Virus record (IMG/VR): IMGVR_UViG_3300033273_000025
Source of the DNA: a virus
Reading direction: 5' to 3' (one strand)
Length of the DNA stretch: 40,882 nt
Below, one piece after another: positions 1 to 40,882 of the stretch. Within the stretch, counting starts at the first letter, position 1, and each line of letters begins with the position of its first letter. The notes under the pieces are model-generated. The model was given only the letters and a program-made list of their open reading frames with translations. It ran no database searches and was not told where the DNA came from. The translations under genes were made by a program, and so were the position numbers.

Positions 1-141
1 AGGTACTCAGTCAACACCCTCACAACCAGACGAAAGCCTAGGCGGTGCCCTTGGCTACGGTGTGGACAATGCCCAAAAGATGCTTGGTAAAGGTATCCAA
101 GGTGTCGGTGAACTTACCGGCATGGAGGGTGTTGAGCAGTA
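1..141. repeat. Terminal exact overlap, copy 1. It is identical to 40742-40882 and implies a circular or terminally redundant unit of 40,741 bp.
   Basis: Direct comparison: aggtactcagtcaacaccctcacaacc...ggtgttgagcagta occurs at both window ends. The repeat lies entirely inside an open reading frame. Confidence 0.95.
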
Positions 142-3100
142 CGGTGCAGAGGTAGCCCAGCGCAACCAAGCGGAAATAGATGCTTCCAACTACCAACGTC
201 CAGAGGGCGCAGATGGTATCGTGAAGAACATCCGTGAGGGCGACTATGCGGATGCAGGTCGTTCCTTGGTTTACGGTGCGACTGAGGCCGCCCCACAAGT
301 GGGTGCCGGTGTCGCTGCATCTGTAGGCGCAGGTCTAGCAGCAACTTCTGCCCCAGTCATTGGTACAGGGCTTGCAGTAGCCGGTACACTTGCAGGTTCA
401 ACAATGTCTCTTGGTGCAACACGCGAAGAGAAAGAACAGCAGGGACTAGACCCAACTGCAACCGGTACTGACCTAGCAACAGCGATTGCATCTGGCCTTA
501 TAGAACTTACGCCACTGAAAGGCGGCGGTGCTACACTGAAAATCCTACGCGAAGGCGTACAGGAAGCCGGACAAGAAGGCTTGATTATCGGTGGTACAGC
601 AGTCCAAGGCGGTGAGTATGTGTCACAGGACGTCATTGACCGTCTAGGTGATGCAGCAGCCATTGGTGCAACCGTATCTGGTGCAGCCAATGTCGGCATC
701 TCGACTGTCAGCAAAACCGGTGAGCGTATCTTGAAGCCACGTGAAGACCTTGACCCTGAGACAGATCAGGCGGCGGGTGACACAGCGCGTATGTTCCAAG
801 AGATTGCTGAGACTGAAGGCTACAACATTAAGGACGTGGACCCATCTTCACAGAAGGGTGCAAACGCAATCCTAAATGCAGCACGTAGTAAACTTCGTGA
901 AGACATCGACTCGAACTACAAAATTCTGAGCAAAGAGGTGTTGAAGGACGCAGACGAAGCGACAAAGGCAAAGTTCAATGAGACTTTACGCCAAGCGCGT
1001 AACAAAGTTTCTACAACCGTACCTAAAGCGAACCTCGACTTCGTACAACAAAAGGTCGGTAACACCAAAGAAGGCCAAGCGTTACTAAATGCGCTACGCA
1101 AGTCGAACATTGTAACAGAAGTCTACTCAGGCGGTCTAAAGGGCGGCATTTCGCAGTTCACAGACACGTTCAACCCGCTTCCTTCATTCGGACGTTCCTA
1201 CAACCCAGCAGGGATGATCGGTGGTAACATTAACACTGGTGCAGCACTTGCAACCGGTGGTCAGTCCTTGGCTGTCCAGATTCCTACGGTCCTAGCGGGT
1301 CGTGGTATCGACGCAATCACAGGACGCAGATCGAAACTCAACACGTTCATTAAGAAGAACAAGAAGAAGGACGGTCTAGCAGACCCAACTGGTGTTTCAG
1401 TCGAAGGACGTACAGCACGTTTGAAAGCACAGGCGAAAGCACGTGCGAAAGCGAAGAAAGACGCTGATGATGCAGCAGCAGCAGCAACTTATGTCCGCCA
1501 GTACAAGCGTGGAGATATGCCGAACCCAGCATCACCTCGCGGTGTTATGTTTGCGTCTATTGCAGAAGTTGATCCTACGATGCAGCAGCAACTCACACCA
1601 CGTGAGATTGACGCGGCAGTCGATGACATCCTCACACGTCTTGAAAACAGTGTAGGTGACAGAACGAAAGCATCTATCGCTGCATATCGTCAAATGCTTG
1701 AGACTGGTCGTACGATCAAGAAGGGCAAGCCTCTGAGTGAGGTTATCGGTCTAGTCAAAACTGAGATTGCGAGAGCAAACCGAGGTAAGACACCACCGAC
1801 AGCACCAACGACTGTGAACCAGCCTACTATTCCTGTTTCACCACGCCCAGCGCGGATTCAAGATGGTGTTGATGCTAACAAGGCTTTCCTGAAGCAACTT
1901 CGTGATGACATGAACGGCGACAAGAGCATTAGTTCAGGTGATCGTGCAGTTTTGACTAAGGCACTGGACGAACTTGGATTGAACTTAGGTTCCGATCCTG
2001 TGTTCAAAGCAACTGAGATTGTAGACGGTGCGCGTGTAAGTCTTACATCCATGTCCCTTGCAGATAAGTACCTTGTTCCCTATCTAAATAGGATCAAGAT
2101 GCAGCAAGCGGCGGTAAAGGCCAAAGCATCTAAGGCAAAGCCAAAGGCGAAAGCGAAGAGAGATGACGGACCGAATACAGCCCCTACCACCCCACCTACG
2201 CAAACTTCTGGACCAAGCGGATCAGGAGATACAGGAGGGCAAAGCGGACAAACTGGAACTGGACCCGTTCAACTGGCCGGACCTACACCCGACAGCCCCA
2301 AGCCTGAACCCAAGCCCACCAAGCCTAAACTCAAGAAGCCGACGACAGCAACGGTAAAGAAGAAGTTACCCGAAGCTAAGGCAATCATTGAGATTGGTAA
2401 GAAAGGCTCAAAGTACGAGCATGGTATTCAGGACGTAGACACGGCCCTAGAAGTTGCTCAACTACTTGGTATCACAGCTAAGATGATGAACAGCGGCACT
2501 GCCCTACAGAAAGAGGCTGGAGGCAGTAAGGGTACTATGGCTATGCACTCTTGGTCCCCATCTATGAAGGGCTTTGGAAGTAAAGTGTTCTTCATTAAGC
2601 CAAAGGGTTCTTTCCGTGGTGAAAAGATCAGTTCTCTAAAATCTTTACACTCGTTGTTACACGAAATGGGTCACTCACTGACTCAAGGTAACATGGATGG
2701 TGTTGGTGAGTTTGGTCAGGCGTACGTCTCTAACAAAGGTAACAAGCGTAAAGATATTGTAGGCGCAAACAGTTACAACAGTTCTGTTATGAAGCCTATT
2801 CTTGAGTCTAAAGGTTTAGACCACCCAGCAATCAAAGAAATCATAGCGTTTCAAGAGGCTGGTAAGGCTTACGTTGAGAATAACCCGAGTGAAATACAGC
2901 AACCACGTGAATCATTGACTTACCTGCTTAAAGAATTGAACGAGGCAGATAAGAAGGGTGAACAATGGTTGATTGACCACTACAAAAAGCAACTGCGAAA
3001 CTTCCGTGCCTACACCAACAGTACGCCGGAACTATCAGTTGACCCAATGTGGCTGTATCTGATGAACCCGCGCCTCGCTAAAGAACTAATGCCGATCAAC

Positions 3101-3268
3101 AGTAAGATGATCAAAGCAGAGTTCGACAAAGCGAACAACGGTAAGATTCTGTTCTACTCACATCCATTCGCAACCATACTCGCTGTCGCTATGGCAATGG
3201 GTCTAGTCGCAGCCGCAGGTGGCAACGACGAAGAACCACCCATGCCTGATGGTGTTCTAACAGCATAG
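2..3268 (+). CDS. Large internal virion / ejection-type protein with an HExxH metallopeptidase motif. The 5' end is cut by linearisation; the true start is 40635.
   Basis: The frame is open from base 2, so the GTG at 62 is an ORF-caller artefact. Features seen: a Gly/Ala-rich hydrophobic stretch (nt 284-418), a P/T/K-rich linker (nt 2158-2366), HEMGH at nt 2660-2674, and a C-terminal hydrophobic helix (nt ~3160-3222). It is the third and largest of three consecutive large ORFs, which is the usual position of podovirus core proteins. Confidence 0.7.
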   Translation, partial: GTQSTPSQPDESLGGALGYGVDNAQKMLGKGIQGVGELTGMEGVEQYGAEVAQRNQAEIDASNYQRPEGADGIVKNIREGDYADAGRSLVYGATEAAPQVGAGVAASVGAGLAATSAPVIGTGLAVAGTLAGSTMSLGATREEKEQQGLDPTATGTDLATAIASGLIELTPLKGGGATLKILREGVQEAGQEGLIIGGTAVQGGEYVSQDVIDRLGDAAAIGATVSGAANVGISTVSKTGERILKPREDLDPETDQAAGDTARMFQEIAETEGYNIKDVDPSSQKGANAILNAARSKLREDIDSNYKILSKEVLKDADEATKAKFNETLRQARNKVSTTVPKANLDFVQQKVGNTKEGQALLNALRKSNIVTEVYSGGLKGGISQFTDTFNPLPSFGRSYNPAGMIGGNINTGAALATGGQSLAVQIPTVLAGRGIDAITGRRSKLNTFIKKNKKKDGLADPTGVSVEGRTARLKAQAKARAKAKKDADDAAAAATYVRQYKRGDMPNPASPRGVMFASIAEVDPTMQQQLTPREIDAAVDDILTRLENSVGDRTKASIAAYRQMLETGRTIKKGKPLSEVIGLVKTEIARANRGKTPPTAPTTVNQPTIPVSPRPARIQDGVDANKAFLKQLRDDMNGDKSISSGDRAVLTKALDELGLNLGSDPVFKATEIVDGARVSLTSMSLADKYLVPYLNRIKMQQAAVKAKASKAKPKAKAKRDDGPNTAPTTPPTQTSGPSGSGDTGGQSGQTGTGPVQLAGPTPDSPKPEPKPTKPKLKKPTTATVKKKLPEAKAIIEIGKKGSKYEHGIQDVDTALEVAQLLGITAKMMNSGTALQKEAGGSKGTMAMHSWSPSMKGFGSKVFFIKPKGSFRGEKISSLKSLHSLLHEMGHSLTQGNMDGVGEFGQAYVSNKGNKRKDIVGANSYNSSVMKPILESKGLDHPAIKEIIAFQEAGKAYVENNPSEIQQPRESLTYLLKELNEADKKGEQWLIDHYKKQLRNFRAYTNSTPELSVDPMWLYLMNPRLAKELMPINSKMIKAEFDKANNGKILFYSHPFATILAVAMAMGLVAAAGGNDEEPPMPDGVLTA

Positions 3269-3288
3269 GGTGTCCCTTCGGGGGCACC
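3269..3288 (+). other. Stable stem-loop with a UUCG tetraloop immediately after the stop codon. No U-run follows.
   Basis: GGTGTCCC-TTCG-GGGGCACC forms 8 bp including one G.U. It starts 1 nt after TAG 3266-3268. Confidence 0.6.
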
Positions 3289-3313
3289 TTCACCCCCAAA
3301 GAGAGCAAACCCC

Positions 3314-3691
3314 ATGAATAAAACCGCATTTGACCTAATGCCCTTGCTGCAAAGCATTGAGGCAGTGAAGTCATCCGGACTGACGAAAGCCCAAAAAGAT
3401 TCAATCTTACAGGAAATGGCGGCCCAACTGCCGGCCCCTGTGTTCTGCAAGGCGTGTCCACAGACACTTGAAATCATCGGAAGTCTATTAGGAGTAAAAC
3501 GTAATGGGAGCACCCAAGAACCCAAGAAAGAAGAGTCCCAAAAAGGAACTGACGATGCCTCAAAAGGGCCATCAGAAGGGCAAGAAGAATTACTTCGCAA
3601 AACTGATGGAAACCGAGGAAGGTCGAGCACTAAGAAAGCAGTGGTCAACAAAACCTCGCAAAAACGCGGGTCGTCCAAAGGGAACGCCTGA
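3314..3691 (+). CDS. Hypothetical protein. Its 3' 188 nt overlap the next gene in another frame.
   Basis: ATG ORF of 125 aa. The N-terminal half looks protein-like (MNKTAFDLMPLLQSIEAVKSSGLTKAQKDSILQEM...). The C-terminal half is K/E/G/S-rich and encoded by a purine-rich stretch. The RBS is weak. Confidence 0.4.
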   Translation: MNKTAFDLMPLLQSIEAVKSSGLTKAQKDSILQEMAAQLPAPVFCKACPQTLEIIGSLLGVKRNGSTQEPKKEESQKGTDDASKGPSEGQEELLRKTDGNRGRSSTKKAVVNKTSQKRGSSKGNA

Positions 3692-4004
3692 TGGGTACAC
3701 ATTGGAGGCCATTACACCAATCAGAAAACAGGCAAAGAAAGACGCCGAAAGGATTGTTGCTAAGATGACCAAAGATAACAACATTGATGACGAATACGCG
3801 ATTGAGGCTCTGAAGGCAGCCGTAGAAATCATGCGGGAACCCGGACAAAACCGTGACCGCCTAACAGCCGCGCGTATGGTCCTAGACTTTACGAAAACCA
3901 AACCCGCTGCAAAGAGCGAAGTTACTATTGGTAAGGCTGAAGCCTTCTTGGAATCGCTCTTGGACAGCGACGACGAAGAAGAGCAAAATGGATCAGAAAC
4001 TTAA
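3504..4004 (+). CDS. Putative small terminase subunit.
   Basis: GGAG lies 9 nt upstream of the ATG, and a TAA in this frame at 3495-3497 fixes the start. Very basic N-terminus (GRPKG), acidic C-terminus. It sits immediately upstream of, and overlaps, the large terminase gene. Confidence 0.55.
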   Translation: MGAPKNPRKKSPKKELTMPQKGHQKGKKNYFAKLMETEEGRALRKQWSTKPRKNAGRPKGTPDGYTLEAITPIRKQAKKDAERIVAKMTKDNNIDDEYAIEALKAAVEIMREPGQNRDRLTAARMVLDFTKTKPAAKSEVTIGKAEAFLESLLDSDDEEEQNGSET

Positions 4005-5559
4005 AGAAGTCCGCAAGCGTCTATTTGACGACTTCGACTTTTATGCCAAAGCCGCACTCAAAATCAGAACCAAGGACGGTGACATTCGTCCTCTGAAACT
4101 AAAACCAGCCCAGCGCATTTTGCAGAAGGCGGTTGAGGAACAGATTGCAAGCGAAGGCAAAGTTCGGATCATTATTCTCAAGGCCCGACAGCAAGGTCTG
4201 TCAACGTATGTGGGTGGGTATCTGTATCACAATGTGTCACAGCGCAAAGCGTGTAAGGCAATGGTGATTACCCACCACAGCGACAGTACCCGAGCCTTGT
4301 TCGATATGACCAAGCGTTACCACGAAAACTGCCCAGAGTTACTAAAGCCACACACCAAGTATTCATCGCGCCGAGAACTTACGTTTGACGTGTTGGACAG
4401 TTCGTATGTGGTTGCTACAGCGGGTGGTGAAAGCATCGGACGTGGTGAAACGCTTACCCATGTTCACGCTTCGGAACTTGCGTTCTGGTCCAAGTCTACA
4501 GCACTTGAGAACTGGAACGGTCTGACACAAGCGGTGCCTAACAAGAAGGGCACAGCAATCTTCGTTGAAAGCACAGCGAATGGTGTCAGTGGTATCTTCT
4601 ACGACCTTTGGAAAGGTGCGGTAGAGGGTACGAATGGTTACGTGCCTGTGTTCATTCCGTGGTTCATGGACCCTGAGTATCGGGAACCAGTGCCAGAGAA
4701 CTTCGAGAGAACACCAGAAGAGCAAGAACTGTGTGACAAGTACGACCTAGACGATGGGCAACTTATGTTCCGTAGACGCAAGGTTGCACAGAACGGCATC
4801 GACCTCTTCAAACAGGAATACCCAGCAGAACCAGAAGAAGCCTTCTTGACCACAGGTCGTCCTGTGTTCAACCCAGAGGCACTTCAGGAACGTCTCGGTG
4901 AGGCACCCGATCCGATTGCTAACTTGGCACTAGAAGGTGACGAGTGGCTAGAGAACGTGCGTGGTGAACTGACGATGTACCGCAAGTATGACTCAGGTGA
5001 GAGATACACAATCGGTGCAGACGTTGCGATGGGTGTTAGAGGCGGTGACTGGTCCGTGGCGCAAGTCTTGGACAGTAAGAAGCGACAGGTTGCTACATAC
5101 CGCGCCCAAGTACACCCGGACTACTTTGCTGAAGTTCTCTTCAAGTTAGGCGAGTTCTTTAACTTCGGCCTAATCATCGTTGAGAACAACAGTCATGGTA
5201 TTCTTACTTGTACACGCCTCGGTAAAGACATGGCGTACCCTAACTTCTACACCGAAATCCAAGTAGACAAACTGACAGACAAAGAGACTGTCAAACTTGG
5301 CTTCACAACCACTGCAAAAACAAAGCCTCTAGTCGTTGACGAACTCAGGGCTGCGGTTCGAGAGGGAACAATCGAACTGAACGACAAAGTAACTATCCGA
5401 GAGATGCTTACCTACATCGTGAACAACAGCGGTGGCATGGAGGCAGAATCCGGATGCTTCGATGACTGTGTAATGAGTTTGGCCTTAGCCAACCACATCC
5501 ATGAGGGTGCTTGGGAACCCATAGAGGCAGTCGATGATCTATATATTGAGATGGTTTAA
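3988..5559 (+). CDS. terL: Large terminase subunit.
   Basis: 523 aa from the internal ATG (MDQKLKEVRKRLFDDFDFY). Walker-A-like KARQQGLST. It is followed directly by the portal gene. The ORF-track start 3928 would overlap the previous gene by 77 nt. Confidence 0.85.
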   Translation: MDQKLKEVRKRLFDDFDFYAKAALKIRTKDGDIRPLKLKPAQRILQKAVEEQIASEGKVRIIILKARQQGLSTYVGGYLYHNVSQRKACKAMVITHHSDSTRALFDMTKRYHENCPELLKPHTKYSSRRELTFDVLDSSYVVATAGGESIGRGETLTHVHASELAFWSKSTALENWNGLTQAVPNKKGTAIFVESTANGVSGIFYDLWKGAVEGTNGYVPVFIPWFMDPEYREPVPENFERTPEEQELCDKYDLDDGQLMFRRRKVAQNGIDLFKQEYPAEPEEAFLTTGRPVFNPEALQERLGEAPDPIANLALEGDEWLENVRGELTMYRKYDSGERYTIGADVAMGVRGGDWSVAQVLDSKKRQVATYRAQVHPDYFAEVLFKLGEFFNFGLIIVENNSHGILTCTRLGKDMAYPNFYTEIQVDKLTDKETVKLGFTTTAKTKPLVVDELRAAVREGTIELNDKVTIREMLTYIVNNSGGMEAESGCFDDCVMSLALANHIHEGAWEPIEAVDDLYIEMV

Positions 5560-5561
5560 CG

Positions 5562-7583
5562 ATGAAAGAACTTAAAAAACTTGATGACGAGAAGATCGTC
5601 TCAATCGTAGATAACAACCTACGAATGTCGATTGGCTATGCTGATAGTGAACTAAGCCGTGAACGCTCACGTGTCATGGACTACTACTCAGCAAAACTTC
5701 CGAAACCGGCGCACGATGGTAACAGTAAGTACGTGTCTCAGGACGTGTACGATGCAGTCGAAAGTATGAAGGCAGCACTGTTGGAAACATTCAGTACGGG
5801 AAACCGTACGCTTCGTTTCTCACCACAGGGACCAGAAGATGTCCTAATGGCAGAAGTTTGCACAGAGTACACTGATTACGTCCTACACCGCCAGAACCAC
5901 TTGTTCGAGGTAATGCAGACAGTCATTCACGATGGTCTGATTGCACGTGCAGGTGTTGCGAAGGTTTACTGGTCACAACAGTCCGACAGTCACCTTGAGT
6001 ACGTCGAAGACCTCACTGAAGAGGAACTAGACGCAATCTTGGCAGACGACATGGTTGAGATTGAGGAAATCGTGGAGGACGAGTTTGGTCTGTACACAGG
6101 CGAACTACGTGTGTTCCGTGACACCTCACAGGTCAAGATCGAAGCCGTTGCGCCTGAAGAGTTCTTGATTGAGCCACAGTGTCGTTCAATGGAAACTGCA
6201 TCCTTTGTCGCCCACCGCACACGCAAGACAATCTCAGAACTAATTGAGATGGGCTATGACGAAGACTTGGTGATGGACATTAGTGACGAGGACAATGACT
6301 TCGACACTGATCCGGAGGTTCTATCACGCTTCGATGACATTGGTGCAGGTCGTGGTTTCTCGACCAAAGGCAACCAGAACCAATCACGTCAGGTGACAGT
6401 CGTAGAGGCATATCTACCACTAGACCCAGACGGAACAGGTACGACTGATCTATACCGCATTGTGAAGGTAGGAAACGTCATGTTGTCGAAAGACATGGTG
6501 ACACGTATGCCATTCGTGGCCTTCGTTCCTCTACCGATCCCACACGCGTTCCACGGTAACAACTTCGCAGACAAGTTGATTGCTATTCAGAACGCACGGA
6601 CTGTGTTGACACGCTCAATCCTCGACCACGCGATGGTAACAAACAACCCTCGCTACACTGTGGTCAAGGGTGGCTTGACGAACCCACGTGAACTTATCGA
6701 CAACCGTGTCGGTGGTATCGTGAACGTCACACGTCCAGATGCAATCAACCCAATGCCTCAAGCATCCCTCAACCCCTTCATCTTCCAGACAATCCAAATG
6801 CTGGACGAGGACAAAGAGGACACTTCCGGTGTCTCACGTCTATCTCAGGGCTTAAACAAGGATGCTATCTCGAAGCAGAACTCGGCGGCTATGGTCGAAC
6901 AGTTGGCAACTATGAGCCAACAGCGACAGAAGATCATCGCACGTAACTTCGCTAACAACTTCCTGAAACCATTGTTCAACCTTGTCTACCAGTTGTGTGT
7001 AGAGAACGAGACGATGGAAAAGATCGTTGAACTAGCGGGACAGTACGTCAAAATCTCACCGTCACAATGGTCAGACAAACGTGACGTAATGGTCGAGTTT
7101 AACTTGGGTTATGGTGAACAAGAGACGCAGATTCAAAAGTACCTCGCGTTCCACCAGTTGTTTAGTTCAGACCCATCACTACAGCAGATGTACGGCCCAG
7201 CGCAGAAGTACAAAATGCTTGGTGCTATCCTAGACAAGAGTGGAATTAAGAATGTTGCTGACTATCTGGTCGATCCTTCAACAATACCACCACAACAACC
7301 AGACCCAGCCTCACAGATGCAGATGCAAATGGCGCAGAAGCAACTTGAGGTACAAGAACGTCAGACAGCAGTTGCAGAACTTAAAGCACAGACTGACGCA
7401 GAAATTGCGAAGATGAAGTTGGAACTTGAGAAGATCAAGACACAGCAGCAGTTCGCAATCCAATCGGACAAGTTGGACTTACAAGAGTCACAACAGGCGC
7501 ACAAAGAAGCAGTCAACTACGAAGAGTTAGAGATTGCGAAACGTGCCGAAGACGTCCGAGCAATCGCAAGCCCGAATGGGTAA
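5562..7583 (+). CDS. Portal protein with an extended C-terminal coiled-coil (barrel-like) tail.
   Basis: 673 aa, positioned directly after terL. The N-terminus (SELSRERSRVMDYYSAKLP) is of a type seen in portals. The last ~100 aa are Q/E/K/A-rich heptad-like sequence. Confidence 0.85.
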   Translation: MKELKKLDDEKIVSIVDNNLRMSIGYADSELSRERSRVMDYYSAKLPKPAHDGNSKYVSQDVYDAVESMKAALLETFSTGNRTLRFSPQGPEDVLMAEVCTEYTDYVLHRQNHLFEVMQTVIHDGLIARAGVAKVYWSQQSDSHLEYVEDLTEEELDAILADDMVEIEEIVEDEFGLYTGELRVFRDTSQVKIEAVAPEEFLIEPQCRSMETASFVAHRTRKTISELIEMGYDEDLVMDISDEDNDFDTDPEVLSRFDDIGAGRGFSTKGNQNQSRQVTVVEAYLPLDPDGTGTTDLYRIVKVGNVMLSKDMVTRMPFVAFVPLPIPHAFHGNNFADKLIAIQNARTVLTRSILDHAMVTNNPRYTVVKGGLTNPRELIDNRVGGIVNVTRPDAINPMPQASLNPFIFQTIQMLDEDKEDTSGVSRLSQGLNKDAISKQNSAAMVEQLATMSQQRQKIIARNFANNFLKPLFNLVYQLCVENETMEKIVELAGQYVKISPSQWSDKRDVMVEFNLGYGEQETQIQKYLAFHQLFSSDPSLQQMYGPAQKYKMLGAILDKSGIKNVADYLVDPSTIPPQQPDPASQMQMQMAQKQLEVQERQTAVAELKAQTDAEIAKMKLELEKIKTQQQFAIQSDKLDLQESQQAHKEAVNYEELEIAKRAEDVRAIASPNG

Positions 7584-7601
7584 CTAACCAAAAGGTAATA
7601 C

Positions 7602-7874
7602 ATGCCAACACAAGAAGAGCAACTTGTAATGGCAGGGGATGAAGCAGAGGCCGTACTATCGGCCCCTGCGTTCACTTCTGTCGTCGATTCAATCGTAGAG
7701 CAAGCATTCTCTACGTTCGTGAATACCCAACCAGTGGACGAGCATTTACGAGAAAAAGCCTACTACCACTATCGCGCAATAGCAGACGTGGTGAACACCC
7801 TAAAGCAACGAGTCGAGGTGCGTGACAACATCGTGGCTCAAGGCGACAACAGCCAAGAGGAACTAGGTCTATGA
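7602..7874 (+). CDS. Hypothetical protein between portal and scaffold.
   Basis: 90-aa ORF with AAAGGTAA upstream. Its stop overlaps the next ATG (ATGA). Confidence 0.6.
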   Translation: MPTQEEQLVMAGDEAEAVLSAPAFTSVVDSIVEQAFSTFVNTQPVDEHLREKAYYHYRAIADVVNTLKQRVEVRDNIVAQGDNSQEELGL

Positions 7875-8935
7875 CAAACGACCCAAACAGTAACTCAGAA
7901 CCCCGCGCGTTAGATTTAGATGACGCCGCAGATGCAATCCTAGGTCGATGGGATGACGGTGAAAACCTATCTGAAGTCGAAGACGAGGATTCAACACCCG
8001 AAGACGTCGAAGAGACAGACGTTGACGAGGGTGAATTTGAAGATGACGACCTTGAAGAAGAAGTAGAGGACGACACGGACCCTGAAGAGGATGAAGCCGA
8101 AGAATACGAGGATGACGACGAAGAGGAAGTCGAAGAAGACGAGACAGAAGAAACATCTGTTGTGTCTGACGATGCCCTAATCGAAGTTAGCGTCAAAGGT
8201 GAAAACAAACAGGTATCCGTTAAGGACTTGAAACGTCTTTATGGACAAGAGGCATCTTTAACACAAAAGTCTCAAGATTTAGCAGCCCAGCGCAAAGTTG
8301 CAGAACAAGAGTTCGCAAGGACGCAATTGGCATACCAGAAAATGTTAGAACGTGCGGAAGCCCGACTAGCACCGTATTCAGAGATGGATATGTTACTAGC
8401 GGCACAGCAGATGGATGCAGAGACGTTTGCACAACTGCGACAAGACGCACGTCAGGCCGAAGAGGATGTAAAGTTCCTCAAAGAAGAAAGTCAAAATCTT
8501 CTAGGTGAACTGCAAGCAAACCAGCAGCAAGCGATGCAGAAGGCGGCACAAGATTGTGTTCGTGTTCTGGAAGAGCAACTGCCGGATTGGGGTAACGAAT
8601 TGTACAACGACATTCGTGCCTATGCAGTCAAATCAGGTCTGCCTCAAGAACAAGTTGATCAATACACAGACCCAACGGTCATCATGTTAATCAACAAAGC
8701 CCGACTTTACGACGAGTCCAAGAAGTCAGCGCAATCAAAGAAAGCGAAGGCGAAAGTGACAAAATCCAAGTCGAGCAAGACAAAGGTCTTGAGTTCTAAG
8801 AAATCACCACCCTCCAAAACAACGATGAAGACTAAGCGTCAACAACAGGCTCAGGCCAAGCTGCGCAACAATCCTCGTTACGGTGGCGATACGGATGACA
8901 TTGCCGAAGCACTTATGGCGCGTTGGGAAGACTAA
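7871..8935 (+). CDS. Putative scaffolding protein with an extreme acidic tract and a basic C-terminus.
   Basis: It lies between portal and capsid genes. Middle section is coiled-coil-like. A D/E-rich run covers nt ~7961-8159, and the tail is K/S-rich. Confidence 0.7.
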   Translation: MTNDPNSNSEPRALDLDDAADAILGRWDDGENLSEVEDEDSTPEDVEETDVDEGEFEDDDLEEEVEDDTDPEEDEAEEYEDDDEEEVEEDETEETSVVSDDALIEVSVKGENKQVSVKDLKRLYGQEASLTQKSQDLAAQRKVAEQEFARTQLAYQKMLERAEARLAPYSEMDMLLAAQQMDAETFAQLRQDARQAEEDVKFLKEESQNLLGELQANQQQAMQKAAQDCVRVLEEQLPDWGNELYNDIRAYAVKSGLPQEQVDQYTDPTVIMLINKARLYDESKKSAQSKKAKAKVTKSKSSKTKVLSSKKSPPSKTTMKTKRQQQAQAKLRNNPRYGGDTDDIAEALMARWED

Positions 8936-8968
8936 CCCCAATCTTGCCTAATAGAAGGATTAAAACCT

Positions 8969-9853
8969 ATGGCTACTTATACAACATACGATCAGGTCGG
9001 TAAAAAAGAGTCTGTTGCAGACATCATTTCTGACATCACACCTTTCGACACCCCAGCATTTACAATGTTCAAAGACGAGAAAGTGTCAGCACGTACATTC
9101 TCTTGGCTTGAGGACTCTTTGGCCCCAGCCGGCGCAAACGCAGCCGTTGAAGGCGCGGATGCCGTAATGGGTTCATTGATCGACGCGGTTGAGCGTACAA
9201 ACAACACACAAATCTTGACTAAAGGTTTCCAAGTATCTGCAACTGCGGATGCAATCGGAACATATGGTCGTGCGAAAGAAACAGCACACCAAATGGCGAA
9301 AGCACTGAAAGAGATCAAGCGCGATGCAGAATACGCATTGGTGGGTGTTGATCAGGCCGCAGTTGCGGGTTCTGGTTCAGTTGCACGTAAAATGGCATCT
9401 GTGATCAACCAGATCACAACAGAAGTTGACGCAGGTGCAAACGCATCTGACGCATTGACTGAAGCGAAACTGTTGGAAGCGGGTGAAACTGCATACAACA
9501 ACGGTTCAGACGTTGACACACTAATGATCAAGCCGGGCGATGCACAAATCGTTGCAGGTTTCTCAGCGTCAGCAGGTCGTAACCGTGAAATCGCTCAAGG
9601 CAAAACATTGGTCAACGCAATCGACCTATATGTTTCTCCATACGGCGAGTACCGTGTTGTGTTGAACCGTCACCTAGAGTCTTCACACGCTCTATTGATC
9701 GACCCAACAATGTTCAAGACATGTACTCTACGTCCATTCACACGCACACTTCTAGCGAAGAACGGTGACTCAGACCGTCACCAGATCGTAGGCGAAATGT
9801 CTGTGAAGCACATGAACTTTGGCGACTCTGTGAAGATCACAGGATTGTCATAA
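8969..9853 (+). CDS. Major capsid protein (HK97 fold, SU10-like family).
   Basis: GAAGGA RBS. The N-terminal pattern GKKESVADIISDITPFDTPAFTMF...TFSWLEDSLA matches the capsid family motif (E-D-L-x-d-x-I-x-x-I-s-P-x-d-T-P). A strong terminator follows. Confidence 0.9.
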   Translation: MATYTTYDQVGKKESVADIISDITPFDTPAFTMFKDEKVSARTFSWLEDSLAPAGANAAVEGADAVMGSLIDAVERTNNTQILTKGFQVSATADAIGTYGRAKETAHQMAKALKEIKRDAEYALVGVDQAAVAGSGSVARKMASVINQITTEVDAGANASDALTEAKLLEAGETAYNNGSDVDTLMIKPGDAQIVAGFSASAGRNREIAQGKTLVNAIDLYVSPYGEYRVVLNRHLESSHALLIDPTMFKTCTLRPFTRTLLAKNGDSDRHQIVGEMSVKHMNFGDSVKITGLS

Positions 9854-9887
9854 GAACTCTATAGAACCCTAGCGGTTCTTTAGATTA

Positions 9888-9947
9888 GGCCGCCCTCGGT
9901 AACACAGGTTTTGCTCTCCTTACTGTGTCGCCTTGGGCGGCCTTTTT
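9888..9947 (+). terminator. Rho-independent terminator after the capsid gene.
   Basis: GGCCGCCC (9888-9895) pairs with GGGCGGCC (9935-9942). An inner helix pairs ACACAG with CTGTGT. TTTTT follows at 9943-9947. Confidence 0.75.
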
Positions 9948-9963
9948 GATTCAAGGAAGCACA

Positions 9964-10269
9964 ATGGATAAGAACAACAAATCCCTAATTCAATCGAACA
10001 CCGACTTTCTCTTCGAGACTGGCGACATGGTTCGTAAGCACACACAGAATATCTCACAGGCTTTTCTGGACGACCTAAAAGACGCCCGGAACGAAAGTAC
10101 ACAAAAGCCTATGGGCGAGTTTCACCGTGTGGCCTCTATTCCGACAGCAGTCGTTGAGAAGTGGCTACGCGAAGGTTTTAACATTTGGGAAGCATCTGGC
10201 ACTGAGATCGTGAAGCGACTTCAGAAAGAAGACTTACAAATGTTCATGGCGACTGAAAGGAAAGTCTAA
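9964..10269 (+). CDS. Hypothetical protein.
   Basis: ATG at 9964 follows AAGGAAG. The ORF-track start 9925 lies inside the terminator hairpin. Confidence 0.6.
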   Translation: MDKNNKSLIQSNTDFLFETGDMVRKHTQNISQAFLDDLKDARNESTQKPMGEFHRVASIPTAVVEKWLREGFNIWEASGTEIVKRLQKEDLQMFMATERKV

Positions 10270-10415
10270 TGGGCAACGGTCTATACGCAAACATCAACGC
10301 CAATCAAAAAGCGGGAAAGAAGCCACGCAAGAAGGGTGCCAAAGGCGCACCTACTGACGCGGACTTCAAACGTGCTGCAAAGACAGCAAAGAAACCCACC
10401 AAACGAAAGAAGTAA
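10269..10415 (+). CDS. Small, very basic 48-aa protein, below the ORF-track cutoff.
   Basis: TAATG overlap with the upstream stop. Sequence: MGNGLYANINANQKAGKKPRKKGAKGAPTDADFKRAAKTAKKPTKRKK. It ends 3 nt before the next ATG. Confidence 0.5.
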   Translation: MGNGLYANINANQKAGKKPRKKGAKGAPTDADFKRAAKTAKKPTKRKK

Positions 10416-10418
10416 GAG

Positions 10419-11033
10419 ATGAACAAAGGTCAAATCAGGGCACACTTTAAAGCCCTACTAAACCGTAGTGACTGTAGTGACGCCTTGGCTGATACCTTTA
10501 TTGATCAAGCGTTGACACGTATCCAGCGTTTCCTTCGCATCCCTGCGATGGAACAGCAGCAGACTTACTCGTTCACTTCGGGTACAGCAGTTTCACAGGT
10601 GGTGGTCCCATCGAACATGCTAGAGATTATTGATCTACAGTATGACGGATTGGGTCTGGTACGTGTTCCGCTTCACGAAATGGCAGAACAGCACAAAGTA
10701 GCTGAGAATGGTAATCCAAAGTATTTCACACGTGAGCGTGAAGTAATCAAGATTTCACCTTTGCCGACTACAGGAAATCTTTACCTCAACTACTATGCTG
10801 AGTTCGACGAACTTACAGACGACAGTAGCGAAAACATCATAACACTGATCGCTAGTGACCTACTGACCTACACGGCTTTGTCTTATGCAGCCGACTATTT
10901 CCTAGATGAACGTGGTCCGTTGTTTGAACAAAAGTCGGGTCAGTTCATAGCAGAAATCCAAGAACAGGCTAACGCAGCCGAACAATCAGGTATGGCGCAA
11001 GTCATGCGTCCCACAAGAACATACACAGATTGA
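10419..11033 (+). CDS. Putative head-tail adaptor / connector protein.
   Basis: 204 aa between the capsid module and the fibres. The N-terminus [32 protein letters not shown] resembles head-tail connector families. Confidence 0.5.
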
Positions 11034-11040
11034 GGATACT

Positions 11041-13680
11041 ATGGCTAAGGCTTCATTTTATGGCAATCGTGGCGTCACTCCTAGTAACCCGGACGTTGAC
11101 CCAATCGAACCAAATAACATCAACGCGATTGAGGACAGTAAGAACGCCGCCGCACTAAGCGAGGCCAACGCAGAGTCACACAGAGATGCAGCGGAACAGT
11201 TCGCAACTAACGCATCATTCGCTCAATCAGCAGCAGAAGCAGCACAGTCCGCTGCGGAAACTGCAAAAGTATCAGCACAGTCGCATAAGGAAGAGGCGGC
11301 AACATCTGCATCCGTTGCATCCATCCACGCAACTACAGCCACTAACAAGGCCGCTGAAGCCGCGACGAGTGCATCAGACGCAGCATCCTCTGCAACCGGC
11401 GCACAAGGTTCGGCAACTCTTGCCAACACTGATCGTATTGCAGCAGGTGCATCCGCACTGGCAGCCGAAACATCACGTGTAGCAGCAGAGGCCGCAGAGA
11501 CAGCCGCAGAGACAGCCCAGACAGCCGCAGAGACAGCCGAAACAAACGCGGCTACCTCTGCCTCAAACGCAGCGACAAGCGAGTCCAATGCGGCCTCTAG
11601 CGCGTCTGCGGCATCATCTTCTGCAACTACCTCTTCTACAAAAGCAGGGGATGCTGCAACCAGCGCAGCTAACGCCGCAACTAGCGAGACTAACGCAGCC
11701 GCAAGTGCAACAGCCGCTTCGGGTAGTGAAACCGCAGCAGCCGCAAGCGCGACAGCAGCATCAGGCAGTGCCACAGCCGCCGCAAGTTCTGCCACAGCCG
11801 CCGCTGCGAGTGCGCAAGGTATTGCAACAGCACAGACTGCCTCTGAGACAGCCCAGGCAGCAGCAGAGACAGCACAGGCAGCAGCAGAGACAGCAGAGAC
11901 AAATGCTGGTACTTCTGAAACCAATGCGTCCGCAAGTGCTACGGCAGCCGCCGCAAGTGCAACATCTGCATCCACAAGTGCCGGTACTGCGACTACAAAA
12001 GCAGGTGAGGCCGGTACAAGTGCAACCTTGGCAGCATCAAGTGCATCAAGTGCAGCAGCAAGTGCAACATCTGCATCTGGTCATGCAACCAATGCAGCAA
12101 GTAGTGCATCTGATGCAGCCTCAAGCGCGACAGCAGCGGCAGCATCTCAAGTGGCAGCAGCCCAGAGTGCAGCATCAGCAGCCAACACATACGATCTGTT
12201 TGACGATAGATACTTGGGTTCCAAGTCTTCTGATCCGACAGTAGATAACGATGGGAACGCCGTAGTCCAAGGTAGCCTCTACTTTAACACCACAGCAAAC
12301 GAAATGCGTGTTTATGATGGGGCAGGGTGGATTGCAGCCTCGTCAGCAGGGGGTGCCTCACTACTTGAGTATTTCTTCACGGCTACAGCAAACCAGACGA
12401 CTTTCTCAGGTACGGACTCTGAGGGTAACACACTGGGATACACGATAGACAACATCCTCGTTGTTCTTAACGGTGTTGTCCTTGACTCCACCGCCGACTT
12501 CACTGCAACAGATGGTTCATCTATCGTAATGACAACGGCGGCAGCAGCCGGTGACGAAGTACATGTCATTGCTTTCAAGGCGTTCACTACTGCGGACATG
12601 GTGTCCAAGACTAACGGTGGTATCTTCCACGGTAACGTGGACTTCTCCAATGGCATCGACGTCACAGGTAACATCACGGTCACTGGAACAGTAGACGGAC
12701 GTGACATTGCTGTAGACGGTTCAAAGTTAGATGGTGTTGAGGCAAACGCAGATGTCACTGACAATGCTAATGTCACTTCTGTTCTATCAGGCTTCAGTTC
12801 AACAACATCCTTCACCTCTTCTGACCTTATCCCTGTTTACGACAGTTCGACAAACACATGGGTCAAAGGTACAATCGCCAATGCAGCACTTCAGGGTCCA
12901 GTAGGACCACAGGGTCCACAAGGTCCGGCAGGTGCAGACGGTGCGGTTGGCGCAGACGGCGCAGACGGTGCTCAGGGTCCAGTCGGGCCTCAAGGTCCAG
13001 CGGGTCCGCAAGGCCCAGCAGGTCCGAAAGGTGACACTGGCGACACTGGTCCAGCGGGTGCTACAGGTCCACAAGGTCCACAGGGTTTGACAGGCGCGAC
13101 TGGTGCTACTGGTCCACAAGGTCCGCAGGGTGCTACCGGTCCCCAAGGTGCTACCGGTCCAGCCGGTACAGACGCGAGTTTGCCTTCCGGTGTCATCGTC
13201 ATGTGGTCCGGAAGTAATGCTTCAATACCTTCTGGTTGGTTACTGTGCAACGGCTCTAATGGAACGCCAGATTTACGAGACAGGTTCGTCGTAGGCTCAG
13301 GCAGTTCTTACGCAACAGGCAACACAGGTGGTGCAGCAAGTGTGACACTTACAGCATCTCAAATGCCCTCGCATACGCATAGTTTCAGCGGAACTACGAG
13401 CACAAAGTCTTTGACTGGTACGTTTGTGATGATGGACGACAATACTTCAGATTACCTGTGCCGCATCAAGTCAGCCTCGGGTGTATTTAGTACAACCAAT
13501 ACAACAGCAAGACACATTAACTCACAGGGTGGTGTTGCGTACACAAACCAGAAGAACCAGATGAATTTCGACGCTTCGCACAACCACACATTCAGTGGGA
13601 CGACTGGTTCAGCAGGTAGTAACTCTGCGCACGAAAACCGACCACCTTATTATGCACTTGCTTACATCATGAAATCGTAA
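11041..13680 (+). CDS. Tail fibre protein: Ala/Ser/Thr-rich repeat rod, collagen-like repeats, and a C-terminal tail-collar-type domain.
   Basis: GAGGA RBS. About 380 aa of A/S/T/E repeats. Conserved [19 protein letters not shown]...LYFNTT...MRVYDG..W. 30 Gly-X-Y triplets. C-terminal GVIVMWSGS...[24 protein letters not shown]...MPSHTH is the tail-collar motif. Confidence 0.85.
12895..13164 (+). repeat. Collagen-like Gly-X-Y array: 30 uninterrupted triplets inside the fibre gene.
   Basis: [27 protein letters not shown]...GATGPAG was counted by hand. The first ~80 nt are similar to the start of the array in the next gene. Confidence 0.9.
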
Positions 13681-13691
13681 GGACATCTAGC

Positions 13692-14492
13692 ATGGCAAAC
13701 TCACGCGCATGGAAGTTCGCTAAACTTCTACGAAGTGACGGACAGATCAAAGAGGACAAACTAACCTCCTCCATAAACAATCTTGGAACCATCACCAGTG
13801 TAAGCGGAAGTGACGATAAGATCGTCATCCGTGATGCTACAGATGGTTCTATGAAACTTGCGTCTATCTCTGACGCAGCACTACAGGGACCAGTTGGGCC
13901 GCAAGGCCCAGCCGGACCCGCCGGTGCAGATGGTGTGATTGGCGCAGACGGTGCGGACGGTCCTCAAGGTCCACAGGGTCCAGCGGGTCCACAGGGTCCA
14001 CAGGGTGATACCGGTCCACAGGGTCCGATTGGGAACACTGGTCCTCAAGGTCCACAGGGTGCCACTGGTCCTCAAGGACCAGCGGGTGACGATGGTGCCA
14101 CTGGTCCTCAAGGTCCACAGGGTGCTACTGGTCCTCAAGGTCCACAGGGTGACGATGGTGCTACTGGTCCTCAAGGTCCACAGGGACCAACTGGGAACAC
14201 CGGTCCTCAAGGTCCACAAGGTAACACCGGTCCTCAAGGTCCAGCCGGACCGACAGGTGCTACCGGTGCTACAGGTGCTACTGGCCCACAAGGTCCAGCC
14301 GGGACTTTTAGCGGCGACTTCAACGGTGAAATCACAAACACCAGTGGCAAGCCTTTCTGGGAAAACTCGAATACCGTAAGTTCTAGTTACACAATTACGA
14401 ACAACTACAATGCAATGTCTGCGGGACCGATCACTGTTAATAGTGGCGTGTCTGTGACTATCAATGATGGTGAAGTTTGGACGGTTGTCTAA
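13692..14492 (+). CDS. Collagen-repeat fibre protein.
   Basis: AAGGA RBS. 46 uninterrupted Gly-X-Y triplets. The C-terminus ...[27 protein letters not shown] is typical of small fibre proteins. Confidence 0.8.
13887..14300 (+). repeat. Collagen-like Gly-X-Y array of 46 triplets, with nucleotide-level tandem repeats.
   Basis: The string ggtcctcaaggtcca recurs at least 8 times. Units such as actggtcctcaaggtccacagggt are tandemly reiterated. Confidence 0.9.
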
Positions 14493-14725
14493 TGGCAGCA
14501 ATAGAAATTTCATCAGACTTCGGTCTTAGGTGGGGCAACAGAGTTGTTACGCCGGAAGAACTAGCAGAGGCCATTGACGGTATAGATGTCGTCGATGGTC
14601 TTCTTGTTTTGGATGGTGTCAAGTTTGTAAACCACACGGACCGTGAGGCAATCGTTGATCAACTAGGCATAAGGCACGACCTCCTAGAATTAGTCGAGAG
14701 GATTCACAGTGAATCATTACATTAA
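14492..14725 (+). CDS. Hypothetical protein.
   Basis: TAATG overlap with the fibre gene stop. 77 aa beginning [16 protein letters not shown]. Confidence 0.5.
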   Translation: MAAIEISSDFGLRWGNRVVTPEELAEAIDGIDVVDGLLVLDGVKFVNHTDREAIVDQLGIRHDLLELVERIHSESLH

Positions 14726-14879
14726 AACTGACGAGCAGAATAAGATAACAAACTATCTACTCTGCCTACCCGAAGAAAAACCCGAGGGATTCTTTCAGGT
14801 AACAACCGCACTGCCAGTCTGTGAAATCTATGACCCAGTGACAGGGACATCCACACCAGAGGAACCGGACAATGGCTAG
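14709..14879 (+). CDS. Possible small protein (56 aa, GTG start), below the ORF-track cutoff.
   Basis: GAGG lies 7 nt upstream of GTG 14709. The ORF fills the gap between neighbours and its stop overlaps the next start region. Confidence 0.3.
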   Translation: MNHYIKTDEQNKITNYLLCLPEEKPEGFFQVTTALPVCEIYDPVTGTSTPEEPDNG

Positions 14880-15519
14880 AAAAATTGTTGTACATGGAAC
14901 CAACGGCATAACTTCGTACAAACCAGATGGAACCGTATGGTCTTCTAAATCCAAAGCAGACTTAAACGGCGCAAGTTCAGAGCACTTTCCGTCATCTTCG
15001 GTGATGAAGTTAGACCAGATTCAATTAGACCTTACTGCAACGAAGATGGAAGTACGTAACACTGCGGGTGATAAACTTGCAGGTCTTCAGAACCCATCGA
15101 CGACTGATGGTACAGCAATAACACTGATTAGTAATTCGACTGTACCAGCGGCCTACGCAGACGCGTTCAGTAACGTACAAACAGGCACAACATCACTACC
15201 ACCATCAAGCAGTGAGAACCGTACATGGGCCTTTAAGTACACATGTGAGTTCGAGGGTACATGTCGTATCCGTGGTAACGGTGCGCCTACAGGCTCAATG
15301 GTGTCAGGCAATGACCGTGCGATTTACATTCTTGTGAATGGTGTTGGTGTTGCTTCCGCAGGTAGTTCTATCAACAGTAGTAACTGGGCAGAGAAGACAA
15401 ACCAAACAATCGCCCCCGGTGATTTAGTTCAGTATGACATTCGTGACGTTTACTGGCGTTACTCAAACGGTGGTGTTGCAGCACAGAACTGCGAAATCAG
15501 AGTGGGAACTTACGGTTAA
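14872..15519 (+). CDS. Hypothetical protein in the fibre accessory cluster.
   Basis: 215-aa ORF. Its stop overlaps the next ATG (TAATG). Confidence 0.6.
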   Translation: MARKIVVHGTNGITSYKPDGTVWSSKSKADLNGASSEHFPSSSVMKLDQIQLDLTATKMEVRNTAGDKLAGLQNPSTTDGTAITLISNSTVPAAYADAFSNVQTGTTSLPPSSSENRTWAFKYTCEFEGTCRIRGNGAPTGSMVSGNDRAIYILVNGVGVASAGSSINSSNWAEKTNQTIAPGDLVQYDIRDVYWRYSNGGVAAQNCEIRVGTYG

Positions 15520-16073
15520 TGAAAGTCTACGAACACGATGTGTTTCCCATTCCGACACGTGTTGTTGACCTTGACGAAACCCAACAAGAAGAAATCAAGG
15601 AATACTACAGCGGTGTCTGGGAAAATATACCAAGGCCGGAACATGTGAAAGTCGCAACGACTTGGGGTATGGAAGAACAACCCTTAGACATGTCGCCTAC
15701 ACTGGTGGATGCAATCACGCGGTCACTAGAAGGGTACATAGAGCGAGTCAGTAATTTTGTTACTACCGCCTACATAGAAGATCATTGGCTGCAAGAGTAC
15801 AGTCACGGTGCAGCGCACATGCCTCACCATCACCCAGAAAGTATCATATCTGGTGTGTACTACATCGAAAGTAATAACCAAGGTTCGCCTTTGGTCTTCT
15901 ACAACCCTAACAATGCACAGCATTTCATGAACTACAGTACCTACTCGAACATGGTCGAGTGCTGGCAGGGACGACTAATCTTGTTTCCAAGTTGGCTACT
16001 GCATGGGGTTCCTGAATGTAGAAACGAGGACGTATTGCGACGAGTAATCGCGTTCAACATTAACAAGGATTAA
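15519..16073 (+). CDS. 2OG-Fe(II) oxygenase-like protein, paralog 1.
   Basis: Motifs WLQEY, HMPHHHPES, SGVYYIE, LILFPSWLLHGVPE and RRVIAFN match the small 2OG-Fe(II) oxygenase family common in marine phages. Confidence 0.7.
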   Translation: MKVYEHDVFPIPTRVVDLDETQQEEIKEYYSGVWENIPRPEHVKVATTWGMEEQPLDMSPTLVDAITRSLEGYIERVSNFVTTAYIEDHWLQEYSHGAAHMPHHHPESIISGVYYIESNNQGSPLVFYNPNNAQHFMNYSTYSNMVECWQGRLILFPSWLLHGVPECRNEDVLRRVIAFNINKD

Positions 16074-16076
16074 ATC

Positions 16077-16469
16077 ATGGGAAGCGTTATTCGCGGGGTC
16101 GATGACTTCGATAGTGACACATACATAGATAACATACCCGCAGGTCTTGAAGTCGTAACTACAGGTAACATGAGCTGGGGTTCAAACGGTACTTACACAA
16201 CCTCACATTCACTAGGCCGTCAACCTGTGGCAACACAGATCGAACTTGTGTGTGTGAGTAGCCAACATGGGTATCCTACAGGCGCAGTCCTACACTTGGG
16301 TTCAGGTGAGCGTTATTCCAACTGGGGTGTGGTTGTTATGAACTGCACAAGTTCGTCAATCCGCTGGGGCACCAACAGTAGCGGTATCATCGTCAGACAC
16401 CATAACAGCGGAAGTGCTCAGGTGTTTGGCACCGGTAACTGGCGTGTCAGATTGCGGATTATAGGATAG
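16077..16469 (+). CDS. Hypothetical protein.
   Basis: 130-aa ORF with an AAGGA RBS. Confidence 0.6.
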   Translation: MGSVIRGVDDFDSDTYIDNIPAGLEVVTTGNMSWGSNGTYTTSHSLGRQPVATQIELVCVSSQHGYPTGAVLHLGSGERYSNWGVVVMNCTSSSIRWGTNSSGIIVRHHNSGSAQVFGTGNWRVRLRIIG

Positions 16470-16473
16470 CACA

Positions 16474-16824
16474 ATGGAAGATGATGTAATTTTTTATCAC
16501 TATGTAGACACTGATGGGACTTACCTAGGTGCTTACGATACGACAGACCACCCAGACATTGAAGACGATTGGATTCTAGTACCTGCCCCAGAGAACGGTG
16601 CTGCGCGTTGGGTGAATGGTGCTTGGGATAACAGTGAACCGCAGCGTCAAAAGCGTGACAGACTTCTTTTAGAGTTAGACGGTAAACTTTCAAACCCTCT
16701 GCGCTGGGCAGACCTCAACACACAGCAGCAGACCGCATGGGCAACGTACCGCCAAGCCCTACTGGATGTACCAGAGCAAACAGGTTTTCCAGACAACATT
16801 GTGTGGCCTACGCAGCCTGAGTAA
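16474..16824 (+). CDS. Tail-fibre assembly chaperone-like protein.
   Basis: The C-terminus LRWADLNTQQQTAWATYRQALLDVPEQTGFPDNIVWPTQPE resembles the conserved end of phage fibre-assembly proteins. Confidence 0.55.
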   Translation: MEDDVIFYHYVDTDGTYLGAYDTTDHPDIEDDWILVPAPENGAARWVNGAWDNSEPQRQKRDRLLLELDGKLSNPLRWADLNTQQQTAWATYRQALLDVPEQTGFPDNIVWPTQPE

Positions 16825-17315
16825 TGCAGAAGGTTGCCGATTTTTCAGAAGACATATGGCAACTAGAAGTACCTAACATACAGCAGCATTTAGAATACTT
16901 CGTGCCCTACGTGGATGCACTTGTTGACCACGGTCCTGTGCGACACGACTACATGGCTGCCAACTACGAACTACCACCCGACCTTACACAGACGATCCTA
17001 GGTGCTTGTGCCTCTATATCAGGTGAGGAGGGTTTGGTGGTCCGTGACTATTGGCTGCAAGACTACAGGCTTGACAATTACCACGGCACCCACACCCACG
17101 GTAATGCTATCGTTTCAGGTGTGTACTATCTTCGTTACGAGGGGCATGGTGCGCCAATCGTTTTCCTCGACAAGAATAAAAAAGAGAAACTAATTGAACC
17201 GGCGCGTGGCATGATGATCCTCTTTGGTGGACATGTGCCTCACAGGGTTCCCCCGGTGCCTGAGACAGTAACAGAACGGTCTGTCTTAGCGTTCAATGTT
17301 CATTTAGCAAACTAG
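16824..17315 (+). CDS. 2OG-Fe(II) oxygenase-like protein, paralog 2.
   Basis: Motifs WLQDY, HGTHTHGN, SGVYYLR, MILFGGHVPHRVP and RSVLAFN, in the same order as in 15519-16073. TAATG start overlap. Confidence 0.65.
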   Translation: MQKVADFSEDIWQLEVPNIQQHLEYFVPYVDALVDHGPVRHDYMAANYELPPDLTQTILGACASISGEEGLVVRDYWLQDYRLDNYHGTHTHGNAIVSGVYYLRYEGHGAPIVFLDKNKKEKLIEPARGMMILFGGHVPHRVPPVPETVTERSVLAFNVHLAN

Positions 17316-17323
17316 GAACTAAC

Positions 17324-17608
17324 ATGCCACAAGCAGAGAGTTGGCACCTGTCAAAGAGTGTCCCCATATCCCTTATCTTTGGACTATTGGTCCAAGGTGC
17401 TGCAATAGTCTGGACTGTCAGTATGATGATGTCAGACATTGATACAAACCAAGCCGACATTAACGAACTTAATGCACGTGTTTTGCGGGTAGAGGATGCT
17501 GTCCATGAACAGGCAGTCTCTATGGCGCGTATAGATGAAAACATAAAGGCTATTCGTAAGGCTGTAGAGACTATGGCCTCACGTAACCGTCCACAACCAC
17601 AACCATAA
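17324..17608 (+). CDS. Membrane-anchored coiled-coil protein at the head of the lysis cassette, possibly spanin- or holin-associated.
   Basis: N-terminal TM segment (ISLIFGLLVQGAAIVWTV), heptad-like middle, Pro-rich end RPQPQP. Confidence 0.6.
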   Translation: MPQAESWHLSKSVPISLIFGLLVQGAAIVWTVSMMMSDIDTNQADINELNARVLRVEDAVHEQAVSMARIDENIKAIRKAVETMASRNRPQPQP

Positions 17609-17640
17609 CCCCCTCAACAGAAAAGCAAGGAGAGACGCCA

Positions 17641-18048
17641 ATGTCATTTGTTGGTGCGCTTACCTCTGTTGTGCCTAGCGTCCTGAGTATCATCGACAAG
17701 GTGGTCCCAGACAAGGGTGCAGCCGAGTTAGCCAAAAGTAAGATTGAACTTGAGTTAGTCCAAGCGGCTACAGAAATTAACCGTCTACAAGCAGAGACGA
17801 ACAAGGTCGAGGCCGCCCACCGATCCATCTGGGTCGCAGGTTGGCGTCCGGCAATCGGCTGGTGTTCCGCGCTGGGTGTAGCCTATTTTTTTGTTTTGGA
17901 ACCCCTGCTGCAATGGGCAGCCGTAGCACTGGGGTGGACAATCACTACACCGAAGTTCCCAGAGGAAGCACTGTTCGAGATGGTGTTCGCAATGCTGGGC
18001 ATGGCGGGTCTACGGTCATTCGAGAAGATCAAAGGGGTTGCAAAGTGA
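17641..18048 (+). CDS. Holin, GTA-type 3-TM family.
   Basis: AAGGAGAG RBS. The pattern ...VPDKGAAELAKSKIELELVQA...AETNKVEAAHRSIWVAGWRPAIGWCSALGVAYFFVL matches the holin family of Rhodobacterales GTAs and phages. Confidence 0.7.
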   Translation: MSFVGALTSVVPSVLSIIDKVVPDKGAAELAKSKIELELVQAATEINRLQAETNKVEAAHRSIWVAGWRPAIGWCSALGVAYFFVLEPLLQWAAVALGWTITTPKFPEEALFEMVFAMLGMAGLRSFEKIKGVAK

Positions 18049-18560
18049 AGGACAACTGGACTGCATGTCTAGCCAAGGTGCTAGAGTCCGAAGGCGGCTT
18101 TGTGAACCACAAGCGTGACCCGGGCGGTGCGACAAACCTAGGTATCACCAAGCGTGTCTACGAACAGTGGGTACAGCGGCAGGTCAGCATCCAAGAGATG
18201 CGTGAGTTGACTGTGATACAGGCAGCACCGATCTACGAACATGAGTATTGGAACCGTGTCAGAGGTGACGAACTGCCTGATGGTGTCGATCTACTCATGT
18301 TTGACTTTGCGGTGAACGCTGGAACCAGTCGTGCTATTCGCATGGCTCAGAGGGTAGTGGGTGTTAAGGCCGATGGTATCATTGGTCCTGTGACCCTACA
18401 GGCGATCAACAACTACGACCCCCAAGACTTCATCAAAGAATACTCTGATCGAAAACTGGCGTTCTACAGACGTCTCAAGCACTACGACACCTTTGGTCGT
18501 GGTTGGGAACGTAGAACACAAAAAACACAGATCGCAGCACTCGAACTGTTGCGTGACTGA
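18045..18560 (+). CDS. Endolysin: GH108-type N-terminal domain plus a peptidoglycan-binding domain.
   Basis: GTG 18045 overlaps the holin stop (GTGA). The motif LESEGGFVNHKRDPGGATNLGIT is the EGG(Y/F)-x-DPGG-x-T-x-GIT signature. The upstream part of ORF-track 17841.. lies inside the holin gene. Confidence 0.85.
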   Translation: MKDNWTACLAKVLESEGGFVNHKRDPGGATNLGITKRVYEQWVQRQVSIQEMRELTVIQAAPIYEHEYWNRVRGDELPDGVDLLMFDFAVNAGTSRAIRMAQRVVGVKADGIIGPVTLQAINNYDPQDFIKEYSDRKLAFYRRLKHYDTFGRGWERRTQKTQIAALELLRD

Positions 18561-18644
18561 ATCCCTGTTGCCCCAACTGGTAACAGCCGCATAGCCGTAG
18601 GGCGGCTTAGGGTTCCTACGGCCTACCGAAAGGAAGGTGATCCT

Positions 18645-18827
18645 ATGATTTCTGGAATCGGTTTCCCCATAAGCGAACTTATAATAGTTGGATTACTGGT
18701 CGCCATAATGCTTCGCCAAAAGTGAAGAAGGCGACTCACTGACACTGGTCAAGGACTACACGGCGTCTCTGATCAGTGTTTTTTGCGACACAGACATGTC
18801 GTTATTCTCGCTTAATCATAACTTTTG
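18645..18827 (+). CDS. Possible small membrane protein (60 aa by my reading), absent from the supplied ORF track.
   Basis: AGGAAGGTGA lies 4 nt upstream of the ATG. The N-terminus MISGIGFPISELIIVGLLVAIMLRQ looks like a TM helix. The 3' half runs through a terminator-like hairpin and into A+T-rich DNA. Confidence 0.3.
18741..18784 (+). terminator. Candidate terminator of the rightward late unit.
   Basis: ACACTGGTC (18741-18749) pairs with GATCAGTGT (18770-18778), one G.U included, with a 20-nt loop. It is followed by TTTTTT. Confidence 0.4.
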
Positions 18828-18983
18828 AAGAGATTTCATATAAAGAAAAACAATGAATAACAAAAAGTTCACCGTATGTTTTTCTTATGTTCCTAAAGGT
18901 AAGGAAAACAATACATTGATTTTTTGGTGCAAATCATTAAGTTGTCATGTTGACACTAAGGTTTCTACCAAAGTGTTACCGGG

Positions 18984-19027
18984 GGGCGGTTGAGCAGGTC
19001 TAGCTTACGCCGGACTACCAACCGCCC
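18984..19027. other. Long-range GC-rich hairpin in the convergent intergenic region.
   Basis: GGGCGGTTG ... CAACCGCCC is a perfect 9-bp stem with a 26-nt loop, flanked by A+T-rich DNA. Confidence 0.5.
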
Positions 19028-19156
19028 TTGCTTCACTCGAAAACGACATAATGTTCTAAAAGCGACGCTTTTAAAATAAGATGCGCCATTGTGATTGCAT
19101 GAGTTATCAGTTGTTGAGAGTCATTGGTCAAGCCTTAAAAGGTGTATTGGTGACTT

Positions 19157-19318
19157 TTATAACCAATTCAACTTACTTGCGTTGTGAATGATAATCATGA
19201 AACACGTGGCTACATGTAGTAACCACCAGAATGTCCGAATAACCGCGACTGCATCAGCCTCACGATCTGTACCAACCTTCTCGCCTAGGTGACGTGCCCA
19301 TACGGACCACATTTTCAT
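19157..19318 (-). CDS. Possible small hydrophobic protein (53 aa), the last gene of the leftward block.
   Basis: ATGA start/stop overlap with the upstream ORF. Sequence: MKMWSVWARHLGEKVGTDREADAVAVIRTFWWLLHVATCFMIIIHNASKLNWL. Confidence 0.4.
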   Translation of the reverse strand: MKMWSVWARHLGEKVGTDREADAVAVIRTFWWLLHVATCFMIIIHNASKLNWL

Positions 19319-19557
19319 GAGCATTGCTTTCGTATCTCCGTTTCAAACATGCCCTCTGGTGACTCTAGTGAGGCCAACAAGTCCAACAGTTGGTGGTACG
19401 ACATGATTAAGATTTCGTGTTGATTATTCTTTTCGTCGAACTGGCGTATATACACACGACCATCCTGTTCTAAGAACATATCGACGTCTTCATGTTTCGC
19501 AGTTTCATCTACAACAACCACCTTCGTGTAGTTGTCCTCATGTTCTACTGTAAACAT
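19315..19557 (-). CDS. Hypothetical protein.
   Basis: 80-aa ORF with an AAGGAC RBS. Confidence 0.6.
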   Translation of the reverse strand: MFTVEHEDNYTKVVVVDETAKHEDVDMFLEQDGRVYIRQFDEKNNQHEILIMSYHQLLDLLASLESPEGMFETEIRKQCS

Positions 19558-19593
19558 TTGTTAGTCCTTAGCATTAGTTTTGGTAGTGGAGGC

Positions 19594-19607
19594 GGCCCCG
19601 AAGGGCC
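19594..19607 (-). other. UUCG-tetraloop hairpin 5 nt after the reductase stop codon.
   Basis: The minus strand reads GGCCC-TTCG-GGGCC. No U-run follows. Confidence 0.5.
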
Positions 19608-19612
19608 AACCT

Positions 19613-21583
19613 TTAAGCACTAATATCTACGATTTCGCAGACGCCACCAGTACACGCGAGGGTTTGTGACGCCTTGGTCCCGTCCTCTTTCTCGTAGTCC
19701 GATAGTTTGGACCAGTCGATGCGTGTTGGCATTGCCGCTAATGCAGACTCGTACTCTTCTTTTGTGCAGTCTTGGTAAGGTGCCTGTGCATACGTGTGGT
19801 CAAACCGAGGTAAGAACGACACGCCTGACATCTCGTCAAAGTGCTTATAGACAAACGCACCCACTTCAGGCCATTCATCCTCACCCACAGAGACAGTCAC
19901 AGAGGGCTTGTGGCACGTATAGTGACGTTGGTACGCCAGCCACATCTCTAGTTGTTCTACGGCCCCCATATCGTTTCTAGTGATAGAACCGACTGCGGAC
20001 TGTGGGAAACTAAAGACTGTGGTGTTGTCTGGCTTCATGACACACGGTTCCGATGGAATACCTTGGTCAATCATGAACTGCGTTAGTGGGTCTTTGTTAT
20101 CACCACGGACAGTGCGAATGTAATACTCACTGTGACGTGCGTGAATCCCAGAGGCAGATGAACACAACTGTGAAACCGTGCCCGATGGTTTGACCGCTGT
20201 GACCGCAGCCGCCTTGTTGATACCTAGTTTCCGCGCCCATTGCTCATTTGTATCCACAGCAATTCTGCGGAATATCTGTAGACGGTTCTCTAGGTTATCT
20301 TTCTTACCATTGGTCAGTGCGTTGTCCATGATACCAGTCAGTGACACACCCAATAGTGCCTCTTCCTCTGTATTGCGTTTCCAGCAATCACGTAGGTAGG
20401 GGAAGTGGGTCATTGTCGCCTGAATGGTGCCTAGGATAGACGCCAGACGCACCTTGCGGCAGATAGCATCCATCGTGTCTGTGTCACGAATAACTGCCTC
20501 CGTTAAGTTACAGAATTGACCGCCTGTACCGACGATGGGCTTTAGTTCCCACTCGCCTGTTTCGACGTTCATGACCGGCTCAGTGCGGCTGCCGCGCAAT
20601 ACGATTTCACTGCAAGGATTCGTGCCGAACTCATAGTTAGTCGCACGGATACCCTCGCGCAGTGCTTTGTCTGTTGCTGCCTTGCGGTTGAAGATGCCAC
20701 GTTCACCTGAGCCACTGGCAGCCAAAGCGGTCCACTCACGCATGAATGTGACTGCATCTGGTTTACCATCGTAGGCCACAGAGTTGTTAGCCAACGCGTA
20801 GTGACCGTTGTCGATCCACCACTCGCCTGACTTAGCGTCACGCATGTCCTCGTCTGTGAGGTCACTTAGGCTGATCATGGCACTACGGCGAACACCGCCC
20901 ACAACCACAATCTGACCAATCATACACATGATGCTGTGGACTTCGATTGGTTTCAGTTTACGGCCTTGTGCTTTGATGAATGTGTCCACAGTAAACTTGA
21001 ACAAGTCTACCAGTGGTTCTGGTCCAGACGCACGACCACCAAAGGTCATCAGTCGGGCACCAGCGGGGCGAACACCTGACACGTCCCACTTCGGGATGGT
21101 GCCAGCGTATAGTTCTTCGATCAGTTGACGGTAGGCATCTGCCCAACCTTCCTTGCTGTCCTCGACACCAATAGTCACGTCACGGTGACTGATGATGCGT
21201 GGTACAGCAGGTAGGCTGTCAGTGTACTTGGATTCACATGAGAACCCTACGCCTGTTCCGTTTAGTAGGATGTAGAGGACTTCATCGAAGGTACGCACAT
21301 GGTCGATAGGCGTGAAGGAACAGTTGTACCCTGCGGTGTTGTCACGTTCCAAGGCTTTACCTGCGGTCATCATCGCCCTCATTGAAGGCATGACCTCTAG
21401 GCCCAATATCGCTTCCTCTAGTTCCTGTGCTGTCTCTGCATCGACCTTGGGTGCCACAACATTGTTGATGTAGCGACCCACAGTCTCGGACCACGTTTCC
21501 CTGCGGCCTTCTTCTTCAATCCATCTGGCGTAGCGTGATGTGTGAATGAACGCCTGATAGTCTGTTGGCAGATAGTTATTCAT
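19613..21583 (-). CDS. Ribonucleotide reductase, single-chain. Probably class II (B12-dependent), inferred from the missing beta subunit.
   Basis: Motifs TNPCSEIVL and GGQFCNLTE, with a Cys pair near the C-terminus. No small-subunit gene is present in the genome. The preferred start is ATG 21583 (MNNYLPTDYQ) after GAGGGAAAG. The ORF-track start 21607 lacks an RBS. Confidence 0.85.
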   Translation of the reverse strand: MNNYLPTDYQAFIHTSRYARWIEEEGRRETWSETVGRYINNVVAPKVDAETAQELEEAILGLEVMPSMRAMMTAGKALERDNTAGYNCSFTPIDHVRTFDEVLYILLNGTGVGFSCESKYTDSLPAVPRIISHRDVTIGVEDSKEGWADAYRQLIEELYAGTIPKWDVSGVRPAGARLMTFGGRASGPEPLVDLFKFTVDTFIKAQGRKLKPIEVHSIMCMIGQIVVVGGVRRSAMISLSDLTDEDMRDAKSGEWWIDNGHYALANNSVAYDGKPDAVTFMREWTALAASGSGERGIFNRKAATDKALREGIRATNYEFGTNPCSEIVLRGSRTEPVMNVETGEWELKPIVGTGGQFCNLTEAVIRDTDTMDAICRKVRLASILGTIQATMTHFPYLRDCWKRNTEEEALLGVSLTGIMDNALTNGKKDNLENRLQIFRRIAVDTNEQWARKLGINKAAAVTAVKPSGTVSQLCSSASGIHARHSEYYIRTVRGDNKDPLTQFMIDQGIPSEPCVMKPDNTTVFSFPQSAVGSITRNDMGAVEQLEMWLAYQRHYTCHKPSVTVSVGEDEWPEVGAFVYKHFDEMSGVSFLPRFDHTYAQAPYQDCTKEEYESALAAMPTRIDWSKLSDYEKEDGTKASQTLACTGGVCEIVDISA

Positions 21584-21824
21584 TAGGTTTCTTTCCCTCA
21601 AGTTCATTGATCCGAAACTCGCAGTATCGAATGACTTTTTTCAGATCGGTGATTTCAGAAAGTTCGAGTGACTTGTCGTCGTATCTCTTGGACCCAGCGC
21701 GGCTTGCGTATTTAATTATGTTTCCGCGCCAGAACTCGAACTTGTTAGCCATGATGAACACGATTGGTTCAATCGCCCATTGTGTGTAATGCTCAGGGCT
21801 TTCAATTAGGTCTTTCTCAGTCAA
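21576..21824 (-). CDS. DUF3310-like small protein.
   Basis: The pattern SPEHYTQWAIEPIVFI...FWRGNIIKYASRAG...DLKKVIRYCEF matches the family. TTG start after AAGGAG, overlapping the upstream stop. Confidence 0.6.
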   Translation of the reverse strand: MTEKDLIESPEHYTQWAIEPIVFIMANKFEFWRGNIIKYASRAGSKRYDDKSLELSEITDLKKVIRYCEFRINELEGKKPNE

Positions 21825-22248
21825 GGCCGGCCCACTCCTTCAACTTCTCATGTTGATGTGGGTTCATGGTGTACTGCTTGTACCCATTCTGCCCTTTCAT
21901 GAAGTGCTCAGTGATGATCTCGAAGTCTTGTAGACGTCTGAATTGATCACGAATGGTGGACCGTGGAATCCCTAGCTCAATCAAAGGCTGTCCTGAGAAG
22001 ACGCTGTGCGGCGGGTTCTGAGATAGCCATGTATTGATCTTCATACGGCTACCGCTTTGCTGTGTCCCCGCGTACACCTCTGGCGTTGATCGGTGGCGCA
22101 ACGGCTGTCTTTCGCCGTGCAGATAGTTACGATCTATTCGCCTTTCGTGCTCTTCCATTTCTTGACGGATGACGTCTTGAATTTCATCTGGATAACAAGG
22201 AAGTCGGAAGGCACTTTTAACTATGTTTTTCTGTTGATCTGGTGTCAT
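21817..22248 (-). CDS. Hypothetical protein with a C-terminal helix-turn-helix-like segment.
   Basis: The ATG at 22248 overlaps the exonuclease stop (ATGA). The segment LIELGIPRSTIRDQFRRLQDFEII looks HTH-like. The ORF-track start 22443 lies inside the exonuclease gene. Confidence 0.55.
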   Translation of the reverse strand: MTPDQQKNIVKSAFRLPCYPDEIQDVIRQEMEEHERRIDRNYLHGERQPLRHRSTPEVYAGTQQSGSRMKINTWLSQNPPHSVFSGQPLIELGIPRSTIRDQFRRLQDFEIITEHFMKGQNGYKQYTMNPHQHEKLKEWAGLD

Positions 22249-23000
22249 CTTGTAGGTTCCCAAAGTTTGACCGCTTGGCCCTCTTCGTCCCAGTCCTGGG
22301 CACGTAAGATTCTGGCTAATCGCGCTTGGGTCAGCGCGTAGTCTGCGGTTAGGTTTTCTTTTTGATATGCGGCGACCACAGCGTTCCATGTCGGGTGGCT
22401 GCCCAACACTTTCTCTGCGGTCTTTGGTCCTATCTTCGGACACCCTGAGTATCCGTCAGTGACGTCACCTGTGAGTGTCTGTGTGTAGAAGTATCGGTCT
22501 GCATCTGCCTCACTAATCGTGAGACGTTCTTCAGTTGCGGGTCGGTAGAGACGACAAGGGACAGACTTCATGTCCTTATCATCCGACACAACAATCGCTC
22601 TGGTCTGCGGAACAGACCCTAGGATTCCCATGACGTCATCTGCCTCTAGGCAGTCAACTTGGATGGTGTTGTACGTCTCCTTAACCCACTCAGTGAGTGC
22701 CTTGTAGCCCACAGGCTTCCGCGTCTTCTTTCGTCCCCACTTGTAGGTAGGTTCGACAGTTTTGCGGAAGTTGTTATTGCCAGATAGTGTGACAACAACC
22801 TCCTTGGCATCCAAGTCTTTCTCGAAGTCTTTGATCGTTGCATCGAAGTGTACCTTCGCTTGCTTCAGATCAGTAGATAGTGACCATATGTCGTCACCCC
22901 AATCCGTTTCCTCCTCACAAGAGGCGGCACAACGGTACAAGTACAAGTCACCGTCAATGACTAGGGTTGTGTGGGGGTAACAGTTCTTTAAGAACATCAT
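22245..23000 (-). CDS. 5'-3' exonuclease / flap endonuclease (T7 gp6-like).
   Basis: AAGGAGA RBS. Motifs LVIDGD, LEADDVMGIL, VSDDKDM and GDVTDGYSGCPKIGPKTAEKVL. The end ...ARILRAQDW...LWEP parallels T7 gp6. Confidence 0.9.
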   Translation of the reverse strand: MMFLKNCYPHTTLVIDGDLYLYRCAASCEEETDWGDDIWSLSTDLKQAKVHFDATIKDFEKDLDAKEVVVTLSGNNNFRKTVEPTYKWGRKKTRKPVGYKALTEWVKETYNTIQVDCLEADDVMGILGSVPQTRAIVVSDDKDMKSVPCRLYRPATEERLTISEADADRYFYTQTLTGDVTDGYSGCPKIGPKTAEKVLGSHPTWNAVVAAYQKENLTADYALTQARLARILRAQDWDEEGQAVKLWEPTR

Positions 23001-23331
23001 CTATTTCTCCTTTGACCTCCATTCCGACCTCCGTGATGCACCAACGGCTGCCCCATGAATCGACGTCTACTTTTGTTGTGATGAAGCCCTCAGACGCAGC
23101 GATAGCCACGTGCATTGCACCTTTACGTGCGAAGTCAGACTTTACGGTGAAGGGGGACCGCCACGCACGGTCAAGCACCACATAGAGTGCCACAAGGTTT
23201 TCGATGTACTCGTCAACCTCAGTGCGTGTCAGCCCAAGTTTTTCCCACGGAATATTCTGCGGCGATGGGGATTTTAATTCCGAGAGCAACGCCTGACGCT
23301 TCCGCCATTCGTCGAGAGATATTACCGACAT
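22954..23331 (-). CDS. Hypothetical protein with an uncertain start. As drawn, it overlaps the DNA polymerase 3' end by 113 nt and the exonuclease 5' end by 47 nt.
   Basis: ATG 23331 (MSVISLDEWRKRQALLSELK...) has AAGGAA 11 nt upstream. An alternative start ATG 23118 (MHVAIAASEG...) would avoid the polymerase overlap. Confidence 0.4.
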   Translation of the reverse strand: MSVISLDEWRKRQALLSELKSPSPQNIPWEKLGLTRTEVDEYIENLVALYVVLDRAWRSPFTVKSDFARKGAMHVAIAASEGFITTKVDVDSWGSRWCITEVGMEVKGEIDDVLKELLPPHNPSH

Positions 23332-24985
23332 TTTCAGCAATTTCCTTAGTTCTACAGGCAACCTGAATTTCATCGTGAACCCAGCCCACAATGTATGCAT
23401 CGTCGCCATGTTGTTTCTTGATTTCGTCGTAGGTCATCATGACCCACTGCTTACTCACGATGCTGCCGCATGACTGAAGCAACTGTGAGAGGCAGCGGTG
23501 TTCGGAACGTATCTTCAGTTTACGTCCGTCTATCGCCTTGATGAATCCACGCTTGAACGCGGTCTTGAGGTTCTTCTTCAAAGTCGCAAACGCTGGAACC
23601 GCCTTGTCGTAGTTCGCTTTGAGTTTACGACCTACCTCGGCACCACCACCTGCTATCTGACCAATGAGTGCATCACCCCCACCGTATAGCGTAGCGTAAA
23701 GCCATGTCTTCGCCTGACTTCTTGTTTCCAGACCCGCAGCCTTTTGGTTGTAGGTGTGGATGTCCCCTTCAAGTATCTGCTGTGCGTACTCACCACCATC
23801 ATAAGGATGAAGGTAAGAGGCCAAACAGCGAACCTCGATTCCTGAAAGGTCACTACCACATAGCCACCAACCATCAGGGACCGTGAACAACTCACGGCAC
23901 TCCCTGCCATACTCAGAACCAGTGCTAGGCACTTGCCCGAGGTTAGGATTCTGGTGTGCTGCGCGTGATGAAGTGGTGCCATTAGACACCAAACGGTGAC
24001 GTAGGCGACCATCATCATCGACCTTCTTCAACCAAGCACCTTTACCTTCGGCTAACATACCGATCCGCTTCTGTATCAAGAAGAACTCGGCTAGTTGTTT
24101 GGCCTCGGGGTAGGGCAGTGCGGCTAGTATCTTTTCGTCGATCTTAGCCTGACCACTTTCCGTAAAACTCTTTGGCTTCCACTTGTACTTATCGACTAAG
24201 CACTTGTGGATGTGTTGCCTTGAGTTGGGGTTGAAGTAGACAGTCTTTGACTTAACGAACACCTCACCCGCCACGTAACCTTTAGTCTTGTTGTCACGCT
24301 TAGGGATGAAGTCTTCATGCACTTCCCAAGGTGGGAATAGGTCTTTCAGACTGTCTTCAATGGTGTGGCGTTTCTGTGCAAGTAGCGCATATAGATCCGC
24401 TGCCTTGCGTTCATCGAAAGTCCAACCATTACTGCCGATCTCTTTACAGATGACCGCCATGCGATGCTCAAGCATTGTAGAGTGTTCCGAGGGTTCGGTA
24501 CTCATGAAGTGCTTGTAGAGGGTGTCGGTGACTTGGGTGTCTTGGATACAGTAGGATAACATCTCTTCGCTAAATGCTTCCCAACCACCATCATAGTCAT
24601 CCTTGAAGTCACCGAGGCGAAGTCCCCACGCTTTTAGGCTGTGGGAACCCCATAGACGCTTCGGAAAGTCTGCTTGTGAAAAACCTCTTTCTGCGTCTTC
24701 ATTGAACAACTCATGCTTGATCATCCTAGAAAGGACCAAGGTATCCGTCACCTTACCTGAAGGTACGAAGTCAGGATAAACGAGTTGTATTGCGGGGATG
24801 TCGAAGTCGATAATATTGTGGCCTATGATTTCTTCGGCCTCTGCAAGAAGGCGAACACCCTCTTCGATATTATCAGGACGGAAAGCCCTTACTTCGTCTG
24901 TGTCTGGACTGCGAAGGACTAGGCAGTGAATGCGGTCCATCTTGTCCAGTAGTCCGTTGGATTCTAGGTCGAAACCCCATCTCAA
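23219..24985 (-). CDS. Family-A DNA polymerase with a 3'-5' exonuclease domain (T7 gp5-like).
   Basis: Exo I FDLESNGLL. Motif A DLSGIEVR. Motif B RSQAKTWLYATLYGGG. Motif C VHDEIQ. C-terminus GKTWADTH. TTG start overlapping the MazG stop (TTGA). Confidence 0.95.
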   Translation of the reverse strand: MRWGFDLESNGLLDKMDRIHCLVLRSPDTDEVRAFRPDNIEEGVRLLAEAEEIIGHNIIDFDIPAIQLVYPDFVPSGKVTDTLVLSRMIKHELFNEDAERGFSQADFPKRLWGSHSLKAWGLRLGDFKDDYDGGWEAFSEEMLSYCIQDTQVTDTLYKHFMSTEPSEHSTMLEHRMAVICKEIGSNGWTFDERKAADLYALLAQKRHTIEDSLKDLFPPWEVHEDFIPKRDNKTKGYVAGEVFVKSKTVYFNPNSRQHIHKCLVDKYKWKPKSFTESGQAKIDEKILAALPYPEAKQLAEFFLIQKRIGMLAEGKGAWLKKVDDDGRLRHRLVSNGTTSSRAAHQNPNLGQVPSTGSEYGRECRELFTVPDGWWLCGSDLSGIEVRCLASYLHPYDGGEYAQQILEGDIHTYNQKAAGLETRSQAKTWLYATLYGGGDALIGQIAGGGAEVGRKLKANYDKAVPAFATLKKNLKTAFKRGFIKAIDGRKLKIRSEHRCLSQLLQSCGSIVSKQWVMMTYDEIKKQHGDDAYIVGWVHDEIQVACRTKEIAENVGNISRRMAEASGVALGIKIPIAAEYSVGKTWADTH

Positions 24986-25335
24986 CGATTGTCGCCAGAG
25001 CCACCAATGACCCCACGCTCTTTGCGCGAGTTTAGTTTCTCAATGTTCATGGCTGCGATTGAGTTTAGCGAGATGTCCAAGTCACGCGCGAGGGCTGCAA
25101 TGTACCAAAGCACATCACCAAGTTCCGCACCAATGTCCGCACGTTGCTTGTCGCTCAACAGGACTTTTCCATCGAAACGAATGTTGTCGTCGCGGATCAA
25201 CTTCTTGATCTTGCCACCGACTTCACCCGCTTCATTGGCTAGGCCAAGGGCAGGGTAGATCACCTTCCACTTATAGATTGCTGTGTGGGCTGTATCGGCC
25301 TGATAGTCGTTCATTGTGTACGAGTGATTAACCAT
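24982..25335 (-). CDS. mazG: MazG-like nucleoside triphosphate pyrophosphohydrolase.
   Basis: LGLANEAGEVGGKIKKLIRD ... ELGDVLWYIAALA ... NIEKLNSRKERG. Confidence 0.8.
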   Translation of the reverse strand: MVNHSYTMNDYQADTAHTAIYKWKVIYPALGLANEAGEVGGKIKKLIRDDNIRFDGKVLLSDKQRADIGAELGDVLWYIAALARDLDISLNSIAAMNIEKLNSRKERGVIGGSGDNR

Positions 25336-25624
25336 GTTTACGTGTCGCCTTTTTTAGATAATCTGTGTGCTGCCAAATTGACTGAGTGACGCCGTGTGGT
25401 CCTGTGCGTTGACCGATCTTGCTGATCAGTCCCATCTTGACCAACTTTTGAAACTTACTGGTCACGGTTCCATAGGCGTAATGCGGTAGTTCCCGACAAA
25501 GTTCCGCTGCAATAATCCCCGAACTACCCGCCGCGTGGATTGCGTCGAGTATCGCACTTTCTGCGTTAGTTAAGAGTTCTGGTGTCCATGTGATGTCTAT
25601 GAACTGCATCTGTGTCTGCTGCAT
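25328..25624 (-). CDS. Winged-helix DNA-binding protein (MarR-like fold suspected).
   Basis: 98 aa. AILDAIHAAGSSGIIAAELCRELPHYAYGTVTSKFQKLVKMGLISKIG. Confidence 0.55.
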   Translation of the reverse strand: MQQTQMQFIDITWTPELLTNAESAILDAIHAAGSSGIIAAELCRELPHYAYGTVTSKFQKLVKMGLISKIGQRTGPHGVTQSIWQHTDYLKKATRKHG

Positions 25625-25642
25625 GTTTTCGATAGTCTCCGA

Positions 25643-27244
25643 TTAGAAGGGCATGAAGTGATCTGCTGACATGAGACGCCCTTTGTCTCTGTCGTACTGA
25701 AGTTGACCCGCAGGTCCGACTTCGCCTGTTAAACGGTTCTTGAGAACCACAAGGTTCCGCAGTCCCGCTGTAGGGTCTTCTGCATCGACTTCTAGGCCGA
25801 TACAGGCGTCCGAGAGTTGCACCAAACCGTGGCTTCCTCGGAACTGGTTGAGCGAGACTTTTTCCCCGCCCTCATGTCCTCTTTCACCGCTTGGGCGGCG
25901 AAGGTGAGACACAAGAATGAGTGCTAGGTCTAACTCTGAACACAGGACACGTAGCCTGTGGACAATAGAGTCGATCAGTGTTCGCTCGTTGGTCGTATCT
26001 GCGGTCATGCCGCTGACCAAGATTGACACGTGATCTAAGAACACCACGTCACAATTCAGACCGTGCTTCATGTATCGAATACGGTTCTCAATCGTGTCCA
26101 TGTCGGTGCTGCCAAAGTGGTCGAAGAGGTAGATCGGTGTGTCTGACATTAGGTCGTCAAACCCCGCCTTGATCTCTTCGTCTGTGGCTGCCTCGTCGTC
26201 GATTGTAATGTTCCTTTCGATGTGAAGTCCGACAAGCCCTTGCGCTGTGCGCTTGGTGCTTTCCTCCAACATCATCATCCCGACTGTGAATCCGTCTTGG
26301 TGTATCTTGTAGGCGAACTCACGAATCAAAGTTGACTTACCCACACCAGAACCCGCCGCAATGGTCACAAGTCCTGTGCGGATGCCTCTGAGCATTTCAT
26401 TCAGTTTGGGGTAGGGGTACTTGATAGGACTTTCTGCGTCCTTCTGTGCCACCACGTCACGCATGTCTGCCATAGAGACAATACCGTCTGGTCGATACAG
26501 TTGTGCTTGGTGAATGGCTGTGATGATTGCACCCGCCTCACCCTTCAATAGACACTCATTGGCGTCCTTGTAGGGCAACACGGCAATCTTTGTTTTACCA
26601 AGAGGCAAGACTTCGGCACACGCTTTTGCGGCCTCAACCCCGGGGGTGTCTTGGTCAAACATTAGGATGATTTCGTCAAAGTTCGACAGATAGTCGATCT
26701 CTTTGAGGAGGTGTTTCTTGGCACTCTGCGCCCCATGCGGAACGCTCACTGTTGCAAATTTGTGGTTCTGTATCTGTGAGATGGTCATGGCGTCTATCTC
26801 GCCTTCTGCAACCACCAACTTCTTACCAGCGGACCACAAGTGCCACCCGAAGAGGCCCATTTCTCTAGCGTCACCTACGACTGAAAACTTCTTGTCTTTG
26901 GTGCGTACCTTCTGGGCTACGGCTTGGCCTTGTCGCGTCTTGTAGGTCGCCAGTTGCACAGGCTGTCCATTCACCTTGCCCACCATGTAACCAAACTTGC
27001 GACAGGTGGCCTCAGTCAACCCACGGTTCCGTAGTTCCATGTAGTCGCCTTCGATCAACTCGCGTTTGGTTTGTGTTTGGATGGTAGTCTCGAAACTGTC
27101 GTCACCTGAAGACTTGTAAGTCTCACAGGCGAAACACCACATACTACCGTCACTGTAGAGGGCATTTGCATCACTTGAGCCACAAGCCTCACACGGCTCA
27201 TGACTGACGAACTCTGCCTCTATCTCGTCAATCTGTTTGTTCAT
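25643..27244 (-). CDS. Bifunctional primase-helicase (T7 gp4-like).
   Basis: Zn finger CEACGSSD...CFAC, a TOPRIM region, and Walker A GSGVGKST in a DnaB-like domain. ATG 27244 (MNKQIDEIE) is preferred over the GTG at 27262, which abuts the terminator. Confidence 0.9.
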   Translation of the reverse strand: MNKQIDEIEAEFVSHEPCEACGSSDANALYSDGSMWCFACETYKSSGDDSFETTIQTQTKRELIEGDYMELRNRGLTEATCRKFGYMVGKVNGQPVQLATYKTRQGQAVAQKVRTKDKKFSVVGDAREMGLFGWHLWSAGKKLVVAEGEIDAMTISQIQNHKFATVSVPHGAQSAKKHLLKEIDYLSNFDEIILMFDQDTPGVEAAKACAEVLPLGKTKIAVLPYKDANECLLKGEAGAIITAIHQAQLYRPDGIVSMADMRDVVAQKDAESPIKYPYPKLNEMLRGIRTGLVTIAAGSGVGKSTLIREFAYKIHQDGFTVGMMMLEESTKRTAQGLVGLHIERNITIDDEAATDEEIKAGFDDLMSDTPIYLFDHFGSTDMDTIENRIRYMKHGLNCDVVFLDHVSILVSGMTADTTNERTLIDSIVHRLRVLCSELDLALILVSHLRRPSGERGHEGGEKVSLNQFRGSHGLVQLSDACIGLEVDAEDPTAGLRNLVVLKNRLTGEVGPAGQLQYDRDKGRLMSADHFMPF

Positions 27245-27260
27245 CTTCTGCTGTCCTTGC

Positions 27261-27292
27261 ACAATAGAAAAAGGGGCGACTTTCGCCGCCCC
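27261..27292 (-). terminator. Hairpin plus U-run terminator between the endonuclease and primase genes.
   Basis: The minus strand reads GGGGCGGC-GAAA-GTCGCCCC followed by TTTTTCTATTGTG. Confidence 0.6.
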
Positions 27293-27321
27293 TCGCTCAC
27301 CTTTGATGTCAAAATACTAAC

Positions 27322-27786
27322 TCAAGTTTTTTTTGAACTAGAGTTCGTATTTCGTAGGCACTCGGCTATCCAGTCATCAGGAATGACCTTGTGTGCCCAT
27401 TTGAAACCATGCTTCTCGCAATAATCTGCGTAGGTAGTTTTGCTACCTTTGTAGAGTTTGGATCGCGCGTTGCTAAACACAAATCGAATGTCGATGTCTG
27501 GGTGCTGCTTCTTGATCAGAAGGTGCTTGGCGCGGTCTTGGACTGCCCAAATACCTTTCGACTCAAGATACCAAAATCCATCCTTTTTCGGCAGTTTGAA
27601 GTCGGGAGTGTACTTCGCTTGCCGCGCTGGGATTTCGTAATGGATACGATCAGTCTCGTACAATACTTCGATCTCATTAGACCGTAGTTGTTCCGCTATG
27701 GTTTCTTCGAGGCCTGACCGATAACCCGCAGCCAAGCCTCTATAGAACGCTTTGTTTCTTCTTGGGAGGTTAGAAGTCAAAGTCAT
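27322..27786 (-). CDS. Endonuclease I / Holliday-junction resolvase (T7 gp3-like).
   Basis: FRSGLEE..., YTPDF, ESKGIW, DRAKHLLIKKQHPDIDIRFVFSNARSKLYKGSKTTYADYCEKHGFKW is collinear with T7 gp3. Confidence 0.9.
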   Translation of the reverse strand: MTLTSNLPRRNKAFYRGLAAGYRSGLEETIAEQLRSNEIEVLYETDRIHYEIPARQAKYTPDFKLPKKDGFWYLESKGIWAVQDRAKHLLIKKQHPDIDIRFVFSNARSKLYKGSKTTYADYCEKHGFKWAHKVIPDDWIAECLRNTNSSSKKT

Positions 27787-28321
27787 CCTTTGTTACGTCA
27801 GTCTTCACACTGTCTGACGTAACATCCATTGCCGCATCGACAGTGAAACCACCGCCTTCGATTGCGTCAAATCCTTCGTCGTCCCCACCGTACGTGGACA
27901 CCTCTACCACCTGAATTTTGTCAAGCATGAGGCCCACCCCTGATGAACCAGAAACGGTGTACAGGTTGAGGATACCACCGCCCCGAAGTTGACTACCGCC
28001 ACCAATGTTCGGCAGCGCACTTGGGGTGATGACTTGCCCTTGGGTGTCGTAGAACTTGGGTTCATACTTCGACTGCATCTTGAACGAAACTTCGCCAGTC
28101 TCGTCGTCCACAGTGTAGGGCATACGAATGTTCTTTTTGTTGCCGAACTCTTCGGCTGCTGCATCCTTGATCATTTTGACCAAGGGTGTCGCATCGTCTT
28201 TGGACATCACGATTTCCGTTTTGTACTTCGGATTGTTGGTGTCAAAGGCTGTGTCTGGTTTGTTCAAGTGCGGGTACTTCGCACGTCCGACAGGTGAGAT
28301 AAACTTGATTGGTTTTGCCAT
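27770..28321 (-). CDS. Single-stranded DNA-binding protein (T7 gp2.5-like).
   Basis: Start ATG 28321 (MAKPIKFISPVGRAKYPHLNKPD) after AAGGAA. Acidic C-terminus ending DDFDF, as in gp2.5. The ORF-track start 28414 lies in the terminator region. Confidence 0.85.
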   Translation of the reverse strand: MAKPIKFISPVGRAKYPHLNKPDTAFDTNNPKYKTEIVMSKDDATPLVKMIKDAAAEEFGNKKNIRMPYTVDDETGEVSFKMQSKYEPKFYDTQGQVITPSALPNIGGGSQLRGGGILNLYTVSGSSGVGLMLDKIQVVEVSTYGGDDEGFDAIEGGGFTVDAAMDVTSDSVKTDVTKDDFDF

Positions 28322-28340
28322 GCTGTAGTCGTTCCTTTGT

Positions 28341-28376
28341 AGCAAATAGAAAAAGGGGTGATCCGAAGACCACCCC
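28341..28376 (-). terminator. Hairpin plus U-run terminator downstream of the RNAP gene. Its position is analogous to the T7 early terminator.
   Basis: The minus strand reads GGGGTGGTC-TTCG-GATCACCCC followed by TTTTTCTATTTGC. Confidence 0.65.
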
Positions 28377-28395
28377 AAGGACAGGAAGGAAATGC

Positions 28396-28438
28396 GAAGA
28401 ACAGCGGGAAACAATAGGGAGGAAAACCGCTGTTCTTC
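28396..28438 (-). other. Perfect 12-bp stem-loop that starts at the predicted +1 of promoter A, giving a 5' mRNA hairpin.
   Basis: Minus strand GAAGAACAGCGG (28438-28427) pairs with CCGCTGTTCTTC (28407-28396). The loop is 19 nt. Confidence 0.7.
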
Positions 28439-28457
28439 AATAGGGGGACAGAAGTCA
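28435..28457 (-). promoter_or_regulatory. Phage RNAP promoter, copy A, reading leftward. Its first 3 nt are the RNAP stop codon.
   Basis: The minus strand TGACTTCTGTCCCCCTATTGAAG is 23/23 identical to copy B. The CCCTATTG core resembles T7 CACTATAG. Predicted +1 is G at 28438. Confidence 0.7.
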
Positions 28458-31085
28458 ACTGAAGCAGAATTGAGACATTCTGATTAAGTCGAGGTCCAGT
28501 GTCCCCTTGGTTGGAATACACTTGTCGAACTCATGCGCTGGGTTCGATAGTTGCTGTCTGATTTCATCCTCGAACTTCTGAAACACACACTCGCCAGAGT
28601 ACATGTCGATGAAGGTTTCGCGGACTGTATCAAACAAGTCCCAACAGTCACCACTTACAGCGAAACTGTCGTGGATCATGAAGAAGTCCTCGGCTTGGTT
28701 AGCCTCAAGCATTTTCACGATGGTGAGGTGCATATGTGCTGCATCACAACCATGAACCAGATTGGGGCAGATGCCATTTGTGGACTTCTTAACGTCACTT
28801 GCGTCCAACTCTTCGCGTAGTGACATTTTGGTACGGCTGCGTTCCTTGATTGCACGGTCATACAGGAAAATTTTAATCTCTTTGCGTCGAGTTTTCTTGT
28901 AGTCTTGGACAATCGGGAACCCACTGGGTGAGGTCCAACGGATCGGCTTGTTTTCACGCGCCAACGCTTCCGTGACATGTTGCAAGTATTCCATAGATTC
29001 CGCGACTTTTGGGAGGGTGTCTTGGATGCTGTCGTAGGCTACTTGCGCCATGAATTGTGCCGCCTCAAACTGGTCGTCTTCGGTGGCCCCAAGCGGATGC
29101 TCAGGTAGTTCTCCATAGGCGACTTGACGTTGCAGAGGTTTCATAAAGTCATCCATGAATTGTGTGGTCATCCCGACAGGCTTTGAGGAGTAACCATAGG
29201 TCATGGTCGCTCGTTTCAAAGTGCTGCGGGTGACACCGTGGTCTAGCCACGATTTCGATAGTTGGGCAATAGTTCTACCGCCCTCACGCTTACTGTTGAA
29301 TGGTGTGTGGTCGTCCAACTTAGACTGAAGTACCTCCACGACACGTTCCGCATTGCTACGGTAAATGTCTGCCATTTCCTCAGAGGGAACCAAGTTGACC
29401 AAAGCACCTTCGCGGCTGCTTCGGTTGATGCCAGAGTAATGCTGCACACCACTGTTAGTTCCATCCAATGAAAGCGGAATGTAACACACGAAGTTGTCGC
29501 CCTCTTCGATCAACCGCTTCAACTCGAACACGGCTGCCAAGAACTGGAACGGCTTGTCGGCTTTGGACCACTTGTCAAAGGTTGACCGAAAGTCCTCGGC
29601 TACCTCCAACAACCATTCCAAGTTATCGTCCACCCACTGCGCCCTAGAATCCAACGGCTGCTTGGACACCTTGTCAAAGTCACCCACATTCGCCAGATGA
29701 ACCTTGAGCCAATAGGCATTGCACCCCTCGACTCTGTAGCCTCTGTAGAACGTAAACAACGCCTTGATGTGGTCGTCGCGGTGGTAGTTGAAACTTGGGA
29801 TGAAATACATGCGCCCTCGGAAGTCGAGATTGGCAGGTAGATAAAACTTGTCGTGAACCACCAGTTCGATTGCGGTCTGTAAGTCCTGACGCATGACCTC
29901 GGCTGCACCTTTGACTTGGGATTCAAGTTTCTGGTGTTTCCGAATGTCGGCTTTCAGTTCTGCCACTTTCTCACGCGGTAACTCTTGCCAGTTCTCGGGT
30001 AGACGTGGACGCGGTGGGATAAACGCAGTCGGAAACTTACCGAATTGCTTTTGCTCGTCCCAACACCACTGCACCGCCTCCAGAACAGGCCCATTGATCG
30101 CCAGAGGAGTCGCTTGAAGCGCGTTTAGTGCCTTGACGTAGGTAGGGGTGCCAGATGTGAATTGGTGCCTCACAGCGGCTTCCTGTTCGGCTGTAGCCTG
30201 ACGAACCAACTTGACCGTCGAGGCCAGAAAGTCGTCATGATAGCAACCTGTGTCAAAGTCCACCCACGGCTTAGGCTCCGCAAGCATTGGCTTGTAGATC
30301 GGGGCCATCCAAGAAAGGTAACGCTCGGAACGCTCAAGTTGTGCTTGGGCCTCCTCAGTGAACGTGAGTTTCAGGCTTGTGTTGTTCTTGCCCTCGGTGA
30401 TCAGGTTCTTGTCGAACACCTCCGAGAACTCAAGAACGGTAGACAAGATTGGGGCCGCAAGTTTTGCTCTGCGTTCCTTCAATGCCTGACGTTCTGCACG
30501 TGTCTTTGCGGTGCCAAAGTTAAGGCTTCGGGTGCCGTTCTTCTCCGCGATAATCCGCAGTGCCTTTAGGCGGTACGCAGGGCTTGTGTGCGCCTCCGTC
30601 ACTTGGTCGATTAGCCGCTTGTTGGTGTTCAGTGGCTTGGGTCGCTCAAGTCCTAATTCCTTGGCCTGTTCAACGGCTGCCTTGTGCTTGGCCTTGTCGT
30701 CAAACAAGAGGTCATTCTTGAGCAACTCTTTTTCCACCAGTTCACCAATGTTCTGAGTGACTTGAGTGACTGAGTGCTCCTTCAACACCCCATTAAATGA
30801 ACACAAAAGACCAATGTAAGCCAAAGTGCTTTCGTCAACCTGAGACAGATCGTCAACCCATGCAGGGTGTCTGCCTTTGGTGGCTTTAGCTTCCTTTAGT
30901 GCCTTTAGTATTCCTTGGGAAACCTTGGGCAAGGCTTCTTTAAGTTTGTTGAAGTGGTGGGGGCTGTCTGTGGCCTCAGTCTGCTCACTGAACTTTTGAT
31001 GCCATTTGTCTTTGCCTTGGGTACGCATAGTGCGCTCATAGGCTGCATTAGTGTCTCTAGTGGCTACTCTAGTATCTAATGTCAT
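28455..31085 (-). CDS. Single-subunit DNA-dependent RNA polymerase (T7 gp1-like).
   Basis: 876 aa. DGTNSGVQHYSG, RSTLKRATMTYGYSS, MIHDSFAV, and a C-terminus ...SQFCFS (T7 ends FAFA). Confidence 0.95.
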   Translation of the reverse strand: MTLDTRVATRDTNAAYERTMRTQGKDKWHQKFSEQTEATDSPHHFNKLKEALPKVSQGILKALKEAKATKGRHPAWVDDLSQVDESTLAYIGLLCSFNGVLKEHSVTQVTQNIGELVEKELLKNDLLFDDKAKHKAAVEQAKELGLERPKPLNTNKRLIDQVTEAHTSPAYRLKALRIIAEKNGTRSLNFGTAKTRAERQALKERRAKLAAPILSTVLEFSEVFDKNLITEGKNNTSLKLTFTEEAQAQLERSERYLSWMAPIYKPMLAEPKPWVDFDTGCYHDDFLASTVKLVRQATAEQEAAVRHQFTSGTPTYVKALNALQATPLAINGPVLEAVQWCWDEQKQFGKFPTAFIPPRPRLPENWQELPREKVAELKADIRKHQKLESQVKGAAEVMRQDLQTAIELVVHDKFYLPANLDFRGRMYFIPSFNYHRDDHIKALFTFYRGYRVEGCNAYWLKVHLANVGDFDKVSKQPLDSRAQWVDDNLEWLLEVAEDFRSTFDKWSKADKPFQFLAAVFELKRLIEEGDNFVCYIPLSLDGTNSGVQHYSGINRSSREGALVNLVPSEEMADIYRSNAERVVEVLQSKLDDHTPFNSKREGGRTIAQLSKSWLDHGVTRSTLKRATMTYGYSSKPVGMTTQFMDDFMKPLQRQVAYGELPEHPLGATEDDQFEAAQFMAQVAYDSIQDTLPKVAESMEYLQHVTEALARENKPIRWTSPSGFPIVQDYKKTRRKEIKIFLYDRAIKERSRTKMSLREELDASDVKKSTNGICPNLVHGCDAAHMHLTIVKMLEANQAEDFFMIHDSFAVSGDCWDLFDTVRETFIDMYSGECVFQKFEDEIRQQLSNPAHEFDKCIPTKGTLDLDLIRMSQFCFS

Positions 31086-31107
31086 ATTAACTGCTCTTTC
31101 CTTAGTC

Positions 31108-31130
31108 CTTCAATAGGGGGACAGAAGTCA
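31108..31130 (-). promoter_or_regulatory. Phage RNAP promoter, copy B, 26 nt upstream of the RNAP start codon.
   Basis: The minus strand reads TGACTTCTGTCCCCCTATTGAAG. Predicted +1 is G at 31111, followed by GAAGGACTAAGGAAAGAGCAGTTAATATG. Confidence 0.7.
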
Positions 31131-31153
31131 GAGCGGTCACCATATGACCCCTT

Positions 31154-31197
31154 TGTGCCCTGCCTCAATGTGCCCCTTCGGGTGCTGAAATGTGCCC
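31154..31197. repeat. Three direct copies of WWTGTGCCC (GGGCACAWW on the coding strand) upstream of promoter B.
   Basis: TGTGCCC occurs at 31154-31160, 31169-31175 and 31191-31197, spaced 15 and 22 nt apart, in the int-RNAP intergenic region. Confidence 0.6.
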
Positions 31198-31210
31198 TCT
31201 TGTGGGGCGA

Positions 31211-32038
31211 TTAGTTTGCCATTTGCGCTGCTAGTGCCTGTAGTGCGCTGGGCTTCGCTTTGATATATTTGCGCGTTGTCTTTTCGCTCTTGTGGCCCAG
31301 TAGAAGGCCAATCACTGCGGTGTTTGCTTTGAGGTCATTCGCCATGACTGTCGCCGCTGTGTGTCTGAGCGTGTGAAACACATATCGCTTGTCATTCCGC
31401 AGAATGTCTTTGCGCATGGCTCCCCATGTTCGGTAGAATCGCGTGTGCTCAAAATACCCACGACAATCGAAAGATAAAGCCTCCAAAGCAGAGTATGCCC
31501 TAGCATTCACTGGAACGAATCTCTCAGTGCCGTTTTTAGTCTTGGGTAGGTGTATCCATATATCGCCGTTCTCGTCCTCAGTGACGCTGTGAGGGGCTAT
31601 CTGGCATATCTCACCAAGCCTCATGCCTGTCTGATGTCCGAGAACCACAAAATGCTGCATCCACGGCTCGGAACTATGCTTGAACCAATCCTCCATCGCG
31701 GTCAGTTGCGCCTTGGTGAAATACAAGGGCCGCTGCTCATGCTCAACACGCTTCCAAGTGAACTGCGGCGCGTGTGTTATCACCTCCTCCTTTACCGCAT
31801 GTTTGAAAACTTTGGTCAGCATGGCTGCGTAGTGGTTCACGGTGTTGTCACTCAGTCCTTGCGCGGACAGATGGTCAAAGAACGCATGAATGTCCGAGGG
31901 CTTGAAGTCTCCTATATGGCGTTGGGCATGTTCCCCAAAGTCATTGAACTTTTGTGCCTTGGTGACTGACCGTTTCAGGTGGTCCCCATGCCATAGGCGG
32001 TGGGCTTCGTTGGTGACAAATGTTGCAAAGGTAATCAT
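31211..32038 (-). CDS. int: Tyrosine integrase.
   Basis: Start ATG 32038 after AAGGAGG, with an ATGA overlap on the upstream stop. Motifs TGMRLGE, FHTLRHTAAT, LLGH and TRKYIK. The ORF-track N-terminal extension to 32242 overlaps the upstream gene. Confidence 0.9.
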   Translation of the reverse strand: MITFATFVTNEAHRLWHGDHLKRSVTKAQKFNDFGEHAQRHIGDFKPSDIHAFFDHLSAQGLSDNTVNHYAAMLTKVFKHAVKEEVITHAPQFTWKRVEHEQRPLYFTKAQLTAMEDWFKHSSEPWMQHFVVLGHQTGMRLGEICQIAPHSVTEDENGDIWIHLPKTKNGTERFVPVNARAYSALEALSFDCRGYFEHTRFYRTWGAMRKDILRNDKRYVFHTLRHTAATVMANDLKANTAVIGLLLGHKSEKTTRKYIKAKPSALQALAAQMAN

Positions 32039-32355
32039 TGCGCTGCCTCCTTGTCGGCTAATTCCTCCACGCGGTTCATGATCACCGCCATTGCGACACC
32101 CAAATCCTTGAGTGTCGCCTGTTCTGCCATTTCGCGGACTGACTGCCACGGATGCGGCCTTGTGCTGCTGCTGTAATGCGTTTGCGGCTGTGGTGCGTGG
32201 ACTGGCTGCGCGTGGCCTCCCACGCGGTGTTCGTTTAGCCACTCAAGCAACGCTGCCTTGTCGGTTGGTACGTCAACCAGATTGACTTCGCCGTGGTCAC
32301 GTTTGGCCTCGGCCTGTGTGCCTACCCAGTGTCCGTTTTGTGTGTAAAGTTTCAT
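32035..32355 (-). CDS. Hypothetical protein, translationally coupled to int.
   Basis: ATG 32355 (MKLYTQNGHWVG) after GGGGAG. Its stop overlaps the int start. Confidence 0.6.
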   Translation of the reverse strand: MKLYTQNGHWVGTQAEAKRDHGEVNLVDVPTDKAALLEWLNEHRVGGHAQPVHAPQPQTHYSSSTRPHPWQSVREMAEQATLKDLGVAMAVIMNRVEELADKEAAQ

Positions 32356-32359
32356 GTCT

Positions 32360-32737
32360 TTAGCTCCCCAAGAAAAAGCGGACTGCGGGTGTGTCGCCCT
32401 CAAAGGCGGGTTCAACGGATTCAATGAAGGTGTGCCAATCGCCTGTACGGTTCAGGAACTCAGCGACAGCCTCCTTACACGATTGGACATCGACACGCCC
32501 ATCGCGCACCTTGACCTTGTGCTCCATGATTACCTTGGACCAGTGCTCGTCGAAGCGGCCCTCGTCGTCACGTGTCAGGCGTAAGTGTGGTTGCACAAGC
32601 CAATATTCACCATCTGGCAACTCTGTAATTGTGTCGTGGCCTACGCGGTCCTCAGTTTCCCAAGTCTCGTATGGTCCGTCTGTGTTCTTGTAGATTGACC
32701 AAGTGATACGGTCTGCGGTGTAGTTTTCGTTAGTCAT
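32360..32737 (-). CDS. Hypothetical protein.
   Basis: ATG 32737 (MTNENYTADRITW) after GGAGAC. Confidence 0.6.
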   Translation of the reverse strand: MTNENYTADRITWSIYKNTDGPYETWETEDRVGHDTITELPDGEYWLVQPHLRLTRDDEGRFDEHWSKVIMEHKVKVRDGRVDVQSCKEAVAEFLNRTGDWHTFIESVEPAFEGDTPAVRFFLGS

Positions 32738-32862
32738 TCGGTAGTCTCCGAGATTAGAAGGGGGGTTCGTCTGTGGGCTTCTTAGGCTTCCACACAACAT
32801 CCACCCCATGCATGATAAGAATGAAGGCCTCCAAGGTGTGCCCCCAGAGGCTCTGGGGTTCG

Positions 32863-32958
32863 TTAGTAGATTGAGCCAAAGACAAGGCCGCCGTACAGCA
32901 TCAGGAACAGGCAGATAACGCCCACTAGATCGCCAAGGATTTCACGCCAGTTCCACAT
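32863..32958 (-). CDS. Possible 31-aa membrane peptide, below the ORF-track cutoff.
   Basis: TGATG stop/start overlap with the upstream ORF. Sequence MWNWREILGDLVGVICLFLMLYGGLVFGSIY. A 7-bp hairpin (CCCCAGA/TCTGGGG) follows. Confidence 0.4.
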   Translation of the reverse strand: MWNWREILGDLVGVICLFLMLYGGLVFGSIY

Positions 32959-33410
32959 CAGACTGCCTCCCGCTGCTGTGACATTTCGAGTAGCCGCTTG
33001 TGGTTATTTACGCGGGTGTTGTAGCTAATCCGCGCTTGCTCAAGGCTGTTAGGGTAAAGGCCATAGTAGCACCCACCGTCTTGCGTGTTGTGGTCCCACA
33101 CAACGAACTGTCCGTTCCACTCACACAGGACTGTCCACAGGTGCTTGTCGCCTTCGTGGGGGAACTGTGTTGCCGCAATTACGGTTGCACCGTTGCTAGG
33201 CTCTAGTCCGTGCAGTGGTTGGCCTAGTTCCGCGTAGTTCTTCATTAGACCCGCGTGGGTTCCGTCACTCTTCAGGATGTGCTTGCGCTGCCCGAAGTAT
33301 TCTTGGCCCTCTTCGACGCACTCGGCGCGGGTGAACGCCCCAAAGACGTCCTCCCACTTGTTGGTGTCCTTATTGAAAACGAAAAGTGTGTAATAGACTG
33401 ATGCTGACAT
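32958..33410 (-). CDS. Hypothetical early protein.
   Basis: 150-aa ORF, starting 2 nt after the upstream stop. Confidence 0.65.
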   Translation of the reverse strand: MSASVYYTLFVFNKDTNKWEDVFGAFTRAECVEEGQEYFGQRKHILKSDGTHAGLMKNYAELGQPLHGLEPSNGATVIAATQFPHEGDKHLWTVLCEWNGQFVVWDHNTQDGGCYYGLYPNSLEQARISYNTRVNNHKRLLEMSQQREAV

Positions 33411-33412
33411 GA

Positions 33413-33706
33413 TTACACCTCCTCTGCGATACGTTGTGCGGCATAGATGCCCGCAAGCATCGAACGCATTGCGTTGTAGGTGTTACGCTTGGTGTCATAG
33501 TGGGTGATGGTGTGGACACCGCCGCCACTGTTGGCGATACGCTCAAGGCGTACACCGCCATATGCACCGCCTAGGGTGTAAACACCCGCGACTGACTGAA
33601 ACTTACCGTTCTCGTCACGTGTATAAGGTTCGGTGGGTTGGCCTAGTGCCTCGTTAATCTGACGAACTACGAACTCTAGGTCTGCATTTGTGATACGTTT
33701 TGTCAT
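33413..33706 (-). CDS. Hypothetical protein, the first gene of the leftward block.
   Basis: GGAGA lies 7 nt upstream of the ATG. 97 aa. Confidence 0.65.
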   Translation of the reverse strand: MTKRITNADLEFVVRQINEALGQPTEPYTRDENGKFQSVAGVYTLGGAYGGVRLERIANSGGGVHTITHYDTKRNTYNAMRSMLAGIYAAQRIAEEV

Positions 33707-33757
33707 TCGACTGTCTCCGTTGTGTTGCGGAGGTATTCAGTCGGAAGTCCTTTGAAG

Positions 33758-33816
33758 TGGTGGGCGACCTAGGAATCGAACCTAGCGTGCGTCTCCGCGA
33801 GGGAGTTACAGTCCCC
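33758..33816 (-). other. 3' fragment of a tRNA-Tyr(GUA)-like sequence, a candidate attP core. It has anticodon arm, long variable arm, T arm, acceptor 3' strand and CCA, but no D arm or 5' acceptor.
   Basis: The minus strand reads GGGGA-CTGTAAC-TCCCT CGCGGAGACGCACG CTAGG-TTCGATT-CCTAG GTCGCCC A CCA. Upstream sequence cannot form a D arm or pair with GTCGCCC. Confidence 0.65.
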
Positions 33817-33866
33817 TCGAACCTGAGTGCCACCATATCGCAGAAGCCCCGACAGCCTCCGTACGA

Positions 33867-33898
33867 ATCATATGCGCACAACGGAAATCCCCTGTCAA
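33867..33898 (-). promoter_or_regulatory. Possible host-type promoter reading leftward.
   Basis: The minus strand has TTGACA (33898-33893) preceded by a T-rich stretch. -10 candidates are CATATG (18-nt spacer) or TATGAT (20-nt spacer). None is canonical. Confidence 0.3.
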
Positions 33899-33926
33899 AC
33901 AAAAAGTGTCCAGGTGGTACACAAAA

Positions 33927-33949
33927 ATGACTTATGTCCCCCTATAGAG
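33927..33949 (+). promoter_or_regulatory. Phage RNAP promoter, copy C, rightward, heading the structural block.
   Basis: TGACTTATGTCCCCCTATAGAGA matches copies A and B at 19 of 23 positions. CCCTATAG then AGAGG parallels T7 CACTATAG then GGAGA. Predicted +1 is G at 33946. Confidence 0.7.
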
Positions 33950-33973
33950 AGGAAGCGGACACCACCGCCGCCG

Positions 33974-34008
33974 CAGTGACTAGAGACACTAGAGTCACTG
34001 AGAGTGAC
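33974..34008. repeat. Cluster of GTGAC/GTCAC half-sites and short tandem repeats (CACTAGAG-like) in the 5' leader of the rightward unit.
   Basis: cAGTGACTAGAG-ACACTAGAG-TCACTGAGAG-TGAC. AGTGACT (33975-33981) is the inverted complement of AGTCACT (33993-33999). Confidence 0.6.
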
Positions 34009-34060
34009 AAGAACATCCTCCTCTGCCTCACACCAAGAAAAGAGAAACAAGAGACACCAT

Positions 34061-34076
34061 AGTCACCTTAGTGACT
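34061..34076. other. Palindrome built from the same half-site.
   Basis: AGTCAC-CTTA-GTGACT. Confidence 0.55.
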
Positions 34077-34160
34077 GTGGTGGGTGTGGTTGACCCCAGT
34101 TCTACCCGACAAGAACTTAGGCGGTCCCACGCCTCCTATAGATACATGAGAGAGCCAAAG

Positions 34161-34370
34161 ATGCTGACGATACTAAGAAAGACTGTACGCACCCTAGAAA
34201 GCCTTGTGTTGCTTCTGGCGGCGTATGAATACCATTGCAGGGCCAACCGTGCTGTTAGCCAACTCAGGCTCCACAGTGACGCAGAACTCAAGGACATTGG
34301 TCTGCACAAGGGCATGATCTATCAGGCAGCGCACAAGGATTGCGGATGGTGTAACCGTGGTGACGGTTAG
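34161..34370 (+). CDS. DUF1127-like small protein.
   Basis: ATG 34161 after GAGAGAG. Sequence MLTILRKTVRTLESL...RANRAVSQLRLHSDAELKDIGLHKGMIYQAAHKD. The core R-x-x-x-x-x-L-x-x-L-S-D-x-x-L-x-D-I-G-x-x-(R/K) is the DUF1127 signature. The ORF-track GTG start 34071 lies in the palindrome. Confidence 0.65.
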   Translation: MLTILRKTVRTLESLVLLLAAYEYHCRANRAVSQLRLHSDAELKDIGLHKGMIYQAAHKDCGWCNRGDG

Positions 34371-34551
34371 TGCTAACGAATGCTGTGCATTGCCCGAAGT
34401 CAGGGCTGTTGTGCTGTTGATGGGTTTGGTTGTCTCTAGTCTGCTGGTGTATCTGGTGTTGACTGAGGTTGCCTCCCGATCCGTGTCGAAAAGTCATGAC
34501 CCCCAGCCAGACAAATTTCCCAAGGCTAATGTCACCGAAGTCGACCACTGA
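34357..34551 (+). CDS. Possible small membrane protein, start uncertain.
   Basis: One hydrophobic helix VVLLMGLVVSSLLVYLVL. GTG start, or an internal ATG at 34420. Confidence 0.35.
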   Translation: MVTVSANECCALPEVRAVVLLMGLVVSSLLVYLVLTEVASRSVSKSHDPQPDKFPKANVTEVDH

Positions 34552-34712
34552 TACCCCCCGCCCCCTAGTGGGATACTATATCCCCTACCAGTGAAACCTA
34601 GGAAAAACAGTAGGTTAGCAGCAGTGGCCTTGGAAAACTTTAGGTTCCCTAGCCAAAAAGCACCCCCCGCACCCTCAGAATCAACTCAATTTCAAAAAGT
34701 AGGCTAAAGGTC

Positions 34713-34729
34713 GTTGTTGTTGTTGTTGT
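34713..34729. repeat. (GTT)5 trinucleotide microsatellite in non-coding DNA.
   Basis: gttgttgttgttgttgt, read directly. Confidence 0.9.
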
Positions 34730-34813
34730 AGTCCGGCCTTTGTCAGCACAGGCCCACCTCAGACACAACTGCCTCCCCAGCCACCCCAGATAACAAATAG
34801 AGGAACGTCCGAC

Positions 34814-35323
34814 ATGGGCTTAGAAACTTCGACATACGTCAACGGATTGAACGCAAACAATCCAGCGGCAACTGATGGTCTAGCGCAAGCGGACGATCAC
34901 CTACGCTTAATCAAAAGCACCATCAAGAATACTTTTCCGAACCTAGACGCAGCAGTAACAGCGACACCCGCAGAACTGAACGTACTAGATGGAACTGACG
35001 TAACAACAGCGTCTTTGAACAAACTTGAAGACGTCATTGCTTCGGCAGAGGAACTGAACAAACTAGAAGGTACAACGGTAACGACATCAGAGATCAACCG
35101 TCTTTCTGGTGTTACAGGTGACGTACAGACACAACTGAATACCAAAGCACCTTCTGCATCCCCCACCTTTACTGGCACAGTTACACTAGGTGCCTTTACG
35201 ATCAGCGTGGGTAGCGATGGACGCTTGGACTTCAAGGTCGGTAGCACAACGGTTATGTCTTTAGATCAATCCGGCAACCTACGCGTTAAGGCAGACATTA
35301 GCGCATTTGATACCTCGGCATAA
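34814..35323 (+). CDS. Tail fibre-like protein (N-terminal fibre motif).
   Basis: GAGGAA RBS. NANNPAATDGLAQADDHLRLIKSTIKNTFPNLDAAVTATPAELNVLDG and PTFTGTVT are motifs recurrent in phage fibre proteins. Confidence 0.65.
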   Translation: MGLETSTYVNGLNANNPAATDGLAQADDHLRLIKSTIKNTFPNLDAAVTATPAELNVLDGTDVTTASLNKLEDVIASAEELNKLEGTTVTTSEINRLSGVTGDVQTQLNTKAPSASPTFTGTVTLGAFTISVGSDGRLDFKVGSTTVMSLDQSGNLRVKADISAFDTSA

Positions 35324-35325
35324 CA

Positions 35326-36060
35326 ATGGCTATCCAAAACACAGGTGTAATCAAGTTCTCACAGATACAAGGAGAGTTTGGTGGTACACATCCGATCAAA
35401 GCCTCTGAATACTATCGTAATGGGGCATATGTAACTTCTAACAACACCGAAGTTGGCACGAGTGGACGCATAGACCTAAGTGACTACTACGGTTCCCAGC
35501 GCGGACTTACCCTTGTGTACGAGATTATCGGGGGAGGGGGCGCGGGTGGCGGCGGCGTAGATGACCGCAGCGGCTCAGGTTACGGACAGTCCGGACAAGC
35601 GAGTTCCCTAAACGGCAGTGCCGGTGGTCTATCTATCAGCGTAACGTCAGCCGGAGGTGCCGGTGGTGCCAACGGTGCTATCAGTCGTCTTGAGTTCCAC
35701 GGCGGTGAAGCCTCTTACTACGGTCCCGGTGGGGCCGGAGGTAATAACCAAGCGTCAGGTGGCAACGCCCCAGCGAGTTCTCACGGAAGTGGGGGCGGGG
35801 GCGGTGGTGGAGATGCACCGGGCACCTTTGACCGTTCAGGTAACGCAGGTATCGGTGGTTCTGCCTCAGACCGTGTGACTGGTGAAGCACTATTGGTGCC
35901 CGGGACTCAAGTGACAGTAGTCATCGGCGCAGGTGGTCCTCGTAACACATACGGATACGATGGTGGCGCAGGTGCCAGTGGTTACGCACGTCTACAGGTC
36001 GGTAACACTGTGTCTGAGTACCCTAACGCTGGAACCTATACGTTTACCGTTCCCTCATAG
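35326..36060 (+). CDS. Glycine-rich virion protein.
   Basis: 244 aa. FSQIQGEFGG...ASEYYRNG is followed by long GGGGAGGGG-type tracts. Confidence 0.65.
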   Translation: MAIQNTGVIKFSQIQGEFGGTHPIKASEYYRNGAYVTSNNTEVGTSGRIDLSDYYGSQRGLTLVYEIIGGGGAGGGGVDDRSGSGYGQSGQASSLNGSAGGLSISVTSAGGAGGANGAISRLEFHGGEASYYGPGGAGGNNQASGGNAPASSHGSGGGGGGGDAPGTFDRSGNAGIGGSASDRVTGEALLVPGTQVTVVIGAGGPRNTYGYDGGAGASGYARLQVGNTVSEYPNAGTYTFTVPS

Positions 36061-36082
36061 TAAAAAATGACAGGAGTAGGCC

Positions 36083-37684
36083 ATGCCTAACTTACCAATC
36101 CGTGGGCTAGGTTCCGTTGGTGTGGTCACTGACGTTGATCCCTACAACCTACCTATCGGTGGCTTCACACGTGCTAAGAACGTACGCTTCACAGAAGGTA
36201 AAGTCACAGCGGGTCCAGTGTATCGCTCAGTTTCGGATGCGGTCACTTGGAACCCTAAGTTTTCTTACGGACTAACAGCACTGACTGGTTACGATACTGT
36301 GTTGGTGGTGGATGATACGCTTACAGTACGTGAGTTCTCTAACGGTGCCTTCGCTACGGTACACACAGGGACTCAGCAGTCCAACACCTCTGAAATCACA
36401 GCGACAACACTAGCGGACGTCGAGTACATCAACAGATCAGATAGTGCCCCGATTGCACGTACCCCCAGCGCGTCTTTGTTTACTGCGTTGGCTAACTGGC
36501 CTTCTGGAATGACTACGAAGTCACTGCGGTCCTATGGCGACTTTTTGCTTGCGCTGGGTACTGTAGAGTCAGGGGTATCTTACCCTAACCGTGTGCGGTT
36601 TTCTGATCCAGCCTTGGCGAACCAAGTGCCCTCTACGTGGGACGAGACTGATCTAACGAACTCTGCGGGTTTCAACGACCTAGTACAGATGAAGACACCT
36701 ATTATCGACGGTGCAACTCTAGGCTCAAACTTCCTTGTGTATTCACAGGATCAGGTTTGGATGATGGAGTTTGTCGGCGGTACGTTCATCTTTAACTTCC
36801 GTAAGGTCTTTGACGATGCGGGGGTAATCAACAAGAACTGTATCGTGGAGATCGAAGGTAAGCACTATGTGTTTGACCGTGACGACATCTACGTGACTGA
36901 TGGTAACTCACGTCACTCAATCTGTGACGGACGTGTCCGTGAGTACATCTTTGGCGGTATCGACTACAAAAAGTCTGACCAGTGCTTCGTGATGCACAAC
37001 ACAGAACTTGAAGAGATTTACTTCTGCTACCACACAGGCGATGACATGGTTGTGTACGCAGACGGTGACGCTTGTAACCGTGCAGCAGTCTACAACTACA
37101 AAGATGACGTCTGGACGTTCCAAGACTTACCGAATGTTGTCTCAGGTGCCACAGCAAACGTGAACTCTGTTATTTCATACGCAGACGCTACGCAGACTTA
37201 TGCGACTGTTGGTGGTTCGTACCACGATCAGGAAAGTGAATACACACGTCACCCACTCATGGTGTCCTCTGTAGGCGGTGGTGTAACTTCTGCCAAAATC
37301 TACGGTTTGGACCTAGTGGACAGTGGTTCTCTGTCACAGGAGATTGATACGACTGTATCTCACGCACCATTCCTAGAACGTGTGGGTATTGATCTTGATG
37401 AACAAGGTATTCCGCTTAGTGGGTACAAGGTTATAACAAAAGTTCTACCACAGATCACAACGCCTAACTCTGACGGTAACTTCCAGTTCACTTTTGGTTC
37501 TGCAATCGTACCAACAGGTACGCCAAACTACGGTTCTGACGTCTCATTCGATGCGCTGTCTGCCTACAAGGTGGATACACGTATGTCTGGGCGGTACTTA
37601 TCTTACAAACTGACGAGTGACACACTCAAAGACTTTGCTTTCTCAGGCATGGACGTGGAGGTGGTGGTCACTGGTCGTAGGTGA
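36083..37684 (+). CDS. Virion structural protein. A tail, nozzle or tubular role is suspected from position only.
   Basis: AGGAG RBS. 533 aa starting MPNLPIRGLGSVGVVTDVDPYNLP. Confidence 0.65.
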   Translation: MPNLPIRGLGSVGVVTDVDPYNLPIGGFTRAKNVRFTEGKVTAGPVYRSVSDAVTWNPKFSYGLTALTGYDTVLVVDDTLTVREFSNGAFATVHTGTQQSNTSEITATTLADVEYINRSDSAPIARTPSASLFTALANWPSGMTTKSLRSYGDFLLALGTVESGVSYPNRVRFSDPALANQVPSTWDETDLTNSAGFNDLVQMKTPIIDGATLGSNFLVYSQDQVWMMEFVGGTFIFNFRKVFDDAGVINKNCIVEIEGKHYVFDRDDIYVTDGNSRHSICDGRVREYIFGGIDYKKSDQCFVMHNTELEEIYFCYHTGDDMVVYADGDACNRAAVYNYKDDVWTFQDLPNVVSGATANVNSVISYADATQTYATVGGSYHDQESEYTRHPLMVSSVGGGVTSAKIYGLDLVDSGSLSQEIDTTVSHAPFLERVGIDLDEQGIPLSGYKVITKVLPQITTPNSDGNFQFTFGSAIVPTGTPNYGSDVSFDALSAYKVDTRMSGRYLSYKLTSDTLKDFAFSGMDVEVVVTGRR

Positions 37685-37689
37685 TCAAC

Positions 37690-37968
37690 ATGTCTCTATC
37701 AGATAAAATCAATCTACTGGTGTCGCGCTATGCGCGGCGTCAGACGCCTCGTCTCGAAGACAACTTAGGTCCGTATATACAGGACGAACTACGAGAAATT
37801 GAGGCTTCAATACGTTCTTTGGCAGAAGCCTCGGTGCAAGTAGCCGACAGGGAACCTGAAGGTGTCCGTAGAGGCATGATCAGGTACGCAGTTTCACCTT
37901 GGAACCCCCTAGGCAACGGTACAACCGGCCTTGTCGTGTACAATGGCACGGCTTGGGTAGCCGTATAA
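37690..37968 (+). CDS. Small virion-module protein.
   Basis: ATG 37690 after AGGTGA. The ORF-track GTG 37681 is an alternative (GTGA overlap). Confidence 0.55.
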   Translation: MSLSDKINLLVSRYARRQTPRLEDNLGPYIQDELREIEASIRSLAEASVQVADREPEGVRRGMIRYAVSPWNPLGNGTTGLVVYNGTAWVAV

Positions 37969-37989
37969 TCACAAAAGAAGGATATTCAT

Positions 37990-39039
37990 ATGTGGGGCGC
38001 AATTATTGGCGGCGCAATGGGCCTAATGGGTGCCAACAAGCAAGCCAAAGCACAAGACAAAGCAACTGAAGCAGCAATGGCTGGCTTCAACCAGTACAAA
38101 CCATACGTTGACGCGAACCTAAAAGGTGCATCCGGTGCCTTGGACGGTGTTCTAGCGACTGGAGCCTACTCAGGTCCAACTTACGCTGGTCCAAACGAGT
38201 TCCAGACAGGCACAGCGAACACTATGGGCAACATCGGTGGCAATATGATCACCGCTGGCAACAATATGATGAACAATACGAACTCGTTTGGTAACAATGC
38301 CAACGATTTGTATTCTCAGTTCCAAGGTATGGCGGCAGATGCACGTCAGGACCGCCTAAATACAGCGATTGACTACGCAGCAAACAACGGACAAGCCCTT
38401 GTTGACGCTGCAATGCGCGATGATCGCCGTAATCTACAAGAAAACACGCTTACAGGCATTGATCTGGCGGCCTCTGGCTCAGGAAACATGAACTCTAGCC
38501 GTGCTGGTGTCGCAGAAGCCGTTGCACAACGTGCTTACGATGACCGCCGCGCTGATGTAGCCGCCGGAATCCAAGATCGTTTGATTGACCGCAGCCTTGC
38601 ACAGCAAGCACAGCAGTTCTCAGACCAAGGTACAGCCCTAAATGCAGCCACAGGTGCGAACAACAACCTAATGGCAGCATACAACACCGGCATGAACACG
38701 CTAGGTGAGGGTGCGAACTTCGGTATGAACGCAGGTAACACTCTGCAAGGGTTCGATCAGGCACAAATGAACGCGAACATGAACGACTTTAATCGTTTGC
38801 GCGACTTTGAACTGGATAAGCGTATGCAGTACCAGTCTGGTATCTTAGGTCAGGCACCACAGCAGATGGGTCAGATCAGTTCTACCGCTGTAGACCCCAT
38901 GCAGGGTGCGCTTGGCGGTGCGATGCAAGGCTTCGGATTCCAACAAAAGTATTTCCCGAATGGACTTGAGATCAACGGCAACGGAAGCATGTTCAACGGA
39001 TTGTTTGGCGGCGGCCCAGGACTAGGGAGTTTTAGCTAA
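37990..39039 (+). CDS. Internal virion-type protein rich in Gly, Asn, Met and Gln.
   Basis: GAAGGA RBS. N-terminal glycine-zipper-like MWGAIIGGAMGLMGA. Low-complexity N/Q/M/A-rich body. Confidence 0.65.
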   Translation: MWGAIIGGAMGLMGANKQAKAQDKATEAAMAGFNQYKPYVDANLKGASGALDGVLATGAYSGPTYAGPNEFQTGTANTMGNIGGNMITAGNNMMNNTNSFGNNANDLYSQFQGMAADARQDRLNTAIDYAANNGQALVDAAMRDDRRNLQENTLTGIDLAASGSGNMNSSRAGVAEAVAQRAYDDRRADVAAGIQDRLIDRSLAQQAQQFSDQGTALNAATGANNNLMAAYNTGMNTLGEGANFGMNAGNTLQGFDQAQMNANMNDFNRLRDFELDKRMQYQSGILGQAPQQMGQISSTAVDPMQGALGGAMQGFGFQQKYFPNGLEINGNGSMFNGLFGGGPGLGSFS

Positions 39040-40625
39040 TGTGGCAACAACTTAGTAACAACCCACTGTTCCAGTCGTCAGCCTTTGGCAGTTACATGAC
39101 TGAGGACCGCTACAATGCTCTTGATCAGAACACAAAAGACTTTCTTGCGCGTACTTATGTCAACAATGGTGCGCCGGTCCCAACAGTCAAACCAGAGCCA
39201 GAGGTCACACCTGAACCACAGGTAGACAACAACCAAGGCTTTGTGCCGGTAACTGTAAACGCAGGTCAGTCAAACTCAGCATCCCTTTTGTACAATCCAC
39301 AGACAGGTGGTGTACGTGCAAACGGTATGGCTGGTGAGATTCTGTTGCAGAACGAGAAACTTGCACAAGAACTCGCACGTGATGCCTATAACCAGTCGTT
39401 GCAGCAGCCGGTGAAAGATGCAGCACAGAAGATGAAGACAGCCGAGGGTATTCTACAGAATGTCCCGGGCGACCCTTCTGGCGATCTGATCAAGGTGTAC
39501 AACGATGCTAAGTCAGGACTTGCAGCAGCACAGGCATCAGCAGATCAAAACTACAGTGCCCCTGATGCAGTCACTATGGTTGGCAGCCGTATTCTACCAC
39601 AGACTACAACCCCAACTATGACTGGACTAGAAGGCCAAGAGTTCACTCGTCCTGTGTTAAATACAACGGCACCTGTTGAGCAATCGCCAACGGCACCGGT
39701 ATTGACACAGCAGCCTGACAACTTCTTGGACATGGAAGCACAGTACAGCGGCAGTCCTTCGCTACTACAGGACAAACCTGTTCTTGTAGACACCACACAG
39801 CCTACGACCCCTACAACTACCACTGAATCCAAGCCTGTTCTGAAGTCAGGTGGTCAGGGACGTTCTACAGGCGCACTGAGTGCAGGTAGCATCACAAGTT
39901 CATCTGGTCCTAAGACAAGTAACGCACGTGGTTCTATGATGCCACAGATGCTTATTGATCGTAACGAGGCATTGATCCGCATTGGCGGTGCTATGTACTC
40001 AGGTGCGCTCAAGGGCGATGGTATCGGGGCAGCGACACAAGAGTACGGACGTATCCAAGACGCTAACCGTGAACAAGCACGTAAAATGGCTGAAGCGGAA
40101 CAGAAGCGTAAACTTGAAGAGGCCAAACTACGTGCAGCACGTGCAGGTGGTGGTAAAGGTTCCTCAAAGTTGAACAAAGATGACCGTGAGTTACTGACTG
40201 CAACTAGCGATGCTATGTTCAACTACGAGAAAGCACTACAAGCACTACGTGACAGCCGTGCAGCAGGTGGTAACTTGACTGGTCTAGGCGGTATGGCGAA
40301 GTCCCTGTTTGATAACTTCACAGGTGACGAGGATGCAGCAAGACGTCTTATCCTACAACGTGTGAAAGTAGATGATGCACTTCTACGTGTTGCGGAAACT
40401 AAGGGTGCTATCTCTAACGCTGAGATGCAGTTGTTCTTGGCCCCAGCACCGAAGAACTGGCAAGACGAGTCTGTGTGGGAACAGTGGTTGTTAGACCGCA
40501 TGGAAGCCCTACAGCGTGTCGAGCAGCGATTGACTCAAGGTTCTACCGTACCTTTGAATCAACGACCAACAGGTTCTACAGCATCAGGACTGTCTGACGA
40601 AGACTTGGCCTATATCAATAATTAG
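39039..40625 (+). CDS. Internal virion-type protein.
   Basis: TAATG overlap. 528 aa with P/T-rich linkers and a coiled-coil-like K/E/A-rich segment. Confidence 0.65.
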   Translation: MWQQLSNNPLFQSSAFGSYMTEDRYNALDQNTKDFLARTYVNNGAPVPTVKPEPEVTPEPQVDNNQGFVPVTVNAGQSNSASLLYNPQTGGVRANGMAGEILLQNEKLAQELARDAYNQSLQQPVKDAAQKMKTAEGILQNVPGDPSGDLIKVYNDAKSGLAAAQASADQNYSAPDAVTMVGSRILPQTTTPTMTGLEGQEFTRPVLNTTAPVEQSPTAPVLTQQPDNFLDMEAQYSGSPSLLQDKPVLVDTTQPTTPTTTTESKPVLKSGGQGRSTGALSAGSITSSSGPKTSNARGSMMPQMLIDRNEALIRIGGAMYSGALKGDGIGAATQEYGRIQDANREQARKMAEAEQKRKLEEAKLRAARAGGGKGSSKLNKDDRELLTATSDAMFNYEKALQALRDSRAAGGNLTGLGGMAKSLFDNFTGDEDAARRLILQRVKVDDALLRVAETKGAISNAEMQLFLAPAPKNWQDESVWEQWLLDRMEALQRVEQRLTQGSTVPLNQRPTGSTASGLSDEDLAYINN

Positions 40626-40634
40626 AGGTAAGAG

Positions 40635-40882
40635 ATGGCTGAATACACCATTGAAGACTATAAACGTGGAGCGAGAGCCGCACACGCCGCTGGTGACATA
40701 GAGGCTGCAAAACGTCTTATCGCAGCGGCTAGGGCACTCGAAGGTACTCAGTCAACACCCTCACAACCAGACGAAAGCCTAGGCGGTGCCCTTGGCTACG
40801 GTGTGGACAATGCCCAAAAGATGCTTGGTAAAGGTATCCAAGGTGTCGGTGAACTTACCGGCATGGAGGGTGTTGAGCAGTA
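40635..40882 (+). CDS. N-terminal part of the junction-spanning large internal virion protein. It continues at base 2 and gives 1124 aa in the circular molecule.
   Basis: ATG at 40635 is preceded by GAGGTAAGAG and is open to the window end. Base 40743 equals base 2 and is in the same codon phase as the ORF listed 62..3268. The N-terminus reads MAEYTIEDYKRGARAAHAAGDIEAAKRL. Confidence 0.8.
   Translation, partial: MAEYTIEDYKRGARAAHAAGDIEAAKRLIAAARALEGTQSTPSQPDESLGGALGYGVDNAQKMLGKGIQGVGELTGMEGVEQ
40742..40882. repeat. Terminal exact overlap, copy 2 (identical to 1-141).
   Basis: Same 141-nt string as the window start. Confidence 0.95.

Follow-up and report, generated by a model that had tools for sequence, protein, structure and literature searches.

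The window, the whole 40,882-nt stretch of viral DNA analysed here (IMG/VR record IMGVR_UViG_3300033273_000025), contains a tight, co-directional tail-fibre block of a marine phage, in which two oxygenase genes, OG1 and OG2, sit together with genes for fibres and a fibre chaperone. The annotated features are as follows.

10419-11033, + strand: head-tail adaptor, SU10 adaptor family; the fibre block starts here (PF24175, E 1.4e-21)
11041-13680, + strand: tail fibre 1, 879 aa (Pfam Collagen 1.8e-13, Collar 5e-4; PHROG tail-fibre families)
13692-14492, + strand: tail fibre 2, 266 aa (Pfam Collagen 7.2e-23)
14477-14725, + strand: conserved 82-aa fibre-cassette protein (homologues in relatives)
14709-14879, + strand: conserved 56-aa fibre-cassette protein (homologues in relatives)
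14872-15519, + strand: tip215, an all-beta 215-aa protein (homologue clusters, AlphaFold, Foldseek)
15519-16073, + strand: OG1, PF13759-family oxygenase, 184 aa (Pfam, PHROG, family alignment, AlphaFold/Foldseek)
16077-16469, + strand: 130-aa protein specific to this window (weak Pfam match only, E 0.038)
16474-16824, + strand: tail-fibre assembly chaperone, Phage_tail_APC (PF16778, E 4.6e-17; PHROG tail-fibre-assembly families)
16824-17315, + strand: OG2, PF13759-family oxygenase paralog, 163 aa (Pfam, PHROG, pairwise alignment to OG1)
17641-18048, + strand: holin (GTA_holin_3TM), downstream edge of the fibre block (PF11351, E 8.2e-16)

The holin gene is followed by a GH108 endolysin domain (~18030-18560). 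From 10419 to 17315, neighbouring genes overlap by as much as 17 nt or stand as much as 11 nt apart; the stop codon of tip215 and the start codon of OG1 overlap in a TAATG, as do those of the chaperone and OG2, and no excess of promoter-like or terminator-like sequences was found in this block. The original prediction had placed both oxygenase ORFs inside a collagen-repeat tail-fibre cluster, separated by a chaperone-like gene; fibres, chaperone and ORFs are all found at these positions, and the PF16778 match identifies the intervening gene.

Tail fibre 1 is laid out as an Ala/Ser/Thr-rich N-terminal rod, a Gly-X-Y stretch and a tail-collar-like C-terminus. The uninterrupted Gly-X-Y runs seen originally are present, with 31 triplets in fibre 1 (nt 12895-13173) and 47 in fibre 2 (nt 13887-14309) rather than the 30 and 46 first counted. 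Taking both fibres together, Pro occupies X in 46 of the 78 triplets and Y in none, and Lys occurs at Y once, as GPK, which makes the initial caveat about X-position Pro and scarce Lys even stronger. Bacterial and phage collagens that are not hydroxylated are reported to have this X=Pro, Y=Gln/Thr make-up (PMC3368898). The C-terminal 'PFWEN...TVV' module of fibre 2 is shared by non-collagen fibres of relatives: the collagen-free fibres of L002 and L099 have ends that are 74% identical to the last 46 aa of fibre 2. The 82-aa protein has homologues at the same position (62-69% identity) in L002, L094, L099, L100, L110 and L115, as has the 56-aa protein in these loci (~62-65%). No homologue of the 130-aa protein was found in any related locus (BLAST E < 1e-4); its slot is taken there by other small beta-rich proteins, and it may be a second small tip protein.

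Within the Fe(II)/2-oxoglutarate (2OG) oxygenase superfamily, OG1 and OG2 belong to the PF13759 branch, where they are diverged from each other. Profile searches, proposed at the outset as a check, placed both ORFs in PF13759 (2OG-FeII_Oxy_5; OG1, E 6e-15, 55.9 bits against a cut-off of 27; OG2, E 3e-10) and in phrog_81 ('2OG-Fe(II) oxygenase'), with a second, weak match of OG2 to the P4H-type family PF13640 (E 8.5e-7, 30.3 bits). The two proteins are 31% identical to each other (E 4e-17), and their family matches, like those of the fibres, are far beyond chance. The pair had been recognized as paralogs of a small 2OG-Fe(II) oxygenase family of marine phages, an assignment that these matches and the Foldseek results on the OG1 model bear out. 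The motifs then listed (WLQE/DY, HxH, SGVYY, distal H-x-VP and R-x-V/L-x-AFN) coincide with invariant columns of a 29-member family alignment with a mean column identity of 31%. Invariant positions in OG1 numbering are H103, H105, S111-Y115, H162, F179 and N180, and R174 is nearly so (90% of the sequences or more). Candidate metal-binding residues are H103 (nt 15825-15827), H105 (15831-15833) and H162 (16002-16004) in OG1, and H90 (17091-17093), H92 (17097-17099) and H140 (17241-17243) in OG2; the putative 2OG-binding Arg is R174 (16038-16040) and R152 (17277-17279), respectively. The metal triad is conserved, but as HxH...H throughout the family instead of the canonical HxD/E...H, and 2OG-dependent catalysis is therefore only putative.

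AlphaFold predicts a confident double-stranded beta-helix for OG1 (pLDDT 92.5), and Foldseek matches the model to 2OG oxygenases. The top Foldseek matches are 3bvc and 2rg4, the only solved PF13759 structures, both uncharacterised and belonging to a family with no member of known substrate. The structural comparison suggested originally also returned prolyl hydroxylases (PHD2, Dictyostelium, Trichoplax), matched about as well as small-molecule oxygenases (AsqJ, FtmOx1, HygX).

The protein encoded directly upstream of OG1, tip215, matched no Pfam or PHROG family; its homologues form 22 clusters, with a highly conserved C-terminal region of ~140 aa. In Foldseek, its AlphaFold model (pLDDT 80) resembled phage fibre tips, carbohydrate-binding modules and C1q/TNF jelly rolls only weakly, and tip215 is probably a beta-sandwich distal or receptor-binding fibre tip. 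OG1 orthologues occur in seven lineages (mutual identity ≤74%), and a tip215 homologue lies upstream in all seven, directly or with a chaperone in between, so that a link to fibres, collagen aside, is upheld; L090 and L118 are among the loci with this order. The pairing persists although the surrounding genes differ, but independent observations are fewer than loci because several share one inherited cassette. An upstream fibre is visible in five of the seven lineages, three of which are devoid of any Gly-X-Y. Free-standing tips follow collagen-free fibres in L002, L099, L110, L115, L094 and L120, and at the L091 locus the tip comes after a Peptidase_S74 fibre, with the 82-aa and 56-aa genes lacking. 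L001 is a close relative (94% identity in both the adaptor and OG2) in which a different fibre module has been swapped in and tip215 and OG1 are both absent. Tip homologues of 40-45% identity, including one in a Marivivens prophage, function without any oxygenase, and homologues with short collagen stalks also occur without one. In the T7-like genome L006, a collagen fibre of 140 triplets has the tip homologue as its C-terminal domain; this domain is overall closer to oxygenase-less tips (46-50% identity) than to oxygenase-linked ones (38-45%), yet of 13 discriminating residues it has seven in common with the linked group alone (L109, R117, Y123, A150, Y152, Q187 and D189).

OG2 is known from four lineages, with homologues of 94% identity in L001 and ~53% in L108 and L110, and its constant partner is only a chaperone-like gene upstream. 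It always occupies the 3′ end of the fibre module, with a collagen-like fibre nearby, and lysis genes within one gene downstream, in three of the four (window, L001 and L108); the region ahead of the lysis genes is plausibly an accessory-gene hot spot. L110 carries OG1-type and OG2-type genes and no collagen fibre on its 18.5-kb contig. Among 80 IMG/VR loci with distant family members, we found no tip or chaperone match and no collagen-like ORF (run of at least 8 Gly-X-Y triplets). Distant viral members are arranged as oxygenase genes in tandem, which in cyanophage Syn9 adjoin tryptophan halogenases; the 37%-identical relative P0009 also lies in such an array, and pelagiphage HTVC027P has three tandem copies on the opposite strand beside tail genes, resembling an inserted island.

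Other enzymes occur in related fibre modules. Behind its tip-OG1 pair, L118 encodes a PF13640 (P4H-type) oxygenase, an FkbM methyltransferase and a protein in which GT25, LH3/PLOD-type glycosyltransferase and lysyl-hydroxylase domains are fused. Human LH3 (PLOD3) is matched by the glycosyltransferase domain at E 6.6e-21 and by the hydroxylase domain at 9e-5, and the hydroxylase domain also matches mimivirus L230 (2.4e-4). JmjC_2 or radical-SAM genes lie inside the module in other relatives; recruitment of protein-modifying enzymes is therefore a trait of the fibre modules in this clade. In L121-L125, LH3/PLOD-like enzymes adjoin collagen fibres rich in Gly-X-Lys, with Lys at Y in 44 of 140 and 18 of 104 triplets in fibres beside such enzymes. 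Collagen-type modification, at first thought unprecedented for phage fibres, may thus exist in related phages through LH3/PLOD-like and PF13640 enzymes, to judge from gene content, on Lys-rich repeats absent from the window. No LH3/PLOD-like, glycosyltransferase or sulfotransferase gene was found in the window.

On the basis of synteny, we propose, at a probability of roughly 40%, that OG1 and OG2 are protein hydroxylases, expressed late, whose targets are fibre-tip proteins; their catalytic activity, protein substrate and target residue are what we infer here. Both would be expressed together with the late tail-fibre genes and modify distal fibre components, not the Gly-X-Y stalks. OG1 would most likely act on the beta-sandwich tip encoded upstream (14872-15519), timed to its synthesis, before or during fibre assembly, and OG2 on the second tip-plus-chaperone unit (16077-16824). 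R117 and D189 of tip215 are mere leads for the target residue.

The original idea that the pair hydroxylates the Gly-X-Y regions of both fibres, with X-position Pro, Asp/Asn or Gln as candidate targets, now appears very improbable. Collagen-like fibres are indeed encoded 1-3 kb ahead of both genes, within a single operon-like block, OG2 has its P4H-type match and a collagen-like fibre near it in most lineages, and dedicated hydroxylases adjoin such fibres in related contigs. However, OG1 orthologues stand behind complete 1274-1394-aa fibres without a Gly-X-Y run (L091, L099, L110 and L115) and behind a cut one of at least 1622 aa (L120), so that in relatives these oxygenases are found independently of collagen-like fibres. 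L110, the 80 distant loci and the collagen-stalked tips lacking an oxygenase also speak against it, as does the unhydroxylated-type make-up of the window repeats, with Y-position Lys abundant instead beside LH3/PLOD-like enzymes. In relatives, OG1 accompanies the conserved tip whether or not collagen-like repeats are present, which makes collagen hydroxylation unlikely and modification of the fibre tip the better hypothesis.

A less likely but still credible reading is that OG1 and OG2 are accessory genes with no relation to the fibre ('auxiliary metabolic genes' or morons) in a region tolerant of insertions, with a small-molecule or nucleic-acid substrate or mere 2OG consumption. The tandem arrays away from fibre genes, the island-like HTVC027P copies, the position of OG2 next to lysis genes and the equal closeness of the OG1 model to small-molecule oxygenases and protein hydroxylases all fit, and DNA repair, 2OG modulation or secondary-metabolite synthesis have been proposed for cyanophage homologues (PMC3037559; PMC2938197). 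This leaves unexplained the constant upstream partner of OG1 across at least four gene arrangements and two phage backbones, its joint loss with tip215 in L001 and the translational coupling (TAATG). It is improbable that the proteins are non-catalytic beta-helix helpers of tip folding or assembly, virion parts, or enzymes altering a host surface receptor, even though fibre-chaperone genes lie among the oxygenase genes, the metal motif departs from the canonical one and a chaperone alone suffices for tip homologues in other phages. Retention of three His and the Arg at such low overall identity points to conservation of a site for metal and co-substrate, and action at the cell surface is unlikely because inspection by eye of these small proteins shows neither a signal peptide nor a membrane segment.

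Among known systems, the closest are the PF13759/TIGR02466 proteins of Roseobacter-group bacteria (3bvc and 2rg4). Both ORFs exceed the Pfam gathering threshold, a family profile including them matches 3bvc and 2rg4 (E 4.5e-30 and 1.1e-27), and all four share the HxH...H...R motif. OG1 and OG2 are shorter, however (163-184 versus ~200-215 aa), fall under the TIGR02466 cut-off (55.3 and 29.5 versus 62.5 bits), and the cellular members have no phage-fibre context. The copies of T4-like cyanophages (Syn9 gp45/48/50/60) belong to the same Pfam family (25-31% identity), with the same predicted fold and likewise several paralogs per genome, but lie in non-structural arrays by halogenases, whereas the window copies are each paired with a fibre-tip or chaperone gene. 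Collagen P4H and HIF-type prolyl hydroxylases (PF13640; PHD2, Bacillus anthracis P4H and chlorovirus P4H) share the double-stranded beta-helix with the OG1 model (Foldseek TM-scores 0.53-0.65) and, apparently, a similar spacing of first motif, distal His and Arg; OG1 and OG2 have His in place of the Asp/Glu ligand and no peptide-binding domain, and the P4H-type target, Y-position Pro, is absent from the window fibres. Human LH3/PLOD3, COLGALT1 and mimivirus L230/R699 represent a common concept, in which a virus encodes an enzyme that modifies the virus's own fibre protein; their true homologues in relatives lie beside the tip-OG1 pair (L118) or Gly-X-Lys-rich fibres (L121-L125), whereas OG1 and OG2 are of a different oxygenase family and the window nearly lacks Y-position Lys. 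Finally, dioxygenases and sulfotransferases of bacterial operons were predicted to modify co-encoded collagen-like/tail-collar proteins (Iyer et al. 2010, PMC2938197). Those operons involve AspH-like and PhyH-like oxygenases of cellular genomes, unlike OG1 and OG2, but they share with the window an oxygenase encoded beside a presumed fibre-like substrate, and the weak tail-collar match of fibre 1 recalls their tail-collar proteins.

Nucleotides 1-141 and 40742-40882 of the window form a perfect 141-nt direct repeat. Its identical ends show the window to be a complete phage genome (~40.7 kb) that either was assembled as a circle or carries terminal repeats. Its virion genes encode an SU10-type portal, a major capsid protein, and a head-tail adaptor; its replication and expression genes encode a T7-like single-subunit RNA polymerase, a T7-like primase-helicase, and a family A DNA polymerase; endonuclease I, MazG, a class II ribonucleotide reductase, and a tyrosine integrase are also present. 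A DNA search at near-identity found no isolated phage that matches the region or is close to the window, and no isolate has a capsid protein more than 36% identical to the window's. Two of the genes were located as follows:

28455-31085, minus strand, RNA polymerase gene
31211-32242, minus strand, tyrosine integrase (Pfam E 1e-16)

For a genome that also has a T7-like RNA polymerase and an SU10-type head, the integrase suggests a temperate lifestyle. Two 96% identical copies of a 26-nt sequence (28432-28457 and 31105-31130) flank the polymerase gene and may represent a regulatory or promoter element.

The fibre block runs in one direction from the adaptor (10419) to OG2 (17315), with adjacent genes overlapping by up to 17 nt or standing at most 11 nt apart. 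TAATG stop/start overlaps connect the gene of the 215-aa putative fibre-tip protein (tip215; 14872-15519) to the first oxygenase gene (OG1; 15519-16073) and the chaperone gene to the second (OG2; 16824-17315). Scans of 9800-19600 for sigma-70 promoters and terminators yielded no more sites than shuffled sequence and say little about a phage that encodes its own RNA polymerase. The N-terminal half of fibre 1 (11446-12140) is rich in Ala, Ser, Thr, and Glu and built of 21-nt (7-aa) periodic repeats, which suggests a long coiled-coil or fibrous rod preceding the collagen segment. ORF 16474-16824, interleaved with the oxygenase genes and predicted to be chaperone-like, indeed matches the Phage_tail_APC fibre chaperone family PF16778 (62 bits, E 4.6e-17; gathering threshold, 26.6 bits).

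OG1 (184 aa) and OG2 (163 aa) score 55.9 bits (E 6e-15) and 40.8 bits (E 3e-10) against PF13759 (2OG-FeII_Oxy_5), both above the curated gathering threshold of 27 bits. They match phrog_81 (PHROG) alike and share 31% identity (E 4e-17), which bears out their original prediction as 2OG oxygenase paralogs. Neither reaches the curated cut-off of NCBIfam TIGR02466 (55.3 and 29.5 versus 62.5 bits), and by these scores they rank as relatives rather than strict members. Fold was assessed on OG1, to which OG2 is linked by their alignment and the same Pfam families. The AlphaFold model of OG1 (29 homologues; pLDDT 92.5, pTM 0.89) displays a double-stranded beta-helix, and Foldseek matched it to hundreds of 2OG oxygenases at E < 1e-3; as modeled, the fold is that of a 2OG oxygenase. 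Top PDB matches were 3bvc and 2rg4, uncharacterized structural-genomics proteins of the same family; PDB sequence and profile searches retrieved nothing beyond these two, and the papers citing them assign no function. In the next tier (query-normalized TM-scores of 0.53-0.70), the small-molecule oxygenases FtmOx1, AsqJ, HygX, PrhA, and AndA are mixed with the prolyl hydroxylases PHD2 and those of Dictyostelium and Trichoplax; prolyl hydroxylases score like AsqJ, FtmOx1, and HygX, and Foldseek does not resolve the substrate class of OG1. In the viral structure library, the model matches many unnamed cyanophage "2OG-Fe(II) oxygenase" proteins. The literature searched yielded no substrate or reaction for any PF13759/TIGR02466 member. 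OG1 and OG2 are ordinary members of a known but uncharacterized family.

The family alignment unveiled invariant residues H103, H105, S111-G-V-Y-Y115, G151, F156, H162, F179, and N180 (OG1 numbering). The metal motif reads H103-x-H105...H162 in OG1 and H90-x-H92...H140 in OG2. The proposed profile, fold, and metal check held for PF13759 and the OG1 fold, but not for the canonical HxD/E...H facial triad, with HxH being invariant in 29/29 aligned family members. Because the motif spacing fits the triad positions, the site looks like a three-His variant. The nearly invariant R174 (OG1) and R152 (OG2) lie 12 residues past the distal His, and the basic residue of the superfamily is found at 9-12; by this spacing, they are the putative residues binding the 2OG C5-carboxylate, as in P4H/PHD-type enzymes.

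The two fibres upstream are collagen-like, as anticipated, with uninterrupted runs of 31 (fibre 1, 11041-13680) and 47 (fibre 2, 13692-14492) Gly-X-Y triplets. Consistently with the bias already read from these repeats, Pro occupies X in 46/78 triplets and Y in 0/78; Gln or Thr fills most Y positions, and there is a single Lys (at Y, 1/78). Bacterial and phage collagens that keep their stability in the absence of hydroxyproline have been described with this X-Pro, Y-Gln/Thr make-up (PMC3368898). The fibres do not offer the X-Pro-Gly (Y-Pro) substrate of collagen prolyl 4-hydroxylases, and the window encodes no LH3/PLOD-type or glycosyltransferase domain that would mark a PLOD/LH system. Classical P4H or lysyl-hydroxylase action on these fibres was considered and rejected for want of suitable Y-position residues.

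Co-occurrence of oxygenases and collagen-like fibres was assessed at three ranges: distant family members, OG1 orthologues, and OG2 relatives. Single-protein IMG/VR scans gave no hit for OG1 and a single close relative for OG2. The distant set, obtained by an alignment-based scan, comprised 80 IMG/VR loci (871 kb) with PF13759-type genes; none (0/80) carried an ORF with at least 8 Gly-X-Y triplets, and none (0/80) a chaperone or tip homologue. Distant PF13759-type genes usually occur in tandem oxygenase arrays, and so does P0009, a 37%-identical relative. OG1 orthologues are 49-70% identical to the window protein and fall into seven lineages at ≤74% mutual identity. A collagen-like fibre accompanies them in the window and in locus L006. 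Complete upstream fibres lack any Gly-X-Y run of ≥5 triplets in L110 (1394 aa) and L115 (1274 aa) and any run at the tested limit of 4 in L091 (1325 aa, Peptidase_S74) and L099 (1281 aa); the fibre of L120, cut at its N-terminus and at least 1622 aa long, is likewise free of runs of ≥4. By lineage, two have collagen, three do not, and in two the fibre is not visible (2/5 visible positive). Among OG2 relatives, which make up four lineages only, the collagen-like fibre is present in the window, L001, and L108 and absent in L110. The collagen stalk is not the conserved partner of OG1, and Gly-X-Y repeats do not track the oxygenases, an outcome that the original prediction had itself named as refuting it.

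The conserved partner is the tip gene. A tip215 homologue (45-73% identity) lies directly upstream of the OG1-clade gene in 7/7 lineages, with a chaperone in between in L006. Four arrangements were found. The order fibre, 82-aa gene, 56-aa gene, tip, OG1 is that of the window, L002, L094, L099, L100, L110, L114, L115, and L120; tip and OG1 follow an S74-type fibre with both small genes absent in L091; the cassette is missing the 56-aa gene in L090; and in the T7-like genome L006 a collagen fibre of 140 triplets ends in the tip as its C-terminal domain, with the chaperone and then OG1 coming next. L001 shares the window's adaptor and OG2 at 94% identity; its fibre module was exchanged, and it lacks tip215 and OG1 together. 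The tip215 family comprises 22 clusters and is strikingly conserved over the C-terminal ~140 residues (GTTxLPPSxSENRT, SGNDRAIYI, DIRDVYWRYS). Its model is an all-beta sandwich (pLDDT 80) with only weak jelly-roll matches in Foldseek (best E 4e-3, TM ≤0.45), which include the phage fibre tips Kp7 gp52 and the cyanophage A-1(L) short-fibre CBD, along with carbohydrate-binding modules and C1q/TNF heads. We take tip215 to be a putative distal fibre domain, probably one that binds the receptor.

The link is one-way. Where enough flank is visible, tip homologues at 40-45% identity occur without an oxygenase, each having a chaperone and a stalk of just 7-8 triplets (e.g., L103, L106, and the Marivivens geojensis prophage L126); the L117 tip has no oxygenase within 1.6 kb. 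In L126 (9569-10665 of JALKCU010000008.1, strain FJ12, Rhodobacteraceae), a small fibre with 7 Gly-X-Y triplets and a tip215-like domain precedes the chaperone, and no oxygenase is found within 10 kb on either side of the fibre; this homologue hints at Roseobacter-group hosts for the tip family. Few further loci came from scanning metagenomes and genomes with the tip alignment. The fused L006 tip is 46-50% identical to oxygenase-less tips versus 38-45% to free-standing oxygenase-linked tips. At 13 columns separating the two groups, in a small sample whose unlinked group is effectively one lineage and from which L107 was left out because it failed to align, L006 sides with the linked tips at 7, with the unlinked at 2, and with neither at 4. 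The residues it has in common with the linked group are L109, R117, Y123, A150, Y152, Q187, and D189, a comparison that nominates R117 and D189 of tip215 as candidate hydroxylatable residues tracking oxygenase presence. A 189-aa protein encoded two genes upstream of the OG2-like gene of L108 (9226-9795) has both the SGNDR...NG motif and the N-terminal MALQASGAISL pattern of the divergent tip215 members P0085 and P0086. It escaped the tip HMM and is possibly a distant homologue of the tip that pairs with an OG2-type oxygenase.

The fibre modules of relatives contain other modifying enzymes. In a 5.9-kb Logan contig (L118, SRR21201111; 999-5178), tip and OG1 are followed by a PF13640 (P4H-type) oxygenase, an FkbM methyltransferase, and a 586-aa fusion. 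The latter combines a GT25 domain related to procollagen galactosyltransferase 1 (COLGALT1-like, E 3e-6), an LH3/PLOD-type glycosyltransferase domain (Pfam 2e-33; human LH3, E 6.6e-21), and a lysyl-hydroxylase domain with HxD...H (LH3, 9e-5; mimivirus L230, 2.4e-4). By these matches, one phage protein resembles the enzymes of both collagen Lys hydroxylation and glycosylation. Fusions 58-71% identical to it occur in five IMG/VR loci (L121-L125) and, where the upstream region is visible (L121, L123/L124), lie downstream of collagen-like fibres of 140 (L121) and 104 (L123) triplets. The L121 module (3374-11218) reads fibre, chaperone, DUF6065, two PF13640 (P4H-type) oxygenases, sulfotransferase, LH3/PLOD-like fusion, and methyltransferase; in L123, the collagen-like fibre and fusion span 2658-8189. 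Lys occupies Y in 44/140 triplets of L121 and 18/104 of L123, with recurring GxK-GQK. Y-position Lys of the GxK-GQK type is the classical lysyl-hydroxylase motif. Judged by gene content and repeats, L121-L125 look like an encoded collagen-modification system in phages. The DUF6065 proteins beside this cassette matched no PDB sequence and do not resemble the 296-aa protein of L118. We found no paper describing phage LH3/PLOD-like enzymes in the literature searched; for bacterial operons, Iyer et al. (PMC2938197) predicted that collagen-like and tail-collar proteins are hydroxylated and sulfated. A 143-aa JmjC_2/cupin protein (Pfam E 3.6e-11) directly follows the GP38-like adhesin in L110 (15229-17117) and L111 (7870-9758) and adds a third type of oxygenase-fold gene to those found behind fibre-tip genes in this clade. 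The fibre module of L090 contains a radical-SAM gene (3362-4276), located between chaperone and head-tail connector genes. These enzymes make a protein-modifying role of the clade's fibre-embedded oxygenases more plausible.

Our best reading, to which we give a probability of about 40%, is that OG1 and OG2 are late-expressed, metal-dependent protein hydroxylases of distal fibre proteins. They would act during synthesis or assembly of these proteins, OG1 on tip215 and OG2 on the second unit of small protein and chaperone. Direct support comes from the family membership of both ORFs, the OG1 fold, the conserved His/His/His/Arg set, operon packing, and the tip-OG1 pair; catalysis, a protein substrate, and the target site are what we infer. 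A bolder version is more speculative: OG1 might hydroxylate the phage's own receptor-binding tip215, at R117 or D189 as candidates, and the clade's fibre modules might be hot spots of eukaryote-like protein modification. Candidate enzymes would be PF13759/PF13640 oxygenases, JmjC proteins, LH3/PLOD-type lysyl hydroxylase-glycosyltransferases, and sulfotransferases, and phage fibres would be hydroxylated and, in some relatives, also glycosylated or sulfated.

The main rival holds that OG1 and OG2 are fibre-unrelated accessory genes at a permissive spot. The family-wide pattern and Pelagibacter phage HTVC027P favor it, the tip-OG1 pair in all seven lineages is the observation it has to accommodate, and we regard it as possible but doubtful. 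In HTVC027P (L113, 5669-7330), gp72-gp74 are three tandem opposite-strand genes between a tail-collar-domain gene and that of a 654-aa hypothetical protein; of these, gp73 alone bears a 2OG oxygenase annotation, gp72 is a tblastn match to OG2, and the trio resembles an island inserted next to tail genes. A non-catalytic assembly role or a host-surface role for the two proteins, set against their conserved putative metal site, is improbable. Hydroxylation of the collagen stalk, the target of the original prediction, is very improbable despite the neighboring repeats, since OG1 orthologues occur without Gly-X-Y fibres in 3/5 visible lineages and 0/80 distant loci showed such a fibre. A remaining share of probability is given to none of these readings.

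Few unexplained accessory genes of marine phages are as common as 2OG-Fe(II) oxygenase genes, which are usually annotated as "DNA repair" or "metabolic" without test. A PF13759 subfamily locked to a fibre-tip gene appears to be new, as does, more widely, the gathering of hydroxylases, glycosyltransferases, and sulfotransferases in marine podovirus fibre modules. The tip-locked subfamily provides a defined, cloneable, putative enzyme-substrate pair. Hydroxylation of the tip protein, if it occurs, would make this the first phage, as far as we found, to hydroxylate its own virion protein; it would bear on host recognition and virion stability and offer a first concrete class of substrates for the abundant but function-less "2OG-Fe(II) oxygenase" genes of marine phages. 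Collagen repeats beside an oxygenase need not imply collagen hydroxylation, and relatives have now been identified where collagen-type modification of phage fibres looks genuinely encoded. Those collagen-directed systems use other enzymes and Lys-rich repeats, whereas the window has neither. In Syn9, PF13759-type arrays adjoin tryptophan halogenases, whereas the window copies belong to the fibre block.

Follow-up and report, generated by a model that had tools for sequence, protein, structure and literature searches.

The RNA polymerase (RNAP) gene of an uncultured marine T7-like phage (IMG/VR record IMGVR_UViG_3300033273_000025) is flanked on both sides by a promoter-like element, with the copy phiB directly before the gene and the copy phiA at its stop codon, and a third copy, phiC, faces the structural and lysis genes on the opposite strand. 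Sequence comparisons indicate that all three are very probably promoters of the phage's own RNAP; that phiB gives functional positive autoregulation of the polymerase is fairly likely, and the three-promoter set together with this autoregulation is, as a blended judgement, quite probable. The initial annotation, which had proposed both a phage-type promoter and positive autoregulation at this location, was largely right. The feature belongs to an arrangement of the type found in phage LUZ100 and is not a departure from T7 biology; predicted promoters before and after the RNAP gene are common, though not universal, in this part of the T7 supergroup.

The window, meaning the whole stretch of 40,882 nucleotides that was analysed, is considered a circularly closed contig of approximately 40.7 kb because bases 1-141 are repeated exactly at 40742-40882 when the window ends are compared. 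Its two arms and the genes closest to the feature are:

~33706 down to 19315, minus strand: T7-like early and DNA-metabolism arm
34071 across the junction to 18560, plus strand: tail, terminase, portal, scaffold, capsid, collagen-like fibre, holin and endolysin genes
31211-32242, minus strand: tyrosine integrase gene, int (Pfam Phage_integrase, E = 1e-16; PHROG integrase, E = 2e-40)
28455-31085, minus strand: single-subunit T7-type RNAP gene, 876 aa (Pfam RNA_pol, E = 1e-76; RPOL_N)
27770-28321, minus strand: gp2.5-like single-stranded DNA-binding protein (SSB) gene, the first after phiA (PHROG 112, E = 1.5e-28)

The minus-strand arm begins with small ORFs of unknown function, followed by int (which probably starts downstream of 32242) and the RNAP gene, then by genes for the SSB, endonuclease I, primase/helicase, a 98-aa protein and MazG, and finally by those for DNA polymerase, 5'-3' exonuclease and ribonucleotide reductase. 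The RNAP matches T7 RNAP structures in the PDB over residues 232-875 (E = 1e-77), and shares at most ~30% identity with the RNAP of any isolated phage. Identity of the DNA polymerase to the enzymes of marine roseophage and pelagiphage Autographiviridae and of LUZ100 is 44-46%, and the portal protein is ~30% identical to those of non-T7 podoviruses; by these comparisons the genome is a mosaic from an uncultured lineage. Neither the RNAP nor the endonuclease I protein has an entry in the exact-protein index.

The elements under study are as follows:

31106-31130, minus strand: phiB, predicted promoter of the phage RNAP, lying just ahead of the RNAP gene (exact 23-mer; position weight matrix match)
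28433-28457, minus strand: phiA, predicted phage-RNAP promoter at the RNAP stop codon (TGA, 28457-28455), with predicted +1 at 28438
33928-33952, plus strand: phiC, third predicted promoter, facing the structural and lysis arm, with predicted +1 at 33947

The 23-mer TGACTTCTGTCCCCCTATTGAAG occurs in exact form on the minus strand at 28435-28457 and 31108-31130 (0 matches in 100 shuffles), which reproduces the 100% identity first reported for these two sites, and the identity of phiA and phiB reaches 25 of 26 nt when the alignment is extended. The third copy, TGACTTATGTCCCCCTATAGAGA, had been correctly placed on the plus strand and correctly given 19 of 23 matches to the other two, but lies at 33928-33950 rather than 33927-33949; this shift of one base moves its predicted +1 from 33946 to 33947. 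When a position weight matrix trained on this phage and its close relatives was scanned across the whole window, three sites scored 31-40 bits (phiB, 39.7; phiC, 30.8), and there was no fourth site in the ~40.7 kb genome, the next best match (10.5 bits) being at the level of shuffled sequence (16 bits or less). The three copies, with the consensus TGACTT(C/A)TGTCCCCCTAT(T/A)/GA(A/G)(G/A), are asymmetric elements of ~23 bp (-17 to +6) having CTAT(A/T) over positions -5 to -1, followed by a purine start (GAAG or GAGA), and all are intergenic and in the same orientation as the genes downstream. Initiation is predicted at 31111, 28438 and 33947. The first of these, a G, lies 26 nt upstream of the RNAP ATG (31085), exactly as the initial annotation stated, and the 26-nt leader contains the Shine-Dalgarno sequence AAGGA; the leaders of phiB and phiC have in common the box ACTAGAGACACTA. 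The phiB copy of the window also repeats the TGA that phiA uses as the RNAP stop codon, at a position where relatives have ATA, TTA or CAC, which suggests a recent conversion between the two copies that would account for their 100% identity.

A search of IMG/VR with the RNAP yielded 124 relatives, and 80 loci were fetched. Absence of the 23-mer from relatives that encode the same RNAP, which had been named in advance as evidence against a promoter, was checked for and not found: among the 70 loci with RNAP identity of at least 45%, the element is located at the RNAP stop codon in 68 (the sequence there does not match it in L067 and L068), and, among loci with RNAP identity of at least 56%, every one of the 26 that could be examined for phiB has a counterpart of it, 15-256 nt ahead of the RNAP gene. 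The divergent third copy, phiC, is also kept in relatives wherever the contig extends far enough. A hairpin with a T-run overlaps phiB in the clade of L009 and L015. More distant relatives (RNAP identity 43-54%) have no phiB, and in a clade with 46-47% identity the int stop codon is followed by a short ORF and the RNAP gene within ~25 nt; with the RNAP gene coupled directly to int, the feedback loop would therefore be dispensable in phages of this general type.

Among the relatives, the stop-codon element drifts by clade (..CTGTCCCCCTATTGAAG, ..CAGGTACCCTATTGAAG, ..CTGTCCACCTACCAGAGG, ..CTACAACCCTCCTAGAAG and ..ATGTCACCCTTCAGAAG), with clade-specific promoter cores (TGTCCCCC, GGTACCC, TGTCCACC, TACAACCC and TGTCACCC), and the RNAP segment aligned to the specificity loop of T7 RNAP (T7 residues 739-770) differs between the same clades. 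The predicted promoter sequence co-varies with RNAP clade, a relationship that is correlative. The phiA and phiB copies change in concert: the same two positions are altered in both between L001 and L003, the same three between L022 and L026, and the same one between L001 and L004, and mean promoter identity is 88% within a genome versus 58% between promoter groups. Gene conversion could be responsible for part of this concerted change.

Downstream of phiA, three structures are predicted on the minus strand:

28396-28438, minus strand: 5'-terminal hairpin of the predicted phiA transcript, with a 12-bp stem from the exact +1 and a CU-rich loop containing CCUCCC
28347-28376, minus strand: intrinsic terminator between phiA and the SSB gene, a UUCG tetraloop hairpin followed by UUUUUCUAUU
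27265-27294, minus strand: second terminator, between the endonuclease I and primase/helicase genes, with the tail CCCCTTTTTCTATT as in the first

The fold of 28340-28438 has an energy of -36.7 kcal/mol (z = -7.6), and the 12-bp stem is perfect. Hairpins of this kind are present at the same 5' position in most other clades examined, with different stem sequences, and the terminator at 28347-28376 is kept with compensatory changes across 17 relatives. With Rfam, gathering thresholds gave no family anywhere in the window, and a cutoff of E = 1 gave none in 31000-34200, where a partial tRNA is too short for the model. The possibility that the ~90-nt unit of phiA, hairpin and terminator yields a small CU-rich RNA able to pair with the RNAP leader was considered and rejected, since that leader ranked fifth among 38 gene leaders with RNAduplex.

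The conserved position of the elements, their concerted change, their co-variation with the RNAP, their T7/SP6-like shape and the hairpin at the phiA +1 together make the promoter assignment very likely, and the identification of the 23-mers as T7-type RNAP promoters in the initial annotation is upheld by conserved position, co-variation and concerted change alike. Dispersed copies that evolve in concert are also expected of a repressor and its operators, and so the 23-mers might conceivably serve a sequence-specific regulator, or be sites of recombination or replication, instead of promoters; this is very unlikely, however, because the elements are asymmetric, always co-oriented with the genes downstream, and endowed with a T7-like CTATA/G junction, and because their positions agree with those of mapped promoters elsewhere (phiB with phi1 of LUZ100; phiA with phi2 of LUZ100 and phi1.1A of T7). 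Furthermore, a 5' hairpin that recurs in most clades examined has its base at the predicted +1 of phiA, the RNAP is the one protein encoded by all of the fetched loci (as the design of the search ensures), and the SSB and endonuclease I encoded alongside it, where contigs reach them, are not sequence-specific regulators.

The closest parallel to the predicted promoter arrangement is LUZ100, in which ONT-cappable-seq mapped the promoter phi1 directly upstream of the RNAP gene and downstream of marR, int and the terminator T4 (PMC10134795). The annotation of LUZ100 (OP329100.1) reads int - T4 - phi1 - RNAP - phi2/phi3 - SSB - T5 - endonuclease I, to be compared with int - repeats - phiB - RNAP - phiA - terminator - SSB - endonuclease I - terminator in the window; in both, int is upstream of the RNAP gene in the same orientation and a phage promoter, measured in LUZ100 and predicted in the window, directly precedes the RNAP gene. 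A tRNA-derived attP is located in the early region in both phages. In LUZ100 marR and attP are ahead of int (PMC10134795), whereas the window has no marR gene next to int and no counterpart of T4 between int and the promoter: no intrinsic terminator is called on the minus strand in 31131-31210, and the fold of this segment is not significant. The two phages also differ in that LUZ100 is colinear with T7-type structural genes, whereas the window is organized as two divergent arms and its portal and capsid module is not of T7 type. Their promoter sequences are unrelated (ATTACCACACAG.. versus CTGTCCCCCTAT..).

Promoter-like repeats bracket the RNAP gene in two further isolated phages, both marine Autographiviridae, of which the RNAPs are at most ~30% identical to that of the window, as against 44-46% for the DNA polymerases. 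Roseobacter phage CRP-125 has an exact 19-mer, TAGGTTGCACCATAGCATC, 35 nt before the RNAP start and 17 nt after the RNAP stop, the copy before the gene being preceded by marR, int and a terminator, in that order; Pelagibacter phage HTVC168P has a 17-nt repeat, AA(G/A)GTTCCCATAGTAGA, of which the copies before and after the RNAP gene are identical at 16 of 17 positions. These 17- to 19-mers have a CCATAG core. Promoters are not mentioned in the source paper for CRP-125, and the pairs in both phages were detected here from sequence. Because the layout already exists in LUZ100, CRP-125 and HTVC168P, the feature of the window is real but fairly ordinary.

The gene for RNAP in T7, gene 1, is an early gene transcribed by the host. 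Dunn and Studier are said to have described, in 1983, a T7 promoter immediately downstream of gene 1; T7 is not known to have a strong phage promoter directly before that gene, nor an integrase. The contrast that the initial annotation drew with T7, as a phage with no phage promoter ahead of gene 1, holds for the position directly before the gene and does not hold for the whole upstream region, where a weak phage promoter, phiOL, lies close to the E. coli A2 promoter at the extreme left of the genome, upstream of the early region (PMC6171733). The window elements resemble phi1.1A, phi1.1B and phiOL in being asymmetric elements of 23 bp with a CTATA/G junction, but number three, compared with 17 promoters in T7. 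An engineered counterpart also exists: Dubendorff and Studier reportedly made, in 1991, a T7 'autogene' with the T7 RNAP gene under a T7 promoter, so that expression is autocatalytic. That autogene is artificial and requires lac repressor and lysozyme to be tolerated. The predicted autogene of the window, likewise a single-subunit RNAP gene under its own promoter, is natural and conserved across its clade.

Positive autoregulation is a reasonable reading of this arrangement. The authors of the LUZ100 study proposed that host RNA polymerase first reads through into the RNAP gene, that the phage RNAP then amplifies its own expression, and that MarR represses in lysogeny (PMC10134795; Putzeys et al. 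2023). In the window, host RNA polymerase would similarly transcribe the early operon, continue past int and reach the RNAP gene, giving the first RNAP molecules, with the conserved terminator at 28347-28376 closing the early unit in a manner comparable to TE of T7. The new polymerase would then fire phiB to make more of its own mRNA, as a positive-feedback autogene, and would at the same time switch on phiA and phiC, phiA driving the T7-like DNA-metabolism arm by read-through of both terminators (28347-28376 and 27265-27294), and phiC driving ~25 kb of structural and lysis genes on the opposite strand.

No host-type promoter was identified with confidence. A sigma-70 consensus scan of 28300-34200 called nothing on the minus strand, and the sole candidate for a host promoter site is a conserved element located between phiC and the phage attachment site:

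33887-33898, minus strand: TTGACAGGGGAT, containing TTGACA, conserved in 5 of 5 attP-sharing contigs that reach it
33758-33816, minus strand: attP core, of which the 59 nt exactly match the 3' part of a bacterial tRNA-Tyr(GTA) gene, from the anticodon stem to CCA

The element TTGACAGGGGAT is a candidate -35 sequence for early transcription by host RNA polymerase, or else a candidate arm site for Int; no consensus -10 follows it, and it did not come up in the consensus scan. A weak TTGAGG-N18-TATGGT is located inside the repeat region between int and phiB.

That region is the other part of the feature. It contains, between the int stop codon and phiB:

31152-31160, 31167-31175 and 31189-31197, minus strand: three direct repeats of GGGCACAWW
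31135-31149, no strand assigned: GGTCA-N5-TGACC, an inverted repeat situated between the three direct repeats and phiB that forms a small hairpin in the fold

The first reading of the DNA had three TGTGCCC repeats here at 15- and 22-nt spacing, and that description is confirmed: the GGGCACA 7-mers are at 31154-31160, 31169-31175 and 31191-31197, the plus-strand form is WWTGTGCCC, and the minus-strand repeats can be extended to RGGGCACAWW within 44 nt. No pair of GGGCACA within 60 nt was found in any of 81 related loci, including L019, and neither the repeat block nor the phiB junction has an exact match in IMG/VR; when the int-RNAP spacer is aligned with those of the closest relatives, long-range conservation is confined to the segment that runs from the promoter up to and including the RNAP start codon. 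The inverted repeat GGTCA-N5-TGACC is likewise not conserved in relatives. The GGGCACA repeats are confined to this genome and unnecessary for the promoter; at best they would bind a lineage-specific regulator. They were also considered as inverted promoter cores, since GGGGCACA matches TGTCCCCC in reverse complement at all but one position, and rejected as such, with a matrix score not above background.

An origin by recent slippage or duplication in a fast-evolving spacer, which would leave the triple functionless, has close to an even chance, falling a little short of it. The repeat part is the least conserved of the intergenic region, relatives have a different short repeat there (TTGAGGCAGG or TTGAGCAG), the genome as a whole shows no excess of the 7-mer (7 copies versus 6.8 expected), and the folding of RNA from the repeat region is not significant on either strand (z of -1.1 to -1.7). 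Set against this origin is the improbability of three exact 7-mers in 44 nt of a 125-nt spacer: a triple of any 7-mer has an analytic probability of ~1e-3 in a spacer of this length, and GGGCACA is the only non-coding 7-mer of the window with three copies within 50 nt, any such triple having arisen in only 13 of 200 shuffled genomes (~0.07 per whole genome).

The uniqueness of this triple and its placement exactly between the int stop codon and phiB would also suit an operator that, perhaps together with GGTCA-N5-TGACC, gates read-through from int or the firing of phiB. By analogy there is some precedent. The equivalent spacer of LUZ100 contains two direct repeats of ACTATCCACTG, and its authors place MarR sites there, as has been proposed likewise for other temperate T7-like phages; CRP-125 has a palindrome, GCACCATGGTGC, beside its pre-RNAP promoter-like copy as well as a marR gene; and the fast-evolving 98-aa protein of the window has a weak winged-helix signal (MarR_2, E = 0.001). 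The operator is nevertheless a doubtful proposition, as the repeats are missing from 81 of 81 related loci and from IMG/VR, L019 lacks them although its homologue of the 98-aa protein, at 82% identity, is the closest one, no gene for MarR or another repressor is near int, and the 98-aa gene belongs to a middle operon that would be driven by the phage RNAP, an odd location for a lysogeny repressor, with a structure model of low confidence and a fold search that is not significant.

Regulators were sought more broadly. Of the proteins encoded upstream of int, with 97, 150, 125 and 106 aa, none matches a Pfam or PHROG regulator. Two proteins had been put forward as helix-turn-helix candidates: that encoded by 25328-25624 (the 98-aa protein) has a sub-threshold winged-helix signal (19.6 bits versus a cutoff of 27 for MarR_2), and that encoded by 21817-22248 has no DNA-binding signature; the repeats could be assigned to no binding protein. 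Models built by AlphaFold from single sequences have low pLDDT values, 58 for the 98-aa protein and 55 for the 106-aa protein; PDB fold searches gave only winged-helix-type matches that are not significant, the best match of the 98-aa protein having E = 0.02, and a PDB sequence search for a regulator gave nothing.

The proposal that the repeats are arm-type recombinase sites can be rejected by way of the attachment site. The 59-nt attP core has 92 exact matches in metagenomes, in bacterial contigs with full 84-nt tRNA-Tyr genes; the identity of attP to tRNA-Tyr ends at the anticodon stem, and no integrated copy of the phage was seen among the 92 tRNA-Tyr contigs. In lambda attP the P' arm, with the arm sites P'1-P'3, is next to int, and three direct repeats just after the int stop codon are superficially like this. 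The repeats of the window (31152-31197) cannot readily be reconciled with such a role because the true attP is ~2.6 kb away, far outside the ~150 bp of the core that was taken as the range for lambda-type arm sites. Moreover, L019 and L161 have an identical 59-nt attP and an 83%-identical int without GGGCACA repeats, and the elements that are kept among attP-sharing relatives adjoin the real core instead. Arm-site function is accordingly the least probable of the roles considered for the repeats, with hardly any likelihood left to it.

The idea that an autocatalytic RNAP next to an integrase is tightly gated has no backing apart from the analogy with LUZ100, no repressor having been found and the repeats being present in one genome only. 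A natural RNAP autogene that dispenses with a MarR-type repressor, and is gated by a lineage-specific operator or by genome topology, is improbable, but two versions can be formulated. In the first, the operator would be the GGGCACA triple, the box ACTAGAGACACTA, or both. The second would exploit the fact that attP separates the TTGACA element and phiC from the early operon and the RNAP gene: integration into tRNA-Tyr would split them from the RNAP gene, and phiB would act as a bistable trigger.

A phage promoter, mapped or predicted, before the RNAP gene is a recurrent, clade-wide design of integrase-bearing T7-like phages beyond LUZ100, its recurrence being based on 26 uncultured relatives along with CRP-125 and HTVC168P, and it supports self-amplifying polymerase expression as part of the life-cycle decision of 'temperate' T7-like phages. 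The predicted RNAP-promoter pair of the window and at least four co-varying sister pairs may also be added to the orthogonal T7-type systems that are of use in synthetic biology. When bacterial genome contigs were queried with the RNAP, the single match was on a 6.7-kb contig of an alphaproteobacterial metagenome-assembled genome.

The stretch from the RNAP stop codon to the SSB gene contains a conserved intergenic module, which is also present downstream of RNAP in L001-L066, related IMG/VR loci retrieved by RNAP similarity:

28347-28438, minus strand, conserved RNAP-SSB intergenic module

It combines a predicted promoter, a 5'-terminal hairpin whose CU-rich loop contains CCUCCC, a linker that is also CU-rich, and a strong terminator with UUUUUCUAUU at its end; the stems show covariation between clades. 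The module could be an attenuator, the early terminator, or the source of an RNA of ~90 nt transcribed by the phage polymerase. Specific pairing of the module RNA with the RNAP leader was tested for, with a negative result.

A 13-mer, ACTAGAGACACTA, is shared exactly by the predicted transcripts of phiB (the predicted phage promoter ahead of the RNAP gene) and phiC (the predicted promoter heading the structural arm):

31049-31061, minus strand, exact 13-mer at +51 to +63 of the predicted phiB transcript
33979-33991, plus strand, exact 13-mer at +33 to +45 of the predicted phiC leader

The first of these copies falls within RNAP codons 9-13. With up to two mismatches allowed, the window contains 10 copies of the 13-mer against 0.94 expected, 9 of them on the sense strand. 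The phiC leaders of relatives carry ACTATAG-type motifs.

Promoter-like repeats are also found shortly 5' and 3' of the RNAP genes of two marine Autographiviridae isolates, Roseobacter phage CRP-125 and Pelagibacter phage HTVC168P:

CRP-125, 3391-3409 and 5932-5950, promoter-like repeat, copies exact
HTVC168P, 2632-2648 and 5140-5156, promoter-like repeat, copies 16/17 identical

In CRP-125, int is followed by a terminator, and the upstream copy of the repeat adjoins a GCACCATGGTGC palindrome; the genome paper of this phage makes no mention of promoters. In the 46-47% identity clade (L044-L066), the int stop codon is followed by a short ORF and then by the RNAP gene within ~25 nt, and there is no phage promoter between the int stop codon and the RNAP gene; the promoter ahead of RNAP was therefore acquired or lost somewhere in this group of phages.

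The attachment site has phiC on one side and the early operon (the minus-strand small ORFs and int, upstream of the RNAP gene) on the other:

33758-33816, minus strand, attP, 59 nt exactly matching the 3' portion of a bacterial tRNA-Tyr(GTA) gene
33887-33898, minus strand, TTGACAGGGGAT, kept in all five attP-sharing phage contigs that reach this position

The 59 nt of attP have 92 exact matches in metagenomes, most of them in bacterial contigs that carry the complete 84-nt tRNA, after which tRNA-Gly usually comes next, and six in phage contigs. TTGACAGGGGAT, situated between phiC and attP and oriented toward the early operon, may be a host -35 element or an Int arm site. If the phage integrated at attP, TTGACAGGGGAT and phiC would be cut off from both the early operon and the RNAP gene.

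The window overlaps itself by 141 nt at its termini (1-141 = 40742-40882), and is thus a circular assembly. The genome is mosaic: its early and replication arm is T7-like, and the structural arm on the opposite strand resembles that of non-T7 podoviruses. Only three phage promoters are predicted to serve the entire genome. One further product is encoded between primase/helicase and MazG:

25328-25624, minus strand, 98-aa protein, weak winged-helix signal

This protein has diverged far more rapidly than the genes around it: it is 46% identical to its counterpart in L001, against 89% and 95% for the flanking genes. The tail-fibre genes (11440-14300, plus strand) hold nearly all remaining clusters of short repeats in the window, in the form of long Ala/Thr-rich repeats of 21 nt and 9-nt repeats of the collagen-like GXY type.

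Follow-up and report, generated by a model that had tools for sequence, protein, structure and literature searches.

Marine T7-like phages are known to carry attP sites that match tRNA genes, and their integration has been demonstrated (bioRxiv 10.1101/410191; PMC8776855). [quoted passage not shown] The HTVC019P-type pelagiphages have tRNA-Cys, tRNA-Leu and tRNA-Arg as targets, all with attP between int and the RNA polymerase (RNAP) gene, and some of them carry partial 5' tRNA ends (bioRxiv 10.1101/410191). For temperate T7-like phages, MarR-type regulation has been put forward, and LUZ100 has a MarR-like gene that is co-transcribed with int (PMC10134795). Integrases are noted in the paper on the first Autographiviridae roseophages, which makes no mention of attP.

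We have analysed a locus that belongs with these systems. It lies in a stretch of viral DNA of 40,882 nt (IMG/VR record IMGVR_UViG_3300033273_000025, hereafter the window), where a 3' piece of a tRNA-Tyr gene stands on the minus strand at the head of the early genes. This element very probably serves as attP in a T7-like podovirus that encodes an integrase and infects bacteria of the Roseobacter group (Rhodobacterales). A tRNA attP beside a tyrosine integrase is already established in marine T7-like phages, and the element works likewise; what is new here is the tRNA-Tyr target (in roseobacters), the position of attP at the operon head, the two-arm genome and the alternation of cassettes holding the 5' or the 3' half of the tRNA.

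Like P-SSP7 and S-TIP37 (PMC8776855), the phage is T7-like, encodes a tyrosine integrase beside the RNAP gene and has an attP that exactly matches part of a host tRNA; it also shares with them the lack of a recognisable repressor and an integration that appears rare. Unlike theirs, its attP is found 1.7 kb upstream of int, at the operon head, and corresponds to tRNA-Tyr, and its genome is organised in two divergent arms, whereas theirs is collinear, on one strand. With the HTVC019P-type pelagiphages it has in common a tyrosine-family int upstream of RNAP and the use of tRNA genes as targets. By contrast, its attP precedes the first early ORF instead of lying between int and RNAP, the identity block measures 62 nt, against cores of 11–46 bp in the pelagiphages, and both the tRNA and the host group are different. 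As in LUZ100, Pasto and the Pseudomonas putida KT2440 prophage (PMC10134795), int and RNAP form an early module with a phage promoter directly before the RNAP gene, and chromosomal prophages exist, represented here by the locus L222.

Genome and integrase of the phage

Positions 1–141 of the window are repeated at 40742–40882, which points to overlapping ends of a circular assembly or to terminal repeats, and puts the genome at ~40.7 kb. Early and replication genes run on the minus strand from 33706 down to 19157, and structural and lysis genes occupy the plus strand (34071–40625 and 62–18560). The minus arm codes for four small ORFs, the tyrosine integrase, a T7-like RNAP, a Gp2.5-like SSB, endonuclease I and a primase-helicase, as well as for MazG, a DNA polymerase, an exonuclease and a ribonucleotide reductase. 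The plus arm codes for tail and internal proteins, terminase, portal, scaffold, capsid, collagen-like fibres, holin and endolysin. Features of the Autographiviridae type are thus present, namely a single-subunit RNAP, a T7-like replication set and int just upstream of RNAP, and the RNAP is ~31% identical to those of Ralstonia Autographiviridae. A DNA search with window positions 31000–36000 gave no match among 50,697 phage records, implying that the phage has no close cultured relative, and an exact-sequence look-up of the 97-aa first ORF returned no record.

The earlier note on this DNA, made from its letters and a list of ORFs, had placed a tyrosine integrase 1.7 kb downstream of the tRNA piece on the same strand. 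Position, strand and identity hold, the latter through a Pfam match (Table 1) and the catalytic set: R140, K168, H222, H249 and Y258 are invariant and R225 nearly so in 20 homologs. The start had to be corrected. All 66 homologs are ~275 aa long, and we therefore set the true start at the ATG at 32038, which yields a protein of 275 aa in place of the 343-aa GTG ORF. Besides the catalytic domain, the integrase has a SAM-like domain for core binding, and the chain is too short to accommodate an arm-binding domain as well; XerA is the closest solved structure. The protein is ~30% identical to the integrases of cyanophage S-TIP37, HTVC019P-type pelagiphages and CRP roseophages, the best match in a cultured phage being the module of the P-SSP7/S-TIP37 type at about 30% identity. 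Among the ORFs that separate att from int, Pfam and PHROGs recognised neither an excisionase nor a directionality factor.

Table 1. Features of the attP region and adjoining genes, in window coordinates
Feature	Position	Strand	Basis or remark
T7-like single-subunit RNAP	28455..31085	-	Pfam RNA_pol E=1.2e-76; directly after int
Tyrosine integrase, 275 aa, without N-terminal arm-binding domain	31211..32038	-	Pfam Phage_integrase (PF00589) E=1e-16 plus SAM-like domain
First early ORF, 97 aa	33413..33706	-	ORF list; no Pfam match; one PHROG of unknown function
Two-tier hairpin	33708..33743	-	Outer stem CGACTG/CAGTCG, inner CTCCG/CGGAG; fills most of the 51-nt spacer
attP identity block	33756..33817	-	62-nt exact host identity; 60/60 in blastn; 53-nt part exact in 113 Rhodobacterales loci
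Acceptor 3' strand GTCGCCC, discriminator A, CCA	3' end of the piece	-	Sequence reading
T arm CTAGG-TTCGATT-CCTAG	in 33817-33758	-	Sequence reading
Anticodon arm AGGGGA-CTGTAAC-TCCCT, then long variable arm	in 33817-33758	-	Sequence reading
Anticodon GTA	33809-33807	-	Sequence reading
Anticodon loop CTGTAAC	33811-33805	-	Sequence reading
Probable crossover region ACTGTAACTCC	33802..33812	-	Only segment common to every relative; loop CTGTAAC 33811-33805 within anticodon-stem inverted repeat
attP left arm, phage-specific (early-transcript 5' leader)	33818..33866	-	Conserved in window clade; no significant tRNA 5'-half similarity
GGTGGC	33834-33829	-	Conserved in window clade; TTCG abuts core directly
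Small hairpin GAGGC-TGTCGGG-GCTTC	about 33859-33843	-	In attP left arm
Host-type promoter candidate: TTGACA 33898-33893, 17-nt spacer, GCATAT 33875-33870	33870..33898	-	Sequence; faces attP and early genes
Phage-RNAP promoter-like 21-mer TGACTTATGTCCCCCTATAGA	33928..33948	+	Faces structural genes; conserved in relatives

The tRNA-Tyr piece and its host counterpart

The tRNA piece (33817–33758, minus strand) extends from the 5' side of the anticodon stem through CCA, with the long variable arm, T arm and acceptor strand that had been described from the letters. It is identical at 60 of 60 positions to positions 25–84 of an 84-nt tRNA-Tyr(GUA) in a blastn comparison; with two trailer bases, the exact block reaches its full 62 nt. 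The core occurs once in the window, without a second copy. Sequence and ORF list agree that the first early ORF (start 33706) begins 51 nt past CCA, as had been stated.

Two probes led from the phage to the host gene. The first, 25 nt covering the T arm and acceptor, matched 11 viral contigs, and one of these, L011, carries a complete 84-nt tRNA-Tyr(GUA) whose 3' part is that of the window. The second, 53 nt of the block, was searched in species-representative genomes and gave 113 exact stretches, all of them in Rhodobacterales/Paracoccaceae: mostly Roseovarius, but also Salipiger, Marivita, Citreimonas, Thalassococcus, Sagittula and others. Exact matches to this 53-nt part in 113 genomic loci of Rhodobacterales dismiss a chance match. 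They also show that the earlier note, which had suggested looking in this order for a tRNA-Tyr gene with an identical 3' half, had guessed the host group correctly. In almost all 113 loci the full gene, GGGCGACAGGCCGCAAGGTGTGGC, is followed by AGGGGACTGTAAC; ARAGORN calls the host tRNA-Tyr complete, there is one per locus, and another tRNA usually does not stand behind it. The trailer bases CT after CCA also match many hosts.

Viral contigs of at least two other types (L002/L004/L010 and L008) carry the same 3' piece beside unrelated integrase-sized ORFs, and a 3' fragment of tRNA-Tyr stands alone at the genomic locus L105. Together these mark the tRNA-Tyr gene as an integration hotspot.

Within the window, the tRNA is truly partial. 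ARAGORN found 0 tRNA genes in the whole window, so that the check with a tRNA finder disclosed no complete phage tRNA. The best Rfam match is of the tRNA-Sec type and sub-threshold (17.7 bits against a gathering score of 47, E=1.1); this weak, full-length alignment takes GGTGGC as the 5' strand. The sequence upstream bears no significant resemblance to the tRNA 5' half, and the absence of a D arm and of a matching 5' acceptor strand, already remarked upon from the letters, stands. We also considered the upstream arm GGTGGC...TTCG as the relic of a tRNA 5' half left by an ancestral full tRNA, and rejected it: 37–98% of shuffles reach its alignment scores.

Phages often carry tRNAs. The piece could accordingly be read as a decaying phage-borne tRNA gene, or as a tRNA-like RNA element (for instance a processing signal in the early leader), without any role in recombination, and the Rfam alignment, together with the conservation of GGTGGC in the window clade, lends itself to such a reading. 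We nevertheless find it most improbable. Decay would scatter mismatches, whereas the piece agrees with the host at all 62 nt (100%) and its flanks are unrelated to tRNA. The 101 nt around it (33750–33850) fold no better than shuffles (z -0.38), and ARAGORN finds no tRNA there. Above all, relatives of the phage hold the complementary 5' half in the same place, and no RNA function could serve both halves.

Complementary cassettes and integrated forms in relatives

We gathered 80 viral contigs with integrases 43–84% identical to that of the window, and more through a protein collection, including one at 97%. A tRNA-Tyr piece is present wherever the region upstream of int is covered, and it invariably precedes int on the same strand. 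Some 45 loci, with integrases 44–97% identical to the window's, carry the 3' or the 5' part of the same tRNA-Tyr. The 3' part (positions 25/29–84) is found in ~16 loci, including the window clade, L144, L191, L192, L211 and L212, and the 5' part (positions 1 to 41–45) in ~30 loci, among them L125–127, L146, L152 and L172–L190. A scan of JGI metagenomes for the attP pattern recovered viral contigs already known and one further attP, L214. The contigs of the close integrase homologs P0001, P0004 and P0031 are all of the free-phage type, and several break at the att site.

The overlap between 5' and 3' pieces is limited to ACTGTAACTCC, that is, the anticodon loop and a few stem bases. Since carriers of the two kinds of piece share only this segment, the crossover probably lies in the anticodon loop; strand exchange would occur there, and the stem halves on either side would provide inverted binding sites for the recombinase. 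One pair of relatives is particularly instructive: L144 carries a 3' piece and L168 a 5' piece between flanks that are almost the same, and the att cassette is their sole difference, which implies that the cassette was exchanged on an otherwise unchanged backbone.

The anticodon loop is a classical category of integration site in tRNA genes. In the class that Williams is said to have defined in 2002, crossover reportedly takes place within the 7-nt loop, flanked by the symmetric anticodon stem, and the element is said to carry the tRNA from the loop to the 3' end, which restores the gene. The element described here resembles this class in the probable crossover in a 7-nt loop within a symmetric stem and in carrying the part of the tRNA between loop and 3' end. 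It departs from it in that some members of a single integrase family, even on near-identical backbones, carry the 5' half, and in that the integrase is short (275 aa) and devoid of an arm-binding domain.

Two loci bear on the integrated state. L070 is a contig of 3,084 nt from a Rhodobacteraceae MAG, 2.9 kb of which are 68–80% identical to the tRNA-Tyr flank in 96 other host loci. It reads host flank, complete tRNA-Tyr and then CTTTCAAAGGACATACCCGATAGAGACTTCCGCAACCAAACGGAGACTATCGAAATGACC, which corresponds to the spacer, hairpin and ATG of the first early ORF of the window-clade phages, and the junction sits precisely at the tRNA-Tyr piece. L070 is probably the predicted attL, although the phage sequence amounts to 68 nt at the contig end and a mis-join across the 62-nt repeat is possible. 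L222, a chromosomal prophage on a 361-kb contig, encodes an integrase 45% identical to the window's; its order is host genes, complete tRNA-Thr(UGU), 59 nt, a 59-aa ORF, int, an 825-aa RNAP and T7-like replication genes. L222 therefore shows that this integrase family occurs as chromosomal prophages with the early operon right behind a tRNA gene. The geometry foreseen in the earlier note, with the early/int/RNAP operon placed behind a regenerated tRNA gene, is thus the one seen in the L070 junction and in L222.

The match of the trailer CT in many hosts would also be expected if the piece had once been copied from a host, as a passive scar of host DNA left by imprecise excision, with the functional attP elsewhere in the genome. 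This origin seems hardly credible to us: the core has no second copy in the window, the piece co-occurs with the integrase family across deep divergence, and the L070 junction falls exactly at it. The reading of the tRNA-Tyr piece as attP, by contrast, is strongly supported. The 62-nt host identity, the cognate integrase, the family pattern and the L070 junction all agree with the original suggestion that the 3' part of a host tRNA serves as attP.

Complete prophages flanked by the tRNA-Tyr repeat, for which a search of host genomes had been suggested, did not appear in the 113 host loci: a tblastn search of these loci for relatives of the phage proteins beside tRNA-Tyr found none, and yielded neither an attR nor a complete prophage. 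An attL-specific pattern gave 0 matches in JGI metagenome contigs, and the metagenome scans produced no attR either. In the 83-kb contig of the RNAP homolog P0163, phage genes stand to either side, and the part that was read contains no host flank. Stable lysogens look rare, with one junction for 113 host tRNA-Tyr loci, a scarcity of integrated forms that fits the 'integration but not lysogeny' of T7-like cyanophages (PMC8776855).

Control region and possible effects of integration

One order prevails in the family: divergent structural genes, a phage-promoter-like motif facing away from attP, a TTGAC box, a small GGC/GCC hairpin and the tRNA piece, followed by a spacer of 50–170 nt, the first early ORF, 0–8 small ORFs, int and RNAP. 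In the window, the 21-mer facing the structural genes has two more copies on the gene strand, one just before the RNAP gene (31130–31110) and one before the next gene (28457–28437). Both run in gene orientation, which bears out the rightward direction that had been assigned to this phage promoter. The leftward TTGACA promoter candidate has a more mixed record. Its box, TTGAC[AG]-[AG]GGGA[TC], recurs at the equivalent position in all lineages, and in this respect the candidate stands. The -10 found 17–18 nt further on is weak, though, and for this reason a generic sigma-70 scan of 33300–34500, which called no promoter, missed the element. Its conservation suggests that it may be the early promoter.

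Behind the tRNA piece, the two-tier hairpin fills the 51-nt spacer so far as to leave no room for a promoter in it. The Shine-Dalgarno sequence GGAG (33718–33715) lies in the 3' arm of this hairpin, which stops 1 nt short of the ATG. In 34 of 37 distinct relatives at least 3/4 of the Shine-Dalgarno is paired (mean z -2.7), and RNAalifold predicts five pairs, three of them with compensatory changes. Such changes separate the clades (CTCCG/CGGAG, CTCCTT/AAGGAG, CCTTCTT/AAGAAGG, CCTTCTC/GAGAAGG) and also occur inside the window clade (GACTG/CAGTC versus GATAG/CTATC). Terminator prediction was negative for this 51-nt spacer and for the corresponding stretch of prophage L222.

These elements suggest the following course of events. 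Host RNAP would start at the TTGACA promoter and transcribe through attP into the early genes. The 275-aa tyrosine recombinase, which its domain coordinates and the lengths of its homologs describe as a simple, Xer-sized enzyme without an arm-binding domain, would then join attP with the single-copy tRNA-Tyr(GUA) gene of the host. From the comparison of relatives, exchange would take place within the anticodon loop, the halves of the anticodon stem probably acting as inverted binding sites. Since the phage duplicates the tRNA gene exactly from the anticodon arm on, CCA included, integration should regenerate an intact tRNA-Tyr at attL, a form of which has been seen, and presumably leave a duplicate 3' piece at attR. 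With attP located between the early promoter and the first ORF and oriented like the early genes, the early operon of the prophage would come to lie behind tRNA-Tyr. The predicted order would be host tRNA-Tyr promoter, tRNA-Tyr, 51-nt spacer with the hairpin that sequesters the Shine-Dalgarno, four small ORFs, int, RNAP and replication genes. By the same geometry, the phage early promoter and the divergent phage promoter would move to the far end of the prophage, where the early promoter would read out through attR. With none of the predicted terminators behind the tRNA piece, the geometry suggests read-through from the tRNA promoter rather than silencing.

This arrangement raises the question of whether the position of attP is itself functional. 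In cluster G, N and P mycobacteriophages, Broussard and colleagues reportedly found in 2013 that attP lies inside the repressor gene, so that integration truncates the protein. The present case shares with theirs the concept that the position of attP lets integration alter phage gene expression. It differs in that attP is intergenic, at the boundary between promoter and operon, with no repressor-like ORF adjacent.

Applied to this phage, the idea, a sharper form of the repressor-independent change of early expression raised in the earlier note, would be that integration uncouples the early/int/RNAP operon from the phage early promoter and exchanges promoters, the growth-rate-controlled tRNA-Tyr promoter driving, or after tRNA processing damping, this operon; we put it forward as a tentative and rather unlikely proposal. 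Several observations speak for it. The order of promoter box, small hairpin, tRNA piece, 50–170 nt and first ORF is kept in every lineage examined, in carriers of 5' and 3' pieces alike and with integrases 44–97% identical. Carriers of the 5' piece would rebuild the host's only tRNA-Tyr behind a phage promoter, whose activity an integrated cell would from then on require. Between tRNA and operon, terminator prediction is negative both in the window and in L222, and there is no recognisable CI or Cro among the early ORFs. An attP beside int and oriented like the tRNA is, on the other hand, the usual arrangement in elements that integrate into tRNA genes, and the position may simply be historical. 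Strong read-through from a tRNA promoter would express the RNAP and so favour lysis, not quiescence. Lysogens, moreover, appear rare, as in the T7-like cyanophages that integrate without lysogeny (PMC8776855).

Ordinary repression also has room. The earlier note had seen no CI-like repressor in the genome, and for the early ORFs this holds, Pfam and PHROGs recognising no CI/Cro-like repressor among them. It has to be qualified by a MarR-like winged-helix candidate of 98 aa at 25328–25624 and by palindromes in the control region. The candidate is the sole MarR-like signal of the phage and, unlike the gene of LUZ100, it is weak, its 19.6 bits falling short of the cut-off, and belongs to the replication module. 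The GTCAC/GTGAC palindromes form a cluster in the divergent control region, at about 33965–34075. Both count against the need for an exchange of promoters as the means of control, and we hold it doubtful that early expression of the prophage tracks the growth-rate physiology of the host in place of a CI-type repressor. Equally speculative is the wider form of the proposal, in which attP has been kept between early promoter and operon so that integration swaps promoters and, in the relatives with the 5' half, a phage promoter drives the cell's only tRNA-Tyr. If it were true, the promoter swap would provide a repressor-free control of a T7-like prophage, coupled to growth rate; host and phage would be locked together through an essential tRNA, and the exchange of 5'-half and 3'-half cassettes would belong to the same system.

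The phage described here represents an uncultured, globally sampled podovirus lineage that can now be assigned to hosts of the Roseobacter group, with the exact attB supplied, and in which T7-like genes for RNAP and replication occur on a genome of two divergent arms. Its paired att cassettes, with 5' and 3' halves of one tRNA, form a natural set that would pin the crossover to the anticodon loop. Whether marine T7-like phages integrate with lysogeny or without it is still under debate, and the tRNA-Tyr target and the promoter-proximal attP extend the short list of their integration modules. The element is otherwise ordinary in kind and unusual in its place; if the exchange of promoters is functional, that place would offer a simple alternative to the control of lysogeny by a repressor.

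Elements around the start of the early genes

Two sets of sequence features flank the att piece, the 62-nt copy of the 3' part of the host tRNA-Tyr. On the side of the first early ORF lies a two-tier hairpin. Of 37 distinct relatives, 34 retain it, and its stems show compensatory changes; a hairpin burying the Shine-Dalgarno sequence is likewise found 3' of the tRNA in the chromosomal prophage L222. Translational control and an RNase site are both possible roles for this structure. On the other side, the divergent control region contains the palindromes AGTCACTAAGGTGACT, GTCACTCTCAGTGAC and AGTGACT-N11-AGTCACT, together with two copies of GTGACT[AC]T[AG]GTGTCTCT. These palindromes and repeats, which are partially conserved among relatives, look like operators. 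A candidate for a regulator is possibly the 98-aa ORF, since MarR-type control has been proposed in temperate T7-like phages (PMC10134795). Its winged-helix matches are weak, both falling below the cut-off (MarR_2, 19.6 bits; Penicillinase_R, 17.1 bits). The motif [AG]GGGA[TC], conserved directly 3' of the -35-like TTGAC in the window and at the equivalent position in relatives, resembles AGGGGAC, the att core's left half. Integrase might bind here as well, at an accessory site that overlaps the promoter; the motif could also simply be part of that promoter.

Positions of the features discussed (window coordinates unless a locus is named)
Feature	Position	Strand or orientation	Context
Two-tier hairpin	33708-33743	minus	makes up most of the 51-nt spacer ahead of the first early ORF; Shine-Dalgarno buried in it
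[AG]GGGA[TC] motif	33893-33887		directly 3' of TTGAC
Palindrome cluster with GTCAC/GTGAC half-sites	33965-34075		divergent control region
GTGACT[AC]T[AG]GTGTCTCT repeat copies	33998-33982; 34066-34050		divergent control region
98-aa ORF	25328-25624	minus	between primase-helicase and MazG genes
Tail-fibre gene pair	11041-14492		
Terminal 141-nt repeat	1-141; 40742-40882		both window ends
Near-identical backbones	L144:600-1200; L168:3820-4420; L146:4200-4800		
T7-like prophage	L222:8723-12478		361-kb metagenomic contig
Lone tRNA-Tyr 3' fragment	L105, about 6389-6445	tRNA sense (reverse complement of the stored locus)	genome contig

Att cassettes and contig ends

The phage relatives L144, L168 and L146 have near-identical backbones, and at one and the same spot L144 carries the 3' half of tRNA-Tyr where L168 and L146 carry the 5' half; the att cassette is exchanged among these backbones as one unit. 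In the L222 prophage, a complete tRNA-Thr(UGU) is followed by 59 nt, a 59-aa ORF, an integrase 45% identical to that of the window and an 825-aa RNA polymerase; its attR was not seen because the contig end falls within the prophage.

Many metagenomic contigs of this phage family have an end no more than a few tens of bases away from the att piece (L001/L137/L218, L155, L189, L211, L221 and L220), as would be expected if the host tRNA gene from the same sample created an assembly branch point. The window itself ends in an exact repeat, which is either a circular assembly overlap or a true terminal repeat; 141 is a common maximal k-mer. Elsewhere in the window, two neighbouring tail-fibre genes carry long arrays of collagen-like 9-nt (Gly-X-Y) repeats, as well as alanine/serine-rich 21-nt repeats.

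Other elements at the host tRNA-Tyr gene

The tRNA-Tyr 3' piece also occurs in other types of viral contigs, where it adjoins an ORF on the opposite strand: one of 335 aa, 25-28% identical to the window integrase, in the AT-richer L002, L004 and L010, and one of 348 aa in L008. The tRNA-Tyr gene is therefore targeted by several elements. L105 has only the 3' fragment, with unrelated sequence 5' of it, which looks like the attR of another integrated element. The distance from tRNA-Tyr to the downstream tRNA-Gly is 140 nt in L046 and about 1.8 kb in several hosts (L011, L020, L021, L074, L083, L092 and L098), and this longer interval may represent a small element inserted at the tRNA-Tyr hotspot.
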